Below are positions 1 through 64,000 of a stretch of 64,000 nt of DNA, in pieces. The DNA comes from a bacterium (GTDB lineage Bacteria > Bdellovibrionota_C > UBA2361 > CALJRW01). The notes beneath the pieces were generated by a model that saw only the letters and a list, made by a program, of their open reading frames with translations, had not been told where the DNA came from and ran no database searches. The position numbers and the translations under genes are program-made. Position 1 is the first letter of the stretch. Each line of letters starts with the position of its first letter. The stretch covers positions 18,511 through 82,510 of the forward strand of contig JANNBC010000025.1 in assembly GCA_031385045.1 (NCBI GenBank), in the 5' to 3' direction.

Positions 1-1398
1 GTCATCGCCAAAGTCTAGATCAATAATTCTTTGTTGACTTGGACCTTCCTCTTTATTTGATTGACCTTGGAAATTCTCCTCTAAATTATCAAATTTAGTA
101 AATTCTGGAGCAAAGGCTAGGCGAACTGTTCCTGTTGGTCCAGAACGGTGCTTGGCTAAGATTAGCTCGGCAACATTTTGATCTTCTGTCTCAGGATTGT
201 AAACCACGTCACGATAAATAAACATGATAATATCGGCATCTTGTTCAATCGCTCCAGATTCCCGGAGATCGGACATCATTGGTCGTTTATCCACGCGTGA
301 TTCCACGGAACGATTTAACTGACCAAGCGCTAAAATTGGGACGCTTAATTCTTTAGCGAGTGCTTTCAAGGAGCGAGAAATATCGGCAATTTCTTGTTCG
401 CGATTATTGGTATAAAGCGGACTTTTCATTAATTGTAGGTAATCTACAATAATTAATGAGAGCGGGGCTTCGCGGTGTAGACGACGTGATTTGGCACGCA
501 TCGCCGTTACGCTCAGCGCAGGTGTATCATCAATATAAATTGGTGCTTCCGAAATTTTACTCGCGGCATCCACAAGTCTTGGGAAATCACGTTCTGCTAA
601 AAATCCAGTTCGGACTTTTGAGCTATCAACTCGAGCTTCGGCACAAAGCATCCTAAGGACAAGTTGTTCCTTGGACATCTCCAGCGAGAAAACAGCAACG
701 TTTAGACCTTCATGGATTCCTATGTGCTGAGCCATGGAAAGTGCTAAAGCCGTTTTTCCCATAGCCGGACGAGCAGCAATTACAATTAAATCTGATTTTT
801 GAAAGCCAGCAGTTAATTTATTTAGATCGTTAAATCCTGTGTGCACGCCTGTGATTGGATCTTTACGATCATACATCTGCTCAATCGTACTGATTGAATC
901 GGAAACAATATCAGAAACTCTGGTAAAGCCACTTCCAGAACGATCGTCAGATATTCGAAGTATTTTTTGCTCTACCTGATCTAAGAAGTCATGAAGCTCT
1001 GTGTCAGTTTTGAAAGCATCGCCGATAATCATGGAGGCTTCGTGGATTAATTTCCGACGAATAGACATATCCTTCACTAATTTTGAGTAATGACTAATGC
1101 TTGCCGAGCTTGGTACTAATGATGATAGGCGAGAAAGGTAATCAATTCCGCCACATTGTTCTAGGACAGATTTATCGCGTAGGGCTTGACTGAGGGTAAT
1201 GATATCGATTGGTTCAATCTTTTCCGTCAGCTCAGTCATTGCTTGGAAGATTTGCTTGTGCGAAGCACGATAGAAATCTTCGGAACGAACTTTGTCGAGG
1301 GCAAAGTTGATACAATCATTATCTAGTAAGATTGCGCCCAAGACTGATTCTTCAGCTTCAACTGAATGGGGTGGTGTCCGAGAATTGTTATTAGACAA
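1..1398 (-). CDS. dnaB: Replicative DNA helicase DnaB (partial; 3' end runs off the window)
   Basis: Minus-strand translation gives the N-terminal PPHSVEAEESVLGAILLD motif and the Walker A motif IAARPAMGKTALALS. An in-frame stop at 1399-1401 leaves TTG at 1398-1396 as the first start. The frame stays open to position 1. It was not in the supplied ORF track because it is incomplete. Confidence 0.85.
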   Translation of the reverse strand, partial: MSNNNSRTPPHSVEAEESVLGAILLDNDCINFALDKVRSEDFYRASHKQIFQAMTELTEKIEPIDIITLSQALRDKSVLEQCGGIDYLSRLSSLVPSSASISHYSKLVKDMSIRRKLIHEASMIIGDAFKTDTELHDFLDQVEQKILRISDDRSGSGFTRVSDIVSDSISTIEQMYDRKDPITGVHTGFNDLNKLTAGFQKSDLIVIAARPAMGKTALALSMAQHIGIHEGLNVAVFSLEMSKEQLVLRMLCAEARVDSSKVRTGFLAERDFPRLVDAASKISEAPIYIDDTPALSVTAMRAKSRRLHREAPLSLIIVDYLQLMKSPLYTNNREQEIADISRSLKALAKELSVPILALGQLNRSVESRVDKRPMMSDLRESGAIEQDADIIMFIYRDVVYNPETEDQNVAELILAKHRSGPTGTVRLAFAPEFTKFDNLEENFQGQSNKEEGPSQQRIIDLDFGDD

Positions 1399-2049
1399 TT
1401 ATTCTCTCCAAATTAATTCTGAGTCAGAAAGATCAATCCACTTAGCAGAACCCTTGAGGACATCTTTTCCGGCCATTTCACGAAAGTCAGCACTAATCGT
1501 ATCAACTTTTAGTTCAGAGATCAAAGAAATTGGATAAGTTAATTCTCGTGCAGGACAAACAATTGTCGCTACCTTTTTAATATTTTCTGGGTAGCTAGCC
1601 ATTAATTCCTGATTTTTGAGATCATCTTCTGCATTCCAGGTATCCTCGCCATAAGATTCTAGGCGACTTAATCCGGAGAAATTGTAGTGACCAAGGGCAA
1701 AAGCTGTTAAGTCGGCAGACATCTCTGGATAAATATCAACCTGTTTTTCCATTCCTTTAGGAGGTAATCGTTTAATGACTACATCAACGCCAGCTCTTTG
1801 GATGGCATCTAAATAGGAGTGATGTCTGGAGTCATCTTCAAATGGAATAATTGTATAATAGCGACAAACTGTTGGTTTGATTCCGCCAGAAAGGCTTTTA
1901 ACTAATTTGGAAATTTCAACTTTGCGGTTAATTCTTCTGGTGGCTCGGTCAAGGCTAATGCCATCAATAAAGATACCAGTAACTTTTGGAGTACTACGTT
2001 TAATAACCTTGATCGTTTTCGTAACAGAAGTTTTTTTACTGACTGGCAT
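1399..2049 (-). CDS. NYN/LabA-like (DUF88) domain protein
   Basis: The 216-aa ORF carries a GIFIDGISLDRATRR-type motif characteristic of NYN/LabA PIN-like domains. Confidence 0.55.
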   Translation of the reverse strand: MPVSKKTSVTKTIKVIKRSTPKVTGIFIDGISLDRATRRINRKVEISKLVKSLSGGIKPTVCRYYTIIPFEDDSRHHSYLDAIQRAGVDVVIKRLPPKGMEKQVDIYPEMSADLTAFALGHYNFSGLSRLESYGEDTWNAEDDLKNQELMASYPENIKKVATIVCPARELTYPISLISELKVDTISADFREMAGKDVLKGSAKWIDLSDSELIWRE

Positions 2050-2109
2050 CTACAATAACAAAAATATAATTGGGTAATAGTTATATGATAATTTTTACCG
2101 AGAATCAAA

Positions 2110-2160
2110 TGCCCTCACCTGTGTGAGGGCATCCTCCGAAGCCCTGCGTAGGAGGAGTTT
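2110..2160. terminator. Two adjacent GC-rich hairpins (GCCCTCAC-ctgt-GTGAGGGC and TCCTCC-N13-GGAGGA followed by GTTTT); likely intrinsic terminator downstream of the 2179-2745 gene
   Basis: A perfect 8-bp inverted repeat at 2110-2129 and a 6-bp stem at 2131-2155 followed by TTTT. On the minus strand hairpin A is followed by a T-rich ATTTGATT. Confidence 0.45.
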
Positions 2161-2178
2161 TCGTTAATAGTTTGCTTC

Positions 2179-2745
2179 CTATTTAACCACCACCAGCGAT
2201 TCTACCGCAATATTATCATAAATAACATCAAGTATCTCTTTGCTAACATTAATACCAGAGGCTAAAGTTTGTACTTCTGGATTAGAAAATAGCGCTTGTC
2301 CATTCTCTAGAAATAACGCTTTATCACCGTAAACACCTTTTAAATATCTTTCTGAGCTAAACGCTAGAGGAATAGGTAATTGGCGATCTACATAGTACTG
2401 CTCATCTGCATACCAAAGTGGTTGATTGTCTTTAATTAATATTTTGTATGAACCCGCGTCTAATTGATTTGATGAAATAAAGTCCAAGGCTTTAATTTCT
2501 TTAGTTCCTTGCATTAGGCTCACAGTTGATAACTTAGAATCAATTTTTAACCAGTAGCTATCAAATTGAATTGGCATGAAGGCAAGTGTTTGTGGCGCTT
2601 GAATTGAAGTAACTTCCGGGGCTTGGCGACTAATGCTAATTAAGCCATTTGCCTGATAGGCAACTTTTTCAGTTTTAGGTTGAGAATTGGTACAGCCTAA
2701 AATTAAAAAAGCCGTTAAGATTAAGATGTTTCTAAGGATTGCCAT
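2179..2745 (-). CDS. Hypothetical lipoprotein
   Basis: The ORF track gives 2179-2823, but the internal Met at 2745 begins MAILRNILILTAFLILGCTNS, a signal peptide with a lipobox (LILGC). No recognisable domain follows. Confidence 0.45.
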   Translation of the reverse strand: MAILRNILILTAFLILGCTNSQPKTEKVAYQANGLISISRQAPEVTSIQAPQTLAFMPIQFDSYWLKIDSKLSTVSLMQGTKEIKALDFISSNQLDAGSYKILIKDNQPLWYADEQYYVDRQLPIPLAFSSERYLKGVYGDKALFLENGQALFSNPEVQTLASGINVSKEILDVIYDNIAVESLVVVK

Positions 2746-2823
2746 ATTGGGAACTTTTTGGAATATTACGCTTCTTGTATTCACTTTAGATCTAATTTTG
2801 ATTTCTGACAAGAAACTATCCAC

Positions 2824-3564
2824 ATGCTAAGGCTATTCCTAAATCCTCGTTTTTTCAGTTTATTGCTAATTTTATTGGCATCTTGTTCTAGCATGGACGA
2901 CCGTCATGGCTCCCTACGAACTCGCTATTATTCTTTTGAACACCCGGCACCACCACTTGATCGCTTACGATTTCAGTGGAGTCCAGAGTTAGAATATTCA
3001 CTTAAACATTACTTAGTCATTGATCCTGGGCATTTAAAGGTTGCTAAGCAAAATCGCGACCAATACGAGCCAGAACTAAAAACTATTTTCTATACTTATG
3101 GAGTTCCACAGGAGTTAATTAATGTCGCTGCAATTGAAAGCAAATTTAATATTTATGCCAGAAGTAGCTATGGAGCTGTGGGGATTTGGCAGTTTATGAA
3201 GCCAACAGCAAGGCAATATGGACTCAAGGTTTCGCTTTTACGTGATGAAAGAAAAGATCCATTACTTTCCACGGAAGCTGCTGCTTTGTATTTAAGAGAT
3301 TTATATCAACAATTTCATGATTGGCACTGGGCACTCGCTGCTTATAATGCTGGTCCTGCCCGAGTAATGCAATTTATTCGACAATATCCTAATCTTTCAT
3401 TTTGGGACGTTGCTCGAACACCTGGTTTTCCAGGGCAGACGAAAGCCTTTGTTTCCCGAGTCTTGGCAGCTTCAATTATTGAAAAGAATAATATTCCCTG
3501 CAGTCGAATTGATGAAGCACTACTCACTCGGATGATTTCAGTATTAAAGATGGCCCATGCTTAA
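2824..3564 (+). CDS. Lytic transglycosylase (SLT domain) lipoprotein
   Basis: The signal peptide has a lipobox-like LLASC. The family-1 lytic transglycosylase motifs AAIESKFN (catalytic Glu), GIWQFM and AYNAGP are present. Confidence 0.7.
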   Translation: MLRLFLNPRFFSLLLILLASCSSMDDRHGSLRTRYYSFEHPAPPLDRLRFQWSPELEYSLKHYLVIDPGHLKVAKQNRDQYEPELKTIFYTYGVPQELINVAAIESKFNIYARSSYGAVGIWQFMKPTARQYGLKVSLLRDERKDPLLSTEAAALYLRDLYQQFHDWHWALAAYNAGPARVMQFIRQYPNLSFWDVARTPGFPGQTKAFVSRVLAASIIEKNNIPCSRIDEALLTRMISVLKMAHA

Positions 3565-4330
3565 GACCTTAAAGAAAATGAGGGTTAGTGACTTTCCTAA
3601 TCCCAAGTATTCTTTAGAAGAACTCGATCTTAACACACTTCTGAATCAAAATTTAAGTTTGAAATTTACCGGTAAAATTAATTGTATAAATTGTCAGAAA
3701 TCAATTAAGAAAAGTTTTAATCAAGGTTATTGTTTTCCTTGTTTTCAAAAATTAGCAGCTTGTGATTTATGTATCCTGCGTCCCGAAAAATGTCATTATC
3801 ATTTAGGTACCTGTAGGGAACCGGAGTGGGGTGAGCAACATTGTTTAATTACACATTCTATTTATTTAGCTAATTCTGCCGGGCTAAAAGTTGGTATCAC
3901 TAGAACAATTCAGAAGGAGACTCGTTGGGTTGATCAAGGGGCTATTCAGGTTCTTGAAATAGGAACAACAACTGAAAGATTAAAATCTGGTTTAATTGAA
4001 GTTGAATTGAAAAAATATTTTAATGATCGCTCGGATTGGCGCAAGCTAGTTACTGGAAAAGATCCCGAAATAAACTTACTGCAAGAGTTTGCTAATGTGC
4101 GCAGTGCACTTGAGGAAATTAAAGAGCTACAAATAAATCCTACTCCCCAAGAATTTGTGATCCATTACCCAGTTTCTTGCTACCCACAAAAAGCGGTTAG
4201 CTTTAATGAGAAAAAGGAACAAAGTATTTCTGGGATTCTAAATGGAATTCGCGGACAATATTTACTGATTGGAGAGCAGGTAATTAATATACGAAAATTT
4301 CAAGGATATCAGGTTGAAATTGAATTCTAA
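3557..4330 (+). CDS. Cysteine-rich hypothetical protein (several CxxC pairs; DUF2797-like)
   Basis: The 257-aa ORF has CINCQ, CFPCF and CDLC pairs suggesting a zinc-ribbon region. The family assignment is from memory only. Confidence 0.4.
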   Translation: MLKTLKKMRVSDFPNPKYSLEELDLNTLLNQNLSLKFTGKINCINCQKSIKKSFNQGYCFPCFQKLAACDLCILRPEKCHYHLGTCREPEWGEQHCLITHSIYLANSAGLKVGITRTIQKETRWVDQGAIQVLEIGTTTERLKSGLIEVELKKYFNDRSDWRKLVTGKDPEINLLQEFANVRSALEEIKELQINPTPQEFVIHYPVSCYPQKAVSFNEKKEQSISGILNGIRGQYLLIGEQVINIRKFQGYQVEIEF

Positions 4331-4333
4331 TTC

Positions 4334-5035
4334 CTAGATACTTACTTTCTGACCAGGTTCCATTACTAAGCTTGTTACGCCTAATTCAGCACAAGCAATT
4401 TCAAATTCTTCTGCTGTGCCAGTTAGGCCAGGAAAGGTGTTGTAATGCACAGGAATTGCTTGCTCACATTTTAGCCAACTAGCAGCTACAGCTCCATCAT
4501 AAGCTCCCATGGTATATACATCGCCAATTGGAAGACAGGCAACATTTGGTCGATAAATTTCACCAATTAGTTTTAAGTCTGAGAAGAGGCAAGTGTCCCC
4601 AGCATGGAACAGACAAAAATCTTCCGTTTTAACAACTATTCCGCAAGCAACGCCAGCATATTGAGTGCCATTAGTAGATGTTTCGAAACTACTAGAATGA
4701 AAAGCTCGAGTTAGGCAAATTTTAATTTTTTGAAAGCTAATACAACCGCCGGGATTCATTCCAATAATTTGCTCTGCTGGAATTCCTTCGGCTACTAACA
4801 AATTGCCTAGTTCAAAACCAGCGATTACAGGACATTTATACTTTTTTGCTAAGCGAACAGTGTCACCTGCATGATCGCTATGACCATGACTCAGGATGAT
4901 CAGATCAATCTTTTCTGGATTATGGAGGGATTCCGGGCAACTTGGGTTACCTTTCAGCCAAGGATCGATGGCTATGACTTGATTGTTAAGTTCTAAAAGT
5001 ATCGCGGAGTGACCAGCGTAAGTTATCTTTCTCAT
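4334..5035 (-). CDS. Metallo-beta-lactamase-fold metal-dependent hydrolase (UPF0173-like)
   Basis: An ILSHGHSDHAGD motif (the HxHxDH of the MBL fold) in a protein of 233 aa. Confidence 0.7.
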   Translation of the reverse strand: MRKITYAGHSAILLELNNQVIAIDPWLKGNPSCPESLHNPEKIDLIILSHGHSDHAGDTVRLAKKYKCPVIAGFELGNLLVAEGIPAEQIIGMNPGGCISFQKIKICLTRAFHSSSFETSTNGTQYAGVACGIVVKTEDFCLFHAGDTCLFSDLKLIGEIYRPNVACLPIGDVYTMGAYDGAVAASWLKCEQAIPVHYNTFPGLTGTAEEFEIACAELGVTSLVMEPGQKVSI

Positions 5036-5181
5036 TGTTATATATCCTGAAAATAGTGTGGATTGCTTATTTAGACTATTGTCTTTAGCTTAGTAGAGAT
5101 TCACAATTCAAAAGTCTTATATAGTTATGAATTGTATTTCCAATATCTATTTATAGCTAACAAACCTTAGATTATCAAGGA

Positions 5182-6552
5182 ATGATTCTGATTAATCTTA
5201 AGTCTGATATTAAATTAACAAAGAAAAATAAATTGTCTAATCAAAAATATAACAAACAAATCTTGACAATCGCAATCCCGGCTTCTCTTGGATTCTTTTT
5301 TCACACGATGTTTAATGTGATCGACACTTATTATGCTGGGCTCTTAAATACCTCTGCCCTTGCTGGACTTTCAGCCTCGTTTCCGATTTTCTTTTTAATT
5401 ATTGCTGTTAGTAGTGGGTTAGGGACTGGTGTTACCAGTTTAATGTCTAATTATCTGGGTTCCAATCAGGAGGCAGACGCTCGCAAATTACTTTGGCAGG
5501 CAATTTTCTTAGGTTTCTTTGCTAGTATTATAATCACACTGATTGGACTTTTTGTTTCACCATTACTTTTAAGACTTCAAGGTACTACGGCTGATTATTA
5601 TCCTTATGCGTTAGTATATTTGCAGGTAATTTTTATTGGTGCATTTAGTTTTATTTATTTTAATATCTTTAATTCCGCTCTTGTTGCCCTGGGTGATAGT
5701 AAGAAGTTTAGAAATGCTTTACTTGTTGGCTTAATTCTAAATTGCATACTTAATCCATTACTGATGTTTACTTGTAAGTTAGGTATTGCCGGCGTTGCCT
5801 TAGCCACAATTTTAATCGAAGCATTGCAGGCAGTTTATTTATTATTGATTTTACGAAAAAGAAAATTTTTTATTTTTAGCGAATATCCAAATCTTTGGCC
5901 CAATCCTTTACTGATTAAAGTGCTGATTAAGCATAGCGGGTTAGCGGCACTTAATATGTTAACTATTGGAGTTGGGATTTATGTAATCTTAAGTTTTATC
6001 GCAAGAGCTGGTGGAAACGCCGTTGCCGCATATGGGCTAGGCATTCGTATTGAACAGATTGTTTTACTGCCGGCAATCGGACTAAGTATGGCGACCCAAA
6101 GTCTGGCTGGAAGGTATAACGGAGCAGGGGATTTGTTCTCTGCTAAAATAATTTATCAGCAATCCTTAAAGTTTGCAGCAATTGTAAGCACCGTTGGATG
6201 TTTTTTAATCTTTGTTTTTAAAAAAATATTAATAGCAATTTTTACAAGTGATCTTCAGGTCACTGAAATTGCCAGTCAGTATTTATCCTATGCGGCATTC
6301 TTATTGTTTTGCTATTCTGTGATCATCATTAGTAATTCTTTTTTCTTTGCAGTAAAGCGTCCGAAATGGCCAATGCTTCTTGGATTTATTAGGTTAATAG
6401 TAAATCCCTTAATCTTCTTTCCAATTTTATATGGGCATTTTGCAGTGAAGGGAGTTTGGATCGGCCTAACTTCTAATAATACATTGATGGCCGCAGTAAT
6501 TTTTATTGCAGTTCAGGTAATTTGTTTTCCGAAATCTCAGAATGATAATTAA
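5182..6552 (+). CDS. MATE family efflux transporter
   Basis: 456 aa with 12 predicted TM segments, an N-terminal IPASLGFFFHTMFNVIDTYYAG motif and a duplicated six-TM architecture typical of NorM/MATE proteins. Confidence 0.7.
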   Translation: MILINLKSDIKLTKKNKLSNQKYNKQILTIAIPASLGFFFHTMFNVIDTYYAGLLNTSALAGLSASFPIFFLIIAVSSGLGTGVTSLMSNYLGSNQEADARKLLWQAIFLGFFASIIITLIGLFVSPLLLRLQGTTADYYPYALVYLQVIFIGAFSFIYFNIFNSALVALGDSKKFRNALLVGLILNCILNPLLMFTCKLGIAGVALATILIEALQAVYLLLILRKRKFFIFSEYPNLWPNPLLIKVLIKHSGLAALNMLTIGVGIYVILSFIARAGGNAVAAYGLGIRIEQIVLLPAIGLSMATQSLAGRYNGAGDLFSAKIIYQQSLKFAAIVSTVGCFLIFVFKKILIAIFTSDLQVTEIASQYLSYAAFLLFCYSVIIISNSFFFAVKRPKWPMLLGFIRLIVNPLIFFPILYGHFAVKGVWIGLTSNNTLMAAVIFIAVQVICFPKSQNDN

Positions 6553-6556
6553 GGAA

Positions 6557-7657
6557 TTAGGAAGCTTTGCCAAGATTAATTTCCAATGGCAGGATACCAG
6601 CCTTGATCCATGCCAACTTCAGCTCAGCTACTTTCTCTAGATTATCACCAAAAGCTAATCCACAATCTCCACCACCAGCACCTGAGAACTTAGAGGTAAA
6701 GCCATGTTGCTCAGCCAAAGTAATCAAGCACTGGAGTTCTTTGGTAATTAATGGAACTTTGCTTACTTTGGCGAGCTCTTTTAATAGTAAATGATTATTT
6801 TTAAGTCCGCTAAGAATTTCTAAAAGCTGACTATTTTTCCAGTCCATGATTAATTTTTTGGTATTATTCGCAATCTTTTGGTAGAGCTGCTCAATAATTA
6901 GTGGATGATTTTTTTGAAATTCATTCATCTCTGTGATTAATTTTGTGCTACTGGCGGAGCAACCAGTAAACCCAGTTAAGATAATTAATCCCACTGGAAG
7001 TGTTAGCTTTTCAATAGAACAATTTGGCCATTCCAGTTGAACTAGCTGCTCTAATTTCGTAGAATTAATTTTATTTACTAACCACTTACTATCAAATGTC
7101 GAGTAGGCGATTACTCCCCCATAAACTGCTGTGGCAATATCTAATCCGGAGCCTAGCTGGTTTTGTGCTTGAAAATGACTAATAATTGCCAACTTAAAGG
7201 TGAGATCTTCTAAATTAATTAAAGTTTTTTTAGGATGGAATTGTTGTAGTAGAGCAGAAGTTGTGGCAACTGTAATACCAGCAGAAGATCCCAAGCCAAA
7301 TTTTATTTTACCAGACTCGCTTTCTATAATAGTTTCTGAGCTATTAGTAGTTAACTCAAATCCGGAATCTAGATTTAAGTAGCTGGCTACCGTTTCAATA
7401 CTAGCCTTAATAAATATAATTTGCTGGGAAATTGTTGGAGTGAGAACTTCTCCAAAAATAAGCTTTTGATTTTTAAGTTCGCCAGAGATTCGCAAGTTAA
7501 AGTCTGGTAAGTTTAGAATCACTTGTTGATCTTTGCGTGGTTTTAAAAAGACGTGAACAAAGCGATCAACACTAGCGACAATAACTGGGTTACCACTTTC
7601 TAGTACCGACCATTCCCCAGCAATTACTAGTTTTCCAGGAGCACTAACTTTTAGCAT
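6557..7657 (-). CDS. mvaK2: Phosphomevalonate kinase (GHMP kinase family)
   Basis: The N-terminus APGKLVIAGEWSVLESG matches the PMK motif GKLYWAGEYAILEPG. A GHMP ATP-binding loop KFGLGSSAG is present. The gene is adjacent to the diphosphomevalonate decarboxylase gene with a 1-nt overlap. Confidence 0.6.
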   Translation of the reverse strand: MLKVSAPGKLVIAGEWSVLESGNPVIVASVDRFVHVFLKPRKDQQVILNLPDFNLRISGELKNQKLIFGEVLTPTISQQIIFIKASIETVASYLNLDSGFELTTNSSETIIESESGKIKFGLGSSAGITVATTSALLQQFHPKKTLINLEDLTFKLAIISHFQAQNQLGSGLDIATAVYGGVIAYSTFDSKWLVNKINSTKLEQLVQLEWPNCSIEKLTLPVGLIILTGFTGCSASSTKLITEMNEFQKNHPLIIEQLYQKIANNTKKLIMDWKNSQLLEILSGLKNNHLLLKELAKVSKVPLITKELQCLITLAEQHGFTSKFSGAGGGDCGLAFGDNLEKVAELKLAWIKAGILPLEINLGKAS

Positions 7658-8667
7658 TATTCTAGGTGATGATTAATAACCGTGGCAGCAGAGCCGACAT
7701 TAGTATAAATAATTTCTTTTAGTCCCACTAGTTTGCCTAAATAGTTTTCCACTTTTAATTGATCTTTTTTCTGATATAAGATTTTCACTTGCGGACCAGC
7801 ATCGATTGTAAAGTATGATTCCAAACGATTATTTTCACGAAGCTCCACAATTGTATTGGTAATTAGTTTTGTTGCCTCATTCCAATAATTAATTGGTGGG
7901 GTAGAGGCAATCATTGTGGCATGCATTTTGAGAGCATTTTTCTCAGCGACGGTTCCCATTAAAGTAAAATTCTTACTCAGGATAGCCTGCTCCATATCTT
8001 GTAAGTCTTTTTTAACAGTATCAAGCCAAGCTGTTTGATAAATTGGACAAGTCTTGACTGTTCTTTGCATTCCTTCTCTTGAAGAATAAATCTTTTCTCC
8101 GGTTGCCGTAATGGCAATTGCAATGCAAAGTTCCGGCCAGTGTTGTTGATCAGCAATAAAACCAATTTCGGAATCTGAGCCATCAGGAGCAACTCCCATT
8201 TGCCAATAGTTAAATCCTCCTAAGATCGATCTAGTCGCTGAGCCAGAGCCCATTCTCGCCATCTGGCTTAGTTTTTTATAATCTAAACCAAGCCCAAGTG
8301 CTTCGTTAAGAGCAACACTTAGGGCGGCAAAGCCCGAAGCGGAAGAAGCTAAACCAGCGCTAGTAGGGAAATTATTTTTTGTAATAATCCTAAGTTTTTC
8401 AGTAAACTTAAACTTATAGCGCATAATTTTCAGGTAGCTATTAAAGTACTCCTGAAAAACTTTAGATTCTGGACTAATTTCTTGGTCATTTAATTTTAGA
8501 GAATCAATACTAAGTTTTGGATCTAAGTGGATTGTTGTGTGGCTTGCTAAGTTTGCCAGTGTCACGCTAATACTGGAATTTAGGGGTAAAATCAGATTTA
8601 GATCGCGTTTGCCCCAGTATTTCACAAGGGCAATGTTTGGATGGGCTAAGGCAGATACAATTTTCAT
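7657..8667 (-). CDS. mvaD: Diphosphomevalonate decarboxylase
   Basis: The N-terminal PNIALVKYWGKRD motif and a GHMP fold. It is 336 aa, typical for mevalonate diphosphate decarboxylase. Confidence 0.8.
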   Translation of the reverse strand: MKIVSALAHPNIALVKYWGKRDLNLILPLNSSISVTLANLASHTTIHLDPKLSIDSLKLNDQEISPESKVFQEYFNSYLKIMRYKFKFTEKLRIITKNNFPTSAGLASSASGFAALSVALNEALGLGLDYKKLSQMARMGSGSATRSILGGFNYWQMGVAPDGSDSEIGFIADQQHWPELCIAIAITATGEKIYSSREGMQRTVKTCPIYQTAWLDTVKKDLQDMEQAILSKNFTLMGTVAEKNALKMHATMIASTPPINYWNEATKLITNTIVELRENNRLESYFTIDAGPQVKILYQKKDQLKVENYLGKLVGLKEIIYTNVGSAATVINHHLE

Positions 8668-8915
8668 TAAATTATTATAAGATAAAATTTAATAATTGCT
8701 AAGTAGCTTTATTAGGATAATGTTAATTTAATTCCATCCCCGAGTTGCAAGTAAGACTTCAGGTAAGTCTTTGTTAGCTTACCTCAGGTAAGATTGCTAT
8801 AATATTCCAATACTTAACTAATAAAATCTCTAACTTAAAGCGAAGTCTCCCTTGATTTTTTGGATAATTAAATCTAGAATACCCGCGAATTCGTATTTAT
8901 AATTATCAAACATCC

Positions 8916-9356
8916 ATGGCTAGAAAATCTAAAGAAGAACAAAGACAAGCAGATTTATTAGAGTTAAAAGAAATTTTAATTGAAGAAAAGAAACGCATTA
9001 TTGACCATATGAGAAGAATTGAGCGTGATTCTGATAGTGGAATGAATAGTATTGGTGGTGATGAGGTTGATATAGCCTCACTGGAGTTAGAACAGAGAAC
9101 AACTGCCCGAATTGGAAAAAGAGAAACAAAATTATTAAAAAAAATCGACCATGCTTTAAAGAAGTTTGGCGAAGGTGACGATACTGGGGATTACGGAGTT
9201 TGTGAGTTAACTGGCGAGGAGATTCCTGTAGCCCGTTTACGAGCACGCCCTGTTGCCCAATATACGATCGAAGCCAAGGAAGAGTTGGAACGAAAAGAAG
9301 GAAGCTTCAGAGATGTTGAAGAAGAAGATAGCTTCGAAACTGAAGACGAGTCTTAA
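8916..9356 (+). CDS. DksA/TraR-family protein with a degenerate zinc finger
   Basis: An N-terminal coiled coil is followed by a C-terminal segment that aligns with the DksA zinc-finger region. DYGVCELTGEEIPVARLRARPVAQYTIEAK aligns with [30 protein letters not shown]. Only 1 of the 4 Cys is retained. The protein ends in an acidic tail. Confidence 0.55.
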   Translation: MARKSKEEQRQADLLELKEILIEEKKRIIDHMRRIERDSDSGMNSIGGDEVDIASLELEQRTTARIGKRETKLLKKIDHALKKFGEGDDTGDYGVCELTGEEIPVARLRARPVAQYTIEAKEELERKEGSFRDVEEEDSFETEDES

Positions 9357-9367
9357 GGTTAATTAAG

Positions 9368-9388
9368 CTAGAACCAGGATGGTTCTAG
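9368..9388 (+). terminator. Hairpin CTAGAACCA-gga-TGGTTCTAG downstream of the dksA-like gene
   Basis: A perfect 9-bp stem 12 nt after the stop codon. The T-tract is weak (..GGTTGATTTT). Confidence 0.4.
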
Positions 9389-9457
9389 TACTTGGTTGAT
9401 TTTCACTAGCAGTGGTTAGATCTAAATATTGGTTAGTTTTTTTGCAAGGAAGCAACC

Positions 9458-9964
9458 ATGAAGAACTACCCTGTATCCTCACGCGGATTTTCTCTAGTCG
9501 AACTGATGTTTAGCATCGCAACAGCTGGTGTTTTAGCATCAATGTCTTTAGGTCTTTTCTTTCAATATCAAGATCGATCTAGAACAGTTGAAATGGATAT
9601 GGCCTATCACGATATTAGAAATTCATCTTTTCTAGTAATGCAGAGTCTCTCCAAAGATGTCGCTAATCCAGTTTGTATTTGGCAATATGATCCCACTTCG
9701 GGAAGTCAGGGTGTGGCTTGTGATACCTCCACAGGTCAAAATATCTTAGAAGAAGCTTTGCCAATGAAAGATTCGCGAATTGTAATTCTTTCTAGTTTTA
9801 ATGCGACAGCTTCAACTAACGAATGGATACATACAACTTCAATCTTCCACTGTGATATCGCAAGTGGTGTTAATCATATCGATTACCAGAATACCTCTGA
9901 CGGAAGTTTTTATAATATTAGAACGCACGAAGATCCCACTAGTTTTGCAGTTCATTGTGCTTAG
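9458..9964 (+). CDS. Type IV pilin / pseudopilin-like protein (prepilin N-terminal methylation motif)
   Basis: The N-terminus SSRGFSLVELMFSIATAGVLASM matches the G-F-[TS]-L-[IV]-E prepilin peptidase cleavage/methylation motif followed by a hydrophobic helix. Confidence 0.6.
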   Translation: MKNYPVSSRGFSLVELMFSIATAGVLASMSLGLFFQYQDRSRTVEMDMAYHDIRNSSFLVMQSLSKDVANPVCIWQYDPTSGSQGVACDTSTGQNILEEALPMKDSRIVILSSFNATASTNEWIHTTSIFHCDIASGVNHIDYQNTSDGSFYNIRTHEDPTSFAVHCA

Positions 9965-9972
9965 CTTAGGAA

Positions 9973-12900
9973 TTAAAGTAGCTTCTTCCAAAGAGATTTT
10001 GATTTTTGGATATTAGTAATTGGTCCACTAAAAATAATTTCACCACCCAAGTCTCCAGCTCCCGGCCCCATTTCTATTAAATAATCAGAATATTTAATAA
10101 TTAAGGGGTCGTGTTCAATTAAAACTACACTATCACCACGATTAGTGATGTCTTTTAAGACTTTTAATAGCTTAAGAACATCTTGTTGGTGAAGGCCAAC
10201 GCTTGGTTCATCAAAAACATACAATGTATGTCCGCGGGGAGTTACGGCTAATTCTTCAGTTAATTTTAGTCGTTGTGCTTCACCACCAGAGAGTGTTGTT
10301 GATGTTTGTCCTAATGTTAGGTAGCCAAGGCCTAGATCACAGGCACTTTTTAAGAGTCGATAAATTTTAGGATAATTAGTAAATAGGTTTTTTGCTTCTT
10401 CAAAAGTTAAATTGAAAATTTCAGAAGCATTTTTATCTAAATACTTAATGCTTAATGTTTCGTCAGTATATCTTTTGCCCTGACAGAGTGGGCACTCAAT
10501 TTTAGCTTCAGCTAAAAAGCTCATCTCTAATTTCTGAGTCCCAGTACCATTGCATTCTGGACAACGGCCTCCAGTAGCTGAGTTATATGAAAAATAACTA
10601 GGCCCCCAACCACGAGTTTTTGCAAGGGGCATCTGAGCCAAAAGTTTTCGAATTTCGTCCCAGATTTTTAAATATGAGGCAGGAGTGGATCGTGAATTTT
10701 TACCAATCGGGGATTGATCTACAACTAGTAAGCGATCGATTGCTAGTTCTGTAGTAACCGAGGCTAGACTATTTTTCCAATGAAGATTTTTTAAGTTATC
10801 AATTGAATTAAGAAAAATATTATTTAGAAAGGTGCTTTTCCCAGATCCTGAGACGCCACAAATTGTTACTAGCGATTGAAGTGGAAAGGAGGCCTCCAGG
10901 GACTTAATATTATTAATAGCCTTGGAAGAGATTTTAACTAAAGGTTTATTCTCTATTGGGTTAGGAGACCAGTCAATTTGAGGGATTTTGTGAGTCGGAT
11001 ATTTTTTAACACTTCCATTATAAATAATCTGACCACCATCGCGACCTCCACCAGGGCCTAGTTCGATTAAATGATCGGCATAGTTAATTGTATCTTGATC
11101 ATGCTCGATTATATAAACAGAATTACCTTGATCTTTTAGTGTAGTAAATTCTTTTAATATTTTTCGATTATCATTCGGGTGTAATCCAGCACTTGGCTCA
11201 TCAAAGATATATAAAACACCATTTAGTGGGGAGCCCATGGAATTTGCTAACTTTAATCTCTGAAGTTCGCCCTTAGAAAGATCCTGACAACTGCGACTTA
11301 ATGGTAAATATTCTAAACCCAGACGTGTTAGTCGGTTAGTTCTAATTTTTATTTCAGAAATAATTGTATCGGCAATTTCTAATTGTTGCTCTGGAAACTT
11401 AATTTGTTCTAAAAAATTAGCTAGTTCAAGAGAATTTAATTTTGCTAGCTCAAAAATATTCTTTTTATTAATTTTAATATTTAGTGACGTTTGATTAATT
11501 CGGGTGCCCTGACAACTAGGACAGATTTTATCTGTAGCAGTTTTGCCGGAGCCAGAACATTTTACACAGCGACCGCGACGAGAATTAAAAGAAAAATCCT
11601 CCGGGTCAGGTTTTAGATATCCGCGATTACACTGAGGACAGCCACGTCTTGTACTTAGGATTTGATCTTGGCCCGCTACATTAGCAATGATATTCCCACC
11701 ACTCAAACTAATAATATCTCGAATAGCTTCAAGGATTAGATCTGCTGGGATTCGATTTGGGACAACTTTGGCATAAACAAATTCGATATTATGAACTTGG
11801 TTTCGACTAAGCCCTTCTTCAAAACGGCTAACTGGTCCAAAGATACCATCAACACGAACTTCTTCAATCTCGGATTTACGCGCCTGAATAAAAACGGGTC
11901 GATGATGGCCTTTCTTAGATTTAATAACTGGCACTAAAAGTTTAACAGTTTGCTCGCCAAACTGGAGGATCTTATTTAGAATTTGTTCCAAGCTAGAACT
12001 ACTTAATTCATATTCTGGATGATCAGGACAGTAAGGAGTGCCAACTTTCGCAAAGAGTAGTCTTAAAAAATTATAGATTTCACTAACAGTTCCGAGAGTA
12101 GAAAGTTTTCCAGGTTGGAATGTGTGCTGATAGACACAGATTGTTGGTCGTAAATTTTCGATGCTAGCAATCTGAGGCTTGGCTAATTCTTTAATAAATT
12201 GTCGGGCGTAGGGCGAAAGGCAATCCAAGTATTTTCTTTGTCCTTCGGCATAGACGATGTCCTTGGCAATCGTTGATTTTCCAGAGCCAGACACCCCAGT
12301 AAAAACAACAATCTCGTTATGTGGTATCTCCAGATCGATATTTTTTAAGTTATGTTCTTTCGCTGCGAATATTTTTAACTTACTAGAATCATGTTTGCTA
12401 GGTTTTTCCTTATCAAACTTTAACTTACTAGCTTGATATCTAGTAACATAACTTTGTAAATATTTAGCAGTTAAAGATTTCGTTTGATTTATTTTCTTTA
12501 AAAAGTCAGTAGGTGTTCCTTCTAGAACAACCTGCCCGCCATGCTTTCCACCCTCAGGTCCTAAATCAATAATCTGATCTGCTGCTAAGATAATATCTTG
12601 ATTGTGTTCAATACAAATAATTGAATGACCAGCATCGATCAATTCGTTAAAAACTAGTAATAGGTTTTTAACATCTTCCTGGCTCAGTCCGGTGGAAGGT
12701 TCATCAAATATTAATAGCGAATCTCCCCGAGTAGCTTTTTGAATAAATGGAACTAATTTTAAGCGTTGTGCTTCGCCACCAGAAAGCTGACTTAGCGGAT
12801 GACCTAAAGTTAGATGTCCCAGTCCTAATTTATTTAAACTTTGGCAAATGGCAAAAGCATCAAGGTGATTGATTAATAAATCCTGACATTCCGAAACTGT

Positions 12901-15234
12901 AGTTTTTAACCATTCGGCTACATTTCGATCTTGGTAGGTGACATCTAGTACGGAGTCTTGAAATCGTTGACCTAAGCAAAGATCACAGGTGACATAAACA
13001 TCACTTAAGAACTGCATCTCTTCTTTTAGATACCCAGCCCCCTTACAGTGTGGGCAGCGACCCCCCTCAACATTAAAAGAGAAAGTTGATTTGCTAAAAA
13101 GTTTTTGTTTGGCCAAAGGGCTATCGGCTAGTTCTTCTCGAATCATTTCCCAGAGCTTGCTATAAGTGGCAATATTTGAGCGAGGACTTTTAACAAGTGA
13201 ACTCTGATCTACTGCTAGTACTTGTTGAAATTGCTCCAGGCCTAGAACAGAAAACTTACTAGATGGATCTTGGCGTTGATTTTCCTGATAGGCTTTTAGA
13301 ATAACTTCAATTGCCAAACTACTTTTGCCACTTCCTGAAACCCCAGATAGAACAACTAAGCAGGAGAGTGGTATACGAAGGTCTATTTTTTTAAGATTCC
13401 TGACTCCTTCAACCTTGACAATTAGTTGACTAGGAGAACTTTTGCTATTCTTTTTGGGAGTTACTGGGATAAATTTATGCTTCCAATTACTTGGTGGCCC
13501 ATAGTAAACAACTTCGCCACCTAATTTCCCTGCTTTCGGGCCAAGGTGTAGGATTTGATCTGCTGCTAAGATACAATCGGGATCATGCTCAACCATTAGG
13601 ATACTATTTCCACGATTTTTTAATTCTTTTATTGCTTGCATTAAGCGTTCTGAATCCCGTGGGTGAAGGCCAACAGAGGGCTCATCTAAAACAAATTGGG
13701 TGGAAACTAATTCGCTACCAATTGCCGATACTAGATTGACTCGCTGAGTTTCTCCGCCTGATAAGGTCTTTGCTGGGCGGCTTAAGCTTAGGTAATCTAG
13801 CCCCAGATTGATCATCTGTTTAATCCTAGCAGTGCTTTGTTGAAAAACTGTTTCTAGTTCGAGAGATTTTGATTTGTTAACTAGTGGTTTTAAACCAGCA
13901 ATCCAATCTCCTAATTCGTTAATTGGTAGTTCACGGACTTCTGAGACATTCTGATTATTTAATCGAAACAGTAAGGCTTCAGACTTATTGCCACTTCCTT
14001 GGCAATCATCACAAATTACTGGAGAGCGGTATTTAGTAAGGTAGATTCGCACATAAGCTTTATAGGATTTACGCTCAATCTTTTTAAACCAGGGATTAAG
14101 TCCTAAATAACCTTTGCCTTCGTAATTAAAAATTAAATCTTTTTCCTCAGTAGATAACTTACTCCAAGGAAGATTGATTTTAATCTTATGATCGGAGGCA
14201 AACTTAATTAACTTTTCTTTTAAATTCTGAACGGCTGGTCCTTTCCAACAATCGACGGCATTTTCAATTAATGATAACTCTGGATCGATAATAATCTTTT
14301 TTGAATCCGGAATTAAATTAGCACCAAAACCTTTACAGTGTGGGCATGCTCCCAGTGGATTATTAGGGGAAAAAAGCCCAGGTTTGGGAATTGGGATTTT
14401 AATTTCTAAATTATCTTGAGCTGGATCCGAATAGAAAGAAGTAAAACGCTTAAAATTAATCTGTTCATTTTCTGGAATTGCTAGATAAGCAATTCCTTTT
14501 CCCAATTGATATGCCTGTTCAACTGCCTCAATTAAACGATGAGTTTTGCTTTGATTTGGTTTTAAGCGATCGATTAAAATATAAATTAAATCTTGATTGG
14601 CAAGTTGATTCAAATCTTCTGCTAATTTATACACATTAGCCGAATTGGGAATTAAAAAACGATTGTAACCCATCAGTTGTAAATTGTTTACTTGTTCCGC
14701 CAAGTCTTTTTTGGAAACTTTTTTGGCAGAGGATTTTTTCTTTGTTGTTAACTGGCAGGGAGCACAGATATATAAATAATCTGTTGCCAAGTTTAATCCT
14801 GAGATTAGTTCTGCGACTTCATTTGGTGAATGCTTTTGTAGAAGTTGTTGGTTAATTGGGGAATAGGGTAGTGCAAAATTGGCGAATAGAATTCCAAGAT
14901 AGTCATTTAGATCCGTTAAAGTTCCTACTGAAGATCGACTAGAATGGATTTTATTTTTTTGTTCAATAGCAATTGCTGGGCGAACATTCTCACTACTTTC
15001 TAAGTCCGGTTTTTTAACTTTGTCTAAGAATTGACGAACATATGAGGAAAACGTTTCTAAATAACGTCTTTGACCCTCGGCATAGATCGTATCAAAAGCT
15101 AAGGTTGATTTTCCCGAACCGGAGAGTCCTGTAACAGCAATTAACTGATCATGTGGAAGGGTAATACTTAAATCTTTTAAGTTATTTTCTTTGAGTCCAG
15201 TGAGTGATAAATGAAAATGTTTTTGTTCTGACAA
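9973..15234 (-). CDS. uvrA: Excinuclease ABC subunit A, tandem-duplicated (UvrA-UvrA fusion, 1753 aa)
   Basis: Four ABC ATPase Walker A sites (GLSGSGKSTLAFDTIYAEGQRRY, LSGVSGSGKSSLA, FTGVSGSGKSTIAKDIVYAEGQRKY, CGVSGSGKSTF). There are four LSGGE signature motifs and several CxxC zinc-finger pairs. This is two complete UvrA units in one frame. Confidence 0.8.
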   Translation of the reverse strand: MSEQKHFHLSLTGLKENNLKDLSITLPHDQLIAVTGLSGSGKSTLAFDTIYAEGQRRYLETFSSYVRQFLDKVKKPDLESSENVRPAIAIEQKNKIHSSRSSVGTLTDLNDYLGILFANFALPYSPINQQLLQKHSPNEVAELISGLNLATDYLYICAPCQLTTKKKSSAKKVSKKDLAEQVNNLQLMGYNRFLIPNSANVYKLAEDLNQLANQDLIYILIDRLKPNQSKTHRLIEAVEQAYQLGKGIAYLAIPENEQINFKRFTSFYSDPAQDNLEIKIPIPKPGLFSPNNPLGACPHCKGFGANLIPDSKKIIIDPELSLIENAVDCWKGPAVQNLKEKLIKFASDHKIKINLPWSKLSTEEKDLIFNYEGKGYLGLNPWFKKIERKSYKAYVRIYLTKYRSPVICDDCQGSGNKSEALLFRLNNQNVSEVRELPINELGDWIAGLKPLVNKSKSLELETVFQQSTARIKQMINLGLDYLSLSRPAKTLSGGETQRVNLVSAIGSELVSTQFVLDEPSVGLHPRDSERLMQAIKELKNRGNSILMVEHDPDCILAADQILHLGPKAGKLGGEVVYYGPPSNWKHKFIPVTPKKNSKSSPSQLIVKVEGVRNLKKIDLRIPLSCLVVLSGVSGSGKSSLAIEVILKAYQENQRQDPSSKFSVLGLEQFQQVLAVDQSSLVKSPRSNIATYSKLWEMIREELADSPLAKQKLFSKSTFSFNVEGGRCPHCKGAGYLKEEMQFLSDVYVTCDLCLGQRFQDSVLDVTYQDRNVAEWLKTTVSECQDLLINHLDAFAICQSLNKLGLGHLTLGHPLSQLSGGEAQRLKLVPFIQKATRGDSLLIFDEPSTGLSQEDVKNLLLVFNELIDAGHSIICIEHNQDIILAADQIIDLGPEGGKHGGQVVLEGTPTDFLKKINQTKSLTAKYLQSYVTRYQASKLKFDKEKPSKHDSSKLKIFAAKEHNLKNIDLEIPHNEIVVFTGVSGSGKSTIAKDIVYAEGQRKYLDCLSPYARQFIKELAKPQIASIENLRPTICVYQHTFQPGKLSTLGTVSEIYNFLRLLFAKVGTPYCPDHPEYELSSSSLEQILNKILQFGEQTVKLLVPVIKSKKGHHRPVFIQARKSEIEEVRVDGIFGPVSRFEEGLSRNQVHNIEFVYAKVVPNRIPADLILEAIRDIISLSGGNIIANVAGQDQILSTRRGCPQCNRGYLKPDPEDFSFNSRRGRCVKCSGSGKTATDKICPSCQGTRINQTSLNIKINKKNIFELAKLNSLELANFLEQIKFPEQQLEIADTIISEIKIRTNRLTRLGLEYLPLSRSCQDLSKGELQRLKLANSMGSPLNGVLYIFDEPSAGLHPNDNRKILKEFTTLKDQGNSVYIIEHDQDTINYADHLIELGPGGGRDGGQIIYNGSVKKYPTHKIPQIDWSPNPIENKPLVKISSKAINNIKSLEASFPLQSLVTICGVSGSGKSTFLNNIFLNSIDNLKNLHWKNSLASVTTELAIDRLLVVDQSPIGKNSRSTPASYLKIWDEIRKLLAQMPLAKTRGWGPSYFSYNSATGGRCPECNGTGTQKLEMSFLAEAKIECPLCQGKRYTDETLSIKYLDKNASEIFNLTFEEAKNLFTNYPKIYRLLKSACDLGLGYLTLGQTSTTLSGGEAQRLKLTEELAVTPRGHTLYVFDEPSVGLHQQDVLKLLKVLKDITNRGDSVVLIEHDPLIIKYSDYLIEMGPGAGDLGGEIIFSGPITNIQKSKSLWKKLL

Positions 15235-15264
15235 GGTAATTCGATCTTAGAAAGTTATCTTTGC

Positions 15265-16230
15265 TTATTCTATTGTTTGATTTAAAGCATACGCGGAAAA
15301 GGCTGAACCGTAAAATGTAGACTGATCAAATAAAATCTTTTTGCTATTTGTCGCAGTGTCATGGATGGATGTCTTCCATCTCCAGATATAATCTTTCTCC
15401 ATGTGTTTAGCGGAAAGTTCTATCACTAATTTTTGTGAGACGTTAACGTCGATGCCATTTTCAAATGGAAAGAAGACACTGCCGTATACTTGGTTTTTAG
15501 CATCTGGCCCACAGGAATAGGAAACTGTTGAAGTTAGTTCACAGTCAAACCAAGCAAAAAACCCAAATAATGTTTCGTTTGAGCCAGTGAAGCTTACAGT
15601 TGAACGATGAGAATAGTCTTGGATCTTTGTATAATCGAGCTGACACCAGAGGCTTGGTTTTGCTGAAAGCATTTCCTGCTTGATTGGTAAGGGGTAGAAG
15701 GTATTGCAGAGATATTTTTCGTAGGCCTTGGTCGTAAATGGAAATTTTTGGTTTAAAAACGGTCTAACTTTCTGATTGAAAATATTTTTATCGCGACAAG
15801 GAGCCAAGTAGATCTTATCAATACTTGGTAGAAGTTTACCTGTTGGTTTTAAGAATTTCTCTTGTGCTAATTTCATGATCTTTAAATTATCTTCGTAGAA
15901 GGGAAGTTTTCCTCTTAAGTCGGCAATAATCAGATCAACTTGCGAAAAATTTAAATTCTCAATTTTTTCTTCATAGAATTCCACTCGGTCCTCAAATTTA
16001 TTTTCTTTCACGAGCTCTCGAGCGATTTGAATCGCAGGGTTAGGTTCGACAGCGATTACTTTTTTAGCTCCGAGAGAACATGCCAGGAGCGTAAAGCCTC
16101 CAGTGCCTGCGCCTAAGTCTAGGACAATAGTTTCTGGTGTAATAATTTCCGCTAATGCTTTAGCATAAGCCGGAACTCTTACTGGGTCAGCTAACATTTG
16201 AGAGAAGTGGCGAGGACTATAAGTATTCAT
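15265..16230 (-). CDS. Class I SAM-dependent methyltransferase, PRMT-like
   Basis: Motif I VLDLGAGTGGFTLLACSLGA and post-I VIAVEPNP. VDLIIADLRGKLPFYED resembles the PRMT motif II/double-E loop (VDIIISEWMGYCLFYES). LKPTGKLLPS resembles PRMT motif III. A roughly 150-aa C-terminal beta-rich region is consistent with a PRMT barrel. Confidence 0.55.
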   Translation of the reverse strand: MNTYSPRHFSQMLADPVRVPAYAKALAEIITPETIVLDLGAGTGGFTLLACSLGAKKVIAVEPNPAIQIARELVKENKFEDRVEFYEEKIENLNFSQVDLIIADLRGKLPFYEDNLKIMKLAQEKFLKPTGKLLPSIDKIYLAPCRDKNIFNQKVRPFLNQKFPFTTKAYEKYLCNTFYPLPIKQEMLSAKPSLWCQLDYTKIQDYSHRSTVSFTGSNETLFGFFAWFDCELTSTVSYSCGPDAKNQVYGSVFFPFENGIDVNVSQKLVIELSAKHMEKDYIWRWKTSIHDTATNSKKILFDQSTFYGSAFSAYALNQTIE

Positions 16231-16335
16231 TAGATAGATTATTACTGGTGATCTTTTGAAGGATCAACTGCTAGTCTAGGTTATTAATCAGATAATGAGA
16301 ACTAAATTTAGAGTAAGAGAGGATTGGAACAAATA

Positions 16336-16476
16336 CTATGTTTGCATACCAAAAAAATCAGCTGACATTGAGCCACCAAATTTAGTTAACTCTTTAAGCG
16401 AGCCATATTTAATTAGTTTAGGCTTTTGATAAGTTTTTTTTTCTTTTTTAGTATCTGGGGTTTTCTTATCTTCCAT
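16336..16476 (-). CDS. Unannotated 46-aa precursor-like peptide MEDKKTPDTKKEKKTYQKPKLIKYGSLKELTKFGGSMSADFFGMQT (lasso-type leader motif)
   Basis: Found by hand translation of the 286-bp gap between the PqqD-like gene and the methyltransferase gene. ATG at 16476 is the first start after an in-frame stop, and TAG is at 16338-16336. The Lys-rich leader contains Y16-x2-P19-x-L21-x3-G25-x5-T31-K32. A 14-aa C-terminal segment FGGSMSADFFGMQT follows. It lies on the same strand as, and between, the RRE and the MTase. Confidence 0.5.
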   Translation of the reverse strand: MEDKKTPDTKKEKKTYQKPKLIKYGSLKELTKFGGSMSADFFGMQT

Positions 16477-16516
16477 AGGTTACATTATAATTTAAAATTT
16501 AAGTTATGTGAAGCAA

Positions 16517-16801
16517 TTAAATGAGAGTAATAACCTCGGCTTCCAGTAGGCCTTGAATCAGGTTAATTAAGTCTTGCTGTAAATCTGCTTCATTAACCTC
16601 GTAATCTTCCGCTAGTAATTTAGATGCTTCTAGGATAGAGGAGGACTCTACTAGCCTCATGTAAAAAGCATAGCCGGTGGAATCTAGGCCATAGTAGTTG
16701 TTATTCTTCAAATTTAGCAACACGCAGGTATCATCAAGTTGTTTAACTAGGACATCGTCTTGAGCTACAACTTGACTTTGTAGATTGATATTCACAGCCA
16801 T
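16517..16801 (-). CDS. PqqD-family peptide chaperone / RiPP recognition element (RRE)
   Basis: 94 aa. VLVKQLDDTCVLLNLKNNNYYGLDSTGYAFYMRL...LAEDYEVNEADLQQDLINLIQGLLEAEVI follows the PqqD (PF05402) pattern. That pattern is 'dgevvLLnlesgeyygLNetgarIWelL...ydvdeeeleaDvlaFleeLleagli'. Confidence 0.75.
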   Translation of the reverse strand: MAVNINLQSQVVAQDDVLVKQLDDTCVLLNLKNNNYYGLDSTGYAFYMRLVESSSILEASKLLAEDYEVNEADLQQDLINLIQGLLEAEVITLI

Positions 16802-16806
16802 TTAAA

Positions 16807-17592
16807 TTACTCTAAAGTGTATTTCTCTAGAGAAATATCAATTCCACCTTCGGAGATGTACTTGGCAATGATATTAGCATTAAAGCAACCAGGGAATTCC
16901 GGACAAAGTACAACTGTGAAACTAGAATCTTCTTTAATATCTTCTTTTTTAATTGTTTTGGTAAAGATAATTTCCTCAGGATTTCCTTTTTTGAAAACCT
17001 TTAAAAGTAAGCTTTGATAATCTGTTTCTTCAGTAGAAAAACTACAAAACAATTGACCACTTTGCGGGGCAAATAAAACCTGATCTGATCCGGCTTGGTA
17101 CGCTGGTATATTCTTGCCTTTAAGTTCGCAGTTACCAGAAAATAGACCTGTCACAATATTTGTTTCTTCGTAAGTTGGAGGTAGCACAAGATCAACTGGT
17201 AATGGCTCAGTTGGTAAATTAGCCTCAGAGGCAAATGTTAATGTCGCATTTAAGCAGTCCTGAATCCCATCACGAATTAATTGCTTGGTGGCTATTTGGG
17301 ATTCCATTTTCCGCTTAAGTTTATTACTAGACTCTTTTTTTAGGTCAGCTTTTAGAAGTTTGATTTCTTTTACTACCTGTTTTCGAAGTTTTAGGGCTTG
17401 GCGGTCAGTAAACTCCCGGACATTTTTTTCCAGTCCATCCTGTGTAAAAGTTTTAATCAAGACAGAATTGCTATTTTCTTTGCAAAAATAAGACTTAGTT
17501 TTACTAATTATTGCAATTCTTTGATCTTCAGCCTGGGCACTTAGACTTAACAAAAGGACTAATGGTAATATGTATTTTAGTTTTATGTTCAC
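16807..17592 (-). CDS. Secreted hypothetical protein (signal peptide, 5 Cys in C-terminal half)
   Basis: MNIKLKYILPLVLLLSLSAQA is a signal peptide. No recognisable catalytic motif. It is co-directional with, and 5 nt upstream of, the PqqD-like gene. Confidence 0.45.
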   Translation of the reverse strand: MNIKLKYILPLVLLLSLSAQAEDQRIAIISKTKSYFCKENSNSVLIKTFTQDGLEKNVREFTDRQALKLRKQVVKEIKLLKADLKKESSNKLKRKMESQIATKQLIRDGIQDCLNATLTFASEANLPTEPLPVDLVLPPTYEETNIVTGLFSGNCELKGKNIPAYQAGSDQVLFAPQSGQLFCSFSTEETDYQSLLLKVFKKGNPEEIIFTKTIKKEDIKEDSSFTVVLCPEFPGCFNANIIAKYISEGGIDISLEKYTLE

Positions 17593-17741
17593 TTTCTTTT
17601 GATTATAGCCTACTAATTGAGTTTCTTAAATAATCTTTTTTGATTGTTAGAACCTTAATTTAAGGTGTATAATAAGATTATTAAGTTCATTTCGGTTTAT
17701 TAAAGTATTACTTTAATTCTGCCGAAAGTCATTACTATATA

Positions 17742-20700
17742 ATGTCTCATAAGTCGTTTCTCGCTCTTTTTTTATTTTTCCTAGCTAATCTGCTGGAAGC
17801 TCAGGCTCCAGGGAACGTTACAGCTAACTTTCCGCTTTGGTTAAAGGCTAATGCTGGGACGTCTACCACAACAGATGGTGTGGGTGTTCAGACATGGACG
17901 GATCAGGCAACAGCATTGGGAGGAAGTAATAATGCTACTCAAGCTACAGCAGCCAATCGACCACTCTATAAAAGTCTTACTCCAATTAATTTTAATCCTT
18001 ACATTCGTTTTGATGGAGTTAGTGATCGCTTTCAGATTGCCTCCAATACTAGCATTAATAACGTAGCCAGTCTTACTAAGTCTGTATATTATGCCTTTCG
18101 AACTGGTAGTAGCGTGATTTCTCCTGTCAGGCAGTTAATTTATAAAGAACGAAATCATCAGTCGGGTTTTAACTTATACCTATATAACGGGAATCTTTAC
18201 TGTTCAGCTTTTAAAACAAATACAGCACCAACATGGCCATGGAAGGGGAATAGTGTTGCCGCCACGCCTAACACTACTTATGTTGTAAGTTTTATTATGA
18301 ATGGGACTGCAGCTAATGCTGGAACGATTGCTTGCTATGTTAATAGTTCTCAGTTTGCGAATCTTACAGGTGTTGGTCAAATTCAAGCTGTAAATGCCAT
18401 TAGTAATATAGGTTCTAGAGAATTACGAACGAACTATGAAGGTGTTCAGGTTGCAAATGCTAATGCTGATTTTTCCGCCGTCGATTTTAGCGAAATTGCT
18501 TATTATAATGCTGCTCATACAACGGCAGAGCGCAATAAAATTGAGTCCTATCTGGGGGTAAAGTATGGAGTAACTCTTAATCAAACTGTTGCTAATAATT
18601 ACACCAACAGTGCTGGAACTGTAATTTTTAATGCTACAGGTACGCATAATTCTTATCGCAATGATATTGCCGGTATTATGATTGATACAAATTCTGGCCT
18701 TAGTCAATTACAGTCGAAATCTGTCAATACTGATGCAATCGTAACAATGTCCACAGCTTCTGCCATGGCGAATACTGAATCACTGCTCTGGGGGAATGAC
18801 AACGACGATAATGGTGTGATTCAGGAAATCTATACGGGGATTCCTGCTGGCGTTGCCGCTAGATTAGATCGAGTTTGGAGAGCCGATCAAACTGGTGATG
18901 TTGGGACTGTTACGATCACTTTTAACTTAAATGGCATTGCAGTGTCTGGAACCTCTGCCAGTCAATTTCGTTTGCTGGTTGATTCGGTTAATAGTGATTT
19001 TACATCAGGTGCTACCCAAGTAAATGCTGCCACATATTCTGGTGGAATTGTAACTTTTAATAATGTTGATTTTACTGGGGATGATTATTTTACATTAGTA
19101 ACTTATGTCACACCTAGTCCTCCTACCGTTACGTTAACTACTAATTCTAGTACTATTTTGGAAAATGGTGGGGTGGCAACTCTGACAGCAACCCTAAGTA
19201 ATATTTGGACATCCGCCGTAACTGTTAATTTAAGTTATAGTGGAACAGCTACAAACGTGACTGATTATTCTAGATCAGGAGCATCTATTACAATCCCTAT
19301 TAATTCCTTAAGTGGTTCAGTTACGCTTACGGCAATTGATGATGCTTTTAGTGAAGGAGCGGAAACTGTCATTACCGATATTAGTTCGGTTTCTGGAGGT
19401 GGTACGGAGAGCGGGGTGCAACAAGTTACAGTCACTATTACTGATGATGAGCCTGTTAATAATGCTTGCAGTGGTCAGGAGCGTATATTCACTACGGAAT
19501 TAGCAAGTGGTGATGTTAATACTTATAGTATTGCTGGGGTTTATCAAGCAACCTCAACCTCAGCCTATACTCAAAACTATGAAATGATAATCGATCCAGA
19601 TAATAATTATCGTTATCTAGCATCCTATGGCAACCTTCGAATTACTAGAGCTAACTTTGATGGAACAGGGGAGATAACTCTTTTTAATACATCTCTGTAT
19701 TCAGCAAATCCTCCTTTTCAAGTTACAATTAATCCAAACCAAGGCAAAATTTATTGGACAGATTGGGCAGCAAATACAGCTAACATTTTTTGTGCCAATC
19801 TTGATGGTACGGGAACACCAGTTGCCATCGCTACGGGATTAAATTACCCGACTGGTATGCAGATCGATAAAAACACAGGGCGTTTATATGTTTACTTTGG
19901 TCTTAATGCGCCTATTACCTTAACTACAGCTCTGACTAACGGAAGTTGTGGTGCAATTACTTTAGCAACACTTTTAAATACGGGACTAGACTTAGCTTAT
20001 AATTTAACAATCGATCCTCCAGGAAATCGACTTTTCTTTGTAGATTACAACTCACAAACGATCAAAAAGGTTAATACAGATGGTACTTCTTTAGTTACTC
20101 TCCGAACTTTAACTGCTCCTGGGGACCAGATGCGGGATATCGTTTATAATAAGAATACTAATAACCTTTACTGGGTTCACACTAATGGTGTGATTCAGCG
20201 AGCCTTGGCCGATGGAACTGGTGGGATTACAACTGTTGTTGCCAGTGGTCAGCCTGATAGTCGTTCGATTGATATTTGTGTTGATGATGCTGCTCCACGT
20301 CTAAGTCGTTTTTATAGTACTTCAGCTAACAGTCGCTATTGTCCGATTGTTCCAATTAATAGCATTGATATTCGTGCGGTTTATGATGAATCGGTTGTTG
20401 CAGGTTCGACGATCACGGTGCAATTAAACAATGGGGCGAATGTCGTTTTGAGTTCAATCACAGGGAATGAAATATCTGGAACTTATACTGTCGGTGCTAC
20501 TGGTAGTGGTCAAACAATTGCTGATTTATCTGTTGCCAGTATTGTTAGTGAGTCTGTTTTAGATGTTAATAATAATACGCGAGTTAATTCTACAGTTCCA
20601 GCTAGTCCAAATAACTTAGGAGATTCTTCCAATATTGTTGTTGATACTTCTGCTCCTGTGATTACAGAAGTAACGCCCGTAGCTTCTCCAACAATAAATC

Positions 20701-22388
20701 GTAATCCAACATATGTTATTAACTCTAGTGAGGTGGCAACAATTTCCTTTGGTGGTTCATGTAATAGTGTTACCACTAGTTTAGTAGCGGGGAATAACAC
20801 AATTACTTTGGATTCTAATGGCGCGGGAGGACAGTTAGCTGATGGGGTTTACAGTAACTGTACGATAACAGTGACCGATGCTTCTGCTTGTAATACTACG
20901 AATTATAATATTTCTGCTTTTACAGTGGCAGCGACAGTTCCAACTGTCACTCTTAGTCGAAATTTTGCAACGATTAATGAAGCTGCTGGAGTAGCAACTT
21001 TTACAGCCACCTTGATTAATACCTATGCCTTAGCAACGACTGTTAATCTTAGTTTTAGTGGAACAGCAGGCGGTAGTGATTATTCTGCTTCTAATACTCA
21101 GATTGTGATTCCAGCACTTAGTACTACTGGGACGATTACAGTTACAGCAACTGAGGATCTTTTGGTTGAAAGTACTGAAACAGTCATCGTTGATATCTCA
21201 ACAGTTACAAATGGAACTGAAAGTGGTGTGCAACAGGCTTCAACTTCAATCTTAGATAATGATTCTCCATCTTCTGTAACACTTTCAACAAACCTCAGTA
21301 GTATCTCAGAAGCTGGCGGAGTAGCAATTTTAACCGCGACACTAAATACTCTTAGTGCATTAAATGTAACAGCAAATTTAACCTACACGGGAACGGCAGC
21401 TAATGGCACTGATTATACAGCCGCGACTAGTATCGTAATTACGGCAGGTAGTCTTTCCGCTAGTATTAATTTAACCGGACTAGAAGATGCTACTTTTGAA
21501 GTCACAGAAACAGCTATCGTTGATATTAGTAGTGTTACTAATGGTACAGAAGCTGGTGTTCAGCAAGTAACAGTGAGTATTACAGAGGATGCTGTTTGTA
21601 ATCAGCCTGCTTGGCCGGCTCCTCATGGATTAACCAAATATATTGCCATGAGTTTTGAGCGAACTTTTGCTTCCACTAATGGATATGTGCCGCCAAGTGG
21701 TGATGCTTTTGATACTTACCTTGCTCGAAACCAAACTCAAAAAGATGCTAAGCGTGATAGTGCCTATGCCTTTTTCTTAAGCGAGTATGGACTTGATTTT
21801 GCAAATGATGGAATTTCTTGCCCAGGGGGAATTTGTATTATGAATGGGCCTGATGCTCAAGTCATGCTTCGTTACATAAGTTTTGATAGTAATTTTCAAG
21901 CTAAGATTAATGCTGCAAGTAGTTACAAAGTTGATACTTCTGGTGGTGATTTAAGAGCTGGTATTTATCAGGTACTTACTTTTGATACTGAAAATATGTC
22001 TGGCAATGATGGTACAATTTTAAATGGTGCTTGGGGTGGAGGCCCCGGTAAACTAGTTCCTCGTGGTACAGTTTTAGAGTACGGTGAATATCAACTCCAA
22101 ATTTTATATCCTTGCACAGATGCCCCTAATCCAAACTTTACTAGAACCGATACCTTTTTAGTTGAATTTCAAAGTCAGAAACCAAGTTTAGCTGATTTTA
22201 ATGAGGATAACGGAGCTTTCTTTCTTGATATTCCACAAATTTTTGAATATGAAATTACAAATGTAACTCCTAATTTTCCTACAGGATTTGTGAATGGTGA
22301 GATAATTGGTCGGACTGAGATTAGGCAAGATCCTGCTAGTCCTTATAACGTTACCGCTATTTCTAGTGTTACTTTGACAGTTCCTTAG
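17742..22388 (+). CDS. Giant secreted surface protein (1548 aa) with LamG-like N-terminal region, three Calx-beta-like repeats and a YWTD/NHL-type beta-propeller
   Basis: A signal peptide MSHKSFLALFLFFLANLLEAQA. Three repeats of about 105 aa each end in VTVTITDDE, STSILDNDS or VTVSITEDA (the Calx-beta signature). Propeller blades show KIYWTDW, RLYVYF, RLFFVDY and NLYWVH motifs. The protein is very Thr/Ser/Asn/Gly-rich. Confidence 0.75.
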   Translation: MSHKSFLALFLFFLANLLEAQAPGNVTANFPLWLKANAGTSTTTDGVGVQTWTDQATALGGSNNATQATAANRPLYKSLTPINFNPYIRFDGVSDRFQIASNTSINNVASLTKSVYYAFRTGSSVISPVRQLIYKERNHQSGFNLYLYNGNLYCSAFKTNTAPTWPWKGNSVAATPNTTYVVSFIMNGTAANAGTIACYVNSSQFANLTGVGQIQAVNAISNIGSRELRTNYEGVQVANANADFSAVDFSEIAYYNAAHTTAERNKIESYLGVKYGVTLNQTVANNYTNSAGTVIFNATGTHNSYRNDIAGIMIDTNSGLSQLQSKSVNTDAIVTMSTASAMANTESLLWGNDNDDNGVIQEIYTGIPAGVAARLDRVWRADQTGDVGTVTITFNLNGIAVSGTSASQFRLLVDSVNSDFTSGATQVNAATYSGGIVTFNNVDFTGDDYFTLVTYVTPSPPTVTLTTNSSTILENGGVATLTATLSNIWTSAVTVNLSYSGTATNVTDYSRSGASITIPINSLSGSVTLTAIDDAFSEGAETVITDISSVSGGGTESGVQQVTVTITDDEPVNNACSGQERIFTTELASGDVNTYSIAGVYQATSTSAYTQNYEMIIDPDNNYRYLASYGNLRITRANFDGTGEITLFNTSLYSANPPFQVTINPNQGKIYWTDWAANTANIFCANLDGTGTPVAIATGLNYPTGMQIDKNTGRLYVYFGLNAPITLTTALTNGSCGAITLATLLNTGLDLAYNLTIDPPGNRLFFVDYNSQTIKKVNTDGTSLVTLRTLTAPGDQMRDIVYNKNTNNLYWVHTNGVIQRALADGTGGITTVVASGQPDSRSIDICVDDAAPRLSRFYSTSANSRYCPIVPINSIDIRAVYDESVVAGSTITVQLNNGANVVLSSITGNEISGTYTVGATGSGQTIADLSVASIVSESVLDVNNNTRVNSTVPASPNNLGDSSNIVVDTSAPVITEVTPVASPTINRNPTYVINSSEVATISFGGSCNSVTTSLVAGNNTITLDSNGAGGQLADGVYSNCTITVTDASACNTTNYNISAFTVAATVPTVTLSRNFATINEAAGVATFTATLINTYALATTVNLSFSGTAGGSDYSASNTQIVIPALSTTGTITVTATEDLLVESTETVIVDISTVTNGTESGVQQASTSILDNDSPSSVTLSTNLSSISEAGGVAILTATLNTLSALNVTANLTYTGTAANGTDYTAATSIVITAGSLSASINLTGLEDATFEVTETAIVDISSVTNGTEAGVQQVTVSITEDAVCNQPAWPAPHGLTKYIAMSFERTFASTNGYVPPSGDAFDTYLARNQTQKDAKRDSAYAFFLSEYGLDFANDGISCPGGICIMNGPDAQVMLRYISFDSNFQAKINAASSYKVDTSGGDLRAGIYQVLTFDTENMSGNDGTILNGAWGGGPGKLVPRGTVLEYGEYQLQILYPCTDAPNPNFTRTDTFLVEFQSQKPSLADFNEDNGAFFLDIPQIFEYEITNVTPNFPTGFVNGEIIGRTEIRQDPASPYNVTAISSVTLTVP

Positions 22389-22436
22389 TTAAAGTGGAAT
22401 AGTTTTCAGAAATTATATAAAGTATTAGTTTTGTTT

Positions 22437-22460
22437 ATACACTGCGTGTATTGTTTTTTT
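22437..22460 (+). terminator. Intrinsic terminator ATACAC-tgc-GTGTAT + TGTTTTTTT after the giant gene
   Basis: A 6-bp stem followed by a T7 tract about 50 nt after the stop at 22388. Confidence 0.55.
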
Positions 22461-22565
22461 GGTATTGAGTACCGAGGCATTTTTAGTAATCCGCCGTCGC
22501 TGGAAGATCTTTAGGGAATATAAGATATTTTTGAGGCTATGGCGGATAAAGTGTTAGTTTTTTTT

Positions 22566-22589
22566 GTACGCTTTGCGTACTATTTTTTT
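22566..22589 (+). terminator. Second hairpin/T-tract GTACGC-ttt-GCGTAC + TATTTTTTT just upstream of the menB start
   Basis: It has the same architecture as the 22437 element and lies 11 nt before the menB ATG at 22600. It falls inside the ORF-track version of menB (22564), which argues that the real start is 22600. Confidence 0.45.
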
Positions 22590-22599
22590 GGTACACTTT

Positions 22600-23412
22600 A
22601 TGTGGAATAAGATTAAGGAATTTAGTGATATTTTATTTGAAATTTCTGCTGGTCATTTACCAGAGGGAGTTGCTAAGATCACAATCAATCGCCCTGAGCG
22701 ACGCAATGCTTTTCGCCCCGAAACTGTGTCTCAATTACAAGAGGCTTTTATGGTTTGTTGGTCAAATCCTGCTGTTAAAACAATTATCCTAACAGGCGCA
22801 GGAGACCTGGCTTTTTGTGCTGGTGGCGATCAGAAGATTCGTGGTCATGCTGGATATAAAACTGAGCAGGGTGGTGAAACCTTAAATGTTTTAGAGTTAC
22901 AAAGAATTATTCGAACAATTCCTAAACCAGTAATTGCCATGATTGCTGGATATGCCATTGGTGGTGGTCATGTCCTACACGTAATTTGTGATTTAAGTAT
23001 TGCGGCTGATAATGCAATTTTTGGTCAAACAGGCCCAAGGGTTGGATCTTTTGATGGTGGATTCGGGGCTAGTTATTTAGCAAGAATTGTTGGCCAGAAA
23101 AAAGCGCGTGAAATTTGGTATCTTTGCCGGCAGTATAATGCCACAGAGGCTTATCAGATGGGATTAGTGAATAAGGTCGTGCCACTTGCGGAGTTAGAGC
23201 AAGAAACACTTGATTGGTGTAAGGATATTGTTAAACATAGTCCAACTGCATTAAGATTATTAAAATCTTCCTTTAATGCCGAGCTTGATGGACAAGCAGG
23301 TATTCAGGAGCTGGCTGGTAACGCAACTATGTTATTTTATCAGACTGCTGAAGCACAAGAAGGTCGCGATGCCTTTGTTGAGAAGCGCACACCTGATTTC
23401 TCTAAGTTTTAA
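22600..23412 (+). CDS. menB: 1,4-dihydroxy-2-naphthoyl-CoA synthase
   Basis: A crotonase fold with [15 protein letters not shown] and [13 protein letters not shown], plus the MenB C-terminus [17 protein letters not shown]. The start is moved to the ATG at 22600 because of the upstream terminator hairpin. Confidence 0.85.
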
Positions 23413-23424
23413 ATTACTACACAG

Positions 23425-24633
23425 TTGAACCTAATCGATTTAGAAGCATATTTAGTAAGTAATCCAGTAAAGACAATTTTACTACATCTGGAGAACTCCT
23501 TAACTTATGTTGAATTAATCCAGTTTCTTGGACAAAAAGATCTACAGCTAATCTTATTAAATCCTCGGGAATTAACTTCTAAGATTCAAGAAATAAATCA
23601 ACACCAACACATTGATTTAGTCATTAGTAATCTTAGCGATTTACCAAATATTACACATTTCTCCCCAGAGAAAATTTTCATTCCACGCCATTCACACCTA
23701 GATGATCAGCCAGAATTTTTAGCGCAAGTCTCGATCTTAAGTTCTGGAACTGAAAACTTAAAACTCTGGACCTTTAATTTAAAAGAGCTTTTTCTGCGAG
23801 CTAGGATGTTTGTGGAACATTTCAGTTTGGGGAACGCTAATTTTATATTATCAATTTCTTTTGCTTCAATCGCCGGCCTAAATCTTTTGCTTCGAGCTTG
23901 GCAGGCACAGGGGAGTATCGAATTTGAATTAGAAGAAGCTAGTAGTTTTGAAGACACAGTGGTTTCCTTATTCCCAACGCAATTAAGACTCTGGTATCAG
24001 AATAATCTAGCTTTAATTCATCAACTAGAATCAGCTCAAGTCATTTTTCTAGGAGGCGAGCCCCTAGACCCTGTTTCTGAAAAAATTATTCAAGATTTTA
24101 ACCTACCAGTTGTTTTAACCTATGCCTTAACTGAGGCAGGAGGAACGGTAGCTTGTAAGAATATTTTTGAGGATTTCTATCAAGGTTTACCGGAGTATAC
24201 ATTTAGGATTGAGAAGCAAGAAGATACGTCTCTTCAAAATTCTGGCCAATTGATCATTGAGCGGATGGTTGAGGATCGTAAGATTCAGATTCCAACCAAT
24301 GATTTTGTAGAGTTAATTTCAGATTCCCAAATCAAAACAATTAGTCGAAAAAAGACTTTTGTAAATCGTGGTGGTTTTAAATTTGAAGTTGGTTTTTTAG
24401 AACGTAAAATCGTCCAAGCTTTTACCTTTAAGCATCTGACGTGCCTAAAGTTTCCTGACCAAAGTTTTGGTGAAAGAGTTATTTGTTTCTATCAAGGGGA
24501 GGCTTCAGTCGCTCAGCTGGAAGAGTGGTCCAAGGCTAATCTAGCGGTTTACTTACAGCCAGAGTTTCGGGAAGTAGCAGATTGGCCAGTTCTCAGTAAT
24601 GGTAAAACTAATCTACGGGCTTTAAATCCTTAA
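23425..24633 (+). CDS. menE: Adenylate-forming enzyme, probable o-succinylbenzoate-CoA ligase (MenE-like, short/divergent)
   Basis: It follows menB. It carries an A5-like motif TYALTEAGG and a C-terminal NGKTNLRAL (the A10 lysine). The P-loop-like SILSSGTEN is degenerate. At 402 aa it is shorter than the typical MenE. Confidence 0.5.
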   Translation: MNLIDLEAYLVSNPVKTILLHLENSLTYVELIQFLGQKDLQLILLNPRELTSKIQEINQHQHIDLVISNLSDLPNITHFSPEKIFIPRHSHLDDQPEFLAQVSILSSGTENLKLWTFNLKELFLRARMFVEHFSLGNANFILSISFASIAGLNLLLRAWQAQGSIEFELEEASSFEDTVVSLFPTQLRLWYQNNLALIHQLESAQVIFLGGEPLDPVSEKIIQDFNLPVVLTYALTEAGGTVACKNIFEDFYQGLPEYTFRIEKQEDTSLQNSGQLIIERMVEDRKIQIPTNDFVELISDSQIKTISRKKTFVNRGGFKFEVGFLERKIVQAFTFKHLTCLKFPDQSFGERVICFYQGEASVAQLEEWSKANLAVYLQPEFREVADWPVLSNGKTNLRALNP

Positions 24634-24719
24634 ATAAAAGCTATTGTTATCTATCTTTTTGAATCCCTTTATTTCGTCTATAATCTAAAGCTTATGTTCA
24701 TTTCTACCGATATTTTATC

Positions 24720-25580
24720 ATGTATTTAAGGTTTCTCACAGTTTTTTGCATTTTTTCATTATTTGCAGGTAATTGTTTTGCTCAAGCCTGTGTTGGTGGA
24801 GTTGATACCTCTGGTAATCAGACTACACCTACTGGATTAACTAATTTTTTTGTTTTGTCATCAGAGGAATCTTTTAATGCACCATCATTTAGTACGTTCG
24901 ATGTAGTAGCAAATCCTAGTATTGATGGGGACCGCTTTGATATTGATAAAATGGGCCGGAGCGTTGCGGCACAGATTGTTCAGCGACAGCTTGCCGTTGA
25001 TTATTTTGTGAATCAGTTTGGTGTTAACTTTAGCACCACTGTAAACGCTGACACTAATCATACTCAAAAATCTTGGGTTAGTAATGATGGTAAGTGGAAG
25101 ATGTATCATTTTACAATTGAACCAAGATATAACCAAAGAATTGTTTATTCTGGTGGAGAATATGTTCCAACTGATGGTTGGAAAGTTAATCAGGGATTTT
25201 ATCGGATGATGGCTGAATCTGGAAATAATACAGCGTCAACTACAGGCGCATGGGGAGAACTTGTTACAAGAACTGTCTTGGACTCCACCTTCGCTGATTT
25301 TGGTGAAATGAGGATTGAACAACGTTTGCCTTGTGTCACTAGTGGATTTCAAACATCTAATATCGATCTAAATTATGAAAGTATCAGACCAACCTTTCTC
25401 GACGTACTATCTAGGTTTGGAAGTTCTTATGGGTATTTAGGAAATCGAGCAAATATTGATTACAATATTTATAAAGAATCAACTGCTCTAACAGGAAAAG
25501 CTCGTGGACGAGTAGAATTAAAATCTTTCGGAAGTAATAATTATACCGCGCAAGTTCGAATTGTTTTGAAACTTAGTTAA
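24720..25580 (+). CDS. Secreted hypothetical protein
   Basis: Signal peptide MYLRFLTVFCIFSLFAGNCFA. 286 aa with no recognised domain. Confidence 0.45.
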   Translation: MYLRFLTVFCIFSLFAGNCFAQACVGGVDTSGNQTTPTGLTNFFVLSSEESFNAPSFSTFDVVANPSIDGDRFDIDKMGRSVAAQIVQRQLAVDYFVNQFGVNFSTTVNADTNHTQKSWVSNDGKWKMYHFTIEPRYNQRIVYSGGEYVPTDGWKVNQGFYRMMAESGNNTASTTGAWGELVTRTVLDSTFADFGEMRIEQRLPCVTSGFQTSNIDLNYESIRPTFLDVLSRFGSSYGYLGNRANIDYNIYKESTALTGKARGRVELKSFGSNNYTAQVRIVLKLS

Positions 25581-25980
25581 TTGCTCCAAGAAAGGTTTCT
25601 TTCATTTTTTCAGTAATTGCCTGAAACTGACTCAGGCGCTGATAAGTAAAGCCTTCTCGTTCTAATATAGCTGTTCTCTCTGGTAAATATTGTACACTTC
25701 CAAATTCATTTGTTCCCAATTTTCCAATCACTACAAAAAGCTCTGGTCGGTTACGGTCTTGATAAATTGACCATTTTAATCCCATCAGACTGGCGTCATT
25801 TGCCTGCTCACAGACCATTACTCGATCTTTTCCTAAGCGTTCCAGAAAATTCATGGCGTCAGTTGTTAGGGCAGTTCTAAGCCCCGATCTATGCTTCCAA
25901 TCAGCGAGATATTCATCGGGGTTTCTTGGTAGGCTAGCTTGTGGGTGTTTGGTACAATGTAGTGGGATCATGAGGAACAC
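25573..25980 (-). CDS. Hypothetical protein (135 aa)
   Basis: An ORF with no recognised motif. It is convergent with the preceding gene and overlaps it by 8 nt. Confidence 0.35.
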   Translation of the reverse strand: MFLMIPLHCTKHPQASLPRNPDEYLADWKHRSGLRTALTTDAMNFLERLGKDRVMVCEQANDASLMGLKWSIYQDRNRPELFVVIGKLGTNEFGSVQYLPERTAILEREGFTYQRLSQFQAITEKMKETFLGAIN

Positions 25981-26067
25981 TTATATTACTTTGCTATTGT
26001 AAAACTAATCTATTCTTAGTCAAAGCAATTGCAACAAAATTACAAATTAAATTAATCTTGCGTCGAA

Positions 26068-27669
26068 TTAACTTAAAATTGTATCCTTTTGCATCGAATC
26101 ACTAGTTTCTAGGTGATCAATATTATAATGTAAGCCGCGACTTTCTTTCCTGAGCATAGCAGAGCGGATTACTAAGTTTGCTACAAGACTTAGATTTCTA
26201 AGCTCTAGTAAGTCCGACGTTAATTTGAAATCCCAGTAGTACTGTTTAATTTCCTTTTCAATTAAATTACTTCGTTCCAGCGCTCGTTCCAGCCGTTTAT
26301 CACTCCTAACAATTCCCACAAAGTTCCACATGAAGCGACGAATCTCTTCCCAGTTTTGGGTGATGACTACTGCTTCATTACTATCTTTGGCTGTTCCAAT
26401 GTTCCAAGCAGGGATTGGAGGCAGACTTCTTTTTTGATCTAAATTTTGTAGTGAAGATTCAGCTGCGCGGTAAGCAAAAACTAGTCCTTCTAGTAAAGAA
26501 TTAGATGCTAAGCGATTAGCACCATGAAGACCAGTGTGTGAGGCTTCACCAGCAACATAAAGGTTGGTAATTGTAGTTGCTGAATTTTGATCTACCACTA
26601 CACCACCACAACAATAATGGGCGGCAGGTACAACTGGAATGGCTTGTTTAGTAATATCAATTCCAAACTTTAAACAGTTATCATAAATATTTGGAAAGTG
26701 ATTTTTAATAAATTCTTCACCTCGATGACGAATATCTAACATGACATGATCTTCCCCGTGAGCTTTCATTTCATTATCAATTGCCCGAGCGACGATATCA
26801 CGAGGGGCAAGTTCTGCCTGAGCAGAATACTTATCCATAAATCGTTTGCCATTTATCCTCGTTAGAATTGCTCCTTCACCGCGCATTGCTTCGGTGATCA
26901 AAAAAGATTTAGCTTGGGGATGATATAGGCATGTCGGATGAAATTGAAAAAATTCCATATTAGCAACAGCAACACCTGCACGGTAGCACATAGCAATTCC
27001 ATCTCCAGAAGCAACGTCAGGATTAGATGTATAGAGATAAACTTTACCTGCTCCACCAGTAGCCATCAAGACTCGGTCCGCAGTAAAGATTTCCACGTGA
27101 CCTTTAGGATTTAAGACATAGGCTCCGAGTACTCGATTATTAAGATTTGTTTCAAAATTTAATTTATGGGTGGTGATTAAATCGACTGCATTATAATTAG
27201 GAAAAAATGTAATATTAGAATTTCGTTCACAGGCTTCAAGTAAAGTCTTTTGAATTTCCCAACCTGTAGCATCGGCGTTGTGTAATATACGACGACAAGA
27301 ATGTCCGCCTTCTTGATGTAGCTCATAAGAAGCACTTCCTGCTAAACGATCAAAGTTGGCTCCATAATCAATTAATTCTTGGACACGCTCAGGGCCTTCA
27401 GAGACAACTATTCTGGCGATCTCTGGATTAACTAAACCAGCACCAGCATTAATTGTATCTTGGATGTGTAATTCGAAAGAGTCATCTTCTGTTTGCACGG
27501 CAGCAATTCCACCTTGTGCCCAAGCAGTGGAAGATTCCTTGGTCGATTTCTTAAACAGCACAGCAACCGTTCCATGTTCAGCAACTTTTAGGGCATAGGA
27601 AAGGCCAGCAATGCCTCCGCCGATAACTAGGAAATTGTAACTTGTTTGGGGAGATAATGCGTTTGGCAG
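26068..27669 (-). CDS. nadB: L-aspartate oxidase (start codon uncertain, see findings)
   Basis: The ORF track starts at GTG 27561 (..VLFKKSTKESSTAWAQGGIAAV). The same frame stays open upstream to 27762. There it encodes SYNFLVIGGGIAGLSYALKVAEHGTVAV, the FAD-binding GxGxxG N-terminus that aligns with E. coli NadB [27 protein letters not shown]. No ATG/GTG/TTG precedes it. The 5' end given is a CTG at 27669-27667, which is only a guess. Confidence 0.75.
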   Translation of the reverse strand: MPNALSPQTSYNFLVIGGGIAGLSYALKVAEHGTVAVLFKKSTKESSTAWAQGGIAAVQTEDDSFELHIQDTINAGAGLVNPEIARIVVSEGPERVQELIDYGANFDRLAGSASYELHQEGGHSCRRILHNADATGWEIQKTLLEACERNSNITFFPNYNAVDLITTHKLNFETNLNNRVLGAYVLNPKGHVEIFTADRVLMATGGAGKVYLYTSNPDVASGDGIAMCYRAGVAVANMEFFQFHPTCLYHPQAKSFLITEAMRGEGAILTRINGKRFMDKYSAQAELAPRDIVARAIDNEMKAHGEDHVMLDIRHRGEEFIKNHFPNIYDNCLKFGIDITKQAIPVVPAAHYCCGGVVVDQNSATTITNLYVAGEASHTGLHGANRLASNSLLEGLVFAYRAAESSLQNLDQKRSLPPIPAWNIGTAKDSNEAVVITQNWEEIRRFMWNFVGIVRSDKRLERALERSNLIEKEIKQYYWDFKLTSDLLELRNLSLVANLVIRSAMLRKESRGLHYNIDHLETSDSMQKDTILS

Positions 27670-27895
27670 GGGGAACTTTCTAAAAATAGGAATAATTTCT
27701 ATATAATATAGCTGAGTCTGTAGGCTAGGTCTATCATCCAGATTTAAGTTAAGAATTGAGTTTTAGTAGAGCATGATGGAGAGTATTAACTGCTTGATTT
27801 TATTAAAACAACTATAGATTTTGATGATAATTGAAAATGTCACATAGAGAATTAAAATTTCATAACTGTCTTAGATAATTTTTCAGCCAAATAGG

Positions 27896-29056
27896 ATGAT
27901 TCAAATGAAAATGACAAGAGAGGAGTTTTTAAAGCCAGTCCGAAGTATGGAAGTTTTGGCTGTGGCAACTATTGGATTCTTAGGATTTAGAAATTGGGAT
28001 CAAAAGCGAACCTATCATCGGACTAATAGTTCTAATGCACTGGTGGGGCATGTGGAAACAGATCCTGTAGTATCTAAGTTATCAGTCAGTCTAACTGGGT
28101 ACGTCAATAGTTTATCACTTTTAAGAGATGAGTATGCCTCAGCTTATCGTCATGTTCGAATGGTTCCAGTTGTTGTTCCTAGTGGTAAGGGGCGCGTGAC
28201 AATTCAGATGCGACCAGAAACTTACTGGTCAGAAGAAAAAAATATTCCCAAACATTCTGAGATTGATCAGTGGCTTGCAACTAGTAAAATATTGTTAGAG
28301 AAAGGGGAATATCTTAAAACTCCAGAATTAATTGATATCACTAGGTTACAAAGTGTTGCAATAAAGGCTGAAAAGGGAGATGCCACAAGTCAGAAAATTT
28401 TAACTACAGTAATTTATGGAACACTTGCTGGTGCAACTTTGATGTATGAGGAAGCCTTCGCTTTGTTAACTAAAGGTTATAGTAGCTATCAGGAAAGTTT
28501 GGAATCAATCTCGCTTCCACATGAAGTAAAGCGTCGTGATGTAATTAAATTAATTTCTGGACTTGCTGGAGTTTTAGTAGCAAGTGGTATTAATTATGGA
28601 ATTGATCAAAGTCTAAGTCAGGGAGAGAAAAAATTAAAAACTTTAGTTACTACAGTTGATCTGGAAACAAAACTTACCGCCTCTCAGTTGATTAGCAATT
28701 ATTTTGAAAGGGATTTGGGTTCCATGATTAGCCTTGTTGAATCGCAAATCAACACTAGTGCTGATGCTCTAGGAAAAGGGGTTAGTGAAGCAAAAGTTTC
28801 CGGAGCAATGAAACAGTTTCAGCAATCAGCTTCAGAGTTATCATCGACACTGAAGGAAATTGCTAATAACTCCGATTTTAATGAAGCTTTAGGATATTAT
28901 TCTGCCTGTGGAACCGCTACTCAAAAACTCAGTAATGCTTCAGCAGGGGAAGAGCGTTTAGCTAATATGGCTGTTGTTTTTGAAGGCTTAGGAGTAACAA
29001 CTGTTATGGGGTTACTGATCACTCTTGGTGAAAGATATAATTTGAGCCATCGCTAA
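27896..29056 (+). CDS. Hypothetical protein (386 aa)
   Basis: An ORF between nadB and nadA with no recognised domain and a hydrophobic C-terminal segment. Confidence 0.4.
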   Translation: MIQMKMTREEFLKPVRSMEVLAVATIGFLGFRNWDQKRTYHRTNSSNALVGHVETDPVVSKLSVSLTGYVNSLSLLRDEYASAYRHVRMVPVVVPSGKGRVTIQMRPETYWSEEKNIPKHSEIDQWLATSKILLEKGEYLKTPELIDITRLQSVAIKAEKGDATSQKILTTVIYGTLAGATLMYEEAFALLTKGYSSYQESLESISLPHEVKRRDVIKLISGLAGVLVASGINYGIDQSLSQGEKKLKTLVTTVDLETKLTASQLISNYFERDLGSMISLVESQINTSADALGKGVSEAKVSGAMKQFQQSASELSSTLKEIANNSDFNEALGYYSACGTATQKLSNASAGEERLANMAVVFEGLGVTTVMGLLITLGERYNLSHR

Positions 29057-29192
29057 AAGATTGCTCTTTCTAGATCTGATTGGAGTTAGATGGCTTTTAA
29101 AGCTTTGGACAAAGATCGACAATTAAATTAATATTAATACTTCGGATGTTGTAAGCATTCAGATTGCTACTATTTGTTATTATTAATTATCC

Positions 29193-30239
29193 ATGGGAAT
29201 AAATTGCGCTACTTTAGCAGAAACTAAAGAACAAATGTTTAAGAAATTATCTCGTGTTGTTCCAGAGATAGAGATTCCCTATAAAGCAGAATTAGTCTTT
29301 AAGATTAATCAATTAAAAAAAGAAAAAAATGTTGTAATTCTTGGCCATAATTATATGGAGCCAGCACTTTTTCATACAATCCCAGATATTGTCGGAGACT
29401 CCCTACAGCTTTCGCGCGAAGCTGCTAAAACTAATGCCGATATTATTATTTTCTGTGGTGTGAGGTTTATGGCAGAGACGGCCAAGATTCTAAATCCTGA
29501 TAAAACAGTTTTATTGCCGACAAGAGGAAAGGCTGGATGTTCTTTGGCCGCCGCTATCACTGCTCAAGATGTTCGGGATTTACGAGTAGCTTATCCAGGA
29601 CTTCCTGTCGTGGCTTACGTCAACACATATGCTGATGTAAAAGCTGAAATTGATTATTGCTGTACTTCTGGAAATGCAGTGAAGCTAGTTAAGTCTTTAG
29701 GCGATCAGCCAATTATTTTTCTACCGGATGAGTATCTTGCAAAAAATGTCGCTGATGAACTCGGTCGCAAAGTTGCCATCGCTAGTCCTGGAAATTACCC
29801 AGAAATTAAAGATGGAGTTTCGATTATTGGTTGGAAGGGGTGTTGCGAGGTCCATGACAAGTTTACTGTTGAGGATATTCAAATTGCTAGAAGGCAATAT
29901 CCTGATGTAGCTGTAATTACTCACCCTGAATCTCGCCCGGAAGTAGTCGCAGCATCAGATTTTAGTGGAAGTACCAGTGTGATGAATGCTTATGTTAAGA
30001 ATTCTCCGGCAAAGCGTTTCCTAATCCTTACTGAGTGTAGCATGGGGGATAATATTATCGCTGATAATCCTGATAAAGAGACTTTACGGATGTGTCATGT
30101 GCGTTGCCCTCATATGAATCAAATTACCTTAGAAGATACATTATATGCCCTAGAGCATAATGAAACGGTTATTACCATTCCTGAAGATATTAGAATTCGG
30201 GCCTTAAAGTCAGTAGAAAGGATGCTAGCTATTGGTTAA
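29193..30239 (+). CDS. nadA: Quinolinate synthase A
   Basis: 348 aa with the NadA triplicated fold. Three conserved Cys positions are consistent with Fe-S ligation. The gene sits near nadB. Confidence 0.8.
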   Translation: MGINCATLAETKEQMFKKLSRVVPEIEIPYKAELVFKINQLKKEKNVVILGHNYMEPALFHTIPDIVGDSLQLSREAAKTNADIIIFCGVRFMAETAKILNPDKTVLLPTRGKAGCSLAAAITAQDVRDLRVAYPGLPVVAYVNTYADVKAEIDYCCTSGNAVKLVKSLGDQPIIFLPDEYLAKNVADELGRKVAIASPGNYPEIKDGVSIIGWKGCCEVHDKFTVEDIQIARRQYPDVAVITHPESRPEVVAASDFSGSTSVMNAYVKNSPAKRFLILTECSMGDNIIADNPDKETLRMCHVRCPHMNQITLEDTLYALEHNETVITIPEDIRIRALKSVERMLAIG

Positions 30240-30289
30240 GAGAGTAAAATAGGCTATATTACGCGCTAAAGTTTTTATTATATCGTAGT

Positions 30290-30595
30290 ATGGGTCAGCC
30301 AACAGTAGAACAAGCCGTTAGAGAATTATGTATTTCAACATTACCTCGGGTCACTGAGTGCGGTGTGATTTTCAAATCATTACCACGCGATCATGAAGGG
30401 CGTTATGTAGTTCAAGTCGAGGGACCAAGAAGCATGTCAAACATAACATTTGATTATGATGGCGCTGTTCTTCCATCAATTAGAAAATTTCTTTCTCCAG
30501 ATGTTTTAGGATATCTAAAAAAATTACCAGATGCTGGCTTATATTTACCTTATGACGGACCAGATTGGATTCCAAGTTCTGCCCTTAGATCCTAA
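30290..30595 (+). CDS. Hypothetical protein (101 aa)
   Basis: ORF only. Confidence 0.35.
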   Translation: MGQPTVEQAVRELCISTLPRVTECGVIFKSLPRDHEGRYVVQVEGPRSMSNITFDYDGAVLPSIRKFLSPDVLGYLKKLPDAGLYLPYDGPDWIPSSALRS

Positions 30596-30734
30596 TAGGT
30601 AATCAAACTCCTTTTTCAGGTTGAATAAATAGAATCATTTCTGAGGTAACATGTCTTTTTCGTTATAAATTACTAAAATAATAGAATCCTGGAAGATTTT
30701 TATAACATCTTAAGCTCAGCTTATGCTATAAAAT

Positions 30735-31334
30735 TTGACTATGGAATTTAATTTAGAAACTATTTTTTGGATCTCAGCAGTTGTTGGATCTACTTTTTTT
30801 ATCTTGAAAACAGCAACAATGTTTTTGGGGTTAGGACATGATTTTGATCTAGCAATTGATCATCAATCCGATCTTCATGGACTTGATAATGCGGGTTCTG
30901 TCATGGCTTTTAAATTCATGTCGTTAACAGGAATCACAACTTTCTTAATGATGTTTGGCTGGGGCGGTTTAGTTGTCCTTAGGCAGTACCAAATGTCAGC
31001 GCTTGTCAGTTCCATTTTAGCAGTAGTGTTGGGAGTTCTTGCTGTTCTATTGATCGCCGTAATTTTTAAGTATGCTGTGAAATTACAGAGCTCTGGAGCG
31101 GATTATACGGCCAAGGATATTATTGGTTTACACGGCCAAGTCTATTCTCAGATTCCAGCAAATGGCCAAGGAAGAATTCAGATTAATGTTGGAGGTTTAG
31201 TTCGCGAAATTGATGCAATTAGTGCGGAACAAGTTGCGATTGCCTCCCATTTAAATGTTGAAGTTGTCAGTCAGATAGATCCAAATACAGTTTCAGTAAA
31301 ACTTATTAATAATTTAAATCAGGGAGATAAATAA
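30735..31334 (+). CDS. NfeD-family membrane protein (flotillin-associated, C-terminal OB-fold)
   Basis: Three TM helices then GLHGQVYSQIPANGQGRIQINVGGLVREIDAIS, an NfeD-like beta-barrel. The stop overlaps the flotillin start (ATAATG). Confidence 0.6.
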   Translation: MTMEFNLETIFWISAVVGSTFFILKTATMFLGLGHDFDLAIDHQSDLHGLDNAGSVMAFKFMSLTGITTFLMMFGWGGLVVLRQYQMSALVSSILAVVLGVLAVLLIAVIFKYAVKLQSSGADYTAKDIIGLHGQVYSQIPANGQGRIQINVGGLVREIDAISAEQVAIASHLNVEVVSQIDPNTVSVKLINNLNQGDK

Positions 31335-32668
31335 TGTTGTGGTTAATTGTTGGTTTCGTCGTTATCGCTTTTGTTTTTGTTGTTTTTATTGCTTCACGCT
31401 ATGTCCGTTGTCCGGGTAATCAGATTTTGGTTGTGCAAGGTAAGGTTGGTGAAGGACAAGCTGTTAAGTGTTATCACGGGGGAGCAACTTTTGTTTGGCC
31501 TTTAATTCAACAGGCTTCCTTTTTGGATTTAACTCCTCTGACAATTAATATCCCCTTAAAAGGCGCATTATCGCTACAAAATATTCGAGTCAACGTCCCG
31601 AGTACTTTTACTATCGCAGTTGATACTAGTCGTGAAACAATGAATAACGCCGCCGTTCGTTTACTAGATTTAGGGCCAAGAGAAATTGAGTTAATGGCTA
31701 ATGAGATTATTTTTGGTCAACTTCGTTTAACAATTGCCTCGCTTCGCATCGAGGAAATTAACCAAGATCGAGAAAGATTTTTAGAATCAATTAAAAACAA
31801 TATTGATCCCGAGCTTCGTAAAATTGGACTTTACCTAATTAACGTAAACATTACTGATATTACTGATGAGTCAGGCTATATTGAAAGTATTGGTAAAAAA
31901 GCTGCAGCAACGGCAATTAACCAAGCGAAAATTGACGTAGCTGAGCAAGAGAAGAAAGGGGAAATTGGTAAGGCAGAAGCTGATCGAGATCGCCGAGTAC
32001 AGGTGGCAATGTTTGATTCTCAAGCTGTGGAAGGGGAGAATAATGCTAAGGCTCAAATTGCTGATTACAATGCCGAATTAGAAGAAAGAGCTGCTATCGC
32101 CCATCAAAAAGGGGAAGTTGCTAATCAAAAAGCTATTACTGAAATTCAAATTGAAAAAGCTAAAGCTGAACATCGTCGCTTAGAAGCAGAAGAGATTGTT
32201 CAGATGGAAATTGATAAACGCAAAGTGGAAATTCAAGCTGAAGCTGAAGCTCAGAAACTTCGTAAAGAAGCATCAGGGGAAGCTGATTCGATTTTACTTG
32301 TTCAAACTGCTACTGCCGAAGGTATTCAAAAAGTTCTTGATGCCAAAGCTGAAGGTTATAAGCGATTGGTGGCCTCTTGTGCCAATGATCCAAAAGAAGC
32401 AGCAACGATGTTGCTTGTTGAAAAACTAGAAGAGATTGTGAAGTTACAAACTGAAGCAATTAAGAATATTAAAATTGATAAAATCACAGTTTGGGATAGT
32501 GGTAATGGAGAGAAAGGAAGCTCTACTGCAAATTTCATGAGTAGTATGGTTAATTCCTTACCGGCATTACATGATGTTGCTGGTATGGCAGGAATTGATT
32601 TGCCTAAGTATCTAGGTAAGGTTCAGGAAGAAAAAGCATCTCAAATTCGCCTTGATGCCAATTCGTAA
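31334..32668 (+). CDS. Flotillin-like SPFH/band-7 protein
   Basis: An N-terminal TM, an SPFH domain and a long Ala/Glu/Lys-rich coiled-coil (EAEAQKLRKEA repeats) typical of FloT/YqiK. Confidence 0.75.
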   Translation: MLWLIVGFVVIAFVFVVFIASRYVRCPGNQILVVQGKVGEGQAVKCYHGGATFVWPLIQQASFLDLTPLTINIPLKGALSLQNIRVNVPSTFTIAVDTSRETMNNAAVRLLDLGPREIELMANEIIFGQLRLTIASLRIEEINQDRERFLESIKNNIDPELRKIGLYLINVNITDITDESGYIESIGKKAAATAINQAKIDVAEQEKKGEIGKAEADRDRRVQVAMFDSQAVEGENNAKAQIADYNAELEERAAIAHQKGEVANQKAITEIQIEKAKAEHRRLEAEEIVQMEIDKRKVEIQAEAEAQKLRKEASGEADSILLVQTATAEGIQKVLDAKAEGYKRLVASCANDPKEAATMLLVEKLEEIVKLQTEAIKNIKIDKITVWDSGNGEKGSSTANFMSSMVNSLPALHDVAGMAGIDLPKYLGKVQEEKASQIRLDANS

Positions 32669-32674
32669 ATAGAT

Positions 32675-32701
32675 GCTCGTGATGCCTAGGGCATCACGAG
32701 C
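32675..32701. terminator. Bidirectional intrinsic terminator GCTCGTGATGCC-tag-GGCATCACGAGC
   Basis: A perfect 12-bp stem between the convergent flotillin (+) and GNAT (-) genes. Confidence 0.6.
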
Positions 32702-32712
32702 TATCATTAGAA

Positions 32713-33375
32713 TTAAAATTGTTGATAAGCAATTAAGGTGCTCCCAGAGTCACTTTTTCTGGCCATAATTCCAACAAACCCACGTTCTATTAATTTTGAT
32801 TGTTGCTCAATATCGGTAGACTCAATCCAAATATCTGATTTAATCTCAAGTTGGATATTATTTAAATCAAGATAGGTGGCATATCTAAGTGATCCAAAGT
32901 GTTCTTCGCTAACATTGACAATCTGAAAACCACTATCCAATAAAATTTTAATAGATTTACCATTCATCGGTGAGACGGTCGCAAGTGCATGATTAAGTCC
33001 AAGCCTCCTTGCTGCCATTAAACATTCTTTTAGAAGTATTTTTATCAGTCCTGCTTCTCTTGCCTCGATTGAGACAACGTAAGCTAAACGAATAAAGCCT
33101 TGTTCTAAATTAATTTTGGGAAGTATTTTATTGAATATTAAAATATCTTCCTTTTGACTAAATCCAATACAAACAGCGATCAGGCGATCTTTTAGAAAAC
33201 TACCAAAGATCATTCCGCGGACTAAGGACTCTTGGACAATTGAATCTTTAATTGGGATATAGGTCTTTATTCCAACTTCTTCAGCCACTTGTAATTGAAG
33301 TTCTTGGATCAAAGCTAAATCGGCTATATTTAATAATCTATTCGACATTTTTTTGATGCGCAATGATAAAATCAA
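32713..33375 (-). CDS. GNAT-family N-acetyltransferase
   Basis: The C-terminal half has GNAT motifs A/B (IEAREAGLIKILLKECLMAARRLGLNHALATVSPMNGKSIKILLDSGFQIV). The start may be the internal Met at 33348. Confidence 0.5.
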   Translation of the reverse strand: MILSLRIKKMSNRLLNIADLALIQELQLQVAEEVGIKTYIPIKDSIVQESLVRGMIFGSFLKDRLIAVCIGFSQKEDILIFNKILPKINLEQGFIRLAYVVSIEAREAGLIKILLKECLMAARRLGLNHALATVSPMNGKSIKILLDSGFQIVNVSEEHFGSLRYATYLDLNNIQLEIKSDIWIESTDIEQQSKLIERGFVGIMARKSDSGSTLIAYQQF

Positions 33376-33940
33376 TTAATTCATCTAATTTAAGATTAAT
33401 CCTTGAAAGTGCATCTGAAATATCATCTCGATTAACTTGAGCAGCAAATGCCGGAGTTTTAATTTTTTTAATCACCGATTTAGATTCTAATCCTTCGTAT
33501 TTCGTTGGGCGGATTAAGGCGCAAGCGTGAATCAAACCTGATAATTCATCAAAGGCATAGATCATTTGATCCATTTTGTTTTTAGGTTCTACACCAAAGT
33601 ATCTCGGACTATGAGAGGCAATACACTGAATAATCTCAGGATCAATTTGACGCCTTTCTAATTCTTCAATAATCATTCGACAATGTGCTGCTGGATCTTT
33701 CTCCCAGTCAGCATCATGGAGTAGTCCTGCCAGTTCCCATTTCTGTGCAGTAATTGGATCTGCCTTTTCTTTCTGGATAGCCCAAGCTTTCATGTTTGCC
33801 GCAACTTGTCTCATATGTAAACGGAGTTTAGGATTTGGAACCCATTCCGCAAGTAACTGCTCGGCTTCTTCAATCGGCATTAAATTCCCAGAGTTTTTTG
33901 GGTCTCCAAAAATGTTTCGACCTAAATGATGTGTGTGCAT
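33338..33940 (-). CDS. HD-domain phosphohydrolase
   Basis: An H..HD motif (LLHDADWEK) and further His/Asp residues downstream. Confidence 0.55.
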   Translation of the reverse strand: MHTHHLGRNIFGDPKNSGNLMPIEEAEQLLAEWVPNPKLRLHMRQVAANMKAWAIQKEKADPITAQKWELAGLLHDADWEKDPAAHCRMIIEELERRQIDPEIIQCIASHSPRYFGVEPKNKMDQMIYAFDELSGLIHACALIRPTKYEGLESKSVIKKIKTPAFAAQVNRDDISDALSRINLKLDELIDFIIAHQKNVE

Positions 33941-33953
33941 AATAATTAAAAAG

Positions 33954-34910
33954 TTAAATTAATGGATTCTCCCACGGTAAACTCCGAACTTCTTGAATGA
34001 TCAGTGGTTTGCTTGTAGCTAGTTTGATAATATCTTCAGCTAGTTCTCTGTTTCTAGCAATAACTATTGGACCAGATCCATTTAATTGATAATTATTACC
34101 ATCAAGTTGCAAAACAACCCCGCCAGCATTTTCTACAATTACCTTAATGGCAGCTAAATCCCAAATTTCTTGTTTAAGCTTGGCACTATTATTATCATGG
34201 ACTACTGCTACTGGTCCATTAGCTAGAAGTGTTCGGCAGCCGATTGCTGAGTGGGGAACTTCTATGGTGACTAATGCGGCACCTTGGGGAGTTCTTAGAT
34301 TGGTTCTTAGATTGGCAAACAATTCAGTTTCATAGCGTGAATCCCCGTAATGATTAAGTGCAACCCAGGAGGATTGGAGTGGGGTAGAATGAGTAGTTTT
34401 TAATTCTACTAGGCCAGTTTCTTTGGAGTAGTAGTGCGAACCTTTTCCAGTGCTAGCAAAAAACCATTCTTCTGTTAGTGGAAGATAGACAACCCCAAGT
34501 TCTATCTGAAGATTACTTTGTAAGGCAATAAGTACTGCCGGGTGGGCCGGATTGGTTTTAAAGATGAAAGCTGAGGTTCCATCTAGAGGATCAATAATCC
34601 AACACCTCTGATTTAAATTCATGTAATTATTAGGGCTTTCTTCCGAAATAATTTTGATTTCGGGAGTTGCTGTGTCTAGTAATCGAAGAATTGCATCATT
34701 AGCTTTTTGGTCAGTTGCTGTTACAAAATCGCCAATTCCCTTAGATCTAAAATCTTGATGCTGTATCGATTGATAAGATTCTTGAATAATTTTACCAGCA
34801 ATCTGACAAGCTTCGCCCGCCGTTAATCCATGTTCATGTATAGCACCCAAGAACCTAAGTGCTAAATTTTGCTTGTTAGGTGTGCTGTTTAAAGAATGAT
34901 TTGTTAACAT
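33954..34910 (-). CDS. Inositol monophosphatase / CysQ-family phosphatase
   Basis: A WIIDPLDGTSAFI metal-binding motif and the EE..P motif (ISEESP). Confidence 0.7.
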   Translation of the reverse strand: MLTNHSLNSTPNKQNLALRFLGAIHEHGLTAGEACQIAGKIIQESYQSIQHQDFRSKGIGDFVTATDQKANDAILRLLDTATPEIKIISEESPNNYMNLNQRCWIIDPLDGTSAFIFKTNPAHPAVLIALQSNLQIELGVVYLPLTEEWFFASTGKGSHYYSKETGLVELKTTHSTPLQSSWVALNHYGDSRYETELFANLRTNLRTPQGAALVTIEVPHSAIGCRTLLANGPVAVVHDNNSAKLKQEIWDLAAIKVIVENAGGVVLQLDGNNYQLNGSGPIVIARNRELAEDIIKLATSKPLIIQEVRSLPWENPLI

Positions 34911-34983
34911 AAAAAATTGCTTAAAAATAAAGTTATTCTTAAATAAAGGAGATTTAAGTGCTTTTCTTCAAATCTAGCTGTCT

Positions 34984-35976
34984 TTGATCCGAAAATATGG
35001 TAATTATTGGATCAATATGAAATTAAATGATCAAGAAAAAAGAGTTCTGGCAGCTGTTGAACTAGCAGCAGATAAGACTGTTCCTGAGATTGCCAAAGAA
35101 ACCAGAATGCAAGCTGCAAGTGTACAAAGATCTTTAAGTAATTTGATTTCTCATAGAATTATTGATGGTCGGACAACCATCATCGATTTAGCCAAACTTG
35201 GATTTATTGAACACGGACTTTTTGTTTCCTTAAATGCCAATGTCGCCCAGCTCGAAGCATTTATGAAGGAGCTTCAAAAACATCCTCAAGTAAGTTGGAT
35301 TGCAGAAGGTGGAGCTAAGTATGACTTAATGTTTAATCTTGTGGTTCAAAACTCCCGAGAGGCGATGAATTTTTTAGATCGTTTAACTATTAGGTTCCCA
35401 GAAATTATTCGAGAAAAAGAAATCTTAATTAGAATGGAAAGGTTGCGCTACTGGAGAAGGTATCTAAGTGGTAATATTCGTAAGCGTCCACAATTTATCA
35501 TCGGTGCAGATGCCAAACAGGTTGAAATTGATAGTCGGGATAGGCAAGTACTGCTAGCTCTTAGCCAGACAAAGTTAGAGTCATTTCGAGAACTGGCACT
35601 TACTTGTGAAATGCCGATTAGCTCCTTTCTTCGCCGACTTCAAAAATTAAAAGAATCTAATTTAGTTTTAGGCTTTGGATATCGTCTTAATTTAGAAATG
35701 CTTGGTGTTCAGCAATATCGCGTTCTAATTGCGACAGCGGATCAATCTGCTGCCTATAAAAGTTTAAAATTATACTGTGAAGAAACTGGTAAGATTAAAT
35801 TACTGACTAGATGCCTAGGTCGATATGACTTTGATTTAGAAATAGATATTCCAATGGCTGACGATATTAGACAGGTAATCGGAGATTTGAAAAACATTTT
35901 ACATCAATTTAAGCCGGAAATTCAGATTGTTCCCATTTTTAAACATCGTAAATTTATTGCATTCCCTGTAAGTTGA
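34984..35976 (+). CDS. Lrp/AsnC-family transcriptional regulator, tandem duplicated (two HTH+RAM modules)
   Basis: Two AsnC-type HTH segments (..EKRVLAAVELAADKTVPEIAKETRMQAASVQRSL.. and ..DRQVLLALSQTKLESFRELALTCEMPISSFLRRL..) each followed by a RAM-like region. Confidence 0.6.
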   Translation: MIRKYGNYWINMKLNDQEKRVLAAVELAADKTVPEIAKETRMQAASVQRSLSNLISHRIIDGRTTIIDLAKLGFIEHGLFVSLNANVAQLEAFMKELQKHPQVSWIAEGGAKYDLMFNLVVQNSREAMNFLDRLTIRFPEIIREKEILIRMERLRYWRRYLSGNIRKRPQFIIGADAKQVEIDSRDRQVLLALSQTKLESFRELALTCEMPISSFLRRLQKLKESNLVLGFGYRLNLEMLGVQQYRVLIATADQSAAYKSLKLYCEETGKIKLLTRCLGRYDFDLEIDIPMADDIRQVIGDLKNILHQFKPEIQIVPIFKHRKFIAFPVS

Positions 35977-36044
35977 TTTTTTATCTACTTATTATCTTCT
36001 AATCTCATGGTAAATTTTTATATTCTGGAATGACATTAATTTAA

Positions 36045-37562
36045 CTATACAAGTTCATGACTGGGTGGTGCAATTCTATTTTGTAGAAAGTTTAAATAGG
36101 CACTATTTAAATCAATGACAGATTTTGCAGAATTTGCCCTGGCGCAAATTTTCTCAACAACTTGACGATCGATTGTTGGAGTATGTAGAGGATCAAAATG
36201 AGCACTAAAGATCATTTGATTTACAAGTCCTACTAATTTTCTTAATCCTTTAATATCCATGTAAGGTTCAAACTTTAGGTCTCCATGAATTGCTGGGGTT
36301 GTTGAGTAAACAGATTGTCCAGTTAAGTAAGCAAAAAAGTCGGCACTATGACTAATTAACTTGGGATTATTACTATTAGCCATCGATAAAATTAAACGTG
36401 ATAGTCGTTGAGGAGAAGTCAAATCCGAGGCCTTAGCTAAGTAACCATCAGAATTAAATTTTACCAACCAAGTTTCCAATTGTACTGAAGTAGGAGCGAA
36501 GGCCTGGATCCGATAAATCCCAGGGAGTCCTTTACTCACGGCATATTTGCCCATTAAATGACGAGTAAATGTCATTAATTCTCGCACAGCTTGGGAGTTA
36601 TTAGTTTGTTGATAATTGGAAAGTTCCAGGTAAGCTAATTTATTTAGAAATTCAGGGTTATTACGATTTTGAATAAATGAACCGACAATTCTAATATTTT
36701 CTAAATTAGTTCTTAAGACTGGGTCGCTTACCTGATTAGGATCATGATAAAAATCTAGCTGTCGACGATTAGTCATCTTTGCTCGGAAGATCTTCACTTT
36801 TTTTAAATCTATTGGCCCATTTAAAGGAACTTGGAACTTAACGATCCAAGCAAAACGTGTTTTTCCTTCTAATAGACTAGTTTCTTTTTCCACGTCATCG
36901 CCAATCATCGGTTGATGCCCATGACTTCCATAAAGTGTATAGCCAAAGCGACTGGCATTCCTAATTAAAGGATCATCTAATGTTAAATTAAAATAGGGAG
37001 TAATATCAGCAAACCCCACATAGACTTCAAAGTGATCTCGCTTGGCTCGGACATACAGAACATCATCGTAATCCCCGTAGACAGGTTGATCTTGTTCATC
37101 CCGAACACCATCCGAATCAATCGAGATAAAAGGTAGTTCTTGTAGATCAACAAATTTAAGTTTATGCCGATAAAAATTTACTGGTCGAACAGAATCTACA
37201 AATAATTTTTTATATAACTGATTAGCCTCTTCGCTAGAAATTTTATAATCAAATTCCGCCGGACTTTTCATGATTCGAAAAAAAGCCATTTGATCAGGCA
37301 CTAAATTAATTGTTCTGAGATCAAAGGATTTAGCAATTTGACGATTTTCTTCTAAATCGGGAAGCTCCAAGGCATAGATCTTTAATCTTTGTTTGGTTTT
37401 AGCGTCACTTACCTGATAGGTTTTAATACTAAGTCCAATTGCACCTCTTAGTTGATCACGGAGATTTAAAACTTGTTGATCTTCACGCGACTGTCTTCGA
37501 AATCCAAAGCTTGATAAGTCGAGATGGGTATTGTGGAGGTTCGGAGACTGCATTACCACCAT
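36045..37562 (-). CDS. Hypothetical protein with divergent RNB-like (RNase II/R family) motifs
   Basis: ISIDSDGVRDEQDQPVYGDYDDVLYV...VYVGFADITPYF resembles RNB motif I (tIDp.dakDfDDAlsv...l.VHIADVshyV). QPMIGDDVEKETSLLEGKTRFAWIV resembles the iPMLPe.Ls..lcSL motif. No CSD or S1 domains are seen. Confidence 0.4.
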   Translation of the reverse strand: MVVMQSPNLHNTHLDLSSFGFRRQSREDQQVLNLRDQLRGAIGLSIKTYQVSDAKTKQRLKIYALELPDLEENRQIAKSFDLRTINLVPDQMAFFRIMKSPAEFDYKISSEEANQLYKKLFVDSVRPVNFYRHKLKFVDLQELPFISIDSDGVRDEQDQPVYGDYDDVLYVRAKRDHFEVYVGFADITPYFNLTLDDPLIRNASRFGYTLYGSHGHQPMIGDDVEKETSLLEGKTRFAWIVKFQVPLNGPIDLKKVKIFRAKMTNRRQLDFYHDPNQVSDPVLRTNLENIRIVGSFIQNRNNPEFLNKLAYLELSNYQQTNNSQAVRELMTFTRHLMGKYAVSKGLPGIYRIQAFAPTSVQLETWLVKFNSDGYLAKASDLTSPQRLSRLILSMANSNNPKLISHSADFFAYLTGQSVYSTTPAIHGDLKFEPYMDIKGLRKLVGLVNQMIFSAHFDPLHTPTIDRQVVEKICARANSAKSVIDLNSAYLNFLQNRIAPPSHELV

Positions 37563-37640
37563 TATAAGCGATCTTTTTCCTATAGTAACTACATATTTTT
37601 AATAAGGGAATGTAATTAGATATAAATCAGCCTCATTAGT

Positions 37641-38768
37641 CTAAATCTGAAAGTTTACTAGAGTGGCAGGGATAATAACTGCCTGTCCCACTGGTATTGG
37701 GTATACTTGATAATCTACTGTGACACTAGCTTCTCCTGCTAGGCAGAAAATTAGTTGAAGCTGATCCTTAGTTGTAAAGATCTGATCAAGGGTTTGTGCA
37801 AATTTACCAATCTTAAAAAAATCATTATCGGGAATTTTGTAAAAGCTTAGTTCGAAGGTCGGGTTAAGCGTTAGAATCTGAGGAACTTGTTCTTGAAAGT
37901 CTAACATTGAAAGTAGAGTTTTCTGATCAATATATTTATGTGTTAATCCTCCGCGCACCACATTATCTGAAGGAGCCATACATTCTAATAATTCACCTGA
38001 TAGGTAAGCATGGGGAATATTAGAATTAATAAACAATGCTCCTCCCGGTTCTACGATTACAAAATTGAGTAAATAAAAGCAGAAGATACCAAGATCGCCA
38101 TTTGGGTATCTTGCTTCTAATTTTATAATCTCTTTCTCAAGTTCTGAAGGGACATTCTTTAATTTAAGCCTGGCAAATAGTTTTTGGGATTCTGATTTAA
38201 TTAGTTCAGCATCCGTATTTACAAGTCGTTGATAGATTTTTTGATAAGTTAGGTCAGCAAGATCCTCAAGGATATTCTTAAATTCTGGAATAAAGCTTTC
38301 ATCTTCCTCATTTAGGAAGTTTAATATTTCAGACTGAGCTCTAAAACCATAAAGCAGCTTAACGGGGGAGATGGCAATTCCAACTTCTGGTTTTGGAAAT
38401 CTATCGGGGTAATTTTTAGGATCATTAGCGTGAAGGATTGGCGCGCGCTGGGCATCTGGGTGTGCTTGAATAGATAGCGCTTCATTTACAGAGAGGACTT
38501 TAAAGAGAAAGGGGAGACTGGCTCCAAATTTTCCTAGCACCTCTTTCCCTAATATTGCCGGAGTAAATTTAATTTCTTCTAAAAGGTTATTTGGGGAATC
38601 TGTAATTTTAGCTGGCGCTTTAGGGTGAGTTCCAAACCAAAGTTCCGCAAACTTTCCTGTTTTTGATTCGTAGCCAAAAGGATTAGAAATGATCGAAGTT
38701 TCATCTTTTCCCCAATCATATTCTTGAACGATGCCTTTGATCTTGATTATTGGGGATTTTATAGTCAT
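37641..38768 (-). CDS. manA: Mannose-6-phosphate isomerase, type I
   Basis: YDWGKDE, ELWFGTHPKAPAKI and LSIQAHPD cupin motifs of PMI class I. Confidence 0.75.
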   Translation of the reverse strand: MTIKSPIIKIKGIVQEYDWGKDETSIISNPFGYESKTGKFAELWFGTHPKAPAKITDSPNNLLEEIKFTPAILGKEVLGKFGASLPFLFKVLSVNEALSIQAHPDAQRAPILHANDPKNYPDRFPKPEVGIAISPVKLLYGFRAQSEILNFLNEEDESFIPEFKNILEDLADLTYQKIYQRLVNTDAELIKSESQKLFARLKLKNVPSELEKEIIKLEARYPNGDLGIFCFYLLNFVIVEPGGALFINSNIPHAYLSGELLECMAPSDNVVRGGLTHKYIDQKTLLSMLDFQEQVPQILTLNPTFELSFYKIPDNDFFKIGKFAQTLDQIFTTKDQLQLIFCLAGEASVTVDYQVYPIPVGQAVIIPATLVNFQI

Positions 38769-38955
38769 GGAATAGATTATAGTAAATTAAGTGGCAAATT
38801 GTCGATGCTCACAGCAAAAGAGTAGTTCAATTTAACAACCCAATTTCCTTCAATCAGTCCTGCTAAAAAGCCTGTAATTCCTAAAAAGACTTTAATTTTA
38901 CTTACTTAAAGAATTAATATAAAAGGAGGCCAGTATTTTTAAAATTAATCTATCT

Positions 38956-40767
38956 GTGAAACAAAACGAAGAAATCCGTAATATCGCCATTATTGCCCAC
39001 GTTGACCATGGGAAAACAACTTTAGTAGATCATTTGTTCAAGCAAAGTGGTTTATTTCGGGAAAACCAAAACGTGGAAGATCGAGCCATGGATAGTGGGG
39101 ATCTAGAAAAAGAGCGTGGGATTACCATCACTGCTAAAAACTGTTCCGTTAAACGCGGCAAAACTAAGATCAATATCCTAGATACTCCAGGTCACGCCGA
39201 TTTTGGTGGTGAAGTGGAACGTGCCTTGATGATGGTGGATGGTGTAATTCTATTGGTTGATGCTGCTGAAGGACCATTGCCTCAAACCCGTTTTGTTCTT
39301 AAAAAATCTTTAGAAAGAGGTCTGCCGATTATTGTTGTCCTAAACAAAATCGATCGTCAAGATGCAAGACCTGCAGAAGTTTTAAACGAAATTTATGATT
39401 TATTTATTGACCTTGATGCCAATGAAGATCAGCTAGATTTTCCTGTGCTTTACGCTATTGCTCGTGATGGTATTGCCAAGCGTGCCTTAACAGATGAGAA
39501 TGTTAATTTAGATCCACTTTTTGATGAAATTATTAATTTCTTACCAGCTCCTAAGTACGATGAGAATGAGCCCTTTGGTATGTTAGTAGCAAACGTTAGT
39601 TACTCTGATTATCTAGGCAAGTTAGCAATTGGTCGGATCTTTAATGGTGTAATTAATCCTGGTGATAAATTGGCTAGGATTGATGAGCAGGAACAAGTTA
39701 CTAGTCTTAAGTCTGTGGTAGTTCAGGTGTATGAAGGTCTTGATATCAAAAAACTTGATTCAACTGCAGCGGCAGGAGAAATTGTAGTAGTTTCCGGAAT
39801 GGAAGATGTGAAAATTGGAGATACTATTTGTTCTGCTGAAAATCCAAGAGTTCTTCCAAGGATTTCAATTGATCCACCAACAGTTTCCATGAAATTCTTT
39901 GCCAATACTTCACCGCTTTGTGGTCAAGAAGGAACTATTGTTCAAGCTCAGAAGATTGGTGATCGCTTAATGAAAGAGTCACTTTATAACGTAGCACTGA
40001 AGATTGAAAAAAGTGAAGATGATGATTCTTTTGTAGTTAAAGGTCGTGGTGAATTACAGATGGCCATTCTAATCGAAACTATGCGCCGTGAAGGTTTTGA
40101 ACTAACAGTTGGGCGACCAGAGATTATCTTTAAAGAAGTTGATGGTGCACGTCATGAGCCGATTGAGCATTTGATGATTGACTGCGGAGAAGAGCACGTT
40201 GGTGTGATTAGTGAAAAGCTATCAAAGCGTAAAGGTCGAATGACTAATCTTGTGAATCACGGTTCTGGTCGTGTTCGTTTAGAATTTTCTGTTCCTTCTA
40301 GAGCTTTAATTGGTTTTAGAAATGAATTCTTAACTGATACTAAAGGAAGCGGGATGTTGAATTCTTATGTTGAAGGATATGAAGAGTACCGTGGTGATTT
40401 CGAAAATCGTCAAAATGGTTCTTTAGTTTCAGACCGTGCCGGAGTCGCTGTTGCCTATGGTTTATTCGGCTTAGAAGATCGTGGTCGAATGCTGGTAAAT
40501 CCTGGAGATGCTGTGTACGAAGGAATGATTATTGGGGAGCATGCTCGTTACAATGATCTTAACGTAAATCCTTGCAAAGCTAAAAAATTAAGTAATATGA
40601 GAACGGCTGGTAAGGATGATAACATTCTCCTTACTCCCGTAACTAAGATGAGCTTGGAGCGAGCAATCGAAATGATTCGTGAAGACGAGTTAGTAGAAGT
40701 AACTCCAAAGAATGTTCGCTTACGGAAGAAATTCCTTTCACCAAACATGCGAAAAGATCGCTTGTAA
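38956..40767 (+). CDS. typA: Translational GTPase TypA/BipA
   Basis: A GTG start. IRNIAIIAHVDHGKTTL (G1), DTPGHADFGGEVER (G3) and NKIDR (G4), with EF-G-like domains. 603 aa. Confidence 0.9.
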   Translation: MKQNEEIRNIAIIAHVDHGKTTLVDHLFKQSGLFRENQNVEDRAMDSGDLEKERGITITAKNCSVKRGKTKINILDTPGHADFGGEVERALMMVDGVILLVDAAEGPLPQTRFVLKKSLERGLPIIVVLNKIDRQDARPAEVLNEIYDLFIDLDANEDQLDFPVLYAIARDGIAKRALTDENVNLDPLFDEIINFLPAPKYDENEPFGMLVANVSYSDYLGKLAIGRIFNGVINPGDKLARIDEQEQVTSLKSVVVQVYEGLDIKKLDSTAAAGEIVVVSGMEDVKIGDTICSAENPRVLPRISIDPPTVSMKFFANTSPLCGQEGTIVQAQKIGDRLMKESLYNVALKIEKSEDDDSFVVKGRGELQMAILIETMRREGFELTVGRPEIIFKEVDGARHEPIEHLMIDCGEEHVGVISEKLSKRKGRMTNLVNHGSGRVRLEFSVPSRALIGFRNEFLTDTKGSGMLNSYVEGYEEYRGDFENRQNGSLVSDRAGVAVAYGLFGLEDRGRMLVNPGDAVYEGMIIGEHARYNDLNVNPCKAKKLSNMRTAGKDDNILLTPVTKMSLERAIEMIREDELVEVTPKNVRLRKKFLSPNMRKDRL

Positions 40768-41063
40768 TTTCAAACGATTGAGGGGGATTGCGACTTTTTA
40801 CGTAGCTGTTCACGTGCTAGGTAAAAGTCTTTTGCCAAGATGCTCAAAGAAAGCAGATCTAGCTATTTCTTTGTCAAAATCTGAACGATTTTGTCCATTG
40901 GTGTGAACGGCTAGTCGTCTCTCCCCCTTCGCTAAAGCTACGGGAGGACAAGCTACCCCCAATTTACTTCGTAAATTGACCCCTTATAGGGGATTTGATC
41001 TTTCTTTATAATGACTACCTGAACGCTTACCTTTTTACTTAACTTAATCATTTTGATTTAATT

Positions 41064-41534
41064 ATGAAATCTGTGGCAATCTTCCTTAGAGCTATTGGCT
41101 TCATTCTTTCGGCAGGATTGTTTCTAATTTCTGCCTACACCCTTAGTGATTATTATTATTTTAAATTCTTTTCTGTTAAGGCGGAAGGAATTATCACTTC
41201 TGTCCAAATTCCGGAAGTGCACTCTCGTTTAGCACAGGCTTCTAATGCCAATCACTCAATAATTAGTGAAGCAGAATATTCTCCTAATTATCAGATTGAT
41301 TATCAAGATTTAAATCACCAACCACAGAGCGGAGTCTTAGTTGGCCTGATTGGTCAGGCAATCTATAAGTCAGGTGATGTTATTCAGTTTTCCTATCTTC
41401 AGAGTAATACTCAAAAACTTAGACAGGTAGAATCCGAAAATCCTTGGCCTACAGTTAGCTTATGTTTATTTATTGCCTGTATCCTCTTAGCGTTCAGCCT
41501 GAGATCTGGTTTTAGAAAAAGAGTGAGTTATTAA
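41064..41534 (+). CDS. Small membrane protein (two TM helices flanking a beta-rich domain; DUF3592-like)
   Basis: Hydrophobic N- and C-terminal helices with a roughly 90-aa middle domain. Confidence 0.4.
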   Translation: MKSVAIFLRAIGFILSAGLFLISAYTLSDYYYFKFFSVKAEGIITSVQIPEVHSRLAQASNANHSIISEAEYSPNYQIDYQDLNHQPQSGVLVGLIGQAIYKSGDVIQFSYLQSNTQKLRQVESENPWPTVSLCLFIACILLAFSLRSGFRKRVSY

Positions 41535-42673
41535 GCACCAACTATTTGTGGGTAAGATTTAGTAGAAATCATTTGCTCACTACCAACGCAAATCCGTAGC
41601 ATTTTTCGAAATCTAACAAAGACACTTTCTTGGATATAGGGAATCTTGTATTTTAGACAAAGCGCTTTTACTTCTGGTTGTACTTCTCGATATTTAAGCA
41701 TTGGAAGATCGGGGAATAGGTGATGTTCAATTTGGTAGTTAAGCCAAATTTGTAAATAGTCCTGCCATTCTTTACCGCAATGATAATTAACTGACGTTAA
41801 TACCTGGGTTAGATAAAACTGTTCTTTATTATCATAGTGAAATTCATAGCGATGTAAATCGTCCCCGGCATGATTTGGTCCAATAATTAAGAAAGAATGA
41901 AAATTGGTAATCATTTCTGCTAGCACCTTATTGATTAATACAAACAGAGCTGCCTGTGGGCTAATTAGTAAAAATAGAGCGGGAATAGCAATAAAGTGGA
42001 AAGTGAAATAGGGTAGATAGCATTGTAGCCAAAGTCTTCTAACTTGTACTTTTTGAAAAGAAAGTAGATCACGGAGAGATAAAAACTTTACCTGATCCTT
42101 ATCGATTCGTTGATACTTCTCATCTAAGCAACTAATTGTATTTAGCGCATAATAGGTGAATTTCCAGCTAATGCAGAAAAAGAACATAAAAATATACTTA
42201 CACCAGATAGGCAGCGATAATTTTCTTAAGAATTCTGCATTTCTCTCGACAAGGTCTGGATCTTGATGTTCCCCAGTATGGTAATGGTGAAGAATATTAT
42301 GTTCATAGTCCCAACCACTAGGGTGAATCCAATCAAACCAATCAATAAAACGACGATTCCCTTTGGCAAACCCTTTACTTGTATAGCGAGTTGGGATGTT
42401 AGGCACTCGGTCGTAGCCACGGTGCATAATGTGATGTGCCATTAGCCAACGTGTAAATTGTCCTAGGCTTAAAAGAAATGCACTAATCGGGTTAGGAAGA
42501 ATCCAAGCAGTTAGATAGCCAAAAAAAGTCGCAATCCTTCCGTAGCTTTCCACTTTTTTTAAATGCTGATAATCTTTACTAGAAATTGAAGCGTAAATGC
42601 GCTGCTTGATTTCCCCAAGTTCAGCAGTAAAGTTTTTAATATCTTCTTTCGAGAATTGATTGGTAACATCCAT
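41531..42673 (-). CDS. Membrane fatty-acid desaturase family protein
   Basis: Three histidine boxes (HHIMHRGYD, HNILHHYHTGE, QIEHHLFPDLP) and multiple TM segments. Confidence 0.7.
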   Translation of the reverse strand: MDVTNQFSKEDIKNFTAELGEIKQRIYASISSKDYQHLKKVESYGRIATFFGYLTAWILPNPISAFLLSLGQFTRWLMAHHIMHRGYDRVPNIPTRYTSKGFAKGNRRFIDWFDWIHPSGWDYEHNILHHYHTGEHQDPDLVERNAEFLRKLSLPIWCKYIFMFFFCISWKFTYYALNTISCLDEKYQRIDKDQVKFLSLRDLLSFQKVQVRRLWLQCYLPYFTFHFIAIPALFLLISPQAALFVLINKVLAEMITNFHSFLIIGPNHAGDDLHRYEFHYDNKEQFYLTQVLTSVNYHCGKEWQDYLQIWLNYQIEHHLFPDLPMLKYREVQPEVKALCLKYKIPYIQESVFVRFRKMLRICVGSEQMISTKSYPQIVGA

Positions 42674-42719
42674 TAATGGTGTTTATAAACTTTAAGACTT
42701 GAAGGGGCAAGCATAATAG

Positions 42720-43136
42720 GTGGGTATTTATATGACAAAAATAACTGGAAGATATCTTACTGGACTTAAGGTTGAGTCAACTCATTTAGACTCAGGAAGC
42801 AAATTTACCACAGTTGCGCCAAAGGATAATAACGGGGACGGTAGCTCATTTTCCCCCTCAGATACAGTAGCCAGTGCTTTGGCTTCTTGTATGCTAACAA
42901 TTTGTGGGATTAAAGCCAAGAAGGAAAATCATTCCTTAGCAGGTGCTCATTACGAGATTGAAAAAATTATGCAATCTAATCCACGTCGCATAGGTAAATT
43001 AGTGTTAACAATTAATTTACCCTTATCCATCCCAGAGAATGCAAGAGCAGGGTATGAAGATGCCTTAAAAAATTGTCCTGTACATCATAGTTTGCATCCC
43101 GATATCGAGCTGGATCTAACTATTAAATACTTATAG
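42720..43136 (+). CDS. OsmC/Ohr-family peroxiredoxin-like protein
   Basis: The two conserved Cys motifs ALASCMLT and LKNCPVHHSL. Confidence 0.6.
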   Translation: MGIYMTKITGRYLTGLKVESTHLDSGSKFTTVAPKDNNGDGSSFSPSDTVASALASCMLTICGIKAKKENHSLAGAHYEIEKIMQSNPRRIGKLVLTINLPLSIPENARAGYEDALKNCPVHHSLHPDIELDLTIKYL

Positions 43137-43155
43137 CTATACCACCTCGAGCAGA

Positions 43156-43800
43156 CTAATCATCTAATTCTACAGCTGCAGTATTATTAATTAAATAGGT
43201 ATGATTGATCGGTCCCCATTGATGAGTCGTTTCACAGTAGGCCTTTAAGCTGTAAGTTGGAATATCAAGATACCAGGCATGTAACTTTACCTGATTTTTC
43301 TTAATTTTCTTGGCAATAAAATCAACCTCTTTTAATTTATTAATTTGATTCATTACGTGATGTTGCACATTATAGAGCAATGATCTTTTGGGGTTTAGAT
43401 CTTTATCACCAGAGCCTACTTCTAGCCATTTATAAATCTCTTCGTATCTCTGTAAATTTTTAGGATTGAGAATAGCTTTAACCGCGCCACAATCTGAGTG
43501 CCCACAGATTATAATATGTTTAACTTTTAAGATTTCTACAGCAAACTCAATTGAACCAAGGGAGCCACAGTGTCCTTCGTATGGAGAGGTAATAATATTA
43601 CCAGCATTTCTGACTACAAAAACTTCTCCAGGCTTAGCACCCATCAAAAAATATGGTTCTACACGCGAGTCGGAGCAGGTGATAAGTAATATTTCAGGAT
43701 TTTGATTATTAGCTAACTTAAATAGTTGCTTCTTCTCTTGGATGCTGAGGTTTCTCTGTAATTTATTATAACGAAGAATTAGCTTTTGAATAATATCCAT
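43156..43800 (-). CDS. Beta-class carbonic anhydrase
   Basis: CSDSRVEP and IIICGHSDCGA zinc-ligand motifs. Confidence 0.8.
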   Translation of the reverse strand: MDIIQKLILRYNKLQRNLSIQEKKQLFKLANNQNPEILLITCSDSRVEPYFLMGAKPGEVFVVRNAGNIITSPYEGHCGSLGSIEFAVEILKVKHIIICGHSDCGAVKAILNPKNLQRYEEIYKWLEVGSGDKDLNPKRSLLYNVQHHVMNQINKLKEVDFIAKKIKKNQVKLHAWYLDIPTYSLKAYCETTHQWGPINHTYLINNTAAVELDD

Positions 43801-43919
43801 TACAAATAATCAGGGTGAGATAAAGTTCTAGCTAATATTTTAGAATAGTTTTTTCAAAAGGAAAATGCTTATTTAAAATTTTTGCGGAATAAATAGTTTT
43901 TGGAGGTTTCAAGTCATGA

Positions 43920-44729
43920 TTAACTTGAGGCCGAGGAGTAATTTTTCAGTCCTTGATTCCAAACTATTTTAATTAAAAAGAGCATCAGAATAAAGGTTAT
44001 AATCATTGTCCCAAACATTTGATAATCATGAAAATTAAGTAAAAATCTTACTGGCCCAGAGGCAACCATTAGAATTGGAATTAAATAAAGTAGTAAAAAG
44101 CGAATCTTATTTTGAAAAACAAAGTCTGGCCAAAAAACAAATTGCGAAACTTGATAACGTAGATAATTTAAACCGAGACCCTGAACTGTCCAGAATGATA
44201 AAAGAGTAATTAGGATTAGCAGAGTAGAAACAAAAACTCCGGCAAAGATGATGACAAATGGTAGTAAGACCCAGCCTAAAAGACTAAGCCCGACATGCCA
44301 GGCGGCATAAATTAGAATCCCAACTGGGAACCAAAGAATTAGTAAGGAGCCTGCCGATATATATGTAAAGAAGACTGAGAGGATTTCTGAGGCAGGTTTT
44401 AATAATTTAAAATCTAATTGTCCACGTTTTAGATCGTCCTCTGAGAATCTCCAAAGATTTCCGACTACGAAAGTATAGAATAGATCCATGGCGGTTACAG
44501 AAAAGGCCCAAAAGAAAATAAATTCCTCACGAGTCCAGCCGCTAATTTCTTTGACATTATTAAATAGTACTTCAATTGTTAATAATTGAGTTCCATAGAA
44601 AACAATTTCTTCCAAGACGCCCATAAAGAAGTTTGTTCTGAAGCTAAGTGTTTTGATTAAATTAATCCTTAAGAATTGTTTCCAGAGTTTTATGTTGTGG
44701 GTAATGTTCATTTTATTTTTGATTTTCAA
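43920..44729 (-). CDS. ABC-2 family transporter permease
   Basis: Six TM helices. It is immediately downstream of a second permease and an ABC ATPase. Confidence 0.5.
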   Translation of the reverse strand: MKIKNKMNITHNIKLWKQFLRINLIKTLSFRTNFFMGVLEEIVFYGTQLLTIEVLFNNVKEISGWTREEFIFFWAFSVTAMDLFYTFVVGNLWRFSEDDLKRGQLDFKLLKPASEILSVFFTYISAGSLLILWFPVGILIYAAWHVGLSLLGWVLLPFVIIFAGVFVSTLLILITLLSFWTVQGLGLNYLRYQVSQFVFWPDFVFQNKIRFLLLYLIPILMVASGPVRFLLNFHDYQMFGTMIITFILMLFLIKIVWNQGLKNYSSASS

Positions 44730-44730
44730 G

Positions 44731-44831
44731 AATTTATCAAAGATAAATAATTTATTTCAATATGTTTCAAGCAATCCGCCTACGCCAAGGCTTCGGCGGG
44801 ATGATTTTTAATAATTTATCTTTGATAAATT
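44731..44831. repeat. Pair of 8-3-8 palindromes AATTTATC-aaa-GATAAATa (44731-44749) and AATTTATC-ttt-GATAAATT (44813-44831) flanking a short GC hairpin (CCGCC..GGCGG, 44776-44799)
   Basis: Read directly. The arms are identical and the centre is flipped aaa/ttt. The pair sits in the 110-bp gap between the two ABC-2 permease genes. Confidence 0.6.
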
Positions 44832-44839
44832 ATTAAAAA

Positions 44840-45637
44840 TCACATTCCTGAGGCGGTGTATAGTTTTAGACCTCTTCTCCACAGAAAATTACAGAATAAT
44901 AAACTTAATAGTGACCAGCTAATTACCGCAATAAAACAGTTGATAATTTCAGTGTTAGTAGCCAGTCCCATTCCAATTTTAACTGGGAAGTAGGTCATAA
45001 ATGGGAAGGGGGTGAGGTAGAGTATTTTTTGAATAGCGGAAGGGAACATATCAATTGGAAAAATTGCACCAGAGAGTAGGTTAACTAAAGTCACTAAGAT
45101 AATCCTAAAAGTCCAAGTCTCTTCCAACCAAAAAGCAATTAGGCCTAGGGCAAAACGTAAGAAGAACCACAAGATTGAGACGAAAATACTGACAGATAGA
45201 AATAGGATTAGGCCAATTGGTTCGATTTGGATCATTCCAAGAAGTGCAAAGACGATAATCGAAAAAAAAGAAATGACTAATTGGAGAATGCTGAACGCTA
45301 AAAAACTAGCAAAATGAAACTTCCAAAAACTAAAAGGATAAATTAAATAAGAGCTAATTCTTCCTAATCTGATATCTTCAGCTAAGCTTCTTTCGCTATA
45401 TGAGCTAGTCAGTAAAGAAAAGATTAAGATCCAGCACTGGTAACTAAGCATCATTTCCAAAGTAAAACCAGCAATGATTTGTTTGGAATTACTTTGGTAA
45501 ATTACAGAAAATAAATTGTATTTAATTGCTAGAAATAAAATTGCTGGAATAATAGCAGTTGATAAGAAGTCTAGTTTATAGGCTAAGTATTGATTCCAAT
45601 TTGTCTTAATTGTGGCGAACCATTTATTTTGTGGCAT
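44840..45637 (-). CDS. ABC-2 family transporter permease
   Basis: Six TM helices. It overlaps the ATPase gene by 14 nt. Confidence 0.5.
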   Translation of the reverse strand: MPQNKWFATIKTNWNQYLAYKLDFLSTAIIPAILFLAIKYNLFSVIYQSNSKQIIAGFTLEMMLSYQCWILIFSLLTSSYSERSLAEDIRLGRISSYLIYPFSFWKFHFASFLAFSILQLVISFFSIIVFALLGMIQIEPIGLILFLSVSIFVSILWFFLRFALGLIAFWLEETWTFRIILVTLVNLLSGAIFPIDMFPSAIQKILYLTPFPFMTYFPVKIGMGLATNTEIINCFIAVISWSLLSLLFCNFLWRRGLKLYTASGM

Positions 45638-46622
45638 TTAGGGCATTCTGTTTATTAAGCAGTATCTTCATTACTTTTTCAATTGGTAGTTTCTCCGTTT
45701 GAAAATCTTGAATTGGGAAGGCATTAAGGATTTTAATCATTTCGTTATTTAGTTGCTCGATTGGGACTTGAAGTTCAACGCTTAGTCCGTCAGCTTCCCA
45801 TTCCGGTAGGAATTTTTCCCAGATTGAATCGGCTTGGTTTGGCGCGGATCCAAAGCGCAGAGTCACTAGTTTCTTGTTTCCTAAAATATTTTGAAAATCA
45901 GCTAACTCACCATCAAAGTCTTTTCGTCCATCTAAGACTAATACAATTCTTCGGCAGAGGGCTGTGATATCTGCCATGTAGTGAGAGGTTAAGATGATCG
46001 TGCAATTACTTTCCGTTTGGTAGTTTTTAAGAAAGTTTCTGATGTTCTCTTGAGCCACAACATCTAGGCCAATTGTTGGTTCATCTAAAAAGATTACTTG
46101 AGGGTTATGTAAGAGACAGGCACTTAATTCCATTTTCATTCTTTCGCCAAGGGAAAGTTTGCGAATTGGTGTGTTTAAAATGCTGGATAAATTTAGTTTT
46201 GCTGTTAATTCAGCTAAACGTTTCTGGTAGAATTTTGGGTCTAATTCGTAGTATGTTGCTAGCAGATTAAAAGAATCAATTGCTGGGATGTCCCACCAAA
46301 GTTGAGATTTTTGTCCCATTACTAGCGCAATGTTTTTTCTAAAATCTAAGGGCCTTGTAAAAGGAGTGTGCCCTAAAACTTCAGCGACTCCAGAACTGGG
46401 AGCAATAATTCCAGTTAGCATTTTGATTAATGTAGTTTTTCCAGCACCATTTGGACCAAGTAAACCAACGAACTCACCACGCTGAATTTCTAAATCAAAA
46501 TCTTGGATGGCAATTTTTGTCTGATAGCTTGGTTTCCAAAGTGATTTAAAGGCGGGAAGAAGGCCAGCTTCTTTCTGGGGAATTAAGAAGTTTTTATTAA
46601 GCTTTACTGTTTTAATAATCAT
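45624..46622 (-). CDS. ABC transporter ATP-binding protein
   Basis: Walker A GPNGAGKTT, signature LSLGERMKM and Walker B VIFLDEPT. Confidence 0.8.
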   Translation of the reverse strand: MIIKTVKLNKNFLIPQKEAGLLPAFKSLWKPSYQTKIAIQDFDLEIQRGEFVGLLGPNGAGKTTLIKMLTGIIAPSSGVAEVLGHTPFTRPLDFRKNIALVMGQKSQLWWDIPAIDSFNLLATYYELDPKFYQKRLAELTAKLNLSSILNTPIRKLSLGERMKMELSACLLHNPQVIFLDEPTIGLDVVAQENIRNFLKNYQTESNCTIILTSHYMADITALCRRIVLVLDGRKDFDGELADFQNILGNKKLVTLRFGSAPNQADSIWEKFLPEWEADGLSVELQVPIEQLNNEMIKILNAFPIQDFQTEKLPIEKVMKILLNKQNALNATK

Positions 46623-46732
46623 GAATCAAATAATCTTGTAGACAGTGCCTTAGACGAAAAAACTTAATTTATTGGTCATTTGTTTTTAGTTAAGCTTTAC
46701 AGACAAGTTAAGACTAAATATAGTTATACTTA

Positions 46733-47110
46733 ATGAATAATCAACTACCTGTTTCCAACTTATATTTCGGCTTGGGCTTATTCTCCCTAGGACTGGCAAT
46801 TGTTATTGGTGCATTCGGTGCCCACGGACTAAAAGATATCTTAGATGATTACGGGAAGGATGTCTTCTTTAAAGCTAATTTTTATCACTTTGTAATTGCA
46901 TTTACAATCTTAATACTTTGCTTAGCACACGTAAGTTACTTAAAGCTAAGTGTCAGTTTATTACTTCTGGCGAGTATTATCTTCTCTGGAAGTTTATATG
47001 TGCTAGCAATTACTGGACTTAAGTGGTTAGGAGCAATTACTCCGATCGGAGGAACTATTATGATTCTAGTAATTTTCTTCCAAGCTTACTTAGCCTTTAA
47101 AGGTCGATAG
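46733..47110 (+). CDS. DUF423-like small membrane protein (four TM)
   Basis: 125 aa with four hydrophobic helices and Gly-rich helix faces. Confidence 0.45.
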   Translation: MNNQLPVSNLYFGLGLFSLGLAIVIGAFGAHGLKDILDDYGKDVFFKANFYHFVIAFTILILCLAHVSYLKLSVSLLLLASIIFSGSLYVLAITGLKWLGAITPIGGTIMILVIFFQAYLAFKGR

Positions 47111-47842
47111 TTAACAAGCCCAATTAATATTCTCAATATATTTAATCAGTGATTCTGCTGATTTAAAGCGCTTATGAATTAGATTTTTTCTAAGTCCATT
47201 GCAGATTGCTTTAACTTCTGGGGGATGCTTACTGTAGTGCTTGCTACCACCAATCGAATCATAAAAAATTTTAATTAAATCAAATAAATCATCTTTCATA
47301 TTCTGATGACGAGGATGGCTCCAATTGAAAAAATCAATAAACTTTAAATCAAAACCAAGGCCATATCTTTTGATAATAATATTATCAGCATGTAAATCAC
47401 CATGGTACTCCTGATAGTTTTGAATTTCAGCAATTCCTAAGGCTAGGGAGTGCAGTAAGTGTAATCCTTGATAAACAGAAAGTCGTTTTCCAGGCTGCTT
47501 GTTAAGAAATTCACTTAATGATTCTCCGCTCACAAAATCGGATACGAGCATGACAACTTTTTGCTCCTGAAAGGAGATAATATCATGGCTATGAAAGGGG
47601 ATTAGGACCTCACAATCCCGAAGTTTATGAAGCTTACGAGCGGCTGCTTTGGAGGTCTTCATTTGCAAGTTCCGGTGAGGAAAGAAGAATTTAGCTCCTC
47701 GTTCAATCTTTGTGGAAAGCTCTTTAACCAAATACACTTCTCCCTCCCAGCCACTACCAATTTTATTGGTAATATAGTATTTATCTGCTACCCGTTCACC
47801 TGTTTTAAAGTTGAATGATGTGATGGTTTTATTTTGGTTCAT
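47111..47842 (-). CDS. Small protein-kinase-like protein (lipopolysaccharide/Kdo kinase or RIO-like)
   Basis: Gly-rich loop GSGWEGEVY, VAIK-like Lys (GAKFFFP), a catalytic-loop HGDLHADNIIIK and a DF motif (IDFFNW). Confidence 0.5.
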   Translation of the reverse strand: MNQNKTITSFNFKTGERVADKYYITNKIGSGWEGEVYLVKELSTKIERGAKFFFPHRNLQMKTSKAAARKLHKLRDCEVLIPFHSHDIISFQEQKVVMLVSDFVSGESLSEFLNKQPGKRLSVYQGLHLLHSLALGIAEIQNYQEYHGDLHADNIIIKRYGLGFDLKFIDFFNWSHPRHQNMKDDLFDLIKIFYDSIGGSKHYSKHPPEVKAICNGLRKNLIHKRFKSAESLIKYIENINWAC

Positions 47843-48136
47843 GAATTTTCGAATCTTTTTTATTCAAAGTATTAGGGATTAATTTGCTAGGTCAATTTCT
47901 CAGCAGATTAGAATACAATAGTTCGACTATTTGATAAAGGTTTTGTGATTATTTTTTATAAAAATATTTAGTGTAAGATTGAAGAATTTGATCGAGAATC
48001 TATTTCTTCAAAAACGAATACTAGAATTTTAAGAGATTTGAGACTCAAACACTAACATTCATTTAAGTAATTTACTTTTGACTGTTGAGCAGTAAAGCCT
48101 TACTGGTTTGAGAGTACTTTTATTAGCCGTGGTAAG

Positions 48137-48898
48137 ATGAAAAAATATTTTCTGCTTGTTATGCTAGTCTGTAGCTGGCAATTTGTTTGGGCCGAAGTGC
48201 CAACTGAAAATGTGCCTACTATTTTGGAAAATACTGTCGCTAGTCCACAGCCCGCAGTTACAGCAACTCCAGTTCCGACTCCAGTAGTCCTGGCGGAAGA
48301 AGTTCCTGCGATTACTCCAGAGATTAAAACTTCTACAGTACCGAATGAGGGTAAAGTTGTACCAGTGGAGGCGGAAGAAGGTGCAGGGGAAGAGATTATT
48401 AATGAAGAGATCTTGGGGAAATCGGAAGAGACTCTCACTGAAAAGACAAATTCTAATGCTGAGAAATTGAATACTAAACCTACTGAGCGAATTATCTTAG
48501 GTTGGGTTGAGCCTATTTCATTAGGTGAAAAGAACTTATCGATTGATTCTAAACTAACTCCGGGGACAGCTGGAAATGCCTTACATGCGGATAATATTGT
48601 AATGGTTAAGAAGCCTAATGGTACTAAATGGGTTGATTTTGACGTGACGGACAAGCTTGGTCGTACTGTTCGTTTCCACAAGAAAGTCATTAGTATGAGA
48701 GAAAAGACTGATCCCAAGAAGAATCAATATAAAGTTACCTTAGAATTTTGTCTTAACATGCAACATTTTAAATTAGATTTTATGATTAGCGATCGAAGCA
48801 ATTTTGAACATCCTGCTCGAATTGGAAGAGATAGCCTAGCAGGACATTTTATTGTTGATCCGGGATTAACTAAAACCTCAGTTCCAAGTTGTAAATAA
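48137..48898 (+). CDS. Secreted retropepsin-like 'ATP-dependent zinc protease' domain protein (RimK-associated family), catalytic motif degenerate
   Basis: A signal peptide, a Pro/Thr/Val/Glu-rich linker and a C-terminal domain with GWVEPISL...DSKLTPGTAGNALHA...ARIGRDSLAGHFIVD. The paralog next door has DSKVDTGADTCSVHA. Confidence 0.55.
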   Translation: MKKYFLLVMLVCSWQFVWAEVPTENVPTILENTVASPQPAVTATPVPTPVVLAEEVPAITPEIKTSTVPNEGKVVPVEAEEGAGEEIINEEILGKSEETLTEKTNSNAEKLNTKPTERIILGWVEPISLGEKNLSIDSKLTPGTAGNALHADNIVMVKKPNGTKWVDFDVTDKLGRTVRFHKKVISMREKTDPKKNQYKVTLEFCLNMQHFKLDFMISDRSNFEHPARIGRDSLAGHFIVDPGLTKTSVPSCK

Positions 48899-48910
48899 TT
48901 TCTAAAGATT

Positions 48911-49423
48911 TTGCTGATGTTTTTAAAAAGATTATTTTTAGCACTAATTTTAACTTGTAGCGCATGTGCGACCACTGAGGTTAATGCACCAAAAGTTCGG
49001 AGTATTGGCTGGGTTGAGCGTATTCAGATTTATCCTTTTAATATGCAGCTTGATTCTAAAGTTGATACTGGAGCGGATACCTGTTCTGTTCACGCCGAAG
49101 AAATTGAAAATTTTAAAAAAAATAAAAAGGACTATGTGCGATTTAAGATGGTTAATCGCTATGGTCTAACAAAAGAAGTTGAGCGTAAAGTCTTACGTTT
49201 AACTAAGATCAAGACTAAGGAAGGTGGTTTTCAGATTAGACCAGTTGTGAATCTAGGTCTTTGTATCGATGATTATATCGAATATGTTGCCTGTAACCTG
49301 GTTGACCGCTCTAATTTTGACTATCCAGTACTTGTCGGCCGTAATTACCTAGCAGGACATTTTCTAGTCAATTCTTCAGAGACTTACAAGTCTGAACCAA
49401 ATTGTGATTTAAGTGAGAAATAA
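48911..49423 (+). CDS. Retropepsin-like 'ATP-dependent zinc protease' domain lipoprotein (intact DTGA motif)
   Basis: The lipobox is LTCSAC. GWVERIQIYPFNMQLDSKVDTGADTCSVHA and VLVGRNYLAGHFLVN are present. Confidence 0.6.
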   Translation: MLMFLKRLFLALILTCSACATTEVNAPKVRSIGWVERIQIYPFNMQLDSKVDTGADTCSVHAEEIENFKKNKKDYVRFKMVNRYGLTKEVERKVLRLTKIKTKEGGFQIRPVVNLGLCIDDYIEYVACNLVDRSNFDYPVLVGRNYLAGHFLVNSSETYKSEPNCDLSEK

Positions 49424-49428
49424 TTTAA

Positions 49429-50937
49429 ATGAAAAATAAATTTTTAATTGTGCCTTATCTCTTGTTTGCCATAGCCATTGGCATGCTTGCCTATCGTCAC
49501 TTTGTATTAAAAGCAAAATTTTTGCCTGTTATTACTAATGATACCTGGAAGCTTGATGTTACTGTGGACGCCGAAGAGTTGGCCTCTGCTAAGGTTATTA
49601 AGCTAAATATTCCAAGTAGTTTAACAAAGGCTAAGATTATCCAAGAAGGTTATAGTCAAACAGTTCAAGGCTTAACTGTTTTTGAAAGTAACGGAATTCG
49701 AACGTTAGTTTGGTCAAATCGTTCTACTGATAATTCTATACCAGAGAAAGCCTTTAGTTACTCTACAGTATTACAGCAAGGCACGAACGGCATAGAAATC
49801 CCAGCAAACTTATCTCAGCTTTCGGTTGATCTTGTTACTGATTATCCGGGTTATGATCCAGAGTTAATAGGGAAGTTTATTAGAGAGATTAAACAGGATA
49901 ATCATAATTTTGCTTTAGAATTGGGAGAATGCTTTGCCGATAATGAATGTTTAGTAGCAAATACAGGAATTAGTAAATCTCTATCAATGCGCAAAAAAGC
50001 AATTCTATTGCTAAATATTCTTCGGCAACAAAATTATCAAGCAGCTGTTGCACGGGGATTTTTCCCTGAGAAGCCAACTAAAGACACCAGCTTTATCTAT
50101 TGGGTACGGGCAGAAAAAGATCAAAAGGTCTATAACGTTTTTCTAGACTCCGAGATTCGTAGTGGCCAGCAAGTACTTTTTTGGGATTTTTTAGATGAGC
50201 TTAATCAAGTCCCTCATTCTGTTAAGATGCAGTATTCAATTCTACCAGATGAAAATTATAATTTTCTTAAGCCTCAAAAAGAAGTTATCCATAGCAAGTT
50301 TTTTGATTTAATTTCGCTACATGACTTACCAGCCTCTGTGCAGGTTGTTTATCGCGTTATGTTACTGATTCCACTTGGAGCATTAATTGTTGCCTTTACT
50401 CGGATTATTATTGGAGTTTCAGCCTTTGGTACGTTTATGTCGGTCTTAGTAGCTTTATCTTTTAATCAGGTAGGTTTGAAAGTTGGCTTACTGTTGTTAC
50501 TGATTATGATAGTTGCTGGACTAATGTTCCGTGGACTGATGAGTAAAATGCGCTTGCTTTCGGTTGCTCGAATTTCTTGTACATTAATCTTTGTGATTAT
50601 GTCGATTGCTGTGATTAGTAAGATTTCATGGAGTTTTAATTTCGTCGAAGGATTTTCAGCAACACTTTTTCCAATTATTGTAATTTCCATGATGATTGAG
50701 CGAATGTCGATTATGATTGAAGAGGCTGGGATACGTCCAACTATTAAAAATTTGATCAATACAATTATCATGTCTTCTGTGATCCATTTAGTAATGTCTT
50801 TAAAGATTGTGCAGTACTGGAGCTTTAGTTTCTGGGAAATGCATATTGTGACGATGGCACTTTTAATGCTGATTGGAAGGTATAATGGGTATCGTCTAAG
50901 CGAATTGTTTCGTTTTCGTAACTTAGTCAATAAATAG
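49429..50937 (+). CDS. Inactive transglutaminase-like domain fused to 7TM domain
   Basis: An N-terminal TM, a periplasmic domain of about 300 aa with no Cys-His-Asp triad, then 7 TM helices (aa 300-500). This is the architecture of the 7TM-transglutaminase family that accompanies RimK-like ATP-grasp genes. Confidence 0.5.
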   Translation: MKNKFLIVPYLLFAIAIGMLAYRHFVLKAKFLPVITNDTWKLDVTVDAEELASAKVIKLNIPSSLTKAKIIQEGYSQTVQGLTVFESNGIRTLVWSNRSTDNSIPEKAFSYSTVLQQGTNGIEIPANLSQLSVDLVTDYPGYDPELIGKFIREIKQDNHNFALELGECFADNECLVANTGISKSLSMRKKAILLLNILRQQNYQAAVARGFFPEKPTKDTSFIYWVRAEKDQKVYNVFLDSEIRSGQQVLFWDFLDELNQVPHSVKMQYSILPDENYNFLKPQKEVIHSKFFDLISLHDLPASVQVVYRVMLLIPLGALIVAFTRIIIGVSAFGTFMSVLVALSFNQVGLKVGLLLLLIMIVAGLMFRGLMSKMRLLSVARISCTLIFVIMSIAVISKISWSFNFVEGFSATLFPIIVISMMIERMSIMIEEAGIRPTIKNLINTIIMSSVIHLVMSLKIVQYWSFSFWEMHIVTMALLMLIGRYNGYRLSELFRFRNLVNK

Positions 50938-50943
50938 GAATCT

Positions 50944-51831
50944 ATGTTCTTTTTAAATACTTTAAGACAATTAAGAGAGGCAGGGATCCTAGGGATTAAT
51001 CGTCGGAATATCGATTTCATTCAGAAATATAATCGCCGTAGATATTTTCCAAACGTCGACAGTAAACTTAAAAGTAAATTATTGGCGCAACAAGTTGGGA
51101 TTCCAGTTCCAGAGCTTTATTATGTGATTGAGTCTTATTTTCAGATTAAGAATATTGAGGAAGTTTTAGCTAAGTATTCTAGCTTTGTTGTTAAACCAGA
51201 GCATGGCTCTGGTGGTAAAGGAATTGTTGTTTTAAATCAAAAGGATGGGAAGTTCTTTAAGCTTTCGGGCGAGGAAGTTAGTCTTGATAAAATTAAAGAG
51301 CATCTGGGAAATACTCTTTCTGGTTTGTATAGCTTAGGTGGGCAACCAGACCGTGCCTTCATCGAGTATAAGGTTGATTTTGATCCGCAGTATAGCAACT
51401 TAAGTTTTCAGGGAACTCCTGATTTAAGAATTATTATTCTTAAGGGGCAACCAGTAATGTCAATGATGCGTTTACCAACTCAACAGTCTGGTAATAAAGC
51501 TAATTTGCATCAAGGTGCGGTTGGAGTTGGAGTCGATCTGCAAACTGGAATGACTACTTTTGCTATTCAAGGAAGTAGCCTAATTGAGTATCATCCTGAT
51601 ACTAAAGCCAAGCTTTCTGGAATTAAGATTAATGAGTGGGAAAAGATTATTACCTATGCTGAAAAATGCTATGAAGTATTTAAGCTTGGCTACATGGGAG
51701 TTGACTTAGTCCTTGATGAAAAGCTAGGTCCACTACTCTTAGAAGCAAACGCCAGACCTGGTCTTTCCATTCAAATCGCCAATCAGTGTGGAATGTTAAA
51801 GCGAATTAAAGATTTGAATCTTAGCTACTAA
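50944..51831 (+). CDS. RimK-like ATP-grasp ligase (alpha-L-glutamate ligase-related)
   Basis: ATP-grasp motifs FVVKPEHGSGGKGIVVL and GYMGVDLVLDEKLGPLLLEANARPG. Confidence 0.65.
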   Translation: MFFLNTLRQLREAGILGINRRNIDFIQKYNRRRYFPNVDSKLKSKLLAQQVGIPVPELYYVIESYFQIKNIEEVLAKYSSFVVKPEHGSGGKGIVVLNQKDGKFFKLSGEEVSLDKIKEHLGNTLSGLYSLGGQPDRAFIEYKVDFDPQYSNLSFQGTPDLRIIILKGQPVMSMMRLPTQQSGNKANLHQGAVGVGVDLQTGMTTFAIQGSSLIEYHPDTKAKLSGIKINEWEKIITYAEKCYEVFKLGYMGVDLVLDEKLGPLLLEANARPGLSIQIANQCGMLKRIKDLNLSY

Positions 51832-51886
51832 TCTCCCTATGGTTATTGGGCCATAAATTATGTGAGCAAAGAGAGTCGTTAATGAA

Positions 51887-52135
51887 TTACTTTTGGCTAG
51901 CAACTACAATTTTCAAAAATCCCTTTGGATCTATTCTTTGTAAATTTGTTACAAAAGTTTCTGCTACTGCTCTAGGAACAGTCTCCGATGAGATGGAAAC
52001 AGAAGTAATTCCGTCTACTTCTGTAATTGTTACTGATTCGCCAAGATCTTTAATTCTTGCGGCTTGTCGCTGAAACGAAGCATGGGCAATTAGTTCTTTG
52101 GCAGATTTGGGTTCGTTGCTAGGAGCTGGATCCAT
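51887..52135 (-). CDS. Hypothetical small protein (82 aa from internal Met; ORF-track version overlaps the ATPase gene)
   Basis: ORF only. It conflicts with plus-strand ORF 51846-52073. Coding status is uncertain. Confidence 0.2.
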   Translation of the reverse strand: MDPAPSNEPKSAKELIAHASFQRQAARIKDLGESVTITEVDGITSVSISSETVPRAVAETFVTNLQRIDPKGFLKIVVASQK

Positions 52136-52187
52136 ATTTACACTAAAATTAAAAGTTATTAGCAATTCTAAATTCTGGGAAAGATAT

Positions 52188-52928
52188 TTAGTCTTTTGTT
52201 CCAAAATAAATTTCTTGTAGTCTAGGATTTTTCCGCACATTCTCAGGGGTATCATCCATGACAACCCGTCCCGCATCAAGGACAATTACTCGATCGCAAA
52301 AACCATAAATAAAGTTAATATCGTGCTCGATGATTAAGACAGTTTTCTGGCGCTTTTTTAGTTTTTTTATAATCTCCGATATTTCCGCTTTCATTTTAGG
52401 GGAGACTCCAGCCGTTGGCTCATCAAGTAAGAATAGTTCGGCACCAAAGGCTAACGTTCTAATAATTTCTAAAAGTCTCATTTGTCCTCCAGAGAGGCTA
52501 GCGGCTTTTTCATTAGCCTTTTCATGGAGCTTAACCTTTCGTAAGAAACCCAAAGCTCTGACCTTATTAATTCGATTCTGTCTAGACCAAGGCCAGATAG
52601 TTGCCCAAAATGATTGCTTAGTTTCTAGGGCAATCAAAATATTTTCCAGCAAGGATTGTTCTCGAAAGATTCCAAAGTTTTGGAAAACTCTTCCAATCCC
52701 GAGTCGCGCACGGTGATAAGGTGCCAAACGAGTTAAATCTATTCCATTTAGAATTAATTTTCCCTCGTTGCTTTGATGAAAACCAGAAATGCTATTAAAC
52801 AAAGTTGTTTTCCCACTTCCATTTGGTCCAATAATCCCAACAGTCTCACCAGAATTAATCTGGATATCAATTCCTTTTAGGATGTGTAATTTATTTAAAG
52901 TTAAGTGTAGCCCTTGTATATCTAACAT
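52188..52928 (-). CDS. Branched-chain amino-acid-type ABC transporter ATP-binding protein (LivG/LivF family)
   Basis: Walker A GPNGSGKTT, signature LSGGQMRLLEI and Walker B LFLLDEPT. Confidence 0.8.
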   Translation of the reverse strand: MLDIQGLHLTLNKLHILKGIDIQINSGETVGIIGPNGSGKTTLFNSISGFHQSNEGKLILNGIDLTRLAPYHRARLGIGRVFQNFGIFREQSLLENILIALETKQSFWATIWPWSRQNRINKVRALGFLRKVKLHEKANEKAASLSGGQMRLLEIIRTLAFGAELFLLDEPTAGVSPKMKAEISEIIKKLKKRQKTVLIIEHDINFIYGFCDRVIVLDAGRVVMDDTPENVRKNPRLQEIYFGTKD

Positions 52929-52931
52929 AGC

Positions 52932-53846
52932 TTAGATCTTCCTTTGAGTTGGGAATAAAATCCCTTTGTTAATATAAACAGTTGTAAACAAAATAAAAGC
53001 GTATAAGAACTGTCGCATTGGCCCTAAAATACTTGAGGGTAAGTCAAAAAATCTTAATCCCTCTGGTAGCAGTACGAGAAAGATTGTGGCAAAGAGTACT
53101 CCCCAAAAAGAACCAGGGCGACCGACAATAATAATCGAAAAGACAAACAACATTTCCTGAAGTGAGAAGGATGAGGGATCAATATAGTTAAGATAATATG
53201 CAAAGAATGAACCAGCAATCCCTGCAAAGAAGGAGGCGATTGTAAAGCTCCAAAGCCTAACAGCAGTAGAATTAATTGCTAAGGTTTGTGAGGCATGAAT
53301 AAATTCTGATTGTGCTTTTAGCGCCCGGGAGTATGGTGCTTTAAAGATGAAGTAAAGAATTAAATTTGTAATGACAGCAAAGGAAAAAACAAGGATTAGA
53401 AAATTATAATTATCGGAAAAATCAATTGTAATTAATTCCTGGAAGTTTGGAAATTTTGTAAAATTAAAAGAATCAATTTGGGGGCGAGGAATGCCAGGAA
53501 TACCTAGAACTCCTCTAGTCAGCTCTTTCCAGTTGATTAATAAGGCTGAAATAATAAAGCTAAAGGAGAGTGTCCCGATTGCAAAATAATCTAGGCTAAG
53601 CCGCAAGGAAATTGCTCCTAGAATTAGAGATAGGAGGGAAGCTAAAATGGCGCTTGCAAAGATACATATGAAGAAAGAATATTGATAATCAACAGACAAG
53701 ATTGCCGTTGTATAAGCCCCAATAGCGTAACAGGCAACATGCGCTAAATTAAATAAACCACCAAGCCCAAAATTTAAATTTAGAGCTTGAGCTGAGATTA
53801 AATAAATACAGCTCATGATTGCTAAGTGTAAGTAATACTCATTCAT
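52932..53846 (-). CDS. Branched-chain amino-acid-type ABC permease (LivM-like)
   Basis: A multi-TM permease in an operon with the LivH-like permease and the ATPase. Confidence 0.7.
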   Translation of the reverse strand: MNEYYLHLAIMSCIYLISAQALNLNFGLGGLFNLAHVACYAIGAYTTAILSVDYQYSFFICIFASAILASLLSLILGAISLRLSLDYFAIGTLSFSFIISALLINWKELTRGVLGIPGIPRPQIDSFNFTKFPNFQELITIDFSDNYNFLILVFSFAVITNLILYFIFKAPYSRALKAQSEFIHASQTLAINSTAVRLWSFTIASFFAGIAGSFFAYYLNYIDPSSFSLQEMLFVFSIIIVGRPGSFWGVLFATIFLVLLPEGLRFFDLPSSILGPMRQFLYAFILFTTVYINKGILFPTQRKI

Positions 53847-53849
53847 ATT

Positions 53850-54740
53850 TTACGCCTTGCGATATGTTCGCCCAAATAAACCTTGAGGACGAATAATTAG
53901 AATTACTAAAATAATTAAGAATGCAAAAGCGTCTTTATATCCAGCCGGTAAACTATACCCACCAAAGTCTAAGCCAATACTTAGATTCTCAACCAAGCCT
54001 AAAAGAAAAGCTCCAATAATTGTTCCCCAAAGATTTCCCAAGCCTCCCAAGATCATCGCAGCAAAAGCTTTAATCGTATAGGAATTACCCATCAGTGGCT
54101 GAAGATTAGTTTCATAGGCCAACATGATCCCGCTAAAAGCTGCTACTAAAGAACCAAAAATAAAGACTCCATAGTAAACATAGTGACTATTAATACCTAA
54201 ACTTTGACCAGCAGGAGAATTTTCGGAGAGGGCTCGGATTAATCTTCCGGTAACTGTTTTATGAATTACAAAGGCAACGAGCGTGAGTAGGAGCAAGGCA
54301 CTAGCAATAATAATCATTTGAATTGGAGTAATATAGACACTCCCAATTTCCACACTATTTAATAATTCTCCAGCATCTAAGGATTTAACATTTACTCCAA
54401 AACCAATGGACACTAAAGATTCCAGCATAATTGAAAGTGCTAGAGTCGTAACAAAAACTAAAATTGGATTGAAATTTAAAAATGGATTGATAAATACTTT
54501 GAAAGTAAAAGCTGCAAAGATTGCGATAAAGATAAAACTGAGTAGGAAAGACAGGTAGAAGTTGATGCCAAAAGTGTTGTTACAGAGGTAATAAGAGTAG
54601 GCACCAAGCATTAAAATATGCCCATGGGCAAAGTTTAAAATCCTAAGAAGACCATAAACCAGTGAGATTCCGCAACAAACTAGGGCATAAATACTGCCAG
54701 TTATCATTGAATTAATCAGGAGTTGAGGTAAAATATCCAT
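53850..54740 (-). CDS. Branched-chain amino-acid-type ABC permease (LivH-like)
   Basis: A multi-TM permease that opens the operon. Confidence 0.7.
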   Translation of the reverse strand: MDILPQLLINSMITGSIYALVCCGISLVYGLLRILNFAHGHILMLGAYSYYLCNNTFGINFYLSFLLSFIFIAIFAAFTFKVFINPFLNFNPILVFVTTLALSIMLESLVSIGFGVNVKSLDAGELLNSVEIGSVYITPIQMIIIASALLLLTLVAFVIHKTVTGRLIRALSENSPAGQSLGINSHYVYYGVFIFGSLVAAFSGIMLAYETNLQPLMGNSYTIKAFAAMILGGLGNLWGTIIGAFLLGLVENLSIGLDFGGYSLPAGYKDAFAFLIILVILIIRPQGLFGRTYRKA

Positions 54741-54896
54741 TATTATCAGTATCTTACTATAAACTGATTTTTATACAACTAATTATTCTTAAATAGCATC
54801 CAAATATGTAGGAAATGTGCTTAATATGCTGTGCTTAAAATTTCGTACTTAGAGAGCTTCTCTGTTTTAATCCTCAATATTTAATTACTGCGCTTA

Positions 54897-56288
54897 ATGA
54901 TTGAAGTAACTCGCAAGAAAATTCTAGTGGTGGATGATGAGCAAATGATCCGCGACACACTTTGTCTGCTCTTAAAGAACAGTTTTGAAATTGAAACTTT
55001 GAGTTCTGGAGAGGAGCTACTAGGACAGATTATTGAAATTAAACCTGATCTAGTCTTTCTAGATTTAATCCTACCAGGGATGGATGGCTTAGAAACTTTA
55101 AAAAAATTAAAAGCAATTGATAATCAAGTTCCAGTTGTTATGTTATCTGGAAGTAATACTGTTAAAAGTGCTGTCACTTCCATGAAGCTAGGCGCGATTG
55201 ATTATGTCCATAAACCTTTTGATGTGGAAGAGTTAAGTGAATTAATTGCAAATATCTTTTTAATTAAATCCACAGAAAAATCCATCCCGGATCTTAGTAA
55301 CTGTGAAAATGCCTCTTTGGGTTCATCATTTAAAATTATCGGAGAGTCTCCCGCGATTCTTGCTGTTCTTGATAAAGTCAAATTAATTTCGAATCACAAG
55401 ACTACGGCTTTAATTTCTGGAGAATCAGGCACTGGTAAAGAATTAATTGCTAGGCAAATCCATAATTTGAGCGCCCAATCTACCGCTCCATTTGTAGCTT
55501 TAAATTGCGCAGCTATTCCAGAAAATTTAATCGAAGCTGAACTGTTTGGTTATGAAAAGGGGGCCTTCACCGGAGCCGATCAAGTAAAACTTGGATTGGT
55601 TGAGATGGCTGATCAGGGAACTCTTTTCTTAGATGAGATTGGAGAATTGCCTTTAGCTTTACAGGTGAAGCTACTTAGGTTTTTACAGGGGCAAGAATTT
55701 TTTCGCTTAGGATCTTCCAAGTCTCGAAAGGTTGATGTGCGGATTATTACTGCCACTAATCAGAATTTAGAAAAAATGGTTGAACAAGGTACATTTCGGC
55801 AGGATTTATTTTATCGCATTAATGTTGTTCATTTAGAATTACCTGCGCTTCGTACTCGAGGTAATGACTGGGAATTAATCGCTGATTATTTTCATGAAAA
55901 ATTTGCTAAAAAATATCAAAAATCTGTACTAAAGTTTTCAGCAGATTGCTGGCAGGTAATTGCAAATTATCCTTGGCCGGGCAATGTTCGTGAATTAGAG
56001 AATGTGATGGAAGGTGCTTATGCTCTTAGTAATAGTGCGGTAATCGAAGTTGAACATTTACCAGCAAGGATTAGACCACATCTTGCCAGTAATAAACTGA
56101 ATACTTCTATTGAAGTTAGTTCCGATAATTTAGATTTATTAGAGGCGGGGCAAGAGTTTGAAAAAACGATGATTGAAAAGGCTCTAAGCAAAACTAATAA
56201 TGTCCAAACCAAAGCTGCTGATTTACTGGGGATTAGTCGTCGGATTCTAAAGTATAAAATGGATAAACTGGGAATTAAAGTATCATAG
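54897..56288 (+). CDS. Sigma-54-dependent two-component response regulator (NtrC family)
   Basis: A receiver domain (FLDLILPGMDG), an AAA+ sigma-54 activator domain (GESGTGKE, GAFTGA, ESELFGHEKGAFTGA-like) and a C-terminal Fis-type HTH. Confidence 0.85.
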   Translation: MIEVTRKKILVVDDEQMIRDTLCLLLKNSFEIETLSSGEELLGQIIEIKPDLVFLDLILPGMDGLETLKKLKAIDNQVPVVMLSGSNTVKSAVTSMKLGAIDYVHKPFDVEELSELIANIFLIKSTEKSIPDLSNCENASLGSSFKIIGESPAILAVLDKVKLISNHKTTALISGESGTGKELIARQIHNLSAQSTAPFVALNCAAIPENLIEAELFGYEKGAFTGADQVKLGLVEMADQGTLFLDEIGELPLALQVKLLRFLQGQEFFRLGSSKSRKVDVRIITATNQNLEKMVEQGTFRQDLFYRINVVHLELPALRTRGNDWELIADYFHEKFAKKYQKSVLKFSADCWQVIANYPWPGNVRELENVMEGAYALSNSAVIEVEHLPARIRPHLASNKLNTSIEVSSDNLDLLEAGQEFEKTMIEKALSKTNNVQTKAADLLGISRRILKYKMDKLGIKVS

Positions 56289-56301
56289 CGTCTTACTAAG
56301 C

Positions 56302-56604
56302 CTACTTAAACAAATCGTCTAGTTTTTTCAAGCTATCAGTTGATTGCTTAGATTCTAGGTTGCTATTAGTTTTAAATCGAAAAAACTCACAGCGATTACT
56401 TCGTTCTTTATCAGTAACTTTTTCGGCCTGATTTTCAGCACATTGATTGTTAAGAGTGAAGTCATAAAAGCGACAGTTTTTGCAGACATGAAGGTCTTGT
56501 CGGCATCCCAAACATGATTCTCGAAAGGAAATCTTTTGATTTTCAGTAACAGCAACTTGACGATTGCATTTGTAACATTGATAATCAATTGTCATATTAT
56601 TCAT
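56302..56604 (-). CDS. Small zinc-ribbon protein (multiple CxxC)
   Basis: CYKC, CLGC and CKNC pairs plus additional Cys in 100 aa. Confidence 0.4.
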   Translation of the reverse strand: MNNMTIDYQCYKCNRQVAVTENQKISFRESCLGCRQDLHVCKNCRFYDFTLNNQCAENQAEKVTDKERSNRCEFFRFKTNSNLESKQSTDSLKKLDDLFK

Positions 56605-56615
56605 AAAGCTAATTC

Positions 56616-57839
56616 ATGCAAATTAATATCAAAACCTATCCTAACGGTCTTACACTGATTTATCAACAAGTTAAAGAAATAAGTTCTGCGGCTTATAATT
56701 TAAATTTTGGTACTGGAGTAATCGATGACCCTGAATCTCGAGTCGGTGCAAGCTTAATCTTAAGTGAGCTTACTGGTCGTCAAGTTGCTAAGTATTCTCA
56801 ACAAGAGCTATCTGACTTATTTGATGGCAATGGTATTTCCCATGGAGAAAGTGCCAAATTAGAAAGGTTTCAGTTTCAGGGTAGTTGCCTTTCAGCAAAG
56901 TTGCCTGAAGCGCTTGAGTTACTCTACTTACTGTTTGATCAGCCTGTTTTATCAGAAGAGAGTTTGCCAAAAGTTAAAGAATTATTAATCCAAGAAATAC
57001 TGAGTTTACAGGATGAACCTTCTAAGTTGGTGGGGAGAGAATTTAATCAAAGATATTTTCCAGCACCTTATAACCGTTCTTTAATGGGTGAGCTTGCTGG
57101 AGTAACAGCTACTTCCATCTCTGATCTTGAGCAGGTTTATAAAAACCAATACCAATTATCCAATGCGCTGCTTTCAATTGTTGCTAATCTGGAATTATCA
57201 GAAATTGAATCAGCAATTCAGCCATTTATTGCTAGAGTTAAGGTTGCTGATTTTCGAGCAGATCCAGCTTGGCCAGAATTTCCAGCACAGTTTCAAGATC
57301 ACTTAGATTATGACTCTTCGCAAACTCAAATCTTATTAGCCTATAAAGCTCCAAAGATTAGTTCCCTTGACTATTATCCAATGAGACTAGTTAATGGATT
57401 ATTATCAGGTGGAATGTTCGGGCGTTTATTTTTAGAAGTTAGAGAGAAGCGGGGACTTTGCTATAGCGTCTATTCTAGTTATACAGCTCATCCCGAGTAT
57501 GGTCGACTAATTTGTTACTCGGGCACAACGGCAGAACGTGCTAGGGCAACTTTAGATGTGATTCAAGAAGTTCTAACTAGTTTAGTAAATACAATAACTA
57601 ACCAAGAGTTAGGTCGAGTTAAAACAGATATACTTTCCTCATTGGTAATTTCGCGAGAATCCTCACTTTCCAAAGCAATTAGCTATGCTAATGATTATGA
57701 AAACTTTAAATATATTCGTAGCCTGGATGAGATTAAAACTAAGATTACAGAGTTAAGTATTGATGATTTAAATCAATTTTTAGAAAAAAATCCTTTTGAA
57801 AATCCATCGATTCTTACTTTAGGAAAGAATAAAATTTAA
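56616..57839 (+). CDS. M16-family peptidase homolog lacking the HxxEH zinc motif (probable non-catalytic partner)
   Basis: An M16 fold with no HxxEH. It is immediately followed by an M16 paralog that has HFLEH. Confidence 0.55.
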   Translation: MQINIKTYPNGLTLIYQQVKEISSAAYNLNFGTGVIDDPESRVGASLILSELTGRQVAKYSQQELSDLFDGNGISHGESAKLERFQFQGSCLSAKLPEALELLYLLFDQPVLSEESLPKVKELLIQEILSLQDEPSKLVGREFNQRYFPAPYNRSLMGELAGVTATSISDLEQVYKNQYQLSNALLSIVANLELSEIESAIQPFIARVKVADFRADPAWPEFPAQFQDHLDYDSSQTQILLAYKAPKISSLDYYPMRLVNGLLSGGMFGRLFLEVREKRGLCYSVYSSYTAHPEYGRLICYSGTTAERARATLDVIQEVLTSLVNTITNQELGRVKTDILSSLVISRESSLSKAISYANDYENFKYIRSLDEIKTKITELSIDDLNQFLEKNPFENPSILTLGKNKI

Positions 57840-57866
57840 TATCGATCACTTTTAAAATAGTATTTT

Positions 57867-59093
57867 ATGAATATGAATTCTTTATTATCTCATAAGCTTC
57901 CCAATGGTTTGCAAATAGTTGGCGAGTATTTACCATCGGCAAACTCTTGTTCTATTGGTGTGATGGTCAATACAGGCTCTCGTGATGAAACAGTCCTAGA
58001 AAGTGGGATTTCCCATTTTTTAGAGCATATGCTTTTTAAGGGAACGTTTAAGCGATCAGCCAAAGAAGTGAATGATCGACTGGGAGAATTGGGAGCGCAG
58101 GCTAATGCCTATACTTCAGTGGAACACACAACTTACTATGCAACGATTATTCCTGAGTTTCAGTCGGGCTACTTAGAATTGCTCTTAGATATGCTTCAAC
58201 CAAAGCTAGATTCCGAAGAATTTGATATGGAGAAGAAAGTTATCCTGGAAGAGATTGCTCGCAAGAATGACGATCCTAGTTCTTATTTTTACATGGAAAC
58301 GGTAGCGGATTATTTTGCTAGTCATCCACTAGGCAACTCTGTCCTTGGATCTGTGGAATCTGTCTCGGCCATTACAGTGGAGCAGATGCGTGATTATTGG
58401 GAGCGTCGCTATCAGACTAAGAATATGGTTTTAAGTGTCGCAGGTAAGTTTGACTGGGAACAGTTTTGTCTAGACGCAGAAAAATTGACTAAAGATTGGA
58501 AGACTCGTGATACTAGCCGCAATTACCCAGAGCTTGTTTTTAATTCTGTGAAAAAAAACTTTCTTCGCGACAAGTTAAACATGACTCATTTGCTATTTGT
58601 GCTTCCTGGCCCATCTGCACAAGACACTGATTATTATCCCGCAAATCTTTGGGCTAATATTATTGGTGATCAAACTGGATCTAAGATTTATTGGGATTTG
58701 CTTGAGCCCGGTATTGTAGAGTCATGCTATCTTTGGGTTGATGCCAACGATCAAGCTGGATCTATTTTAGTTTATGCTTCTTGCGATCCTAAAAATATCG
58801 ATCTTGTTAATGCCAAGCTTAAATCTTATTTGACGGCAGAACTCAATTTTACTGAAAAAGAATTAGAGCGTTCCAAGACAAAACTTGCTAGTCGTTTGGC
58901 GATTTCTGCTGAAATGCCATACAACCGCATGATTAACTTATCAGAGAACTTTTTATATCAAGGTCAAACTGAGACTATTCATCAGACAATAGCGAAGGTA
59001 AATGCTGTCGGCACTTCTGATATTCAGAAATTTCTGGATGGTCGTGATTTCTCTACTTATGGTGAGTATCGATTGTTAGCGGAAGAGAATTAA
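57867..59093 (+). CDS. M16-family zinc peptidase (insulinase-like), catalytic subunit
   Basis: GISHFLEHMLFKGT (the HxxEH inverted zincin motif) and a downstream Glu. Confidence 0.75.
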   Translation: MNMNSLLSHKLPNGLQIVGEYLPSANSCSIGVMVNTGSRDETVLESGISHFLEHMLFKGTFKRSAKEVNDRLGELGAQANAYTSVEHTTYYATIIPEFQSGYLELLLDMLQPKLDSEEFDMEKKVILEEIARKNDDPSSYFYMETVADYFASHPLGNSVLGSVESVSAITVEQMRDYWERRYQTKNMVLSVAGKFDWEQFCLDAEKLTKDWKTRDTSRNYPELVFNSVKKNFLRDKLNMTHLLFVLPGPSAQDTDYYPANLWANIIGDQTGSKIYWDLLEPGIVESCYLWVDANDQAGSILVYASCDPKNIDLVNAKLKSYLTAELNFTEKELERSKTKLASRLAISAEMPYNRMINLSENFLYQGQTETIHQTIAKVNAVGTSDIQKFLDGRDFSTYGEYRLLAEEN

Positions 59094-59133
59094 GGTTTTG
59101 GATTAATCTTTGTGGAAAGTAGCAGGGGATGCC

Positions 59134-59155
59134 GTGAGTCAGTTAGCTGACTCAC
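59134..59155. terminator. Bidirectional hairpin GTGAGTCAG-ttag-CTGACTCAC between convergent genes
   Basis: A perfect 9-bp stem between the M16 peptidase (+) and the acidic protein gene (-). Confidence 0.5.
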
Positions 59156-59182
59156 AGTCTTCCTACTAACAGCTTAGGTATA

Positions 59183-59590
59183 CTAGTAACTCTCCTCGTC
59201 TTCTTCATCTTCAGACTCTTCATCTTCTTCTATGCTATCAAGATCTTCTAGATCTTCATCTAAGAGTAATTCATCATCTTCCTCGGGATCATCTTCTTCC
59301 GAGTGATCCTCTTCATCTACATCAAAAACATCAGGATCTATTTCTTGGATAGCTTCCATTAAATGAGCAATAACTGAAGCAATCTCTTCCGTGGAATAGT
59401 CTTCGCTATCAATTACACCTTCTAATGCGAGGCGAACCTCGTTAATGATTTCTGATTCGACTTCAGGGCTTTCTTCTTCTAGCTCTTCATCGTCCTCTGT
59501 GTGATCTTCTGCAATCTTTGATTGTAGCTCTTGGAATCCTTCCATTAGCATCGCTAACGCTTCCATGATTTTATCTACTGGTTTCGCCAT
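59183..59590 (-). CDS. Highly acidic hypothetical protein (about 40% Asp+Glu) with internal duplication
   Basis: 135 aa. There are two copies of a hydrophobic LME..QE helix (MEALAMLMEGFQEL and IASVIAHLMEAIQEI), each followed by Asp/Glu runs (EDDEELEEE, EEDDPEEDDELLLDEDLEDLDSIEEDEESEDEEDEE). Confidence 0.5.
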   Translation of the reverse strand: MAKPVDKIMEALAMLMEGFQELQSKIAEDHTEDDEELEEESPEVESEIINEVRLALEGVIDSEDYSTEEIASVIAHLMEAIQEIDPDVFDVDEEDHSEEDDPEEDDELLLDEDLEDLDSIEEDEESEDEEDEESY

Positions 59591-59688
59591 ACAATTATTT
59601 ATTAAAAAGTTTAGTATTACTTAAGTGATCTTATGCAATATTTTGAAATTAAAGAAAAGGGGAAAATTTAAATCCAATTAGCCTTACT

Positions 59689-59712
59689 GGGTAAGGTTAT
59701 TTTCTAATCTAT
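59689..59712 (+). terminator. Hairpin CCTTAC-tgg-GTAAGG + TTATTTTCT
   Basis: A 6-bp stem plus a T-rich tract in the acidic-gene/ftsK intergenic region. Confidence 0.35.
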
Positions 59713-59836
59713 ATTTATGTTTATCATATTTAGGTTAGCAGTCTTAGTCGTTTTATACTAATCCTTGCTAGTGTGATGCTGAGTGTTAATCCTGAGCTTC
59801 AAGAAAGGCGCAATTAATAGTTATTTTGACTTAGTT

Positions 59837-59880
59837 AGGGTAAAATTTATCTTAATTAAACAGATTTACCCTCTTTTTAA
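59837..59880 (+). terminator. Hairpin AGGGTAAA-N20-TTTACCCT + CTTTTTAA
   Basis: An 8-bp stem with a long loop and a T5 tract. Confidence 0.35.
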
Positions 59881-59941
59881 AACCCTTAAACTTAACTATA
59901 TTAGATAGTAATTCCATAAAAGTTAAAATATGGAATCAAGT

Positions 59942-59985
59942 AGTCCTGTCATCTCAAGTTGATGACAGGACTGTAAAGGTTTTTT
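59942..59985 (+). promoter_or_regulatory. Very stable hairpin AGTCCTGTCATC-tcaagtt-GATGACAGGACT followed 7 nt later by TTTTTT, ending 20 nt before the ftsK ATG. It overlaps a 10-codon Ser-rich mini-ORF (59930-59962, MESSSPVISS)
   Basis: A perfect 12-bp stem read directly. The mini-ORF stop TGA lies inside the right arm of the stem. Confidence 0.45.
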
Positions 59986-60005
59986 AGCAGTTAAAAGGTA
60001 AGAAT

Positions 60006-62507
60006 ATGGCTAGTCGTAAAAAGGCAAAAGCTGAGGTTGTCATTCCTGAAAATAACAAAGGTTTTGGGGATTTTATCGCCATCGTTTTGTTTGCCACTGG
60101 CATCTTCTCCATGGTTTCGTTCCTTTCACTTCAATATTACATTGCCACAATCCCCCTGGATTCTACATTACAACAGTCCTCAGAGAATAATTTAATGGGA
60201 CCATTAGGGCACTACTTCTCCGTATTAATTAATGGTGCTTTTGGTTGGTCGGCTCTTTTTTTTCCAATTAGTTGTTTTCTACTAGCAACATATAACGCTT
60301 TCTACCGTGATCAAGATTTTTCTTGGTATTTTAAACCAAGTAGTATCTTCTCATTAATCCTAGCTGGATTGTTAGTAGCTGGTCTAAATTTTACTTATTT
60401 TCAAGATGTTGGCGGTGGTGAAATTGGGGCTTTGATTTCTAATCCATTAATTCGCTATTTTAATTTTGGAGGCGCGGTTCTTGTTCAGAGCAGTTTAGCT
60501 GTTCTGATTATTGCTCACCTTAGTCGCTTAACAATTGCTGAAATCTTAGGTTTTGGGACTAGATTATTTACAGTTGCCAGTAAATTTCTTTTTTGGGAGT
60601 TACCTAAGTATGCTTGTGAATTTATCGGAAGCATCTGGCAGGATTTTGTTAGCTACCGAGAAGAGCGCCGAGAGCTTGCTGTCGCTGGAAATTTTGCGAT
60701 TGATATTGAAATTCCCGAGCCTAAAAAGACACGTGCTCCTAAGAAGAATGAGTTCATTATTGAAAAACCAGTTACTGAGCCTAAAAAGGCTTCTCGTAAA
60801 CAGATCGAAACTGAAATTGTAGAAGAAGAGGATGAGGAGTACGAAGAAGATACTAGAGAAGTCATTGTTCGCCGTCGAGATATTCAGGGAGTAAGTAAGC
60901 AACTGAAAAAAAGAAAGCGCCCAGTCTTTGATAGTTATTGTCCACCAGATTTTGATATCTTAACACCGGGGGATAGTTCTGGTGGAATGGAAGATGATCA
61001 ATTGTTAATTCAGATGTCTGAGTTGATTGAAGAGAAACTTTCAGATTTTAATATTTTAGGAAAAGTAACTGAAGTTCATCCAGGGCCGGTGATTACCATG
61101 TTTGAGTTTGAACCTGCGGCTGGAGTTAAGGTAGGTAAGATTGCTTCCTTGCAGGACGATCTAGCAATGAGCTTAAAAGCTAGCGCTATTCGTATTATTG
61201 CTCCAATCCCCAATAAGGGGACTGTTGGAATTGAAGTTCCTAATATTCATCGAGACATTGTTCGCCTCCGAGAAGTTTTTGAGTCACCTGATTTCTTACA
61301 AGAAGAGAAAGATTTAAGTATTGCACTTGGTAAAGATATTTATGGAGAGCCTGTCGTAGTTGACGTTGCTAGTATGCCACACTTATTACTTGCTGGAGCG
61401 ACTGGGGCTGGTAAATCAGTTTGTATTAATACTATTTTACTAAGTTTATTATTTCGTTCTTCGCCCGAAGACTTAGGCTTAATTTTAATTGATCCAAAAA
61501 TCCTGGAGCTTAGTGTTTATGATGGAATTCCACATTTAAGAGCTCCGGTTGTAACAGTTCCAAAGCAAGCTAAGGCAGTCTTAGAGTGGGCTGTTAAAGA
61601 GATGAATAGCCGTTATCGAATGATGCAAAAACACGGCGTTCGTAATATTGATGGTTATAATCGGATGGTTCGTGGACTAGATGATCAAAATTCTTCTCCT
61701 AAGAAAAAAATCCCGGGAGTTATTAGCTTACAAGCCGAGCAAGTGATCGCACTTGGGAATACCGATCTCGATCTTAATGATACGTCTAGCGAAGTTGCTG
61801 AAGTTTCTATTTCAGAAGAGCTCCAGACTCTTCCGAAGATTGTAATCGTAATTGATGAAATGGCTGATTTAATGTTATCAGTCGGTCGTGATATTGAAGA
61901 TCTTGTGGCACGCTTAGCTCAGAAAGCTCGGGCCGCAGGGATTCATATGATTCTTGCGACTCAAAGACCTTCTGTTGATGTAATTACTGGTTTGATTAAA
62001 GCCAATTTCCCGGCTCGAATTTCTTTTCGTGTTACTAGCCGCATTGACTCTAGGACAATCTTAGATTCAATGGGCGCAGAAAGATTGCTAGGCAAGGGCG
62101 ATATGTTAATGATGATGCCTGGGGCTCACCATTTAAAAAGGGTTCATGGAGCTTTCGTTTCGGATCAAGAAGTAAATAATGTAATTGCTAAATTAAAAGA
62201 AGGTTCCAAGCCACAGTATGACGAAGAAATCATGGACTATTGTGCTAGAGCAATGGAGGAAGATAAAAAGTCTGATGAGAAGGGGAATGAGTTAGACTAT
62301 GATGAGCTGTATGATCAGGTTCTAGAATTTGTAGTCGAGAAGGGGCAAGCTTCTACCTCAATGATTCAACGTAATTACCGAATCGGTTATAACCGAGCAG
62401 CTAGGATTATGGACTCTTTAGAGCGGGACGGTGTTATTGGACCAATGGATGGTGCTAAGCCTAGAGAGGTTTTGATGAAAATGGATGATGCTGGGTTTAG
62501 CCGCTAA
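60006..62507 (+). CDS. ftsK: DNA translocase FtsK
   Basis: N-terminal TM helices and an acidic linker. The motor domain has LLAGATGAGKSVCINTILLSL (Walker A) and VIVIDEMADL (Walker B). The C-terminal gamma domain is a winged helix (YDQVLEFVVEKGQASTSMIQRNYRIGYNRAARIMDSLE). Confidence 0.9.
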   Translation: MASRKKAKAEVVIPENNKGFGDFIAIVLFATGIFSMVSFLSLQYYIATIPLDSTLQQSSENNLMGPLGHYFSVLINGAFGWSALFFPISCFLLATYNAFYRDQDFSWYFKPSSIFSLILAGLLVAGLNFTYFQDVGGGEIGALISNPLIRYFNFGGAVLVQSSLAVLIIAHLSRLTIAEILGFGTRLFTVASKFLFWELPKYACEFIGSIWQDFVSYREERRELAVAGNFAIDIEIPEPKKTRAPKKNEFIIEKPVTEPKKASRKQIETEIVEEEDEEYEEDTREVIVRRRDIQGVSKQLKKRKRPVFDSYCPPDFDILTPGDSSGGMEDDQLLIQMSELIEEKLSDFNILGKVTEVHPGPVITMFEFEPAAGVKVGKIASLQDDLAMSLKASAIRIIAPIPNKGTVGIEVPNIHRDIVRLREVFESPDFLQEEKDLSIALGKDIYGEPVVVDVASMPHLLLAGATGAGKSVCINTILLSLLFRSSPEDLGLILIDPKILELSVYDGIPHLRAPVVTVPKQAKAVLEWAVKEMNSRYRMMQKHGVRNIDGYNRMVRGLDDQNSSPKKKIPGVISLQAEQVIALGNTDLDLNDTSSEVAEVSISEELQTLPKIVIVIDEMADLMLSVGRDIEDLVARLAQKARAAGIHMILATQRPSVDVITGLIKANFPARISFRVTSRIDSRTILDSMGAERLLGKGDMLMMMPGAHHLKRVHGAFVSDQEVNNVIAKLKEGSKPQYDEEIMDYCARAMEEDKKSDEKGNELDYDELYDQVLEFVVEKGQASTSMIQRNYRIGYNRAARIMDSLERDGVIGPMDGAKPREVLMKMDDAGFSR

Positions 62508-62722
62508 CTAGTTTTTAGATACACTCTTAAACGATGGGCGATAATCAGTGGATTGTTATACTCTGAACTTCACTAATTGAGATTTTAGTGCCAGTAGTAA
62601 TCAAGCTGGCTTAGATTTGTTTCTAAAAGTCCTTTAAGTTCTTCTTGAATAATCTAATAAGTTAAGTTTACTATGTACAATTAGTATACCTCAAATAAAT
62701 TCCTTTTAACATCAATTTTTCT

Positions 62723-63340
62723 ATGTTGATTTATATTTTGAGTCTCATTGGAGTTTCGGTCTTTGCAGTAAGCGGAGCATTAGCAGCTGGTAATAAAAAT
62801 TATGATTGGATTGGAGTTTTTGCAATTGCATTTGTAACTGCTGTAGGTGGAGGAACCTTAAGAGACTTATTGCTTAACAGATCGGCAGTTTTTTGGGTGG
62901 CGGATCCTAACTATCTTTGGACTGTATTAATATCAACAGTCTTAATTTTAATTTATGCCAAATATTTTCAGCCACCATTTAATCTTTTATTATCTGCTGA
63001 TGCCTTTGGGTTGGCCTTATTCTCAATTTCTGGAGCACAAATCGCTGAACAATATTCTTCGGCTGGGATTGTTATTGTACTAATGGGAGTAATCACTGGA
63101 GCTGTCGGTGGTGTAATAAGGGATGTCTTAACTCAGGAAGCGCCACTTGTTTTTAGCCCCAAAGAAAATCTTTATTCATCAGCTGCTATGATCGGTATTA
63201 TTTGTTATCTCTTTAGCAAAACTCTGGGAGTGGGTGGAACAACCGCGAGTTTAATTGGTATTGCTGTAATACTCTTGGTTCGTTTTTCGGCAATTATTTG
63301 GCAGATTCGTCTACCTGCTTTTAATCCACGCAAATCATAA
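62723..63340 (+). CDS. UPF0126/TRIC-like membrane protein (YadS-type, two repeated halves)
   Basis: Duplicated Gly-rich motifs VGGGTLRD and VGGVIRD within six or seven TM helices. Confidence 0.55.
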   Translation: MLIYILSLIGVSVFAVSGALAAGNKNYDWIGVFAIAFVTAVGGGTLRDLLLNRSAVFWVADPNYLWTVLISTVLILIYAKYFQPPFNLLLSADAFGLALFSISGAQIAEQYSSAGIVIVLMGVITGAVGGVIRDVLTQEAPLVFSPKENLYSSAAMIGIICYLFSKTLGVGGTTASLIGIAVILLVRFSAIIWQIRLPAFNPRKS

Positions 63341-63341
63341 G

Positions 63342-63578
63342 ATGAGATTAACTATAAAAATACTTGTTATTGCTATCGCCACCCTAGCAACTTCCTGTGG
63401 ACCTACTTATCAAACTACCTACTCATATTCTCCACCTGAGGATGCTTTAGCGAGTATCTGTATTAATCAATGTGTAAGTATTCAACAACAGTGTGTCAGC
63501 GAGCAGGAACAACTTTATCAAAACTGTGAAAATAGAGCGGCTTTAAATTATAATAAACCCAGCGTCCTTCATTTTTGA
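63342..63578 (+). CDS. Small lipoprotein, Cys-containing (possibly N-terminal half of a split gene)
   Basis: Lipobox LATSC, then four Cys (C..C..C..C). It ends at the TGA inside a T5-G-A7 tract. Confidence 0.4.
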   Translation: MRLTIKILVIAIATLATSCGPTYQTTYSYSPPEDALASICINQCVSIQQQCVSEQEQLYQNCENRAALNYNKPSVLHF

Positions 63579-63583
63579 AAAAA

Positions 63584-63850
63584 ATGACGAGCGGAGGGTT
63601 AATTTGCAAATCATCCAAACGTTACGCTTATAATTATTCTAAAAAGCGCTTGGATTGTGTAGCTAACTGTTATTGTTCAAAACCTTACTGCCCAAATGCG
63701 AATATTCAAGGTTGCACGCAAAGACATAATTCATGCTACCTTAGTTGTGGAGGAGCGATAGTGTCAACAACTCAATGTAGCAGCAATTGTGATCAGGCCG
63801 AACTGCCCAAAACCGAAATTTTACGAGGTGCAAAAATTCCGAGTAAATAA
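63584..63850 (+). CDS. Cys-rich small protein (12 Cys in 89 aa; possibly C-terminal half of a split gene)
   Basis: The ORF track starts at TTG 63575 and the first ATG is at 63584. Its frame is +1 relative to the upstream ORF. Confidence 0.4.
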   Translation: MTSGGLICKSSKRYAYNYSKKRLDCVANCYCSKPYCPNANIQGCTQRHNSCYLSCGGAIVSTTQCSSNCDQAELPKTEILRGAKIPSK

Positions 63851-64000
63851 GTTAGGTACTAGGGGATATTGAAAATTACCGTCAAGCTTATTCCATGTAA
63901 ATAAACTTTCCTGAATAATCTTCTAAAAATTAAGTAATAAAGTGACAGGTAATTCCTGTTGACTGTGCTCTGATAAAATTTTGGATATCATCTAAGTTTA

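Follow-up and report, generated by a model that had tools for sequence, protein, structure and literature searches.

Among the described lasso peptide systems closest to the locus analyzed here are the phosphorylated lasso clusters (paeninodin, pseudomycoidin, and the bsf cluster of Bradymonas, bsfA/B1/B2/C/D/K/N), which have in common with it a split B1 RiPP recognition element (RRE) and a YxxPxL leader. B1 of the Bsf system plays a dual role: it speeds up tailoring while the precursor is still linear, and it also assists B2 (PMC10368454). SAM-dependent lasso tailoring, a further point of likeness, is known from C-terminal carboxyl methylation of the lassomycin type (StspM/LasF) and from the PIMT-type methyltransferases (MTs) of cellulonodin-2 and lihuanodin; StspM acts on the linear precursor ahead of B1, B2, and C (PMC9266682). 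The triculamin cluster (triA/C/D/T), like the present locus, represents a lasso pathway without some class-typical genes, and was called the first non-canonical lasso BGC by its authors (PMC12070363).

The locus lies in a 64-kb stretch of DNA, the whole of which was analyzed and is referred to below as the window. It retains a recognition element, a precursor peptide, and an MT of the PRMT fold, and lacks both of the enzymes, B2 and the cyclase C, that define the lasso class.

Locus organization

Four co-directional ORFs on the minus strand, proposed in an earlier note to form an operon, are all present, separated by spacings of 5, 40, and 105 bp. In order of transcription, the features are:

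16807..17592, minus strand: secreted protein, 261 aa, GTG start, Sec-type signal (MNIKLKYILPLVLLLSLSAQA); no functional family assignment (no Pfam/NCBIfam)
16517..16801, minus strand: lasso-type B1 RiPP recognition element, PqqD family, 94 aa (Pfam PF05402)
16484..16512, minus strand: promoter-like element TTCACA-17-TATAAT for the precursor gene (11/12 match)
16336..16476, minus strand: lasso-family precursor peptide A, 46 aa (NCBIfam lasso_leader_L3)
15265..16230, minus strand: PRMT-fold class I SAM methyltransferase (MT), short form, 321 aa (Pfam and family profile)

B1, A, and MT have been inserted with uvrA on one side and an adhesin-associated gene on the other. No exporter or protease is found near the trio, and an Rfam scan of 15000-17800 returned zero matches.

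The suggestion that all four genes form a self-contained island holds for B1, A, and MT as a unit, but not for the 261-aa gene, which is syntenic with the giant adhesin. A 42%-identical homolog in locus L092 adjoins, in divergent orientation, the orthologous DUF8202/Calx-beta giant protein (55% identity), with no B1, A, or MT alongside. The protein has only 8 relatives among 1.84 billion representatives, and neither Pfam nor NCBIfam families were identified in it. Its AF2 model (pLDDT 79) comprises two beta-sandwich-like modules and a helical hairpin, for which a Foldseek search against the PDB gave zero matches at E<=0.001. These data suggest that the 261-aa protein probably belongs with the neighboring giant adhesin and is no part of the RiPP unit; B1, whose start lies 5 bp past the stop of the 261-aa gene, may nonetheless be co-transcribed with it. 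The protein was also considered as a substitute for B2 or C, an idea rejected on the synteny, the non-enzymatic appearance of the model, and the lack of a fold match.

Recognition element and precursor peptide

RREs are common to many RiPP classes. The 94-aa protein scores 45.1 bits against the Pfam PqqD family (PF05402; cutoff 23.4, E=1.2e-11), bearing out its earlier assignment as a PqqD-like RRE, and 42 bits against NCBIfam lasso_PqqD_Bac, under that model's cutoff of 80. Its top PDB matches are TbiB1 (E=1.6e-6), TfuB1, and a 'lasso peptide biosynthesis PqqD family chaperone'; PqqC/D, among solved structures, reaches only E=0.87. The combination of a PF05402 score over cutoff with lasso B1 proteins as best structural matches identifies it as a lasso-type B1. 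Its setting likewise differs from that of the PqqD of PQQ biosynthesis: pqqA/B/C/E neighbors are missing, and the gene instead adjoins a lasso precursor, an MT, a secreted protein, and uvrA. It shares 46% identity with its counterpart in the complete cluster L003. The beta3 Tyr (NNYYGLD) corresponds in the alignment to the Tyr within GEYWQLN of TfuB1, a B1 residue reported to contact Thr(-2) and to help form the B2 S2 pocket (PMC10368454).

Precursor A consists of a leader, MEDKKTPDTKKEKKTYQKPKLIKYGSLKELTK, and a predicted core, FGGSMSADFFGMQT. The earlier proposal that this 46-aa ORF encodes a lasso-type precursor is upheld by its score against NCBIfam lasso_leader_L3 (25.5, cutoff 19), together with a near miss against lasso_cyano (31.9, cutoff 33), and by the motif Y16-x-x-P19-x-L21...G25...T31, corresponding to YxxPxL...T(-2). 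Beyond T31 the core begins with FGGSMSAD, with Asp at position 8, inside the 7-9 range required of a lasso ring acid (Asp/Glu); the T-2 rule places a predicted F1-D8 ring in the core, while cleavage after Phe would give a possible G1-D7 ring. The last 23 residues are identical to those of the precursor in the complete lasso clusters L003 and L004, and 10 homologous precursors have the common core FGGSM[SAT]ADFFGMQ[TSGA]. The predicted core of the window contains neither Arg nor Lys.

The promoter-like element ahead of the precursor gene, TTCACA-17-TATAAT, is the best in the region, with just 8 nt separating the end of its -10 box from the ATG, such that the precursor mRNA may be leaderless or nearly so. 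TATAAT is invariant in the window and in L001, L093, and L094, and an equivalent TAGAAT/TATAAT box lies 6-8 nt ahead of the ATG in the full clusters L003, L004, L088, and L089. The element is a putative promoter dedicated to the precursor gene.

The PRMT-fold methyltransferase

As a single sequence, the MT exceeds Pfam cutoffs for Methyltransf_31, PrmA, and Methyltransf_25, while PRMT_C (24.4 vs 27) and PRMT5_C (24.8 vs 30.3) are sub-threshold. A profile of its family, however, matches PRMT1/2/3/6/8 and CARM1 in the PDB (E~1e-53 to 1e-48) across both domains (positions 9-273, ~265 positions), recovering the Rossmann SAM-binding domain and PRMT beta-barrel of type I PRMTs; the SAM motif VLDLGAGTGG is present. 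At Pfam E<=1, the only matches besides PrmA, PRMT_C, and PRMT5_C were to generic class I families, and no PCMT or O-MT family was found that would correspond to the MT folds known from lasso pathways (StspM-type O-MT, PIMT-type).

The PRMT-like fold proposed in the earlier note is therefore borne out, but arginine methylation is not. The double-E loop (SEWMG..E) becomes SDLRG in this family, with E1 replaced by Asp in 84/84 sequences and Met by Arg in 80/84; the second Glu is variable (Q33/E21/G12/D8...). THW becomes x[IV]Y, with His replaced by Ile or Val (82/84) and Trp by Tyr (84/84). The reference in this alignment, yeast Hmt1, is consistent with the 1g6q alignment from the profile search. 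The guanidinium-binding residues of type I PRMTs are thus missing, as is an Arg in the presumptive substrate; many of the cores associated with the family also lack a conserved Arg.

A scan of species genomes with a 7-sequence alignment returned 352 candidate MT relatives. A metagenome scan with the close-clade alignment found nothing above 38% identity. Among the 55 species-genome loci with at least 5 kb upstream of the MT, a cyclase is nearby in 49, a PqqD protein in 48, and the kinase K in 51. The MT was earlier thought to occupy the place of a core enzyme; its position beside a cyclase in 49 of these 55 genomes does not support this, and instead marks it as a tailoring accessory. On sequence grounds, the MT is best described as belonging to a family of accessory enzymes for lasso tailoring whose active site is of a non-arginine type. 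A C-terminal extension of ~70 aa is present in 46/77 family members; MTs of the window's clade are of the short form without it, as are 31 MTs within ordinary cyclase-bearing clusters. A fused RRE was considered as the identity of the extension and rejected (hhalign against 56 PqqD proteins, probability 1%).

Absence of the core lasso enzymes

No lasso B2 or C is encoded in the 64-kb window, and on this point, already made in the earlier note, all of our searches agree. Querying the whole window by tblastn with the B2, C, K, and N proteins of a sister cluster recovered no B2, C, or N. Family HMMs run with filters off (--max) found neither C (69 sequences; best E=1.8) nor B2 (35 sequences; best E=0.45), and Pfam identified neither among 19 candidate ORFs of the window, including, for C, all ORFs of 450-600 aa. 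Both genes are also absent from 21 kb of the syntenic locus L001. The adjacent K and NTP_transf_5 N of phosphorylated lasso clusters are likewise missing from the window: N gave no match, and the sole match to the K HMM was the UvrA P-loop. An apparent kinase adjoining the MT in L001 likewise proved to be a spurious match to the P-loop of UvrA.

With the L003 cyclase as query (E<=1e-20), a search for homologs recovered only the query itself and an 89%-identical twin. This cannot be taken as proof that the genomes of the window and L001 lack an orthologous cyclase, because the search also missed known cyclases of the same clade: those of L088 and L089, ~30% identical to that of L003 with 5-6 shared five-residue words, would score E~1e-41 to 1e-49.

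Relatives and ancestry

The complete clusters L003 and L004 encode B2 (48.5 against NCBIfam lasso_biosyn_B2, cutoff 33), B1, an Asn-synthase-type cyclase, A, an HprK-related kinase K, an MT 53% identical to that of the window, and an NTP_transf_5 N. Further complete clusters, L088 and L089/L090, have the same core peptide. The core is near-identical, unusually so, across clusters whose cyclases drop to ~30% identity, and the full clusters lie within exopolysaccharide loci; the conserved core and this setting are both hints that the target is physiological and conserved and that the peptide is not an arms-race antibiotic. One locus, L071, is seemingly without a cyclase between B2 and A, probably an artefact of masking or ORF filtering. 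In 19 of 44 cyclase-bearing loci, B2 is missing within ~10 kb (Pfam check made), indicating that unlinked core enzymes are common in the lasso clusters of this MT family.

The MTs of the window, L001, and L094 form a clade (65-68% identity to each other) that is sister to the full-type L003 and nested in L089/L095. Since this clade nests among full clusters, the window set is best explained as a derived reduction of a lasso cluster of the kinase/nucleotidyltransferase type: in this reconstruction, the ancestral order is B2 | B1-C-A-K-MT | N, and the window is a derived B1-A-MT remnant. The reduced set is common to three Bdellovibrionota-type lineages; in L093/L094, the C-terminal end of a PqqD protein is followed by A and MT, and both C and K are missing. 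Among genomes, the Bdellovibrionota MAG JTS-AC222 (GCA_041740355.1) is the closest. Separately, L014 has the order K-MT-A with no B1, B2, or C within 10 kb, a second, independent cyclase-less arrangement.

Between the window and L001, dN is 0.28 for MT (66% identity), 0.37 for B1 (53% identity), and 0.05 for A, while dS is saturated (>=1 to undefined); all ORFs, B1 included, are nonetheless intact. B1 is the fastest-evolving gene of the neighborhood (53% identity vs 87% for UvrA). Over 31 codons of the precursor, changes within the reduced clade number 9-15 synonymous vs 1-4 non-synonymous, and there is no variation at Y-17, P-14, L-12, T-2, or the ring Asp, as in full clusters. This pattern of substitution indicates that the trio is under long-term purifying selection.

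Proposed mechanism and alternatives

The reading that we favor, tentatively and at slightly under even odds, is B1-guided methylation of the linear precursor followed by lasso maturation by unlinked B2 and C. The precursor would be transcribed from its own strong promoter; B1 would bind the YxxPxL leader; and the MT, recruited through B1 and the leader, would methylate the still-linear precursor at a non-arginine site. Because an invariant D-L-R-G replaces the PRMT double-E loop, our best guess for the methyl acceptor is an anionic group, for example the carboxylate at the C-terminus. A B2 and a C encoded elsewhere in the genome would then cleave the leader and thread the macrolactam. B1-assisted tailoring of a linear precursor is experimentally established in the related Bsf system (PMC10368454). 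The existence of B2 and C in trans is favored because the leader determinants, the ring Asp, and the B1 Tyr are all kept and because unlinked B2 is common, although the literature searched yielded no lasso system in which B1 and A stand apart from B2 and C. The gene losses themselves weigh on the other side: C and K have been cleanly removed, B2 and N are also lost, and the clade persisted, such that the losses look selective rather than accidental, as expected for a self-sufficient trio. If the family acts on a phosphate or sugar installed by K/N, moreover, the MT of the window would lack its substrate.

B1, A, and MT could accordingly be read as an autonomous minimal RiPP system, self-sufficient after loss of C, B2, K, and N and yielding a linear methylated peptide, which we consider unlikely but worth serious attention. 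B1 would act only as the leader-recognition subunit of the MT, and the leader would be cut by a generic protease or kept; the linear peptide, methylated in an RRE-dependent way, might then serve predatory Bdellovibrionota in a conserved role, perhaps an endogenous or a signalling one. Four genes were cleanly lost while three were kept together in three lineages (~66% MT identity) under purifying selection, B2 and C are absent both from the 64 kb of the window and from 21 kb of L001, and L014 supplies an independent cyclase-less case. The short-form MT, without the ~70-aa extension, plausibly relies on a separate B1, and it is known that tailoring enzymes acting on linear precursors are sped up by B1 proteins (PMC10368454). 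However, full conservation of T(-2) and the ring Asp is unexplained without a protease or cyclase reading them, no exporter or protease lies close by, and short-form MTs are not confined to reduced clusters, given the 31 examples in cyclase-bearing clusters. The two options offered in the earlier note, B2 and C in trans or an undescribed RRE and MT system, are thus both still live; the locus is not, however, a stand-alone new RiPP type, given the full-cluster ancestry.

It is improbable that the precursor has been captured by an unlinked, non-lasso maturase of another RiPP pathway, or that the MT has an extra protein substrate. The occurrence of RREs in many RiPP classes, an MT active site unlike all characterized PRMTs, which leaves its chemistry open, and an ATP-grasp/7TM-transglutaminase/Zn-protease operon 32 kb away in the window could be cited in its favor. 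However, the nearest solved relatives of B1 are specifically lasso B1s, lasso-specific features are kept in the precursor, 49/55 genomes link the MT to a lasso cluster, and nothing ties the distant ATP-grasp operon to the trio.

That the trio is a non-functional relic, a decaying lasso-cluster fragment with no current role after deletion of core enzymes, is very improbable: the class-defining enzymes are locally missing and B1 evolves faster than its neighbors, yet despite saturated dS none of the three ORFs is broken in any of the three lineages, dN is far lower than dS, precursor changes are mainly synonymous, the -10 box is invariant, and neutral decay at such distance would have destroyed a 321-codon ORF.

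Comparison with known systems

A clade that keeps only an RRE, a precursor, and a PRMT-fold MT under strong purifying selection is unreported in the literature searched, as is the PRMT-fold MT as a recurrent accessory of kinase/nucleotidyltransferase-type lasso clusters; the modification that this MT makes would be new among lasso peptides. If B2 and C act in trans, the locus represents a clear split lasso pathway of a kind missed by mining tools that require co-located B and C. If they do not, it would be the first lasso-derived pathway to shed its class-defining enzymes and a minimal system for RRE-directed methylation. Under either reading, a set of three genes is compact enough to be tested directly in a heterologous host.

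The phosphorylated lasso clusters resemble the window's sister clusters in having an HPr-kinase-like K and an NTP_transf_5 N; the window itself lacks K, N, B2, C, and D, and the described systems lack a PRMT-fold MT. The MT has the Rossmann and beta-barrel domains of eukaryotic type I PRMTs (PRMT1/Hmt1, PRMT3, PRMT6, CARM1), but its family departs from them in E1 (Asp), E2 (variable), an invariant Arg (D-L-R-G), and both the His (Ile/Val) and Trp (Tyr) of THW, and its context, unlike theirs, is a bacterial RiPP with an Arg-free core. The order of steps in the StspM pathway is that proposed here for the window MT; StspM, however, has been modelled on mitomycin 7-O-MT and the PIMTs are isoaspartyl MTs, whereas the window MT is of the PRMT fold, and the StspM/LasF and PIMT clusters contain the B2 and C that the window lacks. 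The triculamin cluster lacks B1 and B2 and keeps its cyclase; the window is the inverse, lacking the cyclase and B2 and keeping B1.

Gene content of the locus

Four co-directional minus-strand genes, separated by 5, 40, and 105 bp, appear in the ORF listing as the earlier note had described them:

16807–17592 (−), secreted protein, 261 aa, with a GTG start and an obvious Sec signal
16517–16801 (−), B1, a PqqD-family RRE protein, 94 aa (Pfam PqqD, 45.1 bits; cutoff, 23.4)
16336–16476 (−), precursor A, 46 aa (NCBIfam lasso_leader_L3, 25.5 vs. 19)
15265–16230 (−), MT, a class I SAM methyltransferase, 321 aa

Its assignments of the 94-aa protein to PqqD and of a lasso-type leader to the 46-aa ORF also hold, both scoring above cutoff; the precursor falls narrowly under the NCBIfam lasso_cyano cutoff (31.9 vs. 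33). Pfam returned a PrmA match for MT, with PRMT_C and PRMT5_C sub-threshold. The genes are flanked downstream by a UvrA-like gene (1753 aa) and upstream by a divergent Calx-beta/LapA-type giant protein (1548 aa). The UvrA-like protein (9973–15234, −) is a tandem-duplicated UvrA about twice the usual length, and is matched at equal length and 87% identity in a Bdellovibrionota MAG (L001, 11000–16261). Situated 32 kb from the B1-A-MT trio, and without evident link to it, one operon (48137–51831, +) encodes two PF05618 "ATP-dependent Zn proteases," a 7TM inactive transglutaminase (PF14402/PF14400), and an ATPgrasp_ST ligase (PF14397), a known amidoligase-type peptide-modification cassette.

Descent from complete lasso clusters

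A collection of 5.8 billion proteins contains 47 relatives of MT. The L001 locus (Bdellovibrionota MAG JTS-AC222) encodes an MT 66% identical to that of the window and is syntenic with it across the four genes and the flanking uvrA, dksA, mevalonate-pathway genes, and giant adhesin. The MT of L003 (53% identity) is part of a complete lasso cluster, of which L004 is a twin (89%):

B2, leader peptidase (NCBIfam lasso_biosyn_B2, 48.5 vs. cutoff 33)
B1
C, Asn-synthase-type cyclase (top NCBIfam match, a lasso cyclase model)
A, precursor, 45 aa
K, HprK-related kinase-like protein
MT
N, NTP_transf_5 nucleotidyltransferase, convergent

Compared with this B2/B1-C-A-K-MT/N arrangement, the window lacks C between B1 and A, K between A and MT, and both flanking genes, B2 and N. 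Querying the 64 kb by tblastn with B2, C, K, and N of the sister cluster gave a best E of 0.16, with no detectable remnants of any of the four. Family HMMs (69 cyclases, 35 B2, 70 kinases, and 60 nucleotidyltransferases; filters off) matched only a P-loop artefact on UvrA, and Pfam assigned 19 further window ORFs functions unrelated to lasso B2 or C. These three tests agree with the earlier claim that the 64 kb contains neither lasso cyclase nor B2; within the window, the locus has the precursor and B1 of a lasso cluster, but not two of its defining components, B2 and C.

The final 23 residues of the window and L003 precursors are identical (YGSLKELTKFGGSMSADFFGMQT). Peptide searches identified ten related precursors with the common core FGGSM[SAT]ADFFGMQ[TSGA]; those on long contigs (L088, L089/L090) belong to complete B2-B1-C-A-K(-MT)-N clusters. 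The L088 cluster is complete without MT, which is therefore an accessory enzyme. Acidobacteriota homologs of MT (~30–38% identity) share the same cluster architecture. Lasso cores are normally hypervariable; such invariance is unusual, the core being near-invariant (window 16336–16476; P0055–P0063; L003, L088, L089, L095) although the cyclases are only ~29–31% and B1 32–47% identical. All complete clusters with the FGGSMSADFFGMQT-type core (L003 1–6500 and 11961–17018; L004; L088; L089/L090) lie inside exopolysaccharide loci with a Wzy_C polymerase, several GT1/GT2/GT4 glycosyltransferases, Poly_export, and AAA_31/BY-kinase-like genes, a setting suggestive of a connection between the peptide and EPS biology.

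L001 shares the reduced layout, as do L093 and L094, two short contigs of independent metagenomic origin. Each of these two contigs carries the C-terminal part of a PqqD gene, then, 24 bp on, the precursor gene and, immediately after it, an MT 66–68% identical to that of the window. The three reduced-type MTs (65–68% mutual identity) form a clade that is sister to the full-type L003 and nested among the full-type L089 and L095; this topology is consistent with one ancient loss. The window and L001 are far enough apart for synonymous sites to be saturated (NG86 dS ~1 to undefined), with flanking housekeeping proteins at 75–97% identity; every ORF of the cluster is nevertheless intact (dN 0.28 for MT, 0.37 for B1, and 0.05 for the precursor). 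Over the last 31 precursor codons, reduced-clade pairs show 9–15 synonymous versus 1–4 nonsynonymous codon differences, and full-cluster pairs 11–16 versus 5–10, so that constraint in the reduced clade is at least that of full-cluster pairs. The 40-bp gap 5′ of the precursor gene contains a promoter-like TTCACA-17-TATAAT element (11/12 match) whose −10 box does not vary among the four reduced loci. In full clusters as in reduced ones, a TATAAT/TAGAAT −10-like hexamer ends 6–8 nt before the precursor ATG (window 16484–16489; equivalents upstream of L001 9520, L093 133, L003 8910, L088 10001, and L089 9411), a spacing that predicts a leaderless or near-leaderless precursor mRNA without a Shine–Dalgarno sequence. 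Intact ORFs, low dN, codon constraint, and the conserved −10 box therefore indicate that the trio is under selection rather than decaying.

Distribution of the methyltransferase

Scanning one genome per GTDB species with an MT alignment identified 352 candidate relatives; the best 80 are mostly from Pyrinomonadaceae and other Acidobacteriota, with cyanobacteria, Verrucomicrobiota, Myxococcota, and others also represented. Neighbors were classed by jackhmmer families seeded from annotated clusters and counted wherever 5 kb or more of sequence precedes MT, as it does in 55 loci. A cyclase lies within 7 kb in 49 of these, a PqqD gene nearby in 48, a kinase-like gene in 51, a nucleotidyltransferase in 42, and B2 in 28; precursors with a YxxPxLxxYGxxxxxT leader occur ~1 kb upstream of MT in 73 loci. 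MT is widespread as a tailoring enzyme in lasso clusters of the kinase/nucleotidyltransferase type. An RRE paired with a PRMT-like MT, which the earlier note had raised as one of two possible readings, therefore does not define a RiPP class of its own.

B2 is undetectable within ~10 kb in 19 of the 44 cyclase-bearing MT loci, mainly in Pyrinomonadaceae with core type NVGPKGNLDGGGGAAAGPKTG (L015, L020, L025–L027, L029, L030, L036, L037, L040–L042, L044, L046, L053, L061, L082, L083, and others). An independent Pfam check of L036 (B1-C-A-K-MT-ABC-N) confirmed that Transglut_core3 is absent. The cyclase of this long-read MAG (7335–8850) is divided between two overlapping frames (GATase and Asn_synthase parts), probably a frameshift or assembly error. 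A second, independent cyclase-less arrangement is found in L014 (8969–11747; Acidobacteriota MAG, 903-kb contig), where a kinase-like gene, a long-form MT, and a lasso-type precursor (…YEAPRLKVYGDIIALT|KGNGKLAVSLDGFSHILKT) adjoin a convergent subtilase, with no B1, B2, or C within 10 kb. L013, L057, and L079 likewise contain MT without a cyclase.

Fold and active site of MT

A profile of 31 MT sequences matched PRMT1, PRMT8, PRMT2, PRMT6, PRMT3, and CARM1 (E ~1e-53 to 1e-48) over the Rossmann domain as well as the beta-barrel, and MT retains an unbroken SAM motif, VLDLGAGTGG; the PRMT fold assignment is sound. The "PRMT-like" label stands for the fold and fails for the arginine-binding residues, which are replaced across the 84-sequence family. 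In the double-E loop, the first Glu is Asp in 84/84 and the following Trp-Met is Leu-Arg (Arg in 80/84), while the second Glu is variable; in the THW motif, His is Ile/Val in 82/84 and Trp is Tyr in 84/84. MT matches PRMTs in fold, but not in catalytic residues or predicted substrate. The window core contains neither Arg nor Lys, and no basic residue is conserved across all 73 MT-associated cores. Because the Arg-binding residues are replaced family-wide and the core lacks Arg and Lys, the methyl acceptor is presumably not arginine. Replacement of the acidic loop by an all but invariant Arg points to an anionic group close to where methylation occurs. We hypothesize that this is the C-terminal carboxylate, the sole acceptor common to all cores, for which StspM, of a different fold, provides precedent. 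A phosphate or sugar installed by K or N is an alternative, but would leave the window MT without a substrate.

The window MT belongs to a short form (n = 31); the long form (n = 46; 46/77 members, e.g., L005 5389–6531) has a conserved ~70-aa C-terminal extension (…GxIDxxILxxMxGxxxLGEIAxxLxxxFPxRF…LSxKYS) without significant similarity to PqqD by hhalign.

The secreted protein

The 261-aa protein has eight relatives among 1.84 billion representatives, with seven invariant Cys, and matches no Pfam or NCBIfam family. Its homolog in L092 (42% identity) is divergent beside a giant-adhesin ortholog (55% identity), and the other neighbor is a convergent, unrelated gene rather than B1, A, or MT; its inclusion in the RiPP unit is accordingly not upheld. 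The two genes of this conserved divergent pair may function together:

16807–17592, secreted protein, and 17742–22388, DUF8202/Calx-beta giant surface protein (L092 counterpart of the pair, 3141–8783)

B1 may nonetheless be co-transcribed with the secreted-protein gene, as the gap is only 5 bp. An AlphaFold model (pLDDT 79) has a long helical hairpin joining two beta-sandwich-like modules, with no Foldseek match in the PDB at E ≤ 0.001. As a cyclase substitute the protein was rejected, being exported and without ATP.

Maturation of the precursor

The solved structures closest to B1 are the lasso B1 chaperones TbiB1 (E = 1.6e-6) and TfuB1 (E = 9.5e-6), with which its beta3 tyrosine aligns. Bradymonas B1 speeds the kinase on linear precursor and assists B2, and its RRE tyrosine is thought to touch Thr(−2) and help shape the protease S2 pocket (PMC10368454). 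By analogy, B1 would guide methylation of the still-linear precursor by MT. Subsequent maturation by unlinked B2 and C is the reading we tentatively favor, because Y-17, P-14, L-12, T-2, and the ring Asp are invariant in the reduced clade, the B1 beta3 tyrosine is kept, and unlinked core enzymes are common in this family, as the 19 of 44 loci indicate. An autonomous pathway yielding a linear product without B2 or C is the somewhat less likely rival; the clean, selective loss of four genes while the trio persisted, the K-MT-A arrangement of L014, and the absence from the literature found of any described B1/A split from B2/C argue for it, and the invariant residues for maturation in trans. Capture of the precursor by another maturase seems improbable, and a relic most improbable of all, given that selection has kept the trio.

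Comparison with known systems

Ancestry in ordinary lasso clusters accounts for the orphan-looking RRE-MT pairing. What merits further study is an uncharacterized PRMT-fold lasso tailoring enzyme and a conserved cyclase-less trio with two nontrivial, testable explanations. Reviews to mid-2026 and targeted literature searches yielded no description of a PRMT-fold MT in kinase/nucleotidyltransferase-type clusters; lasso methylation in those reviews comprises only the C-terminal carboxyl (StspM/LasF) type and PIMT-type aspartimide formation. StspM methylates the C-terminal carboxyl, as guessed for the window MT, but differs in fold. Clusters of the kinase/nucleotidyltransferase type are known for paeninodin, pseudomycoidin, and Bradymonas bsf (PMC9266682, PMC10368454), and the locus works like their tailoring half. 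Triculamin, described as the first noncanonical lasso BGC (PMC12070363), is its mirror image: there C is kept and B1 and B2 are absent, whereas the window, without C or B2, keeps B1.

Follow-up and report, generated by a model that had tools for sequence, protein, structure and literature searches.

A conserved lasso-family precursor gene in a reduced RRE-precursor-methyltransferase locus of Bdellovibrionota

Lasso peptide gene clusters that carry a kinase and an NTP transferase have been described previously, together with the polysaccharide context in which they lie (PMC9266682, PMC8498205, PMC10368454, PMC13381572). The phosphorylated lasso clusters include those of paeninodin and pseudomycoidin, the SyanA/SyanK system of Sphingobium and the bsf cluster of Bradymonas sediminis (PMC9266682, PMC8498205, PMC10368454). 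A functional cyclase-less RiPP system related to lasso peptides is represented by the linear polyphosphorylated peptides (LPP) of Bacillota (Popov et al. 2026, PMC13381572), and a precedent for a split lasso operon is provided by the cebulassopins, as cited in PMC13381572 (ref 28) and PMC13352647 (ref 363). The lasso methyltransferases covered by reviews are C-terminal carboxyl O-methyltransferases and PIMT homologues (PMC9266682, PMC8498205, PMC10368454, PMC13381572, PMC13352647); no PRMT-fold enzyme is listed among them in those reviews, including the 2026 review PMC13352647. Our own literature search found no description of the PRMT-fold methyltransferase family discussed below as a lasso tailoring enzyme.

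We analyzed a 64-kb stretch of DNA (hereafter, the window), in which a short ORF had been predicted to encode a lasso-type precursor. This ORF is the third of five minus-strand genes in a row, which encode a 261-aa protein, a PqqD-family RRE, the precursor (A), a methyltransferase and UvrA, and the lasso locus of this lineage is reduced to B1, A and the methyltransferase. The precursor gene (16336-16476, minus strand) comprises 46 codons plus a stop codon (16338-16336), with the translation MEDKKTPDTKKEKKTYQKPKLIKYGSLKELTKFGGSMSADFFGMQT. Residues 1-32 (nt 16476-16381) form the leader and residues 33-46 (nt 16380-16339) the predicted core, FGGSMSADFFGMQT. Translation reproduced the original prediction exactly as regards the ORF itself, the positions of Y16, P19, L21, G25 and T31, the leader composition (11 Lys and no Arg) and the identity of core residue 8 as Asp. 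The description of the ORF as hidden did not survive, since an identical 46-aa protein is already called as a gene product in both NCBI and Logan protein sources. The ORF is single-copy in the window, and its core sequence occurs in none of the papers searched. The calculated [M+H]+ values are 1482.603 for the linear core, 1464.592 for the dehydrated macrolactam and 1317.524 for the alternative ring starting with Gly, to which each methyl group would add 14.016.

The proposed lasso leader is borne out by profile searches, in which the precursor passes the NF033521 lasso_leader_L3 model (25.5 bits against a cutoff of 19), and by orthologues with the same core that are encoded beside cyclase, B1 and B2 genes. 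The NF033528 lasso_cyano model is a near miss (31.9 bits against a cutoff of 33), and the precursor falls outside this subfamily as NCBI defines it. Two features expected of lasso precursors are present, namely the RRE-binding Y/WxxPx[L/V/I] motif (Y16-x-x-P19-x-L21) and a Thr at position -2 (T31); given the predicted cleavage after K32, Asp8 also supplies the Asp or Glu expected at core position 7, 8 or 9. The motif Y..P.L...G.....T. was found once in a six-frame translation of the window, at the precursor ORF. Of 200 sequences simulated from the window with a first-order Markov model, four contained the motif (mean 0.02 per sequence) and none contained it together with an acidic residue at core positions 7-9, so that the leader motif exceeds chance expectation.

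The homologue set comprises 12 members, ten of them clusters from the protein search and two recovered by cluster look-up. The small ORF is therefore kept in related genomes, and all 12 homologues share the leader YxxPKLxxYGSLKELTK and the core FGGS[M/A]xxDFFG[MQ/QR]x. There are 21 invariant columns, including Y16, P19, L21, G25, T31, K32, F33, G34, G35, S36, D40, F41, F42 and G43. Precursor identity between the window and L006 (a Bdellovibrionota MAG described below) is 91%, and the two genes differ by 13.5 synonymous and 5.5 non-synonymous changes (dN/dS 0.059); housekeeping proteins of the two are 85-97% identical, with synonymous sites saturated. The precursor gene is thus real and under purifying selection, and it belongs to a leader/core family that is found in complete lasso clusters elsewhere. 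A metagenome scan with the precursor alignment returned 357 pattern matches, none of which was confirmed. Three loci from the DNA pattern scan (L012-L014) were discarded as chance matches, as no cluster genes are present there.

The precursor ORF lies 40 nt downstream of the gene (16517-16801, minus strand) for a 94-aa PqqD-family RRE of lasso B1 type (PF05402, E 1.2e-11), in agreement with the adjacency originally claimed. The best matches of this protein are curated lasso PqqD models, yet it scores below their cutoffs (42.1 against 80 and 37.8 against 70); it should be noted that these two NCBIfam lasso-B1 models are taxon-specific. Among solved structures, those of the lasso B1 proteins TbiB1 (E 1.6e-6) and TfuB1 are the nearest matches, and the protein is 46% identical to B1 of the complete cluster L002. 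With 49-51% identity to its counterpart in the sister genome, it is the fastest-evolving gene of the neighborhood (others 65-97%). The gene for the lineage-specific 261-aa protein, which has a predicted signal peptide and was considered as a candidate component of the system, is located at 16807-17592 (minus strand) and ends 5 nt before the PqqD start. Apart from a hydrophobic N-terminus, this protein showed no known family in Pfam or NCBIfam, and its AlphaFold model has a pLDDT of 50. It is syntenic in the sister genome and 72% identical in L006/L007; only one homologue was found among 5.8 billion clusters, and the protein is absent from the complete lasso clusters. On the other side, 105 nt separate the precursor gene from that of the methyltransferase (15265-16230, minus strand). 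UvrA (9973-15234, minus strand) starts 31 nt further downstream and is a double-length protein of 1753 aa, in which a complete UvrA (residues 8-930, 1632 bits) is followed by a second UvrA-like half. This layout is syntenic in the sister MAG, with 87% identity, and the double-length UvrA is probably housekeeping.

In tblastn searches of the window and of 20 kb from the sister contig, no cyclase, B2 or kinase gene was detected, nor a remnant of one; the three query sets of C, B2, K and N proteins, divergent from one another, returned only noise. Likewise, Pfam analysis of the large ORFs of the window found no Asn-synthetase-like cyclase, B2 or kinase, and no transporter gene adjoins the locus. 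Of the genes that define a lasso cluster, a B1 gene next to the precursor is present, and cyclase and B2 genes are missing within the 64 kb. Since the window contains neither of these two, lasso formation in this organism is a matter that we infer. The sole transglutaminase-related ORF of the window (49429-50937, plus strand, 502 aa) lies 33 kb from the locus and was rejected as a B2 candidate, as it corresponds to an "inactive transglutaminase fused to 7 TM helices" (PF14402/PF14400). No Rfam family was detected in the window, and GC content shows no anomaly across the locus, so that nothing points to recent transfer. Divergent from the locus, the window encodes a 1548-aa Calx-beta/LapA-like surface protein (17742-22388, plus strand), at whose position the sister MAG has a 1222-aa protein with other Pfam domains. 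The region 6557-8667 (minus strand) carries mevalonate-pathway genes (phosphomevalonate kinase and diphosphomevalonate decarboxylase), here in a Bdellovibrionota genome.

The absence of a Shine-Dalgarno sequence before the precursor ORF, remarked on in the original prediction, was confirmed, and such sequences are rare across the window (8 of 57 ORFs). A putative Sigma-70-like promoter (16484-16512, minus strand; TTCACA-17 nt-TATAAT, 11/12 matches) is the best site in the region. It lies wholly inside the 40-nt spacer between PqqD and A, and its -10 box ends 7 nt before the ATG. A TATAAT/TAGAAT box is also found 6-8 nt before the ATG in L006/L007, L015/L016, L002, L003 and L001. This geometry suggests that the precursor mRNA is leaderless or near-leaderless, which would explain the missing Shine-Dalgarno sequence. 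We found no convincing terminator 3' of the precursor. Across the window, a -10-like hexamer is located 4-10 nt before the start codon of 11 of the 57 ORFs, four of these hexamers being a perfect TATAAT; examples are the ORFs at 7657-8667, 16807-17592 and 37641-38768, all on the minus strand. Leaderless transcripts may be common in this lineage.

Among metagenomic relatives, the precursor gene directly follows the lasso cyclase (Asn_synthase) gene in L001, L002, L003/L004 and L017. The complete layout is B2 (on the opposite strand) / B1-C-A-HprK-related kinase-(PRMT-fold methyltransferase)-NTP_transf_5, and these complete clusters are embedded in Wzy/glycosyltransferase polysaccharide loci. 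The B2 protein of L002 passes NF033537 (48 bits against 33). The cyclases of these loci share only 27-36% mutual identity and the core is nearly unchanged among them, which indicates a far stronger constraint on the peptide than on the enzymes. Such a near-invariant core indicates that the target or role of the peptide is under tight constraint, probably endogenous and connected with the polysaccharide loci. The reduced B1-A-methyltransferase triad is intact in three lineages, represented by the window, L006/L007 and L015/L016. L006 (= L008), from the Bdellovibrionota MAG JTS-AC222 (GCA_041740355.1), has the same order of 261-aa protein, PqqD, A, methyltransferase and UvrA, and in L015/L016 the PqqD C-terminus, A and the methyltransferase are directly adjacent. 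Our genome scan returned at least one close relative (the sister MAG) and three distant ones. The methyltransferases of the three reduced lineages share 64-65% identity among themselves and 51-52% with that of L002. Given this divergence and the intact triads, the reduced locus has persisted over a long period, and it is the derived form, since the more distant methyltransferase homologues are all found in complete clusters.

The methyltransferase is a 321-aa SAM-dependent protein with matches to Methyltransf_31, PrmA and PRMT_C. PRMT1 structures match residues 10-264 at E 3e-23, and CARM1 structures match as well. The protein is 53% identical to its homologue in L002 and 65% identical to that in L006. 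Like PRMT1 and CARM1, it combines a Rossmann domain with a C-terminal beta-barrel; unlike them, it carries the family signature [S/A]D[L/I]RG-x-LP in place of the double-E loop and xYG in place of the THW loop, so that it has a PRMT fold and is not a canonical PRMT. The position of the first Glu is occupied by [S/A]D[L/I]RG, and the second Glu position is variable. Among the best 145 representatives, D-[LIM]-[RH]-G is present in 120 and SEWMG in none. The family comprises at least 517 clusters at 50% identity (E <= 1e-30). All contexts examined outside the reduced clade (L002 and four other lineages) are complete lasso clusters, including N-D-C-A-K-MT-B1-B2 in Mameliella, B1-B2-C-A-K-MT-N in Candidatus Acidoferrum and C-A-K-MT in a Verrucomicrobiota MAG; L021 is also a methyltransferase-carrying lasso cluster.

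Arginine methylation of the window peptide was considered and rejected, as the precursor contains no Arg and the Arg-binding motifs of PRMTs are not conserved in the enzyme. Met is present in every core from clusters that carry this methyltransferase (the Bdellovibrionota family, L010, L018, L019 and L021), often as M-Q or M-N near the core C-terminus, and there is no Met in the cores of two clusters that lack it, L001 (FGGSAAADFFGQRT) and L009. In this small and partly related sample, a Met-containing site, possibly the C-terminal M-Q, is a lead for the methylation site.

Cleavage after K32 is predicted from the Thr(-2) rule and from the relatives of the precursor. When the same rule is applied to other precursors, L009, L010 and L018 have an acidic residue at core position 8 and L021 has one at core position 9; L019 is an exception, with its first acidic residue at core position 10. 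Since acidic residues fall at position 8 or 9 in relatives, a ring between F1 and D8, as originally proposed, is favored and fits the wider family, and cleavage after Phe, which had been offered as an alternative and would yield a ring starting with Gly, is less likely, as it would place the Thr at -3.

Phe as the first core residue is, to our knowledge, unusual among characterized lasso peptides; the fusilassin core begins with Trp. Sungsanpin and chaxapeptin (15 aa) are short class II lasso peptides with an 8-residue X1-Asp8 ring, and the ring of microcin J25 is formed between G1 and E8. The peptide predicted here would resemble all three in having an 8-residue ring closed by the acidic residue at position 8 and a short tail with bulky aromatics directly after the ring. 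It would differ from them in its 14-residue core and in having Phe instead of Gly as the first residue.

Taken together, we consider that the ORF encodes a translated lasso-family precursor that is converted into a mature lasso peptide by B1, the methyltransferase, B2 and the cyclase, the last two assumed to be encoded elsewhere in the genome, and we assign this reading a probability of about 0.6. According to this model, the precursor gene would have a promoter to itself and give rise to a leaderless or near-leaderless mRNA, and the PqqD/B1 protein would bind the YxxPxL part of the Lys-rich leader. The PRMT-fold methyltransferase would then tailor the peptide, with a Met-containing site, possibly the C-terminal M-Q, as the lead target. 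A B2 cysteine protease would cut after Thr31-Lys32, and an Asn-synthetase-like cyclase would link the Phe1 amine to the Asp8 side chain, both enzymes being supplied from elsewhere in the genome by assumption. The predicted product is a lasso of 14 residues, eight of them in the ring, with FFGMQT as the tail.

The rival that survives best, which we regard as possible and clearly less probable than the split lasso pathway, is that the triad functions without a cyclase: the RRE would present the leader to the methyltransferase and a housekeeping protease would remove the leader, leaving a linear methylated peptide, a lasso-derived RiPP comparable to the LPPs. In favor of this reading, three lineages retain an intact triad under purifying selection with C, B2 and K cleanly absent, its spacers are short (40 and 105 nt), and the locus no longer lies in a polysaccharide context as the complete clusters do; moreover, LPP clusters show that a lasso-type RRE, kinase and NTP transferase can be kept without a cyclase (PMC13381572). 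However, the triad comes with no linked leader peptidase, in contrast to LPP clusters with their dedicated SpI-like enzyme, and the methyltransferase homologues seen outside the clade are all in complete lasso clusters. The peptide itself also speaks against a linear product. Thr(-2) and Asp8, on which B2 cleavage and ring closure depend, are still invariant in both reduced and complete clusters, and the pattern of core substitutions is the same in the two groups (S6A and T14A/S in the reduced clade; S6T/A, A7S and T14G/S in complete clusters), which suggests that both share the same mature product. It is possible, at the lower probability given above, that in this Bdellovibrionota clade the lasso cluster was cut down to an independent, cyclase-free pathway to a linear methylated 14-mer. 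The methyltransferase would then be an RRE-dependent enzyme whose chemistry is so far undescribed in RiPPs, such as methylation at a Met-containing site.

It is improbable, in view of the selection data, that the locus represents the decay of a former lasso cluster whose peptide is no longer made or has no function. The local absence of essential enzymes would be expected under decay, as would the rapid evolution of PqqD (49% identity, against 65-97% for others), but the ratio of B1 to methyltransferase divergence is similar in complete clusters. Furthermore, the three ORFs are intact in three lineages despite saturated synonymous sites, the low dN/dS of the precursor (0.059) and the conserved promoter geometry are at odds with decay, and C, B2 and K have left no pseudogene fragments. 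Finally, a chance open frame, or the antisense plus-strand ORF as the real gene (confirmed at 16295-16429, 44 aa), might be suspected from a short ORF in AT-rich DNA without a Shine-Dalgarno sequence, but such readings are already contradicted and of negligible probability, as the variable columns across six loci (10/5/29 by codon position) fit the minus-strand frame, the plus-strand frame is not conserved and carries stops in L015, L002, L003 and L017, the HMM matches are significant, the motif is rare in simulations, and Shine-Dalgarno sequences are scarce throughout the window.

As a precursor, the peptide is unremarkable within a known RiPP class. The triad of RRE, precursor and methyltransferase, conserved without a cyclase, provides a natural test that sets split lasso clusters against evolution toward linear RiPP pathways; if the cyclase-free pathway is real, it would be the second independent RiPP class, after LPPs, to bud off lasso biosynthesis. 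In addition, a large PRMT-fold family sits in lasso clusters in all contexts examined, and its target residue in the window peptide cannot be Arg.

Compared with the phosphorylated lasso clusters, the complete relatives of this locus show the same discrete B1 and B2, C, short A, HprK-related kinase and NTP_transf_5 genes, and both are often embedded in polysaccharide loci; a Y/WxxP RRE motif in the leader and a Thr at -2 are also shared. Unlike those clusters, the window is devoid of C, B2, K and N, the family includes a PRMT-fold methyltransferase that is absent from the descriptions in those papers, and the host belongs to the phylum Bdellovibrionota. The peptides end in T, S, A or G here, and not in the conserved phosphorylated Ser of paeninodin-type peptides. 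With cebulassopins, as they are cited in the two papers named above, the window would share the distribution of lasso biosynthetic genes over more than one locus, which is what we propose for it. In common with LPP clusters, the locus has a lasso-type discrete RRE, a YxxP leader and, within the window, no macrolactam cyclase. However, LPP clusters retain a kinase together with an NTP transferase, an exporter and the SpI-like leader peptidase, whereas here the RRE is accompanied by the methyltransferase only, with no linked peptidase, and LPP cores are variable, in contrast to the near-invariant core of this family.
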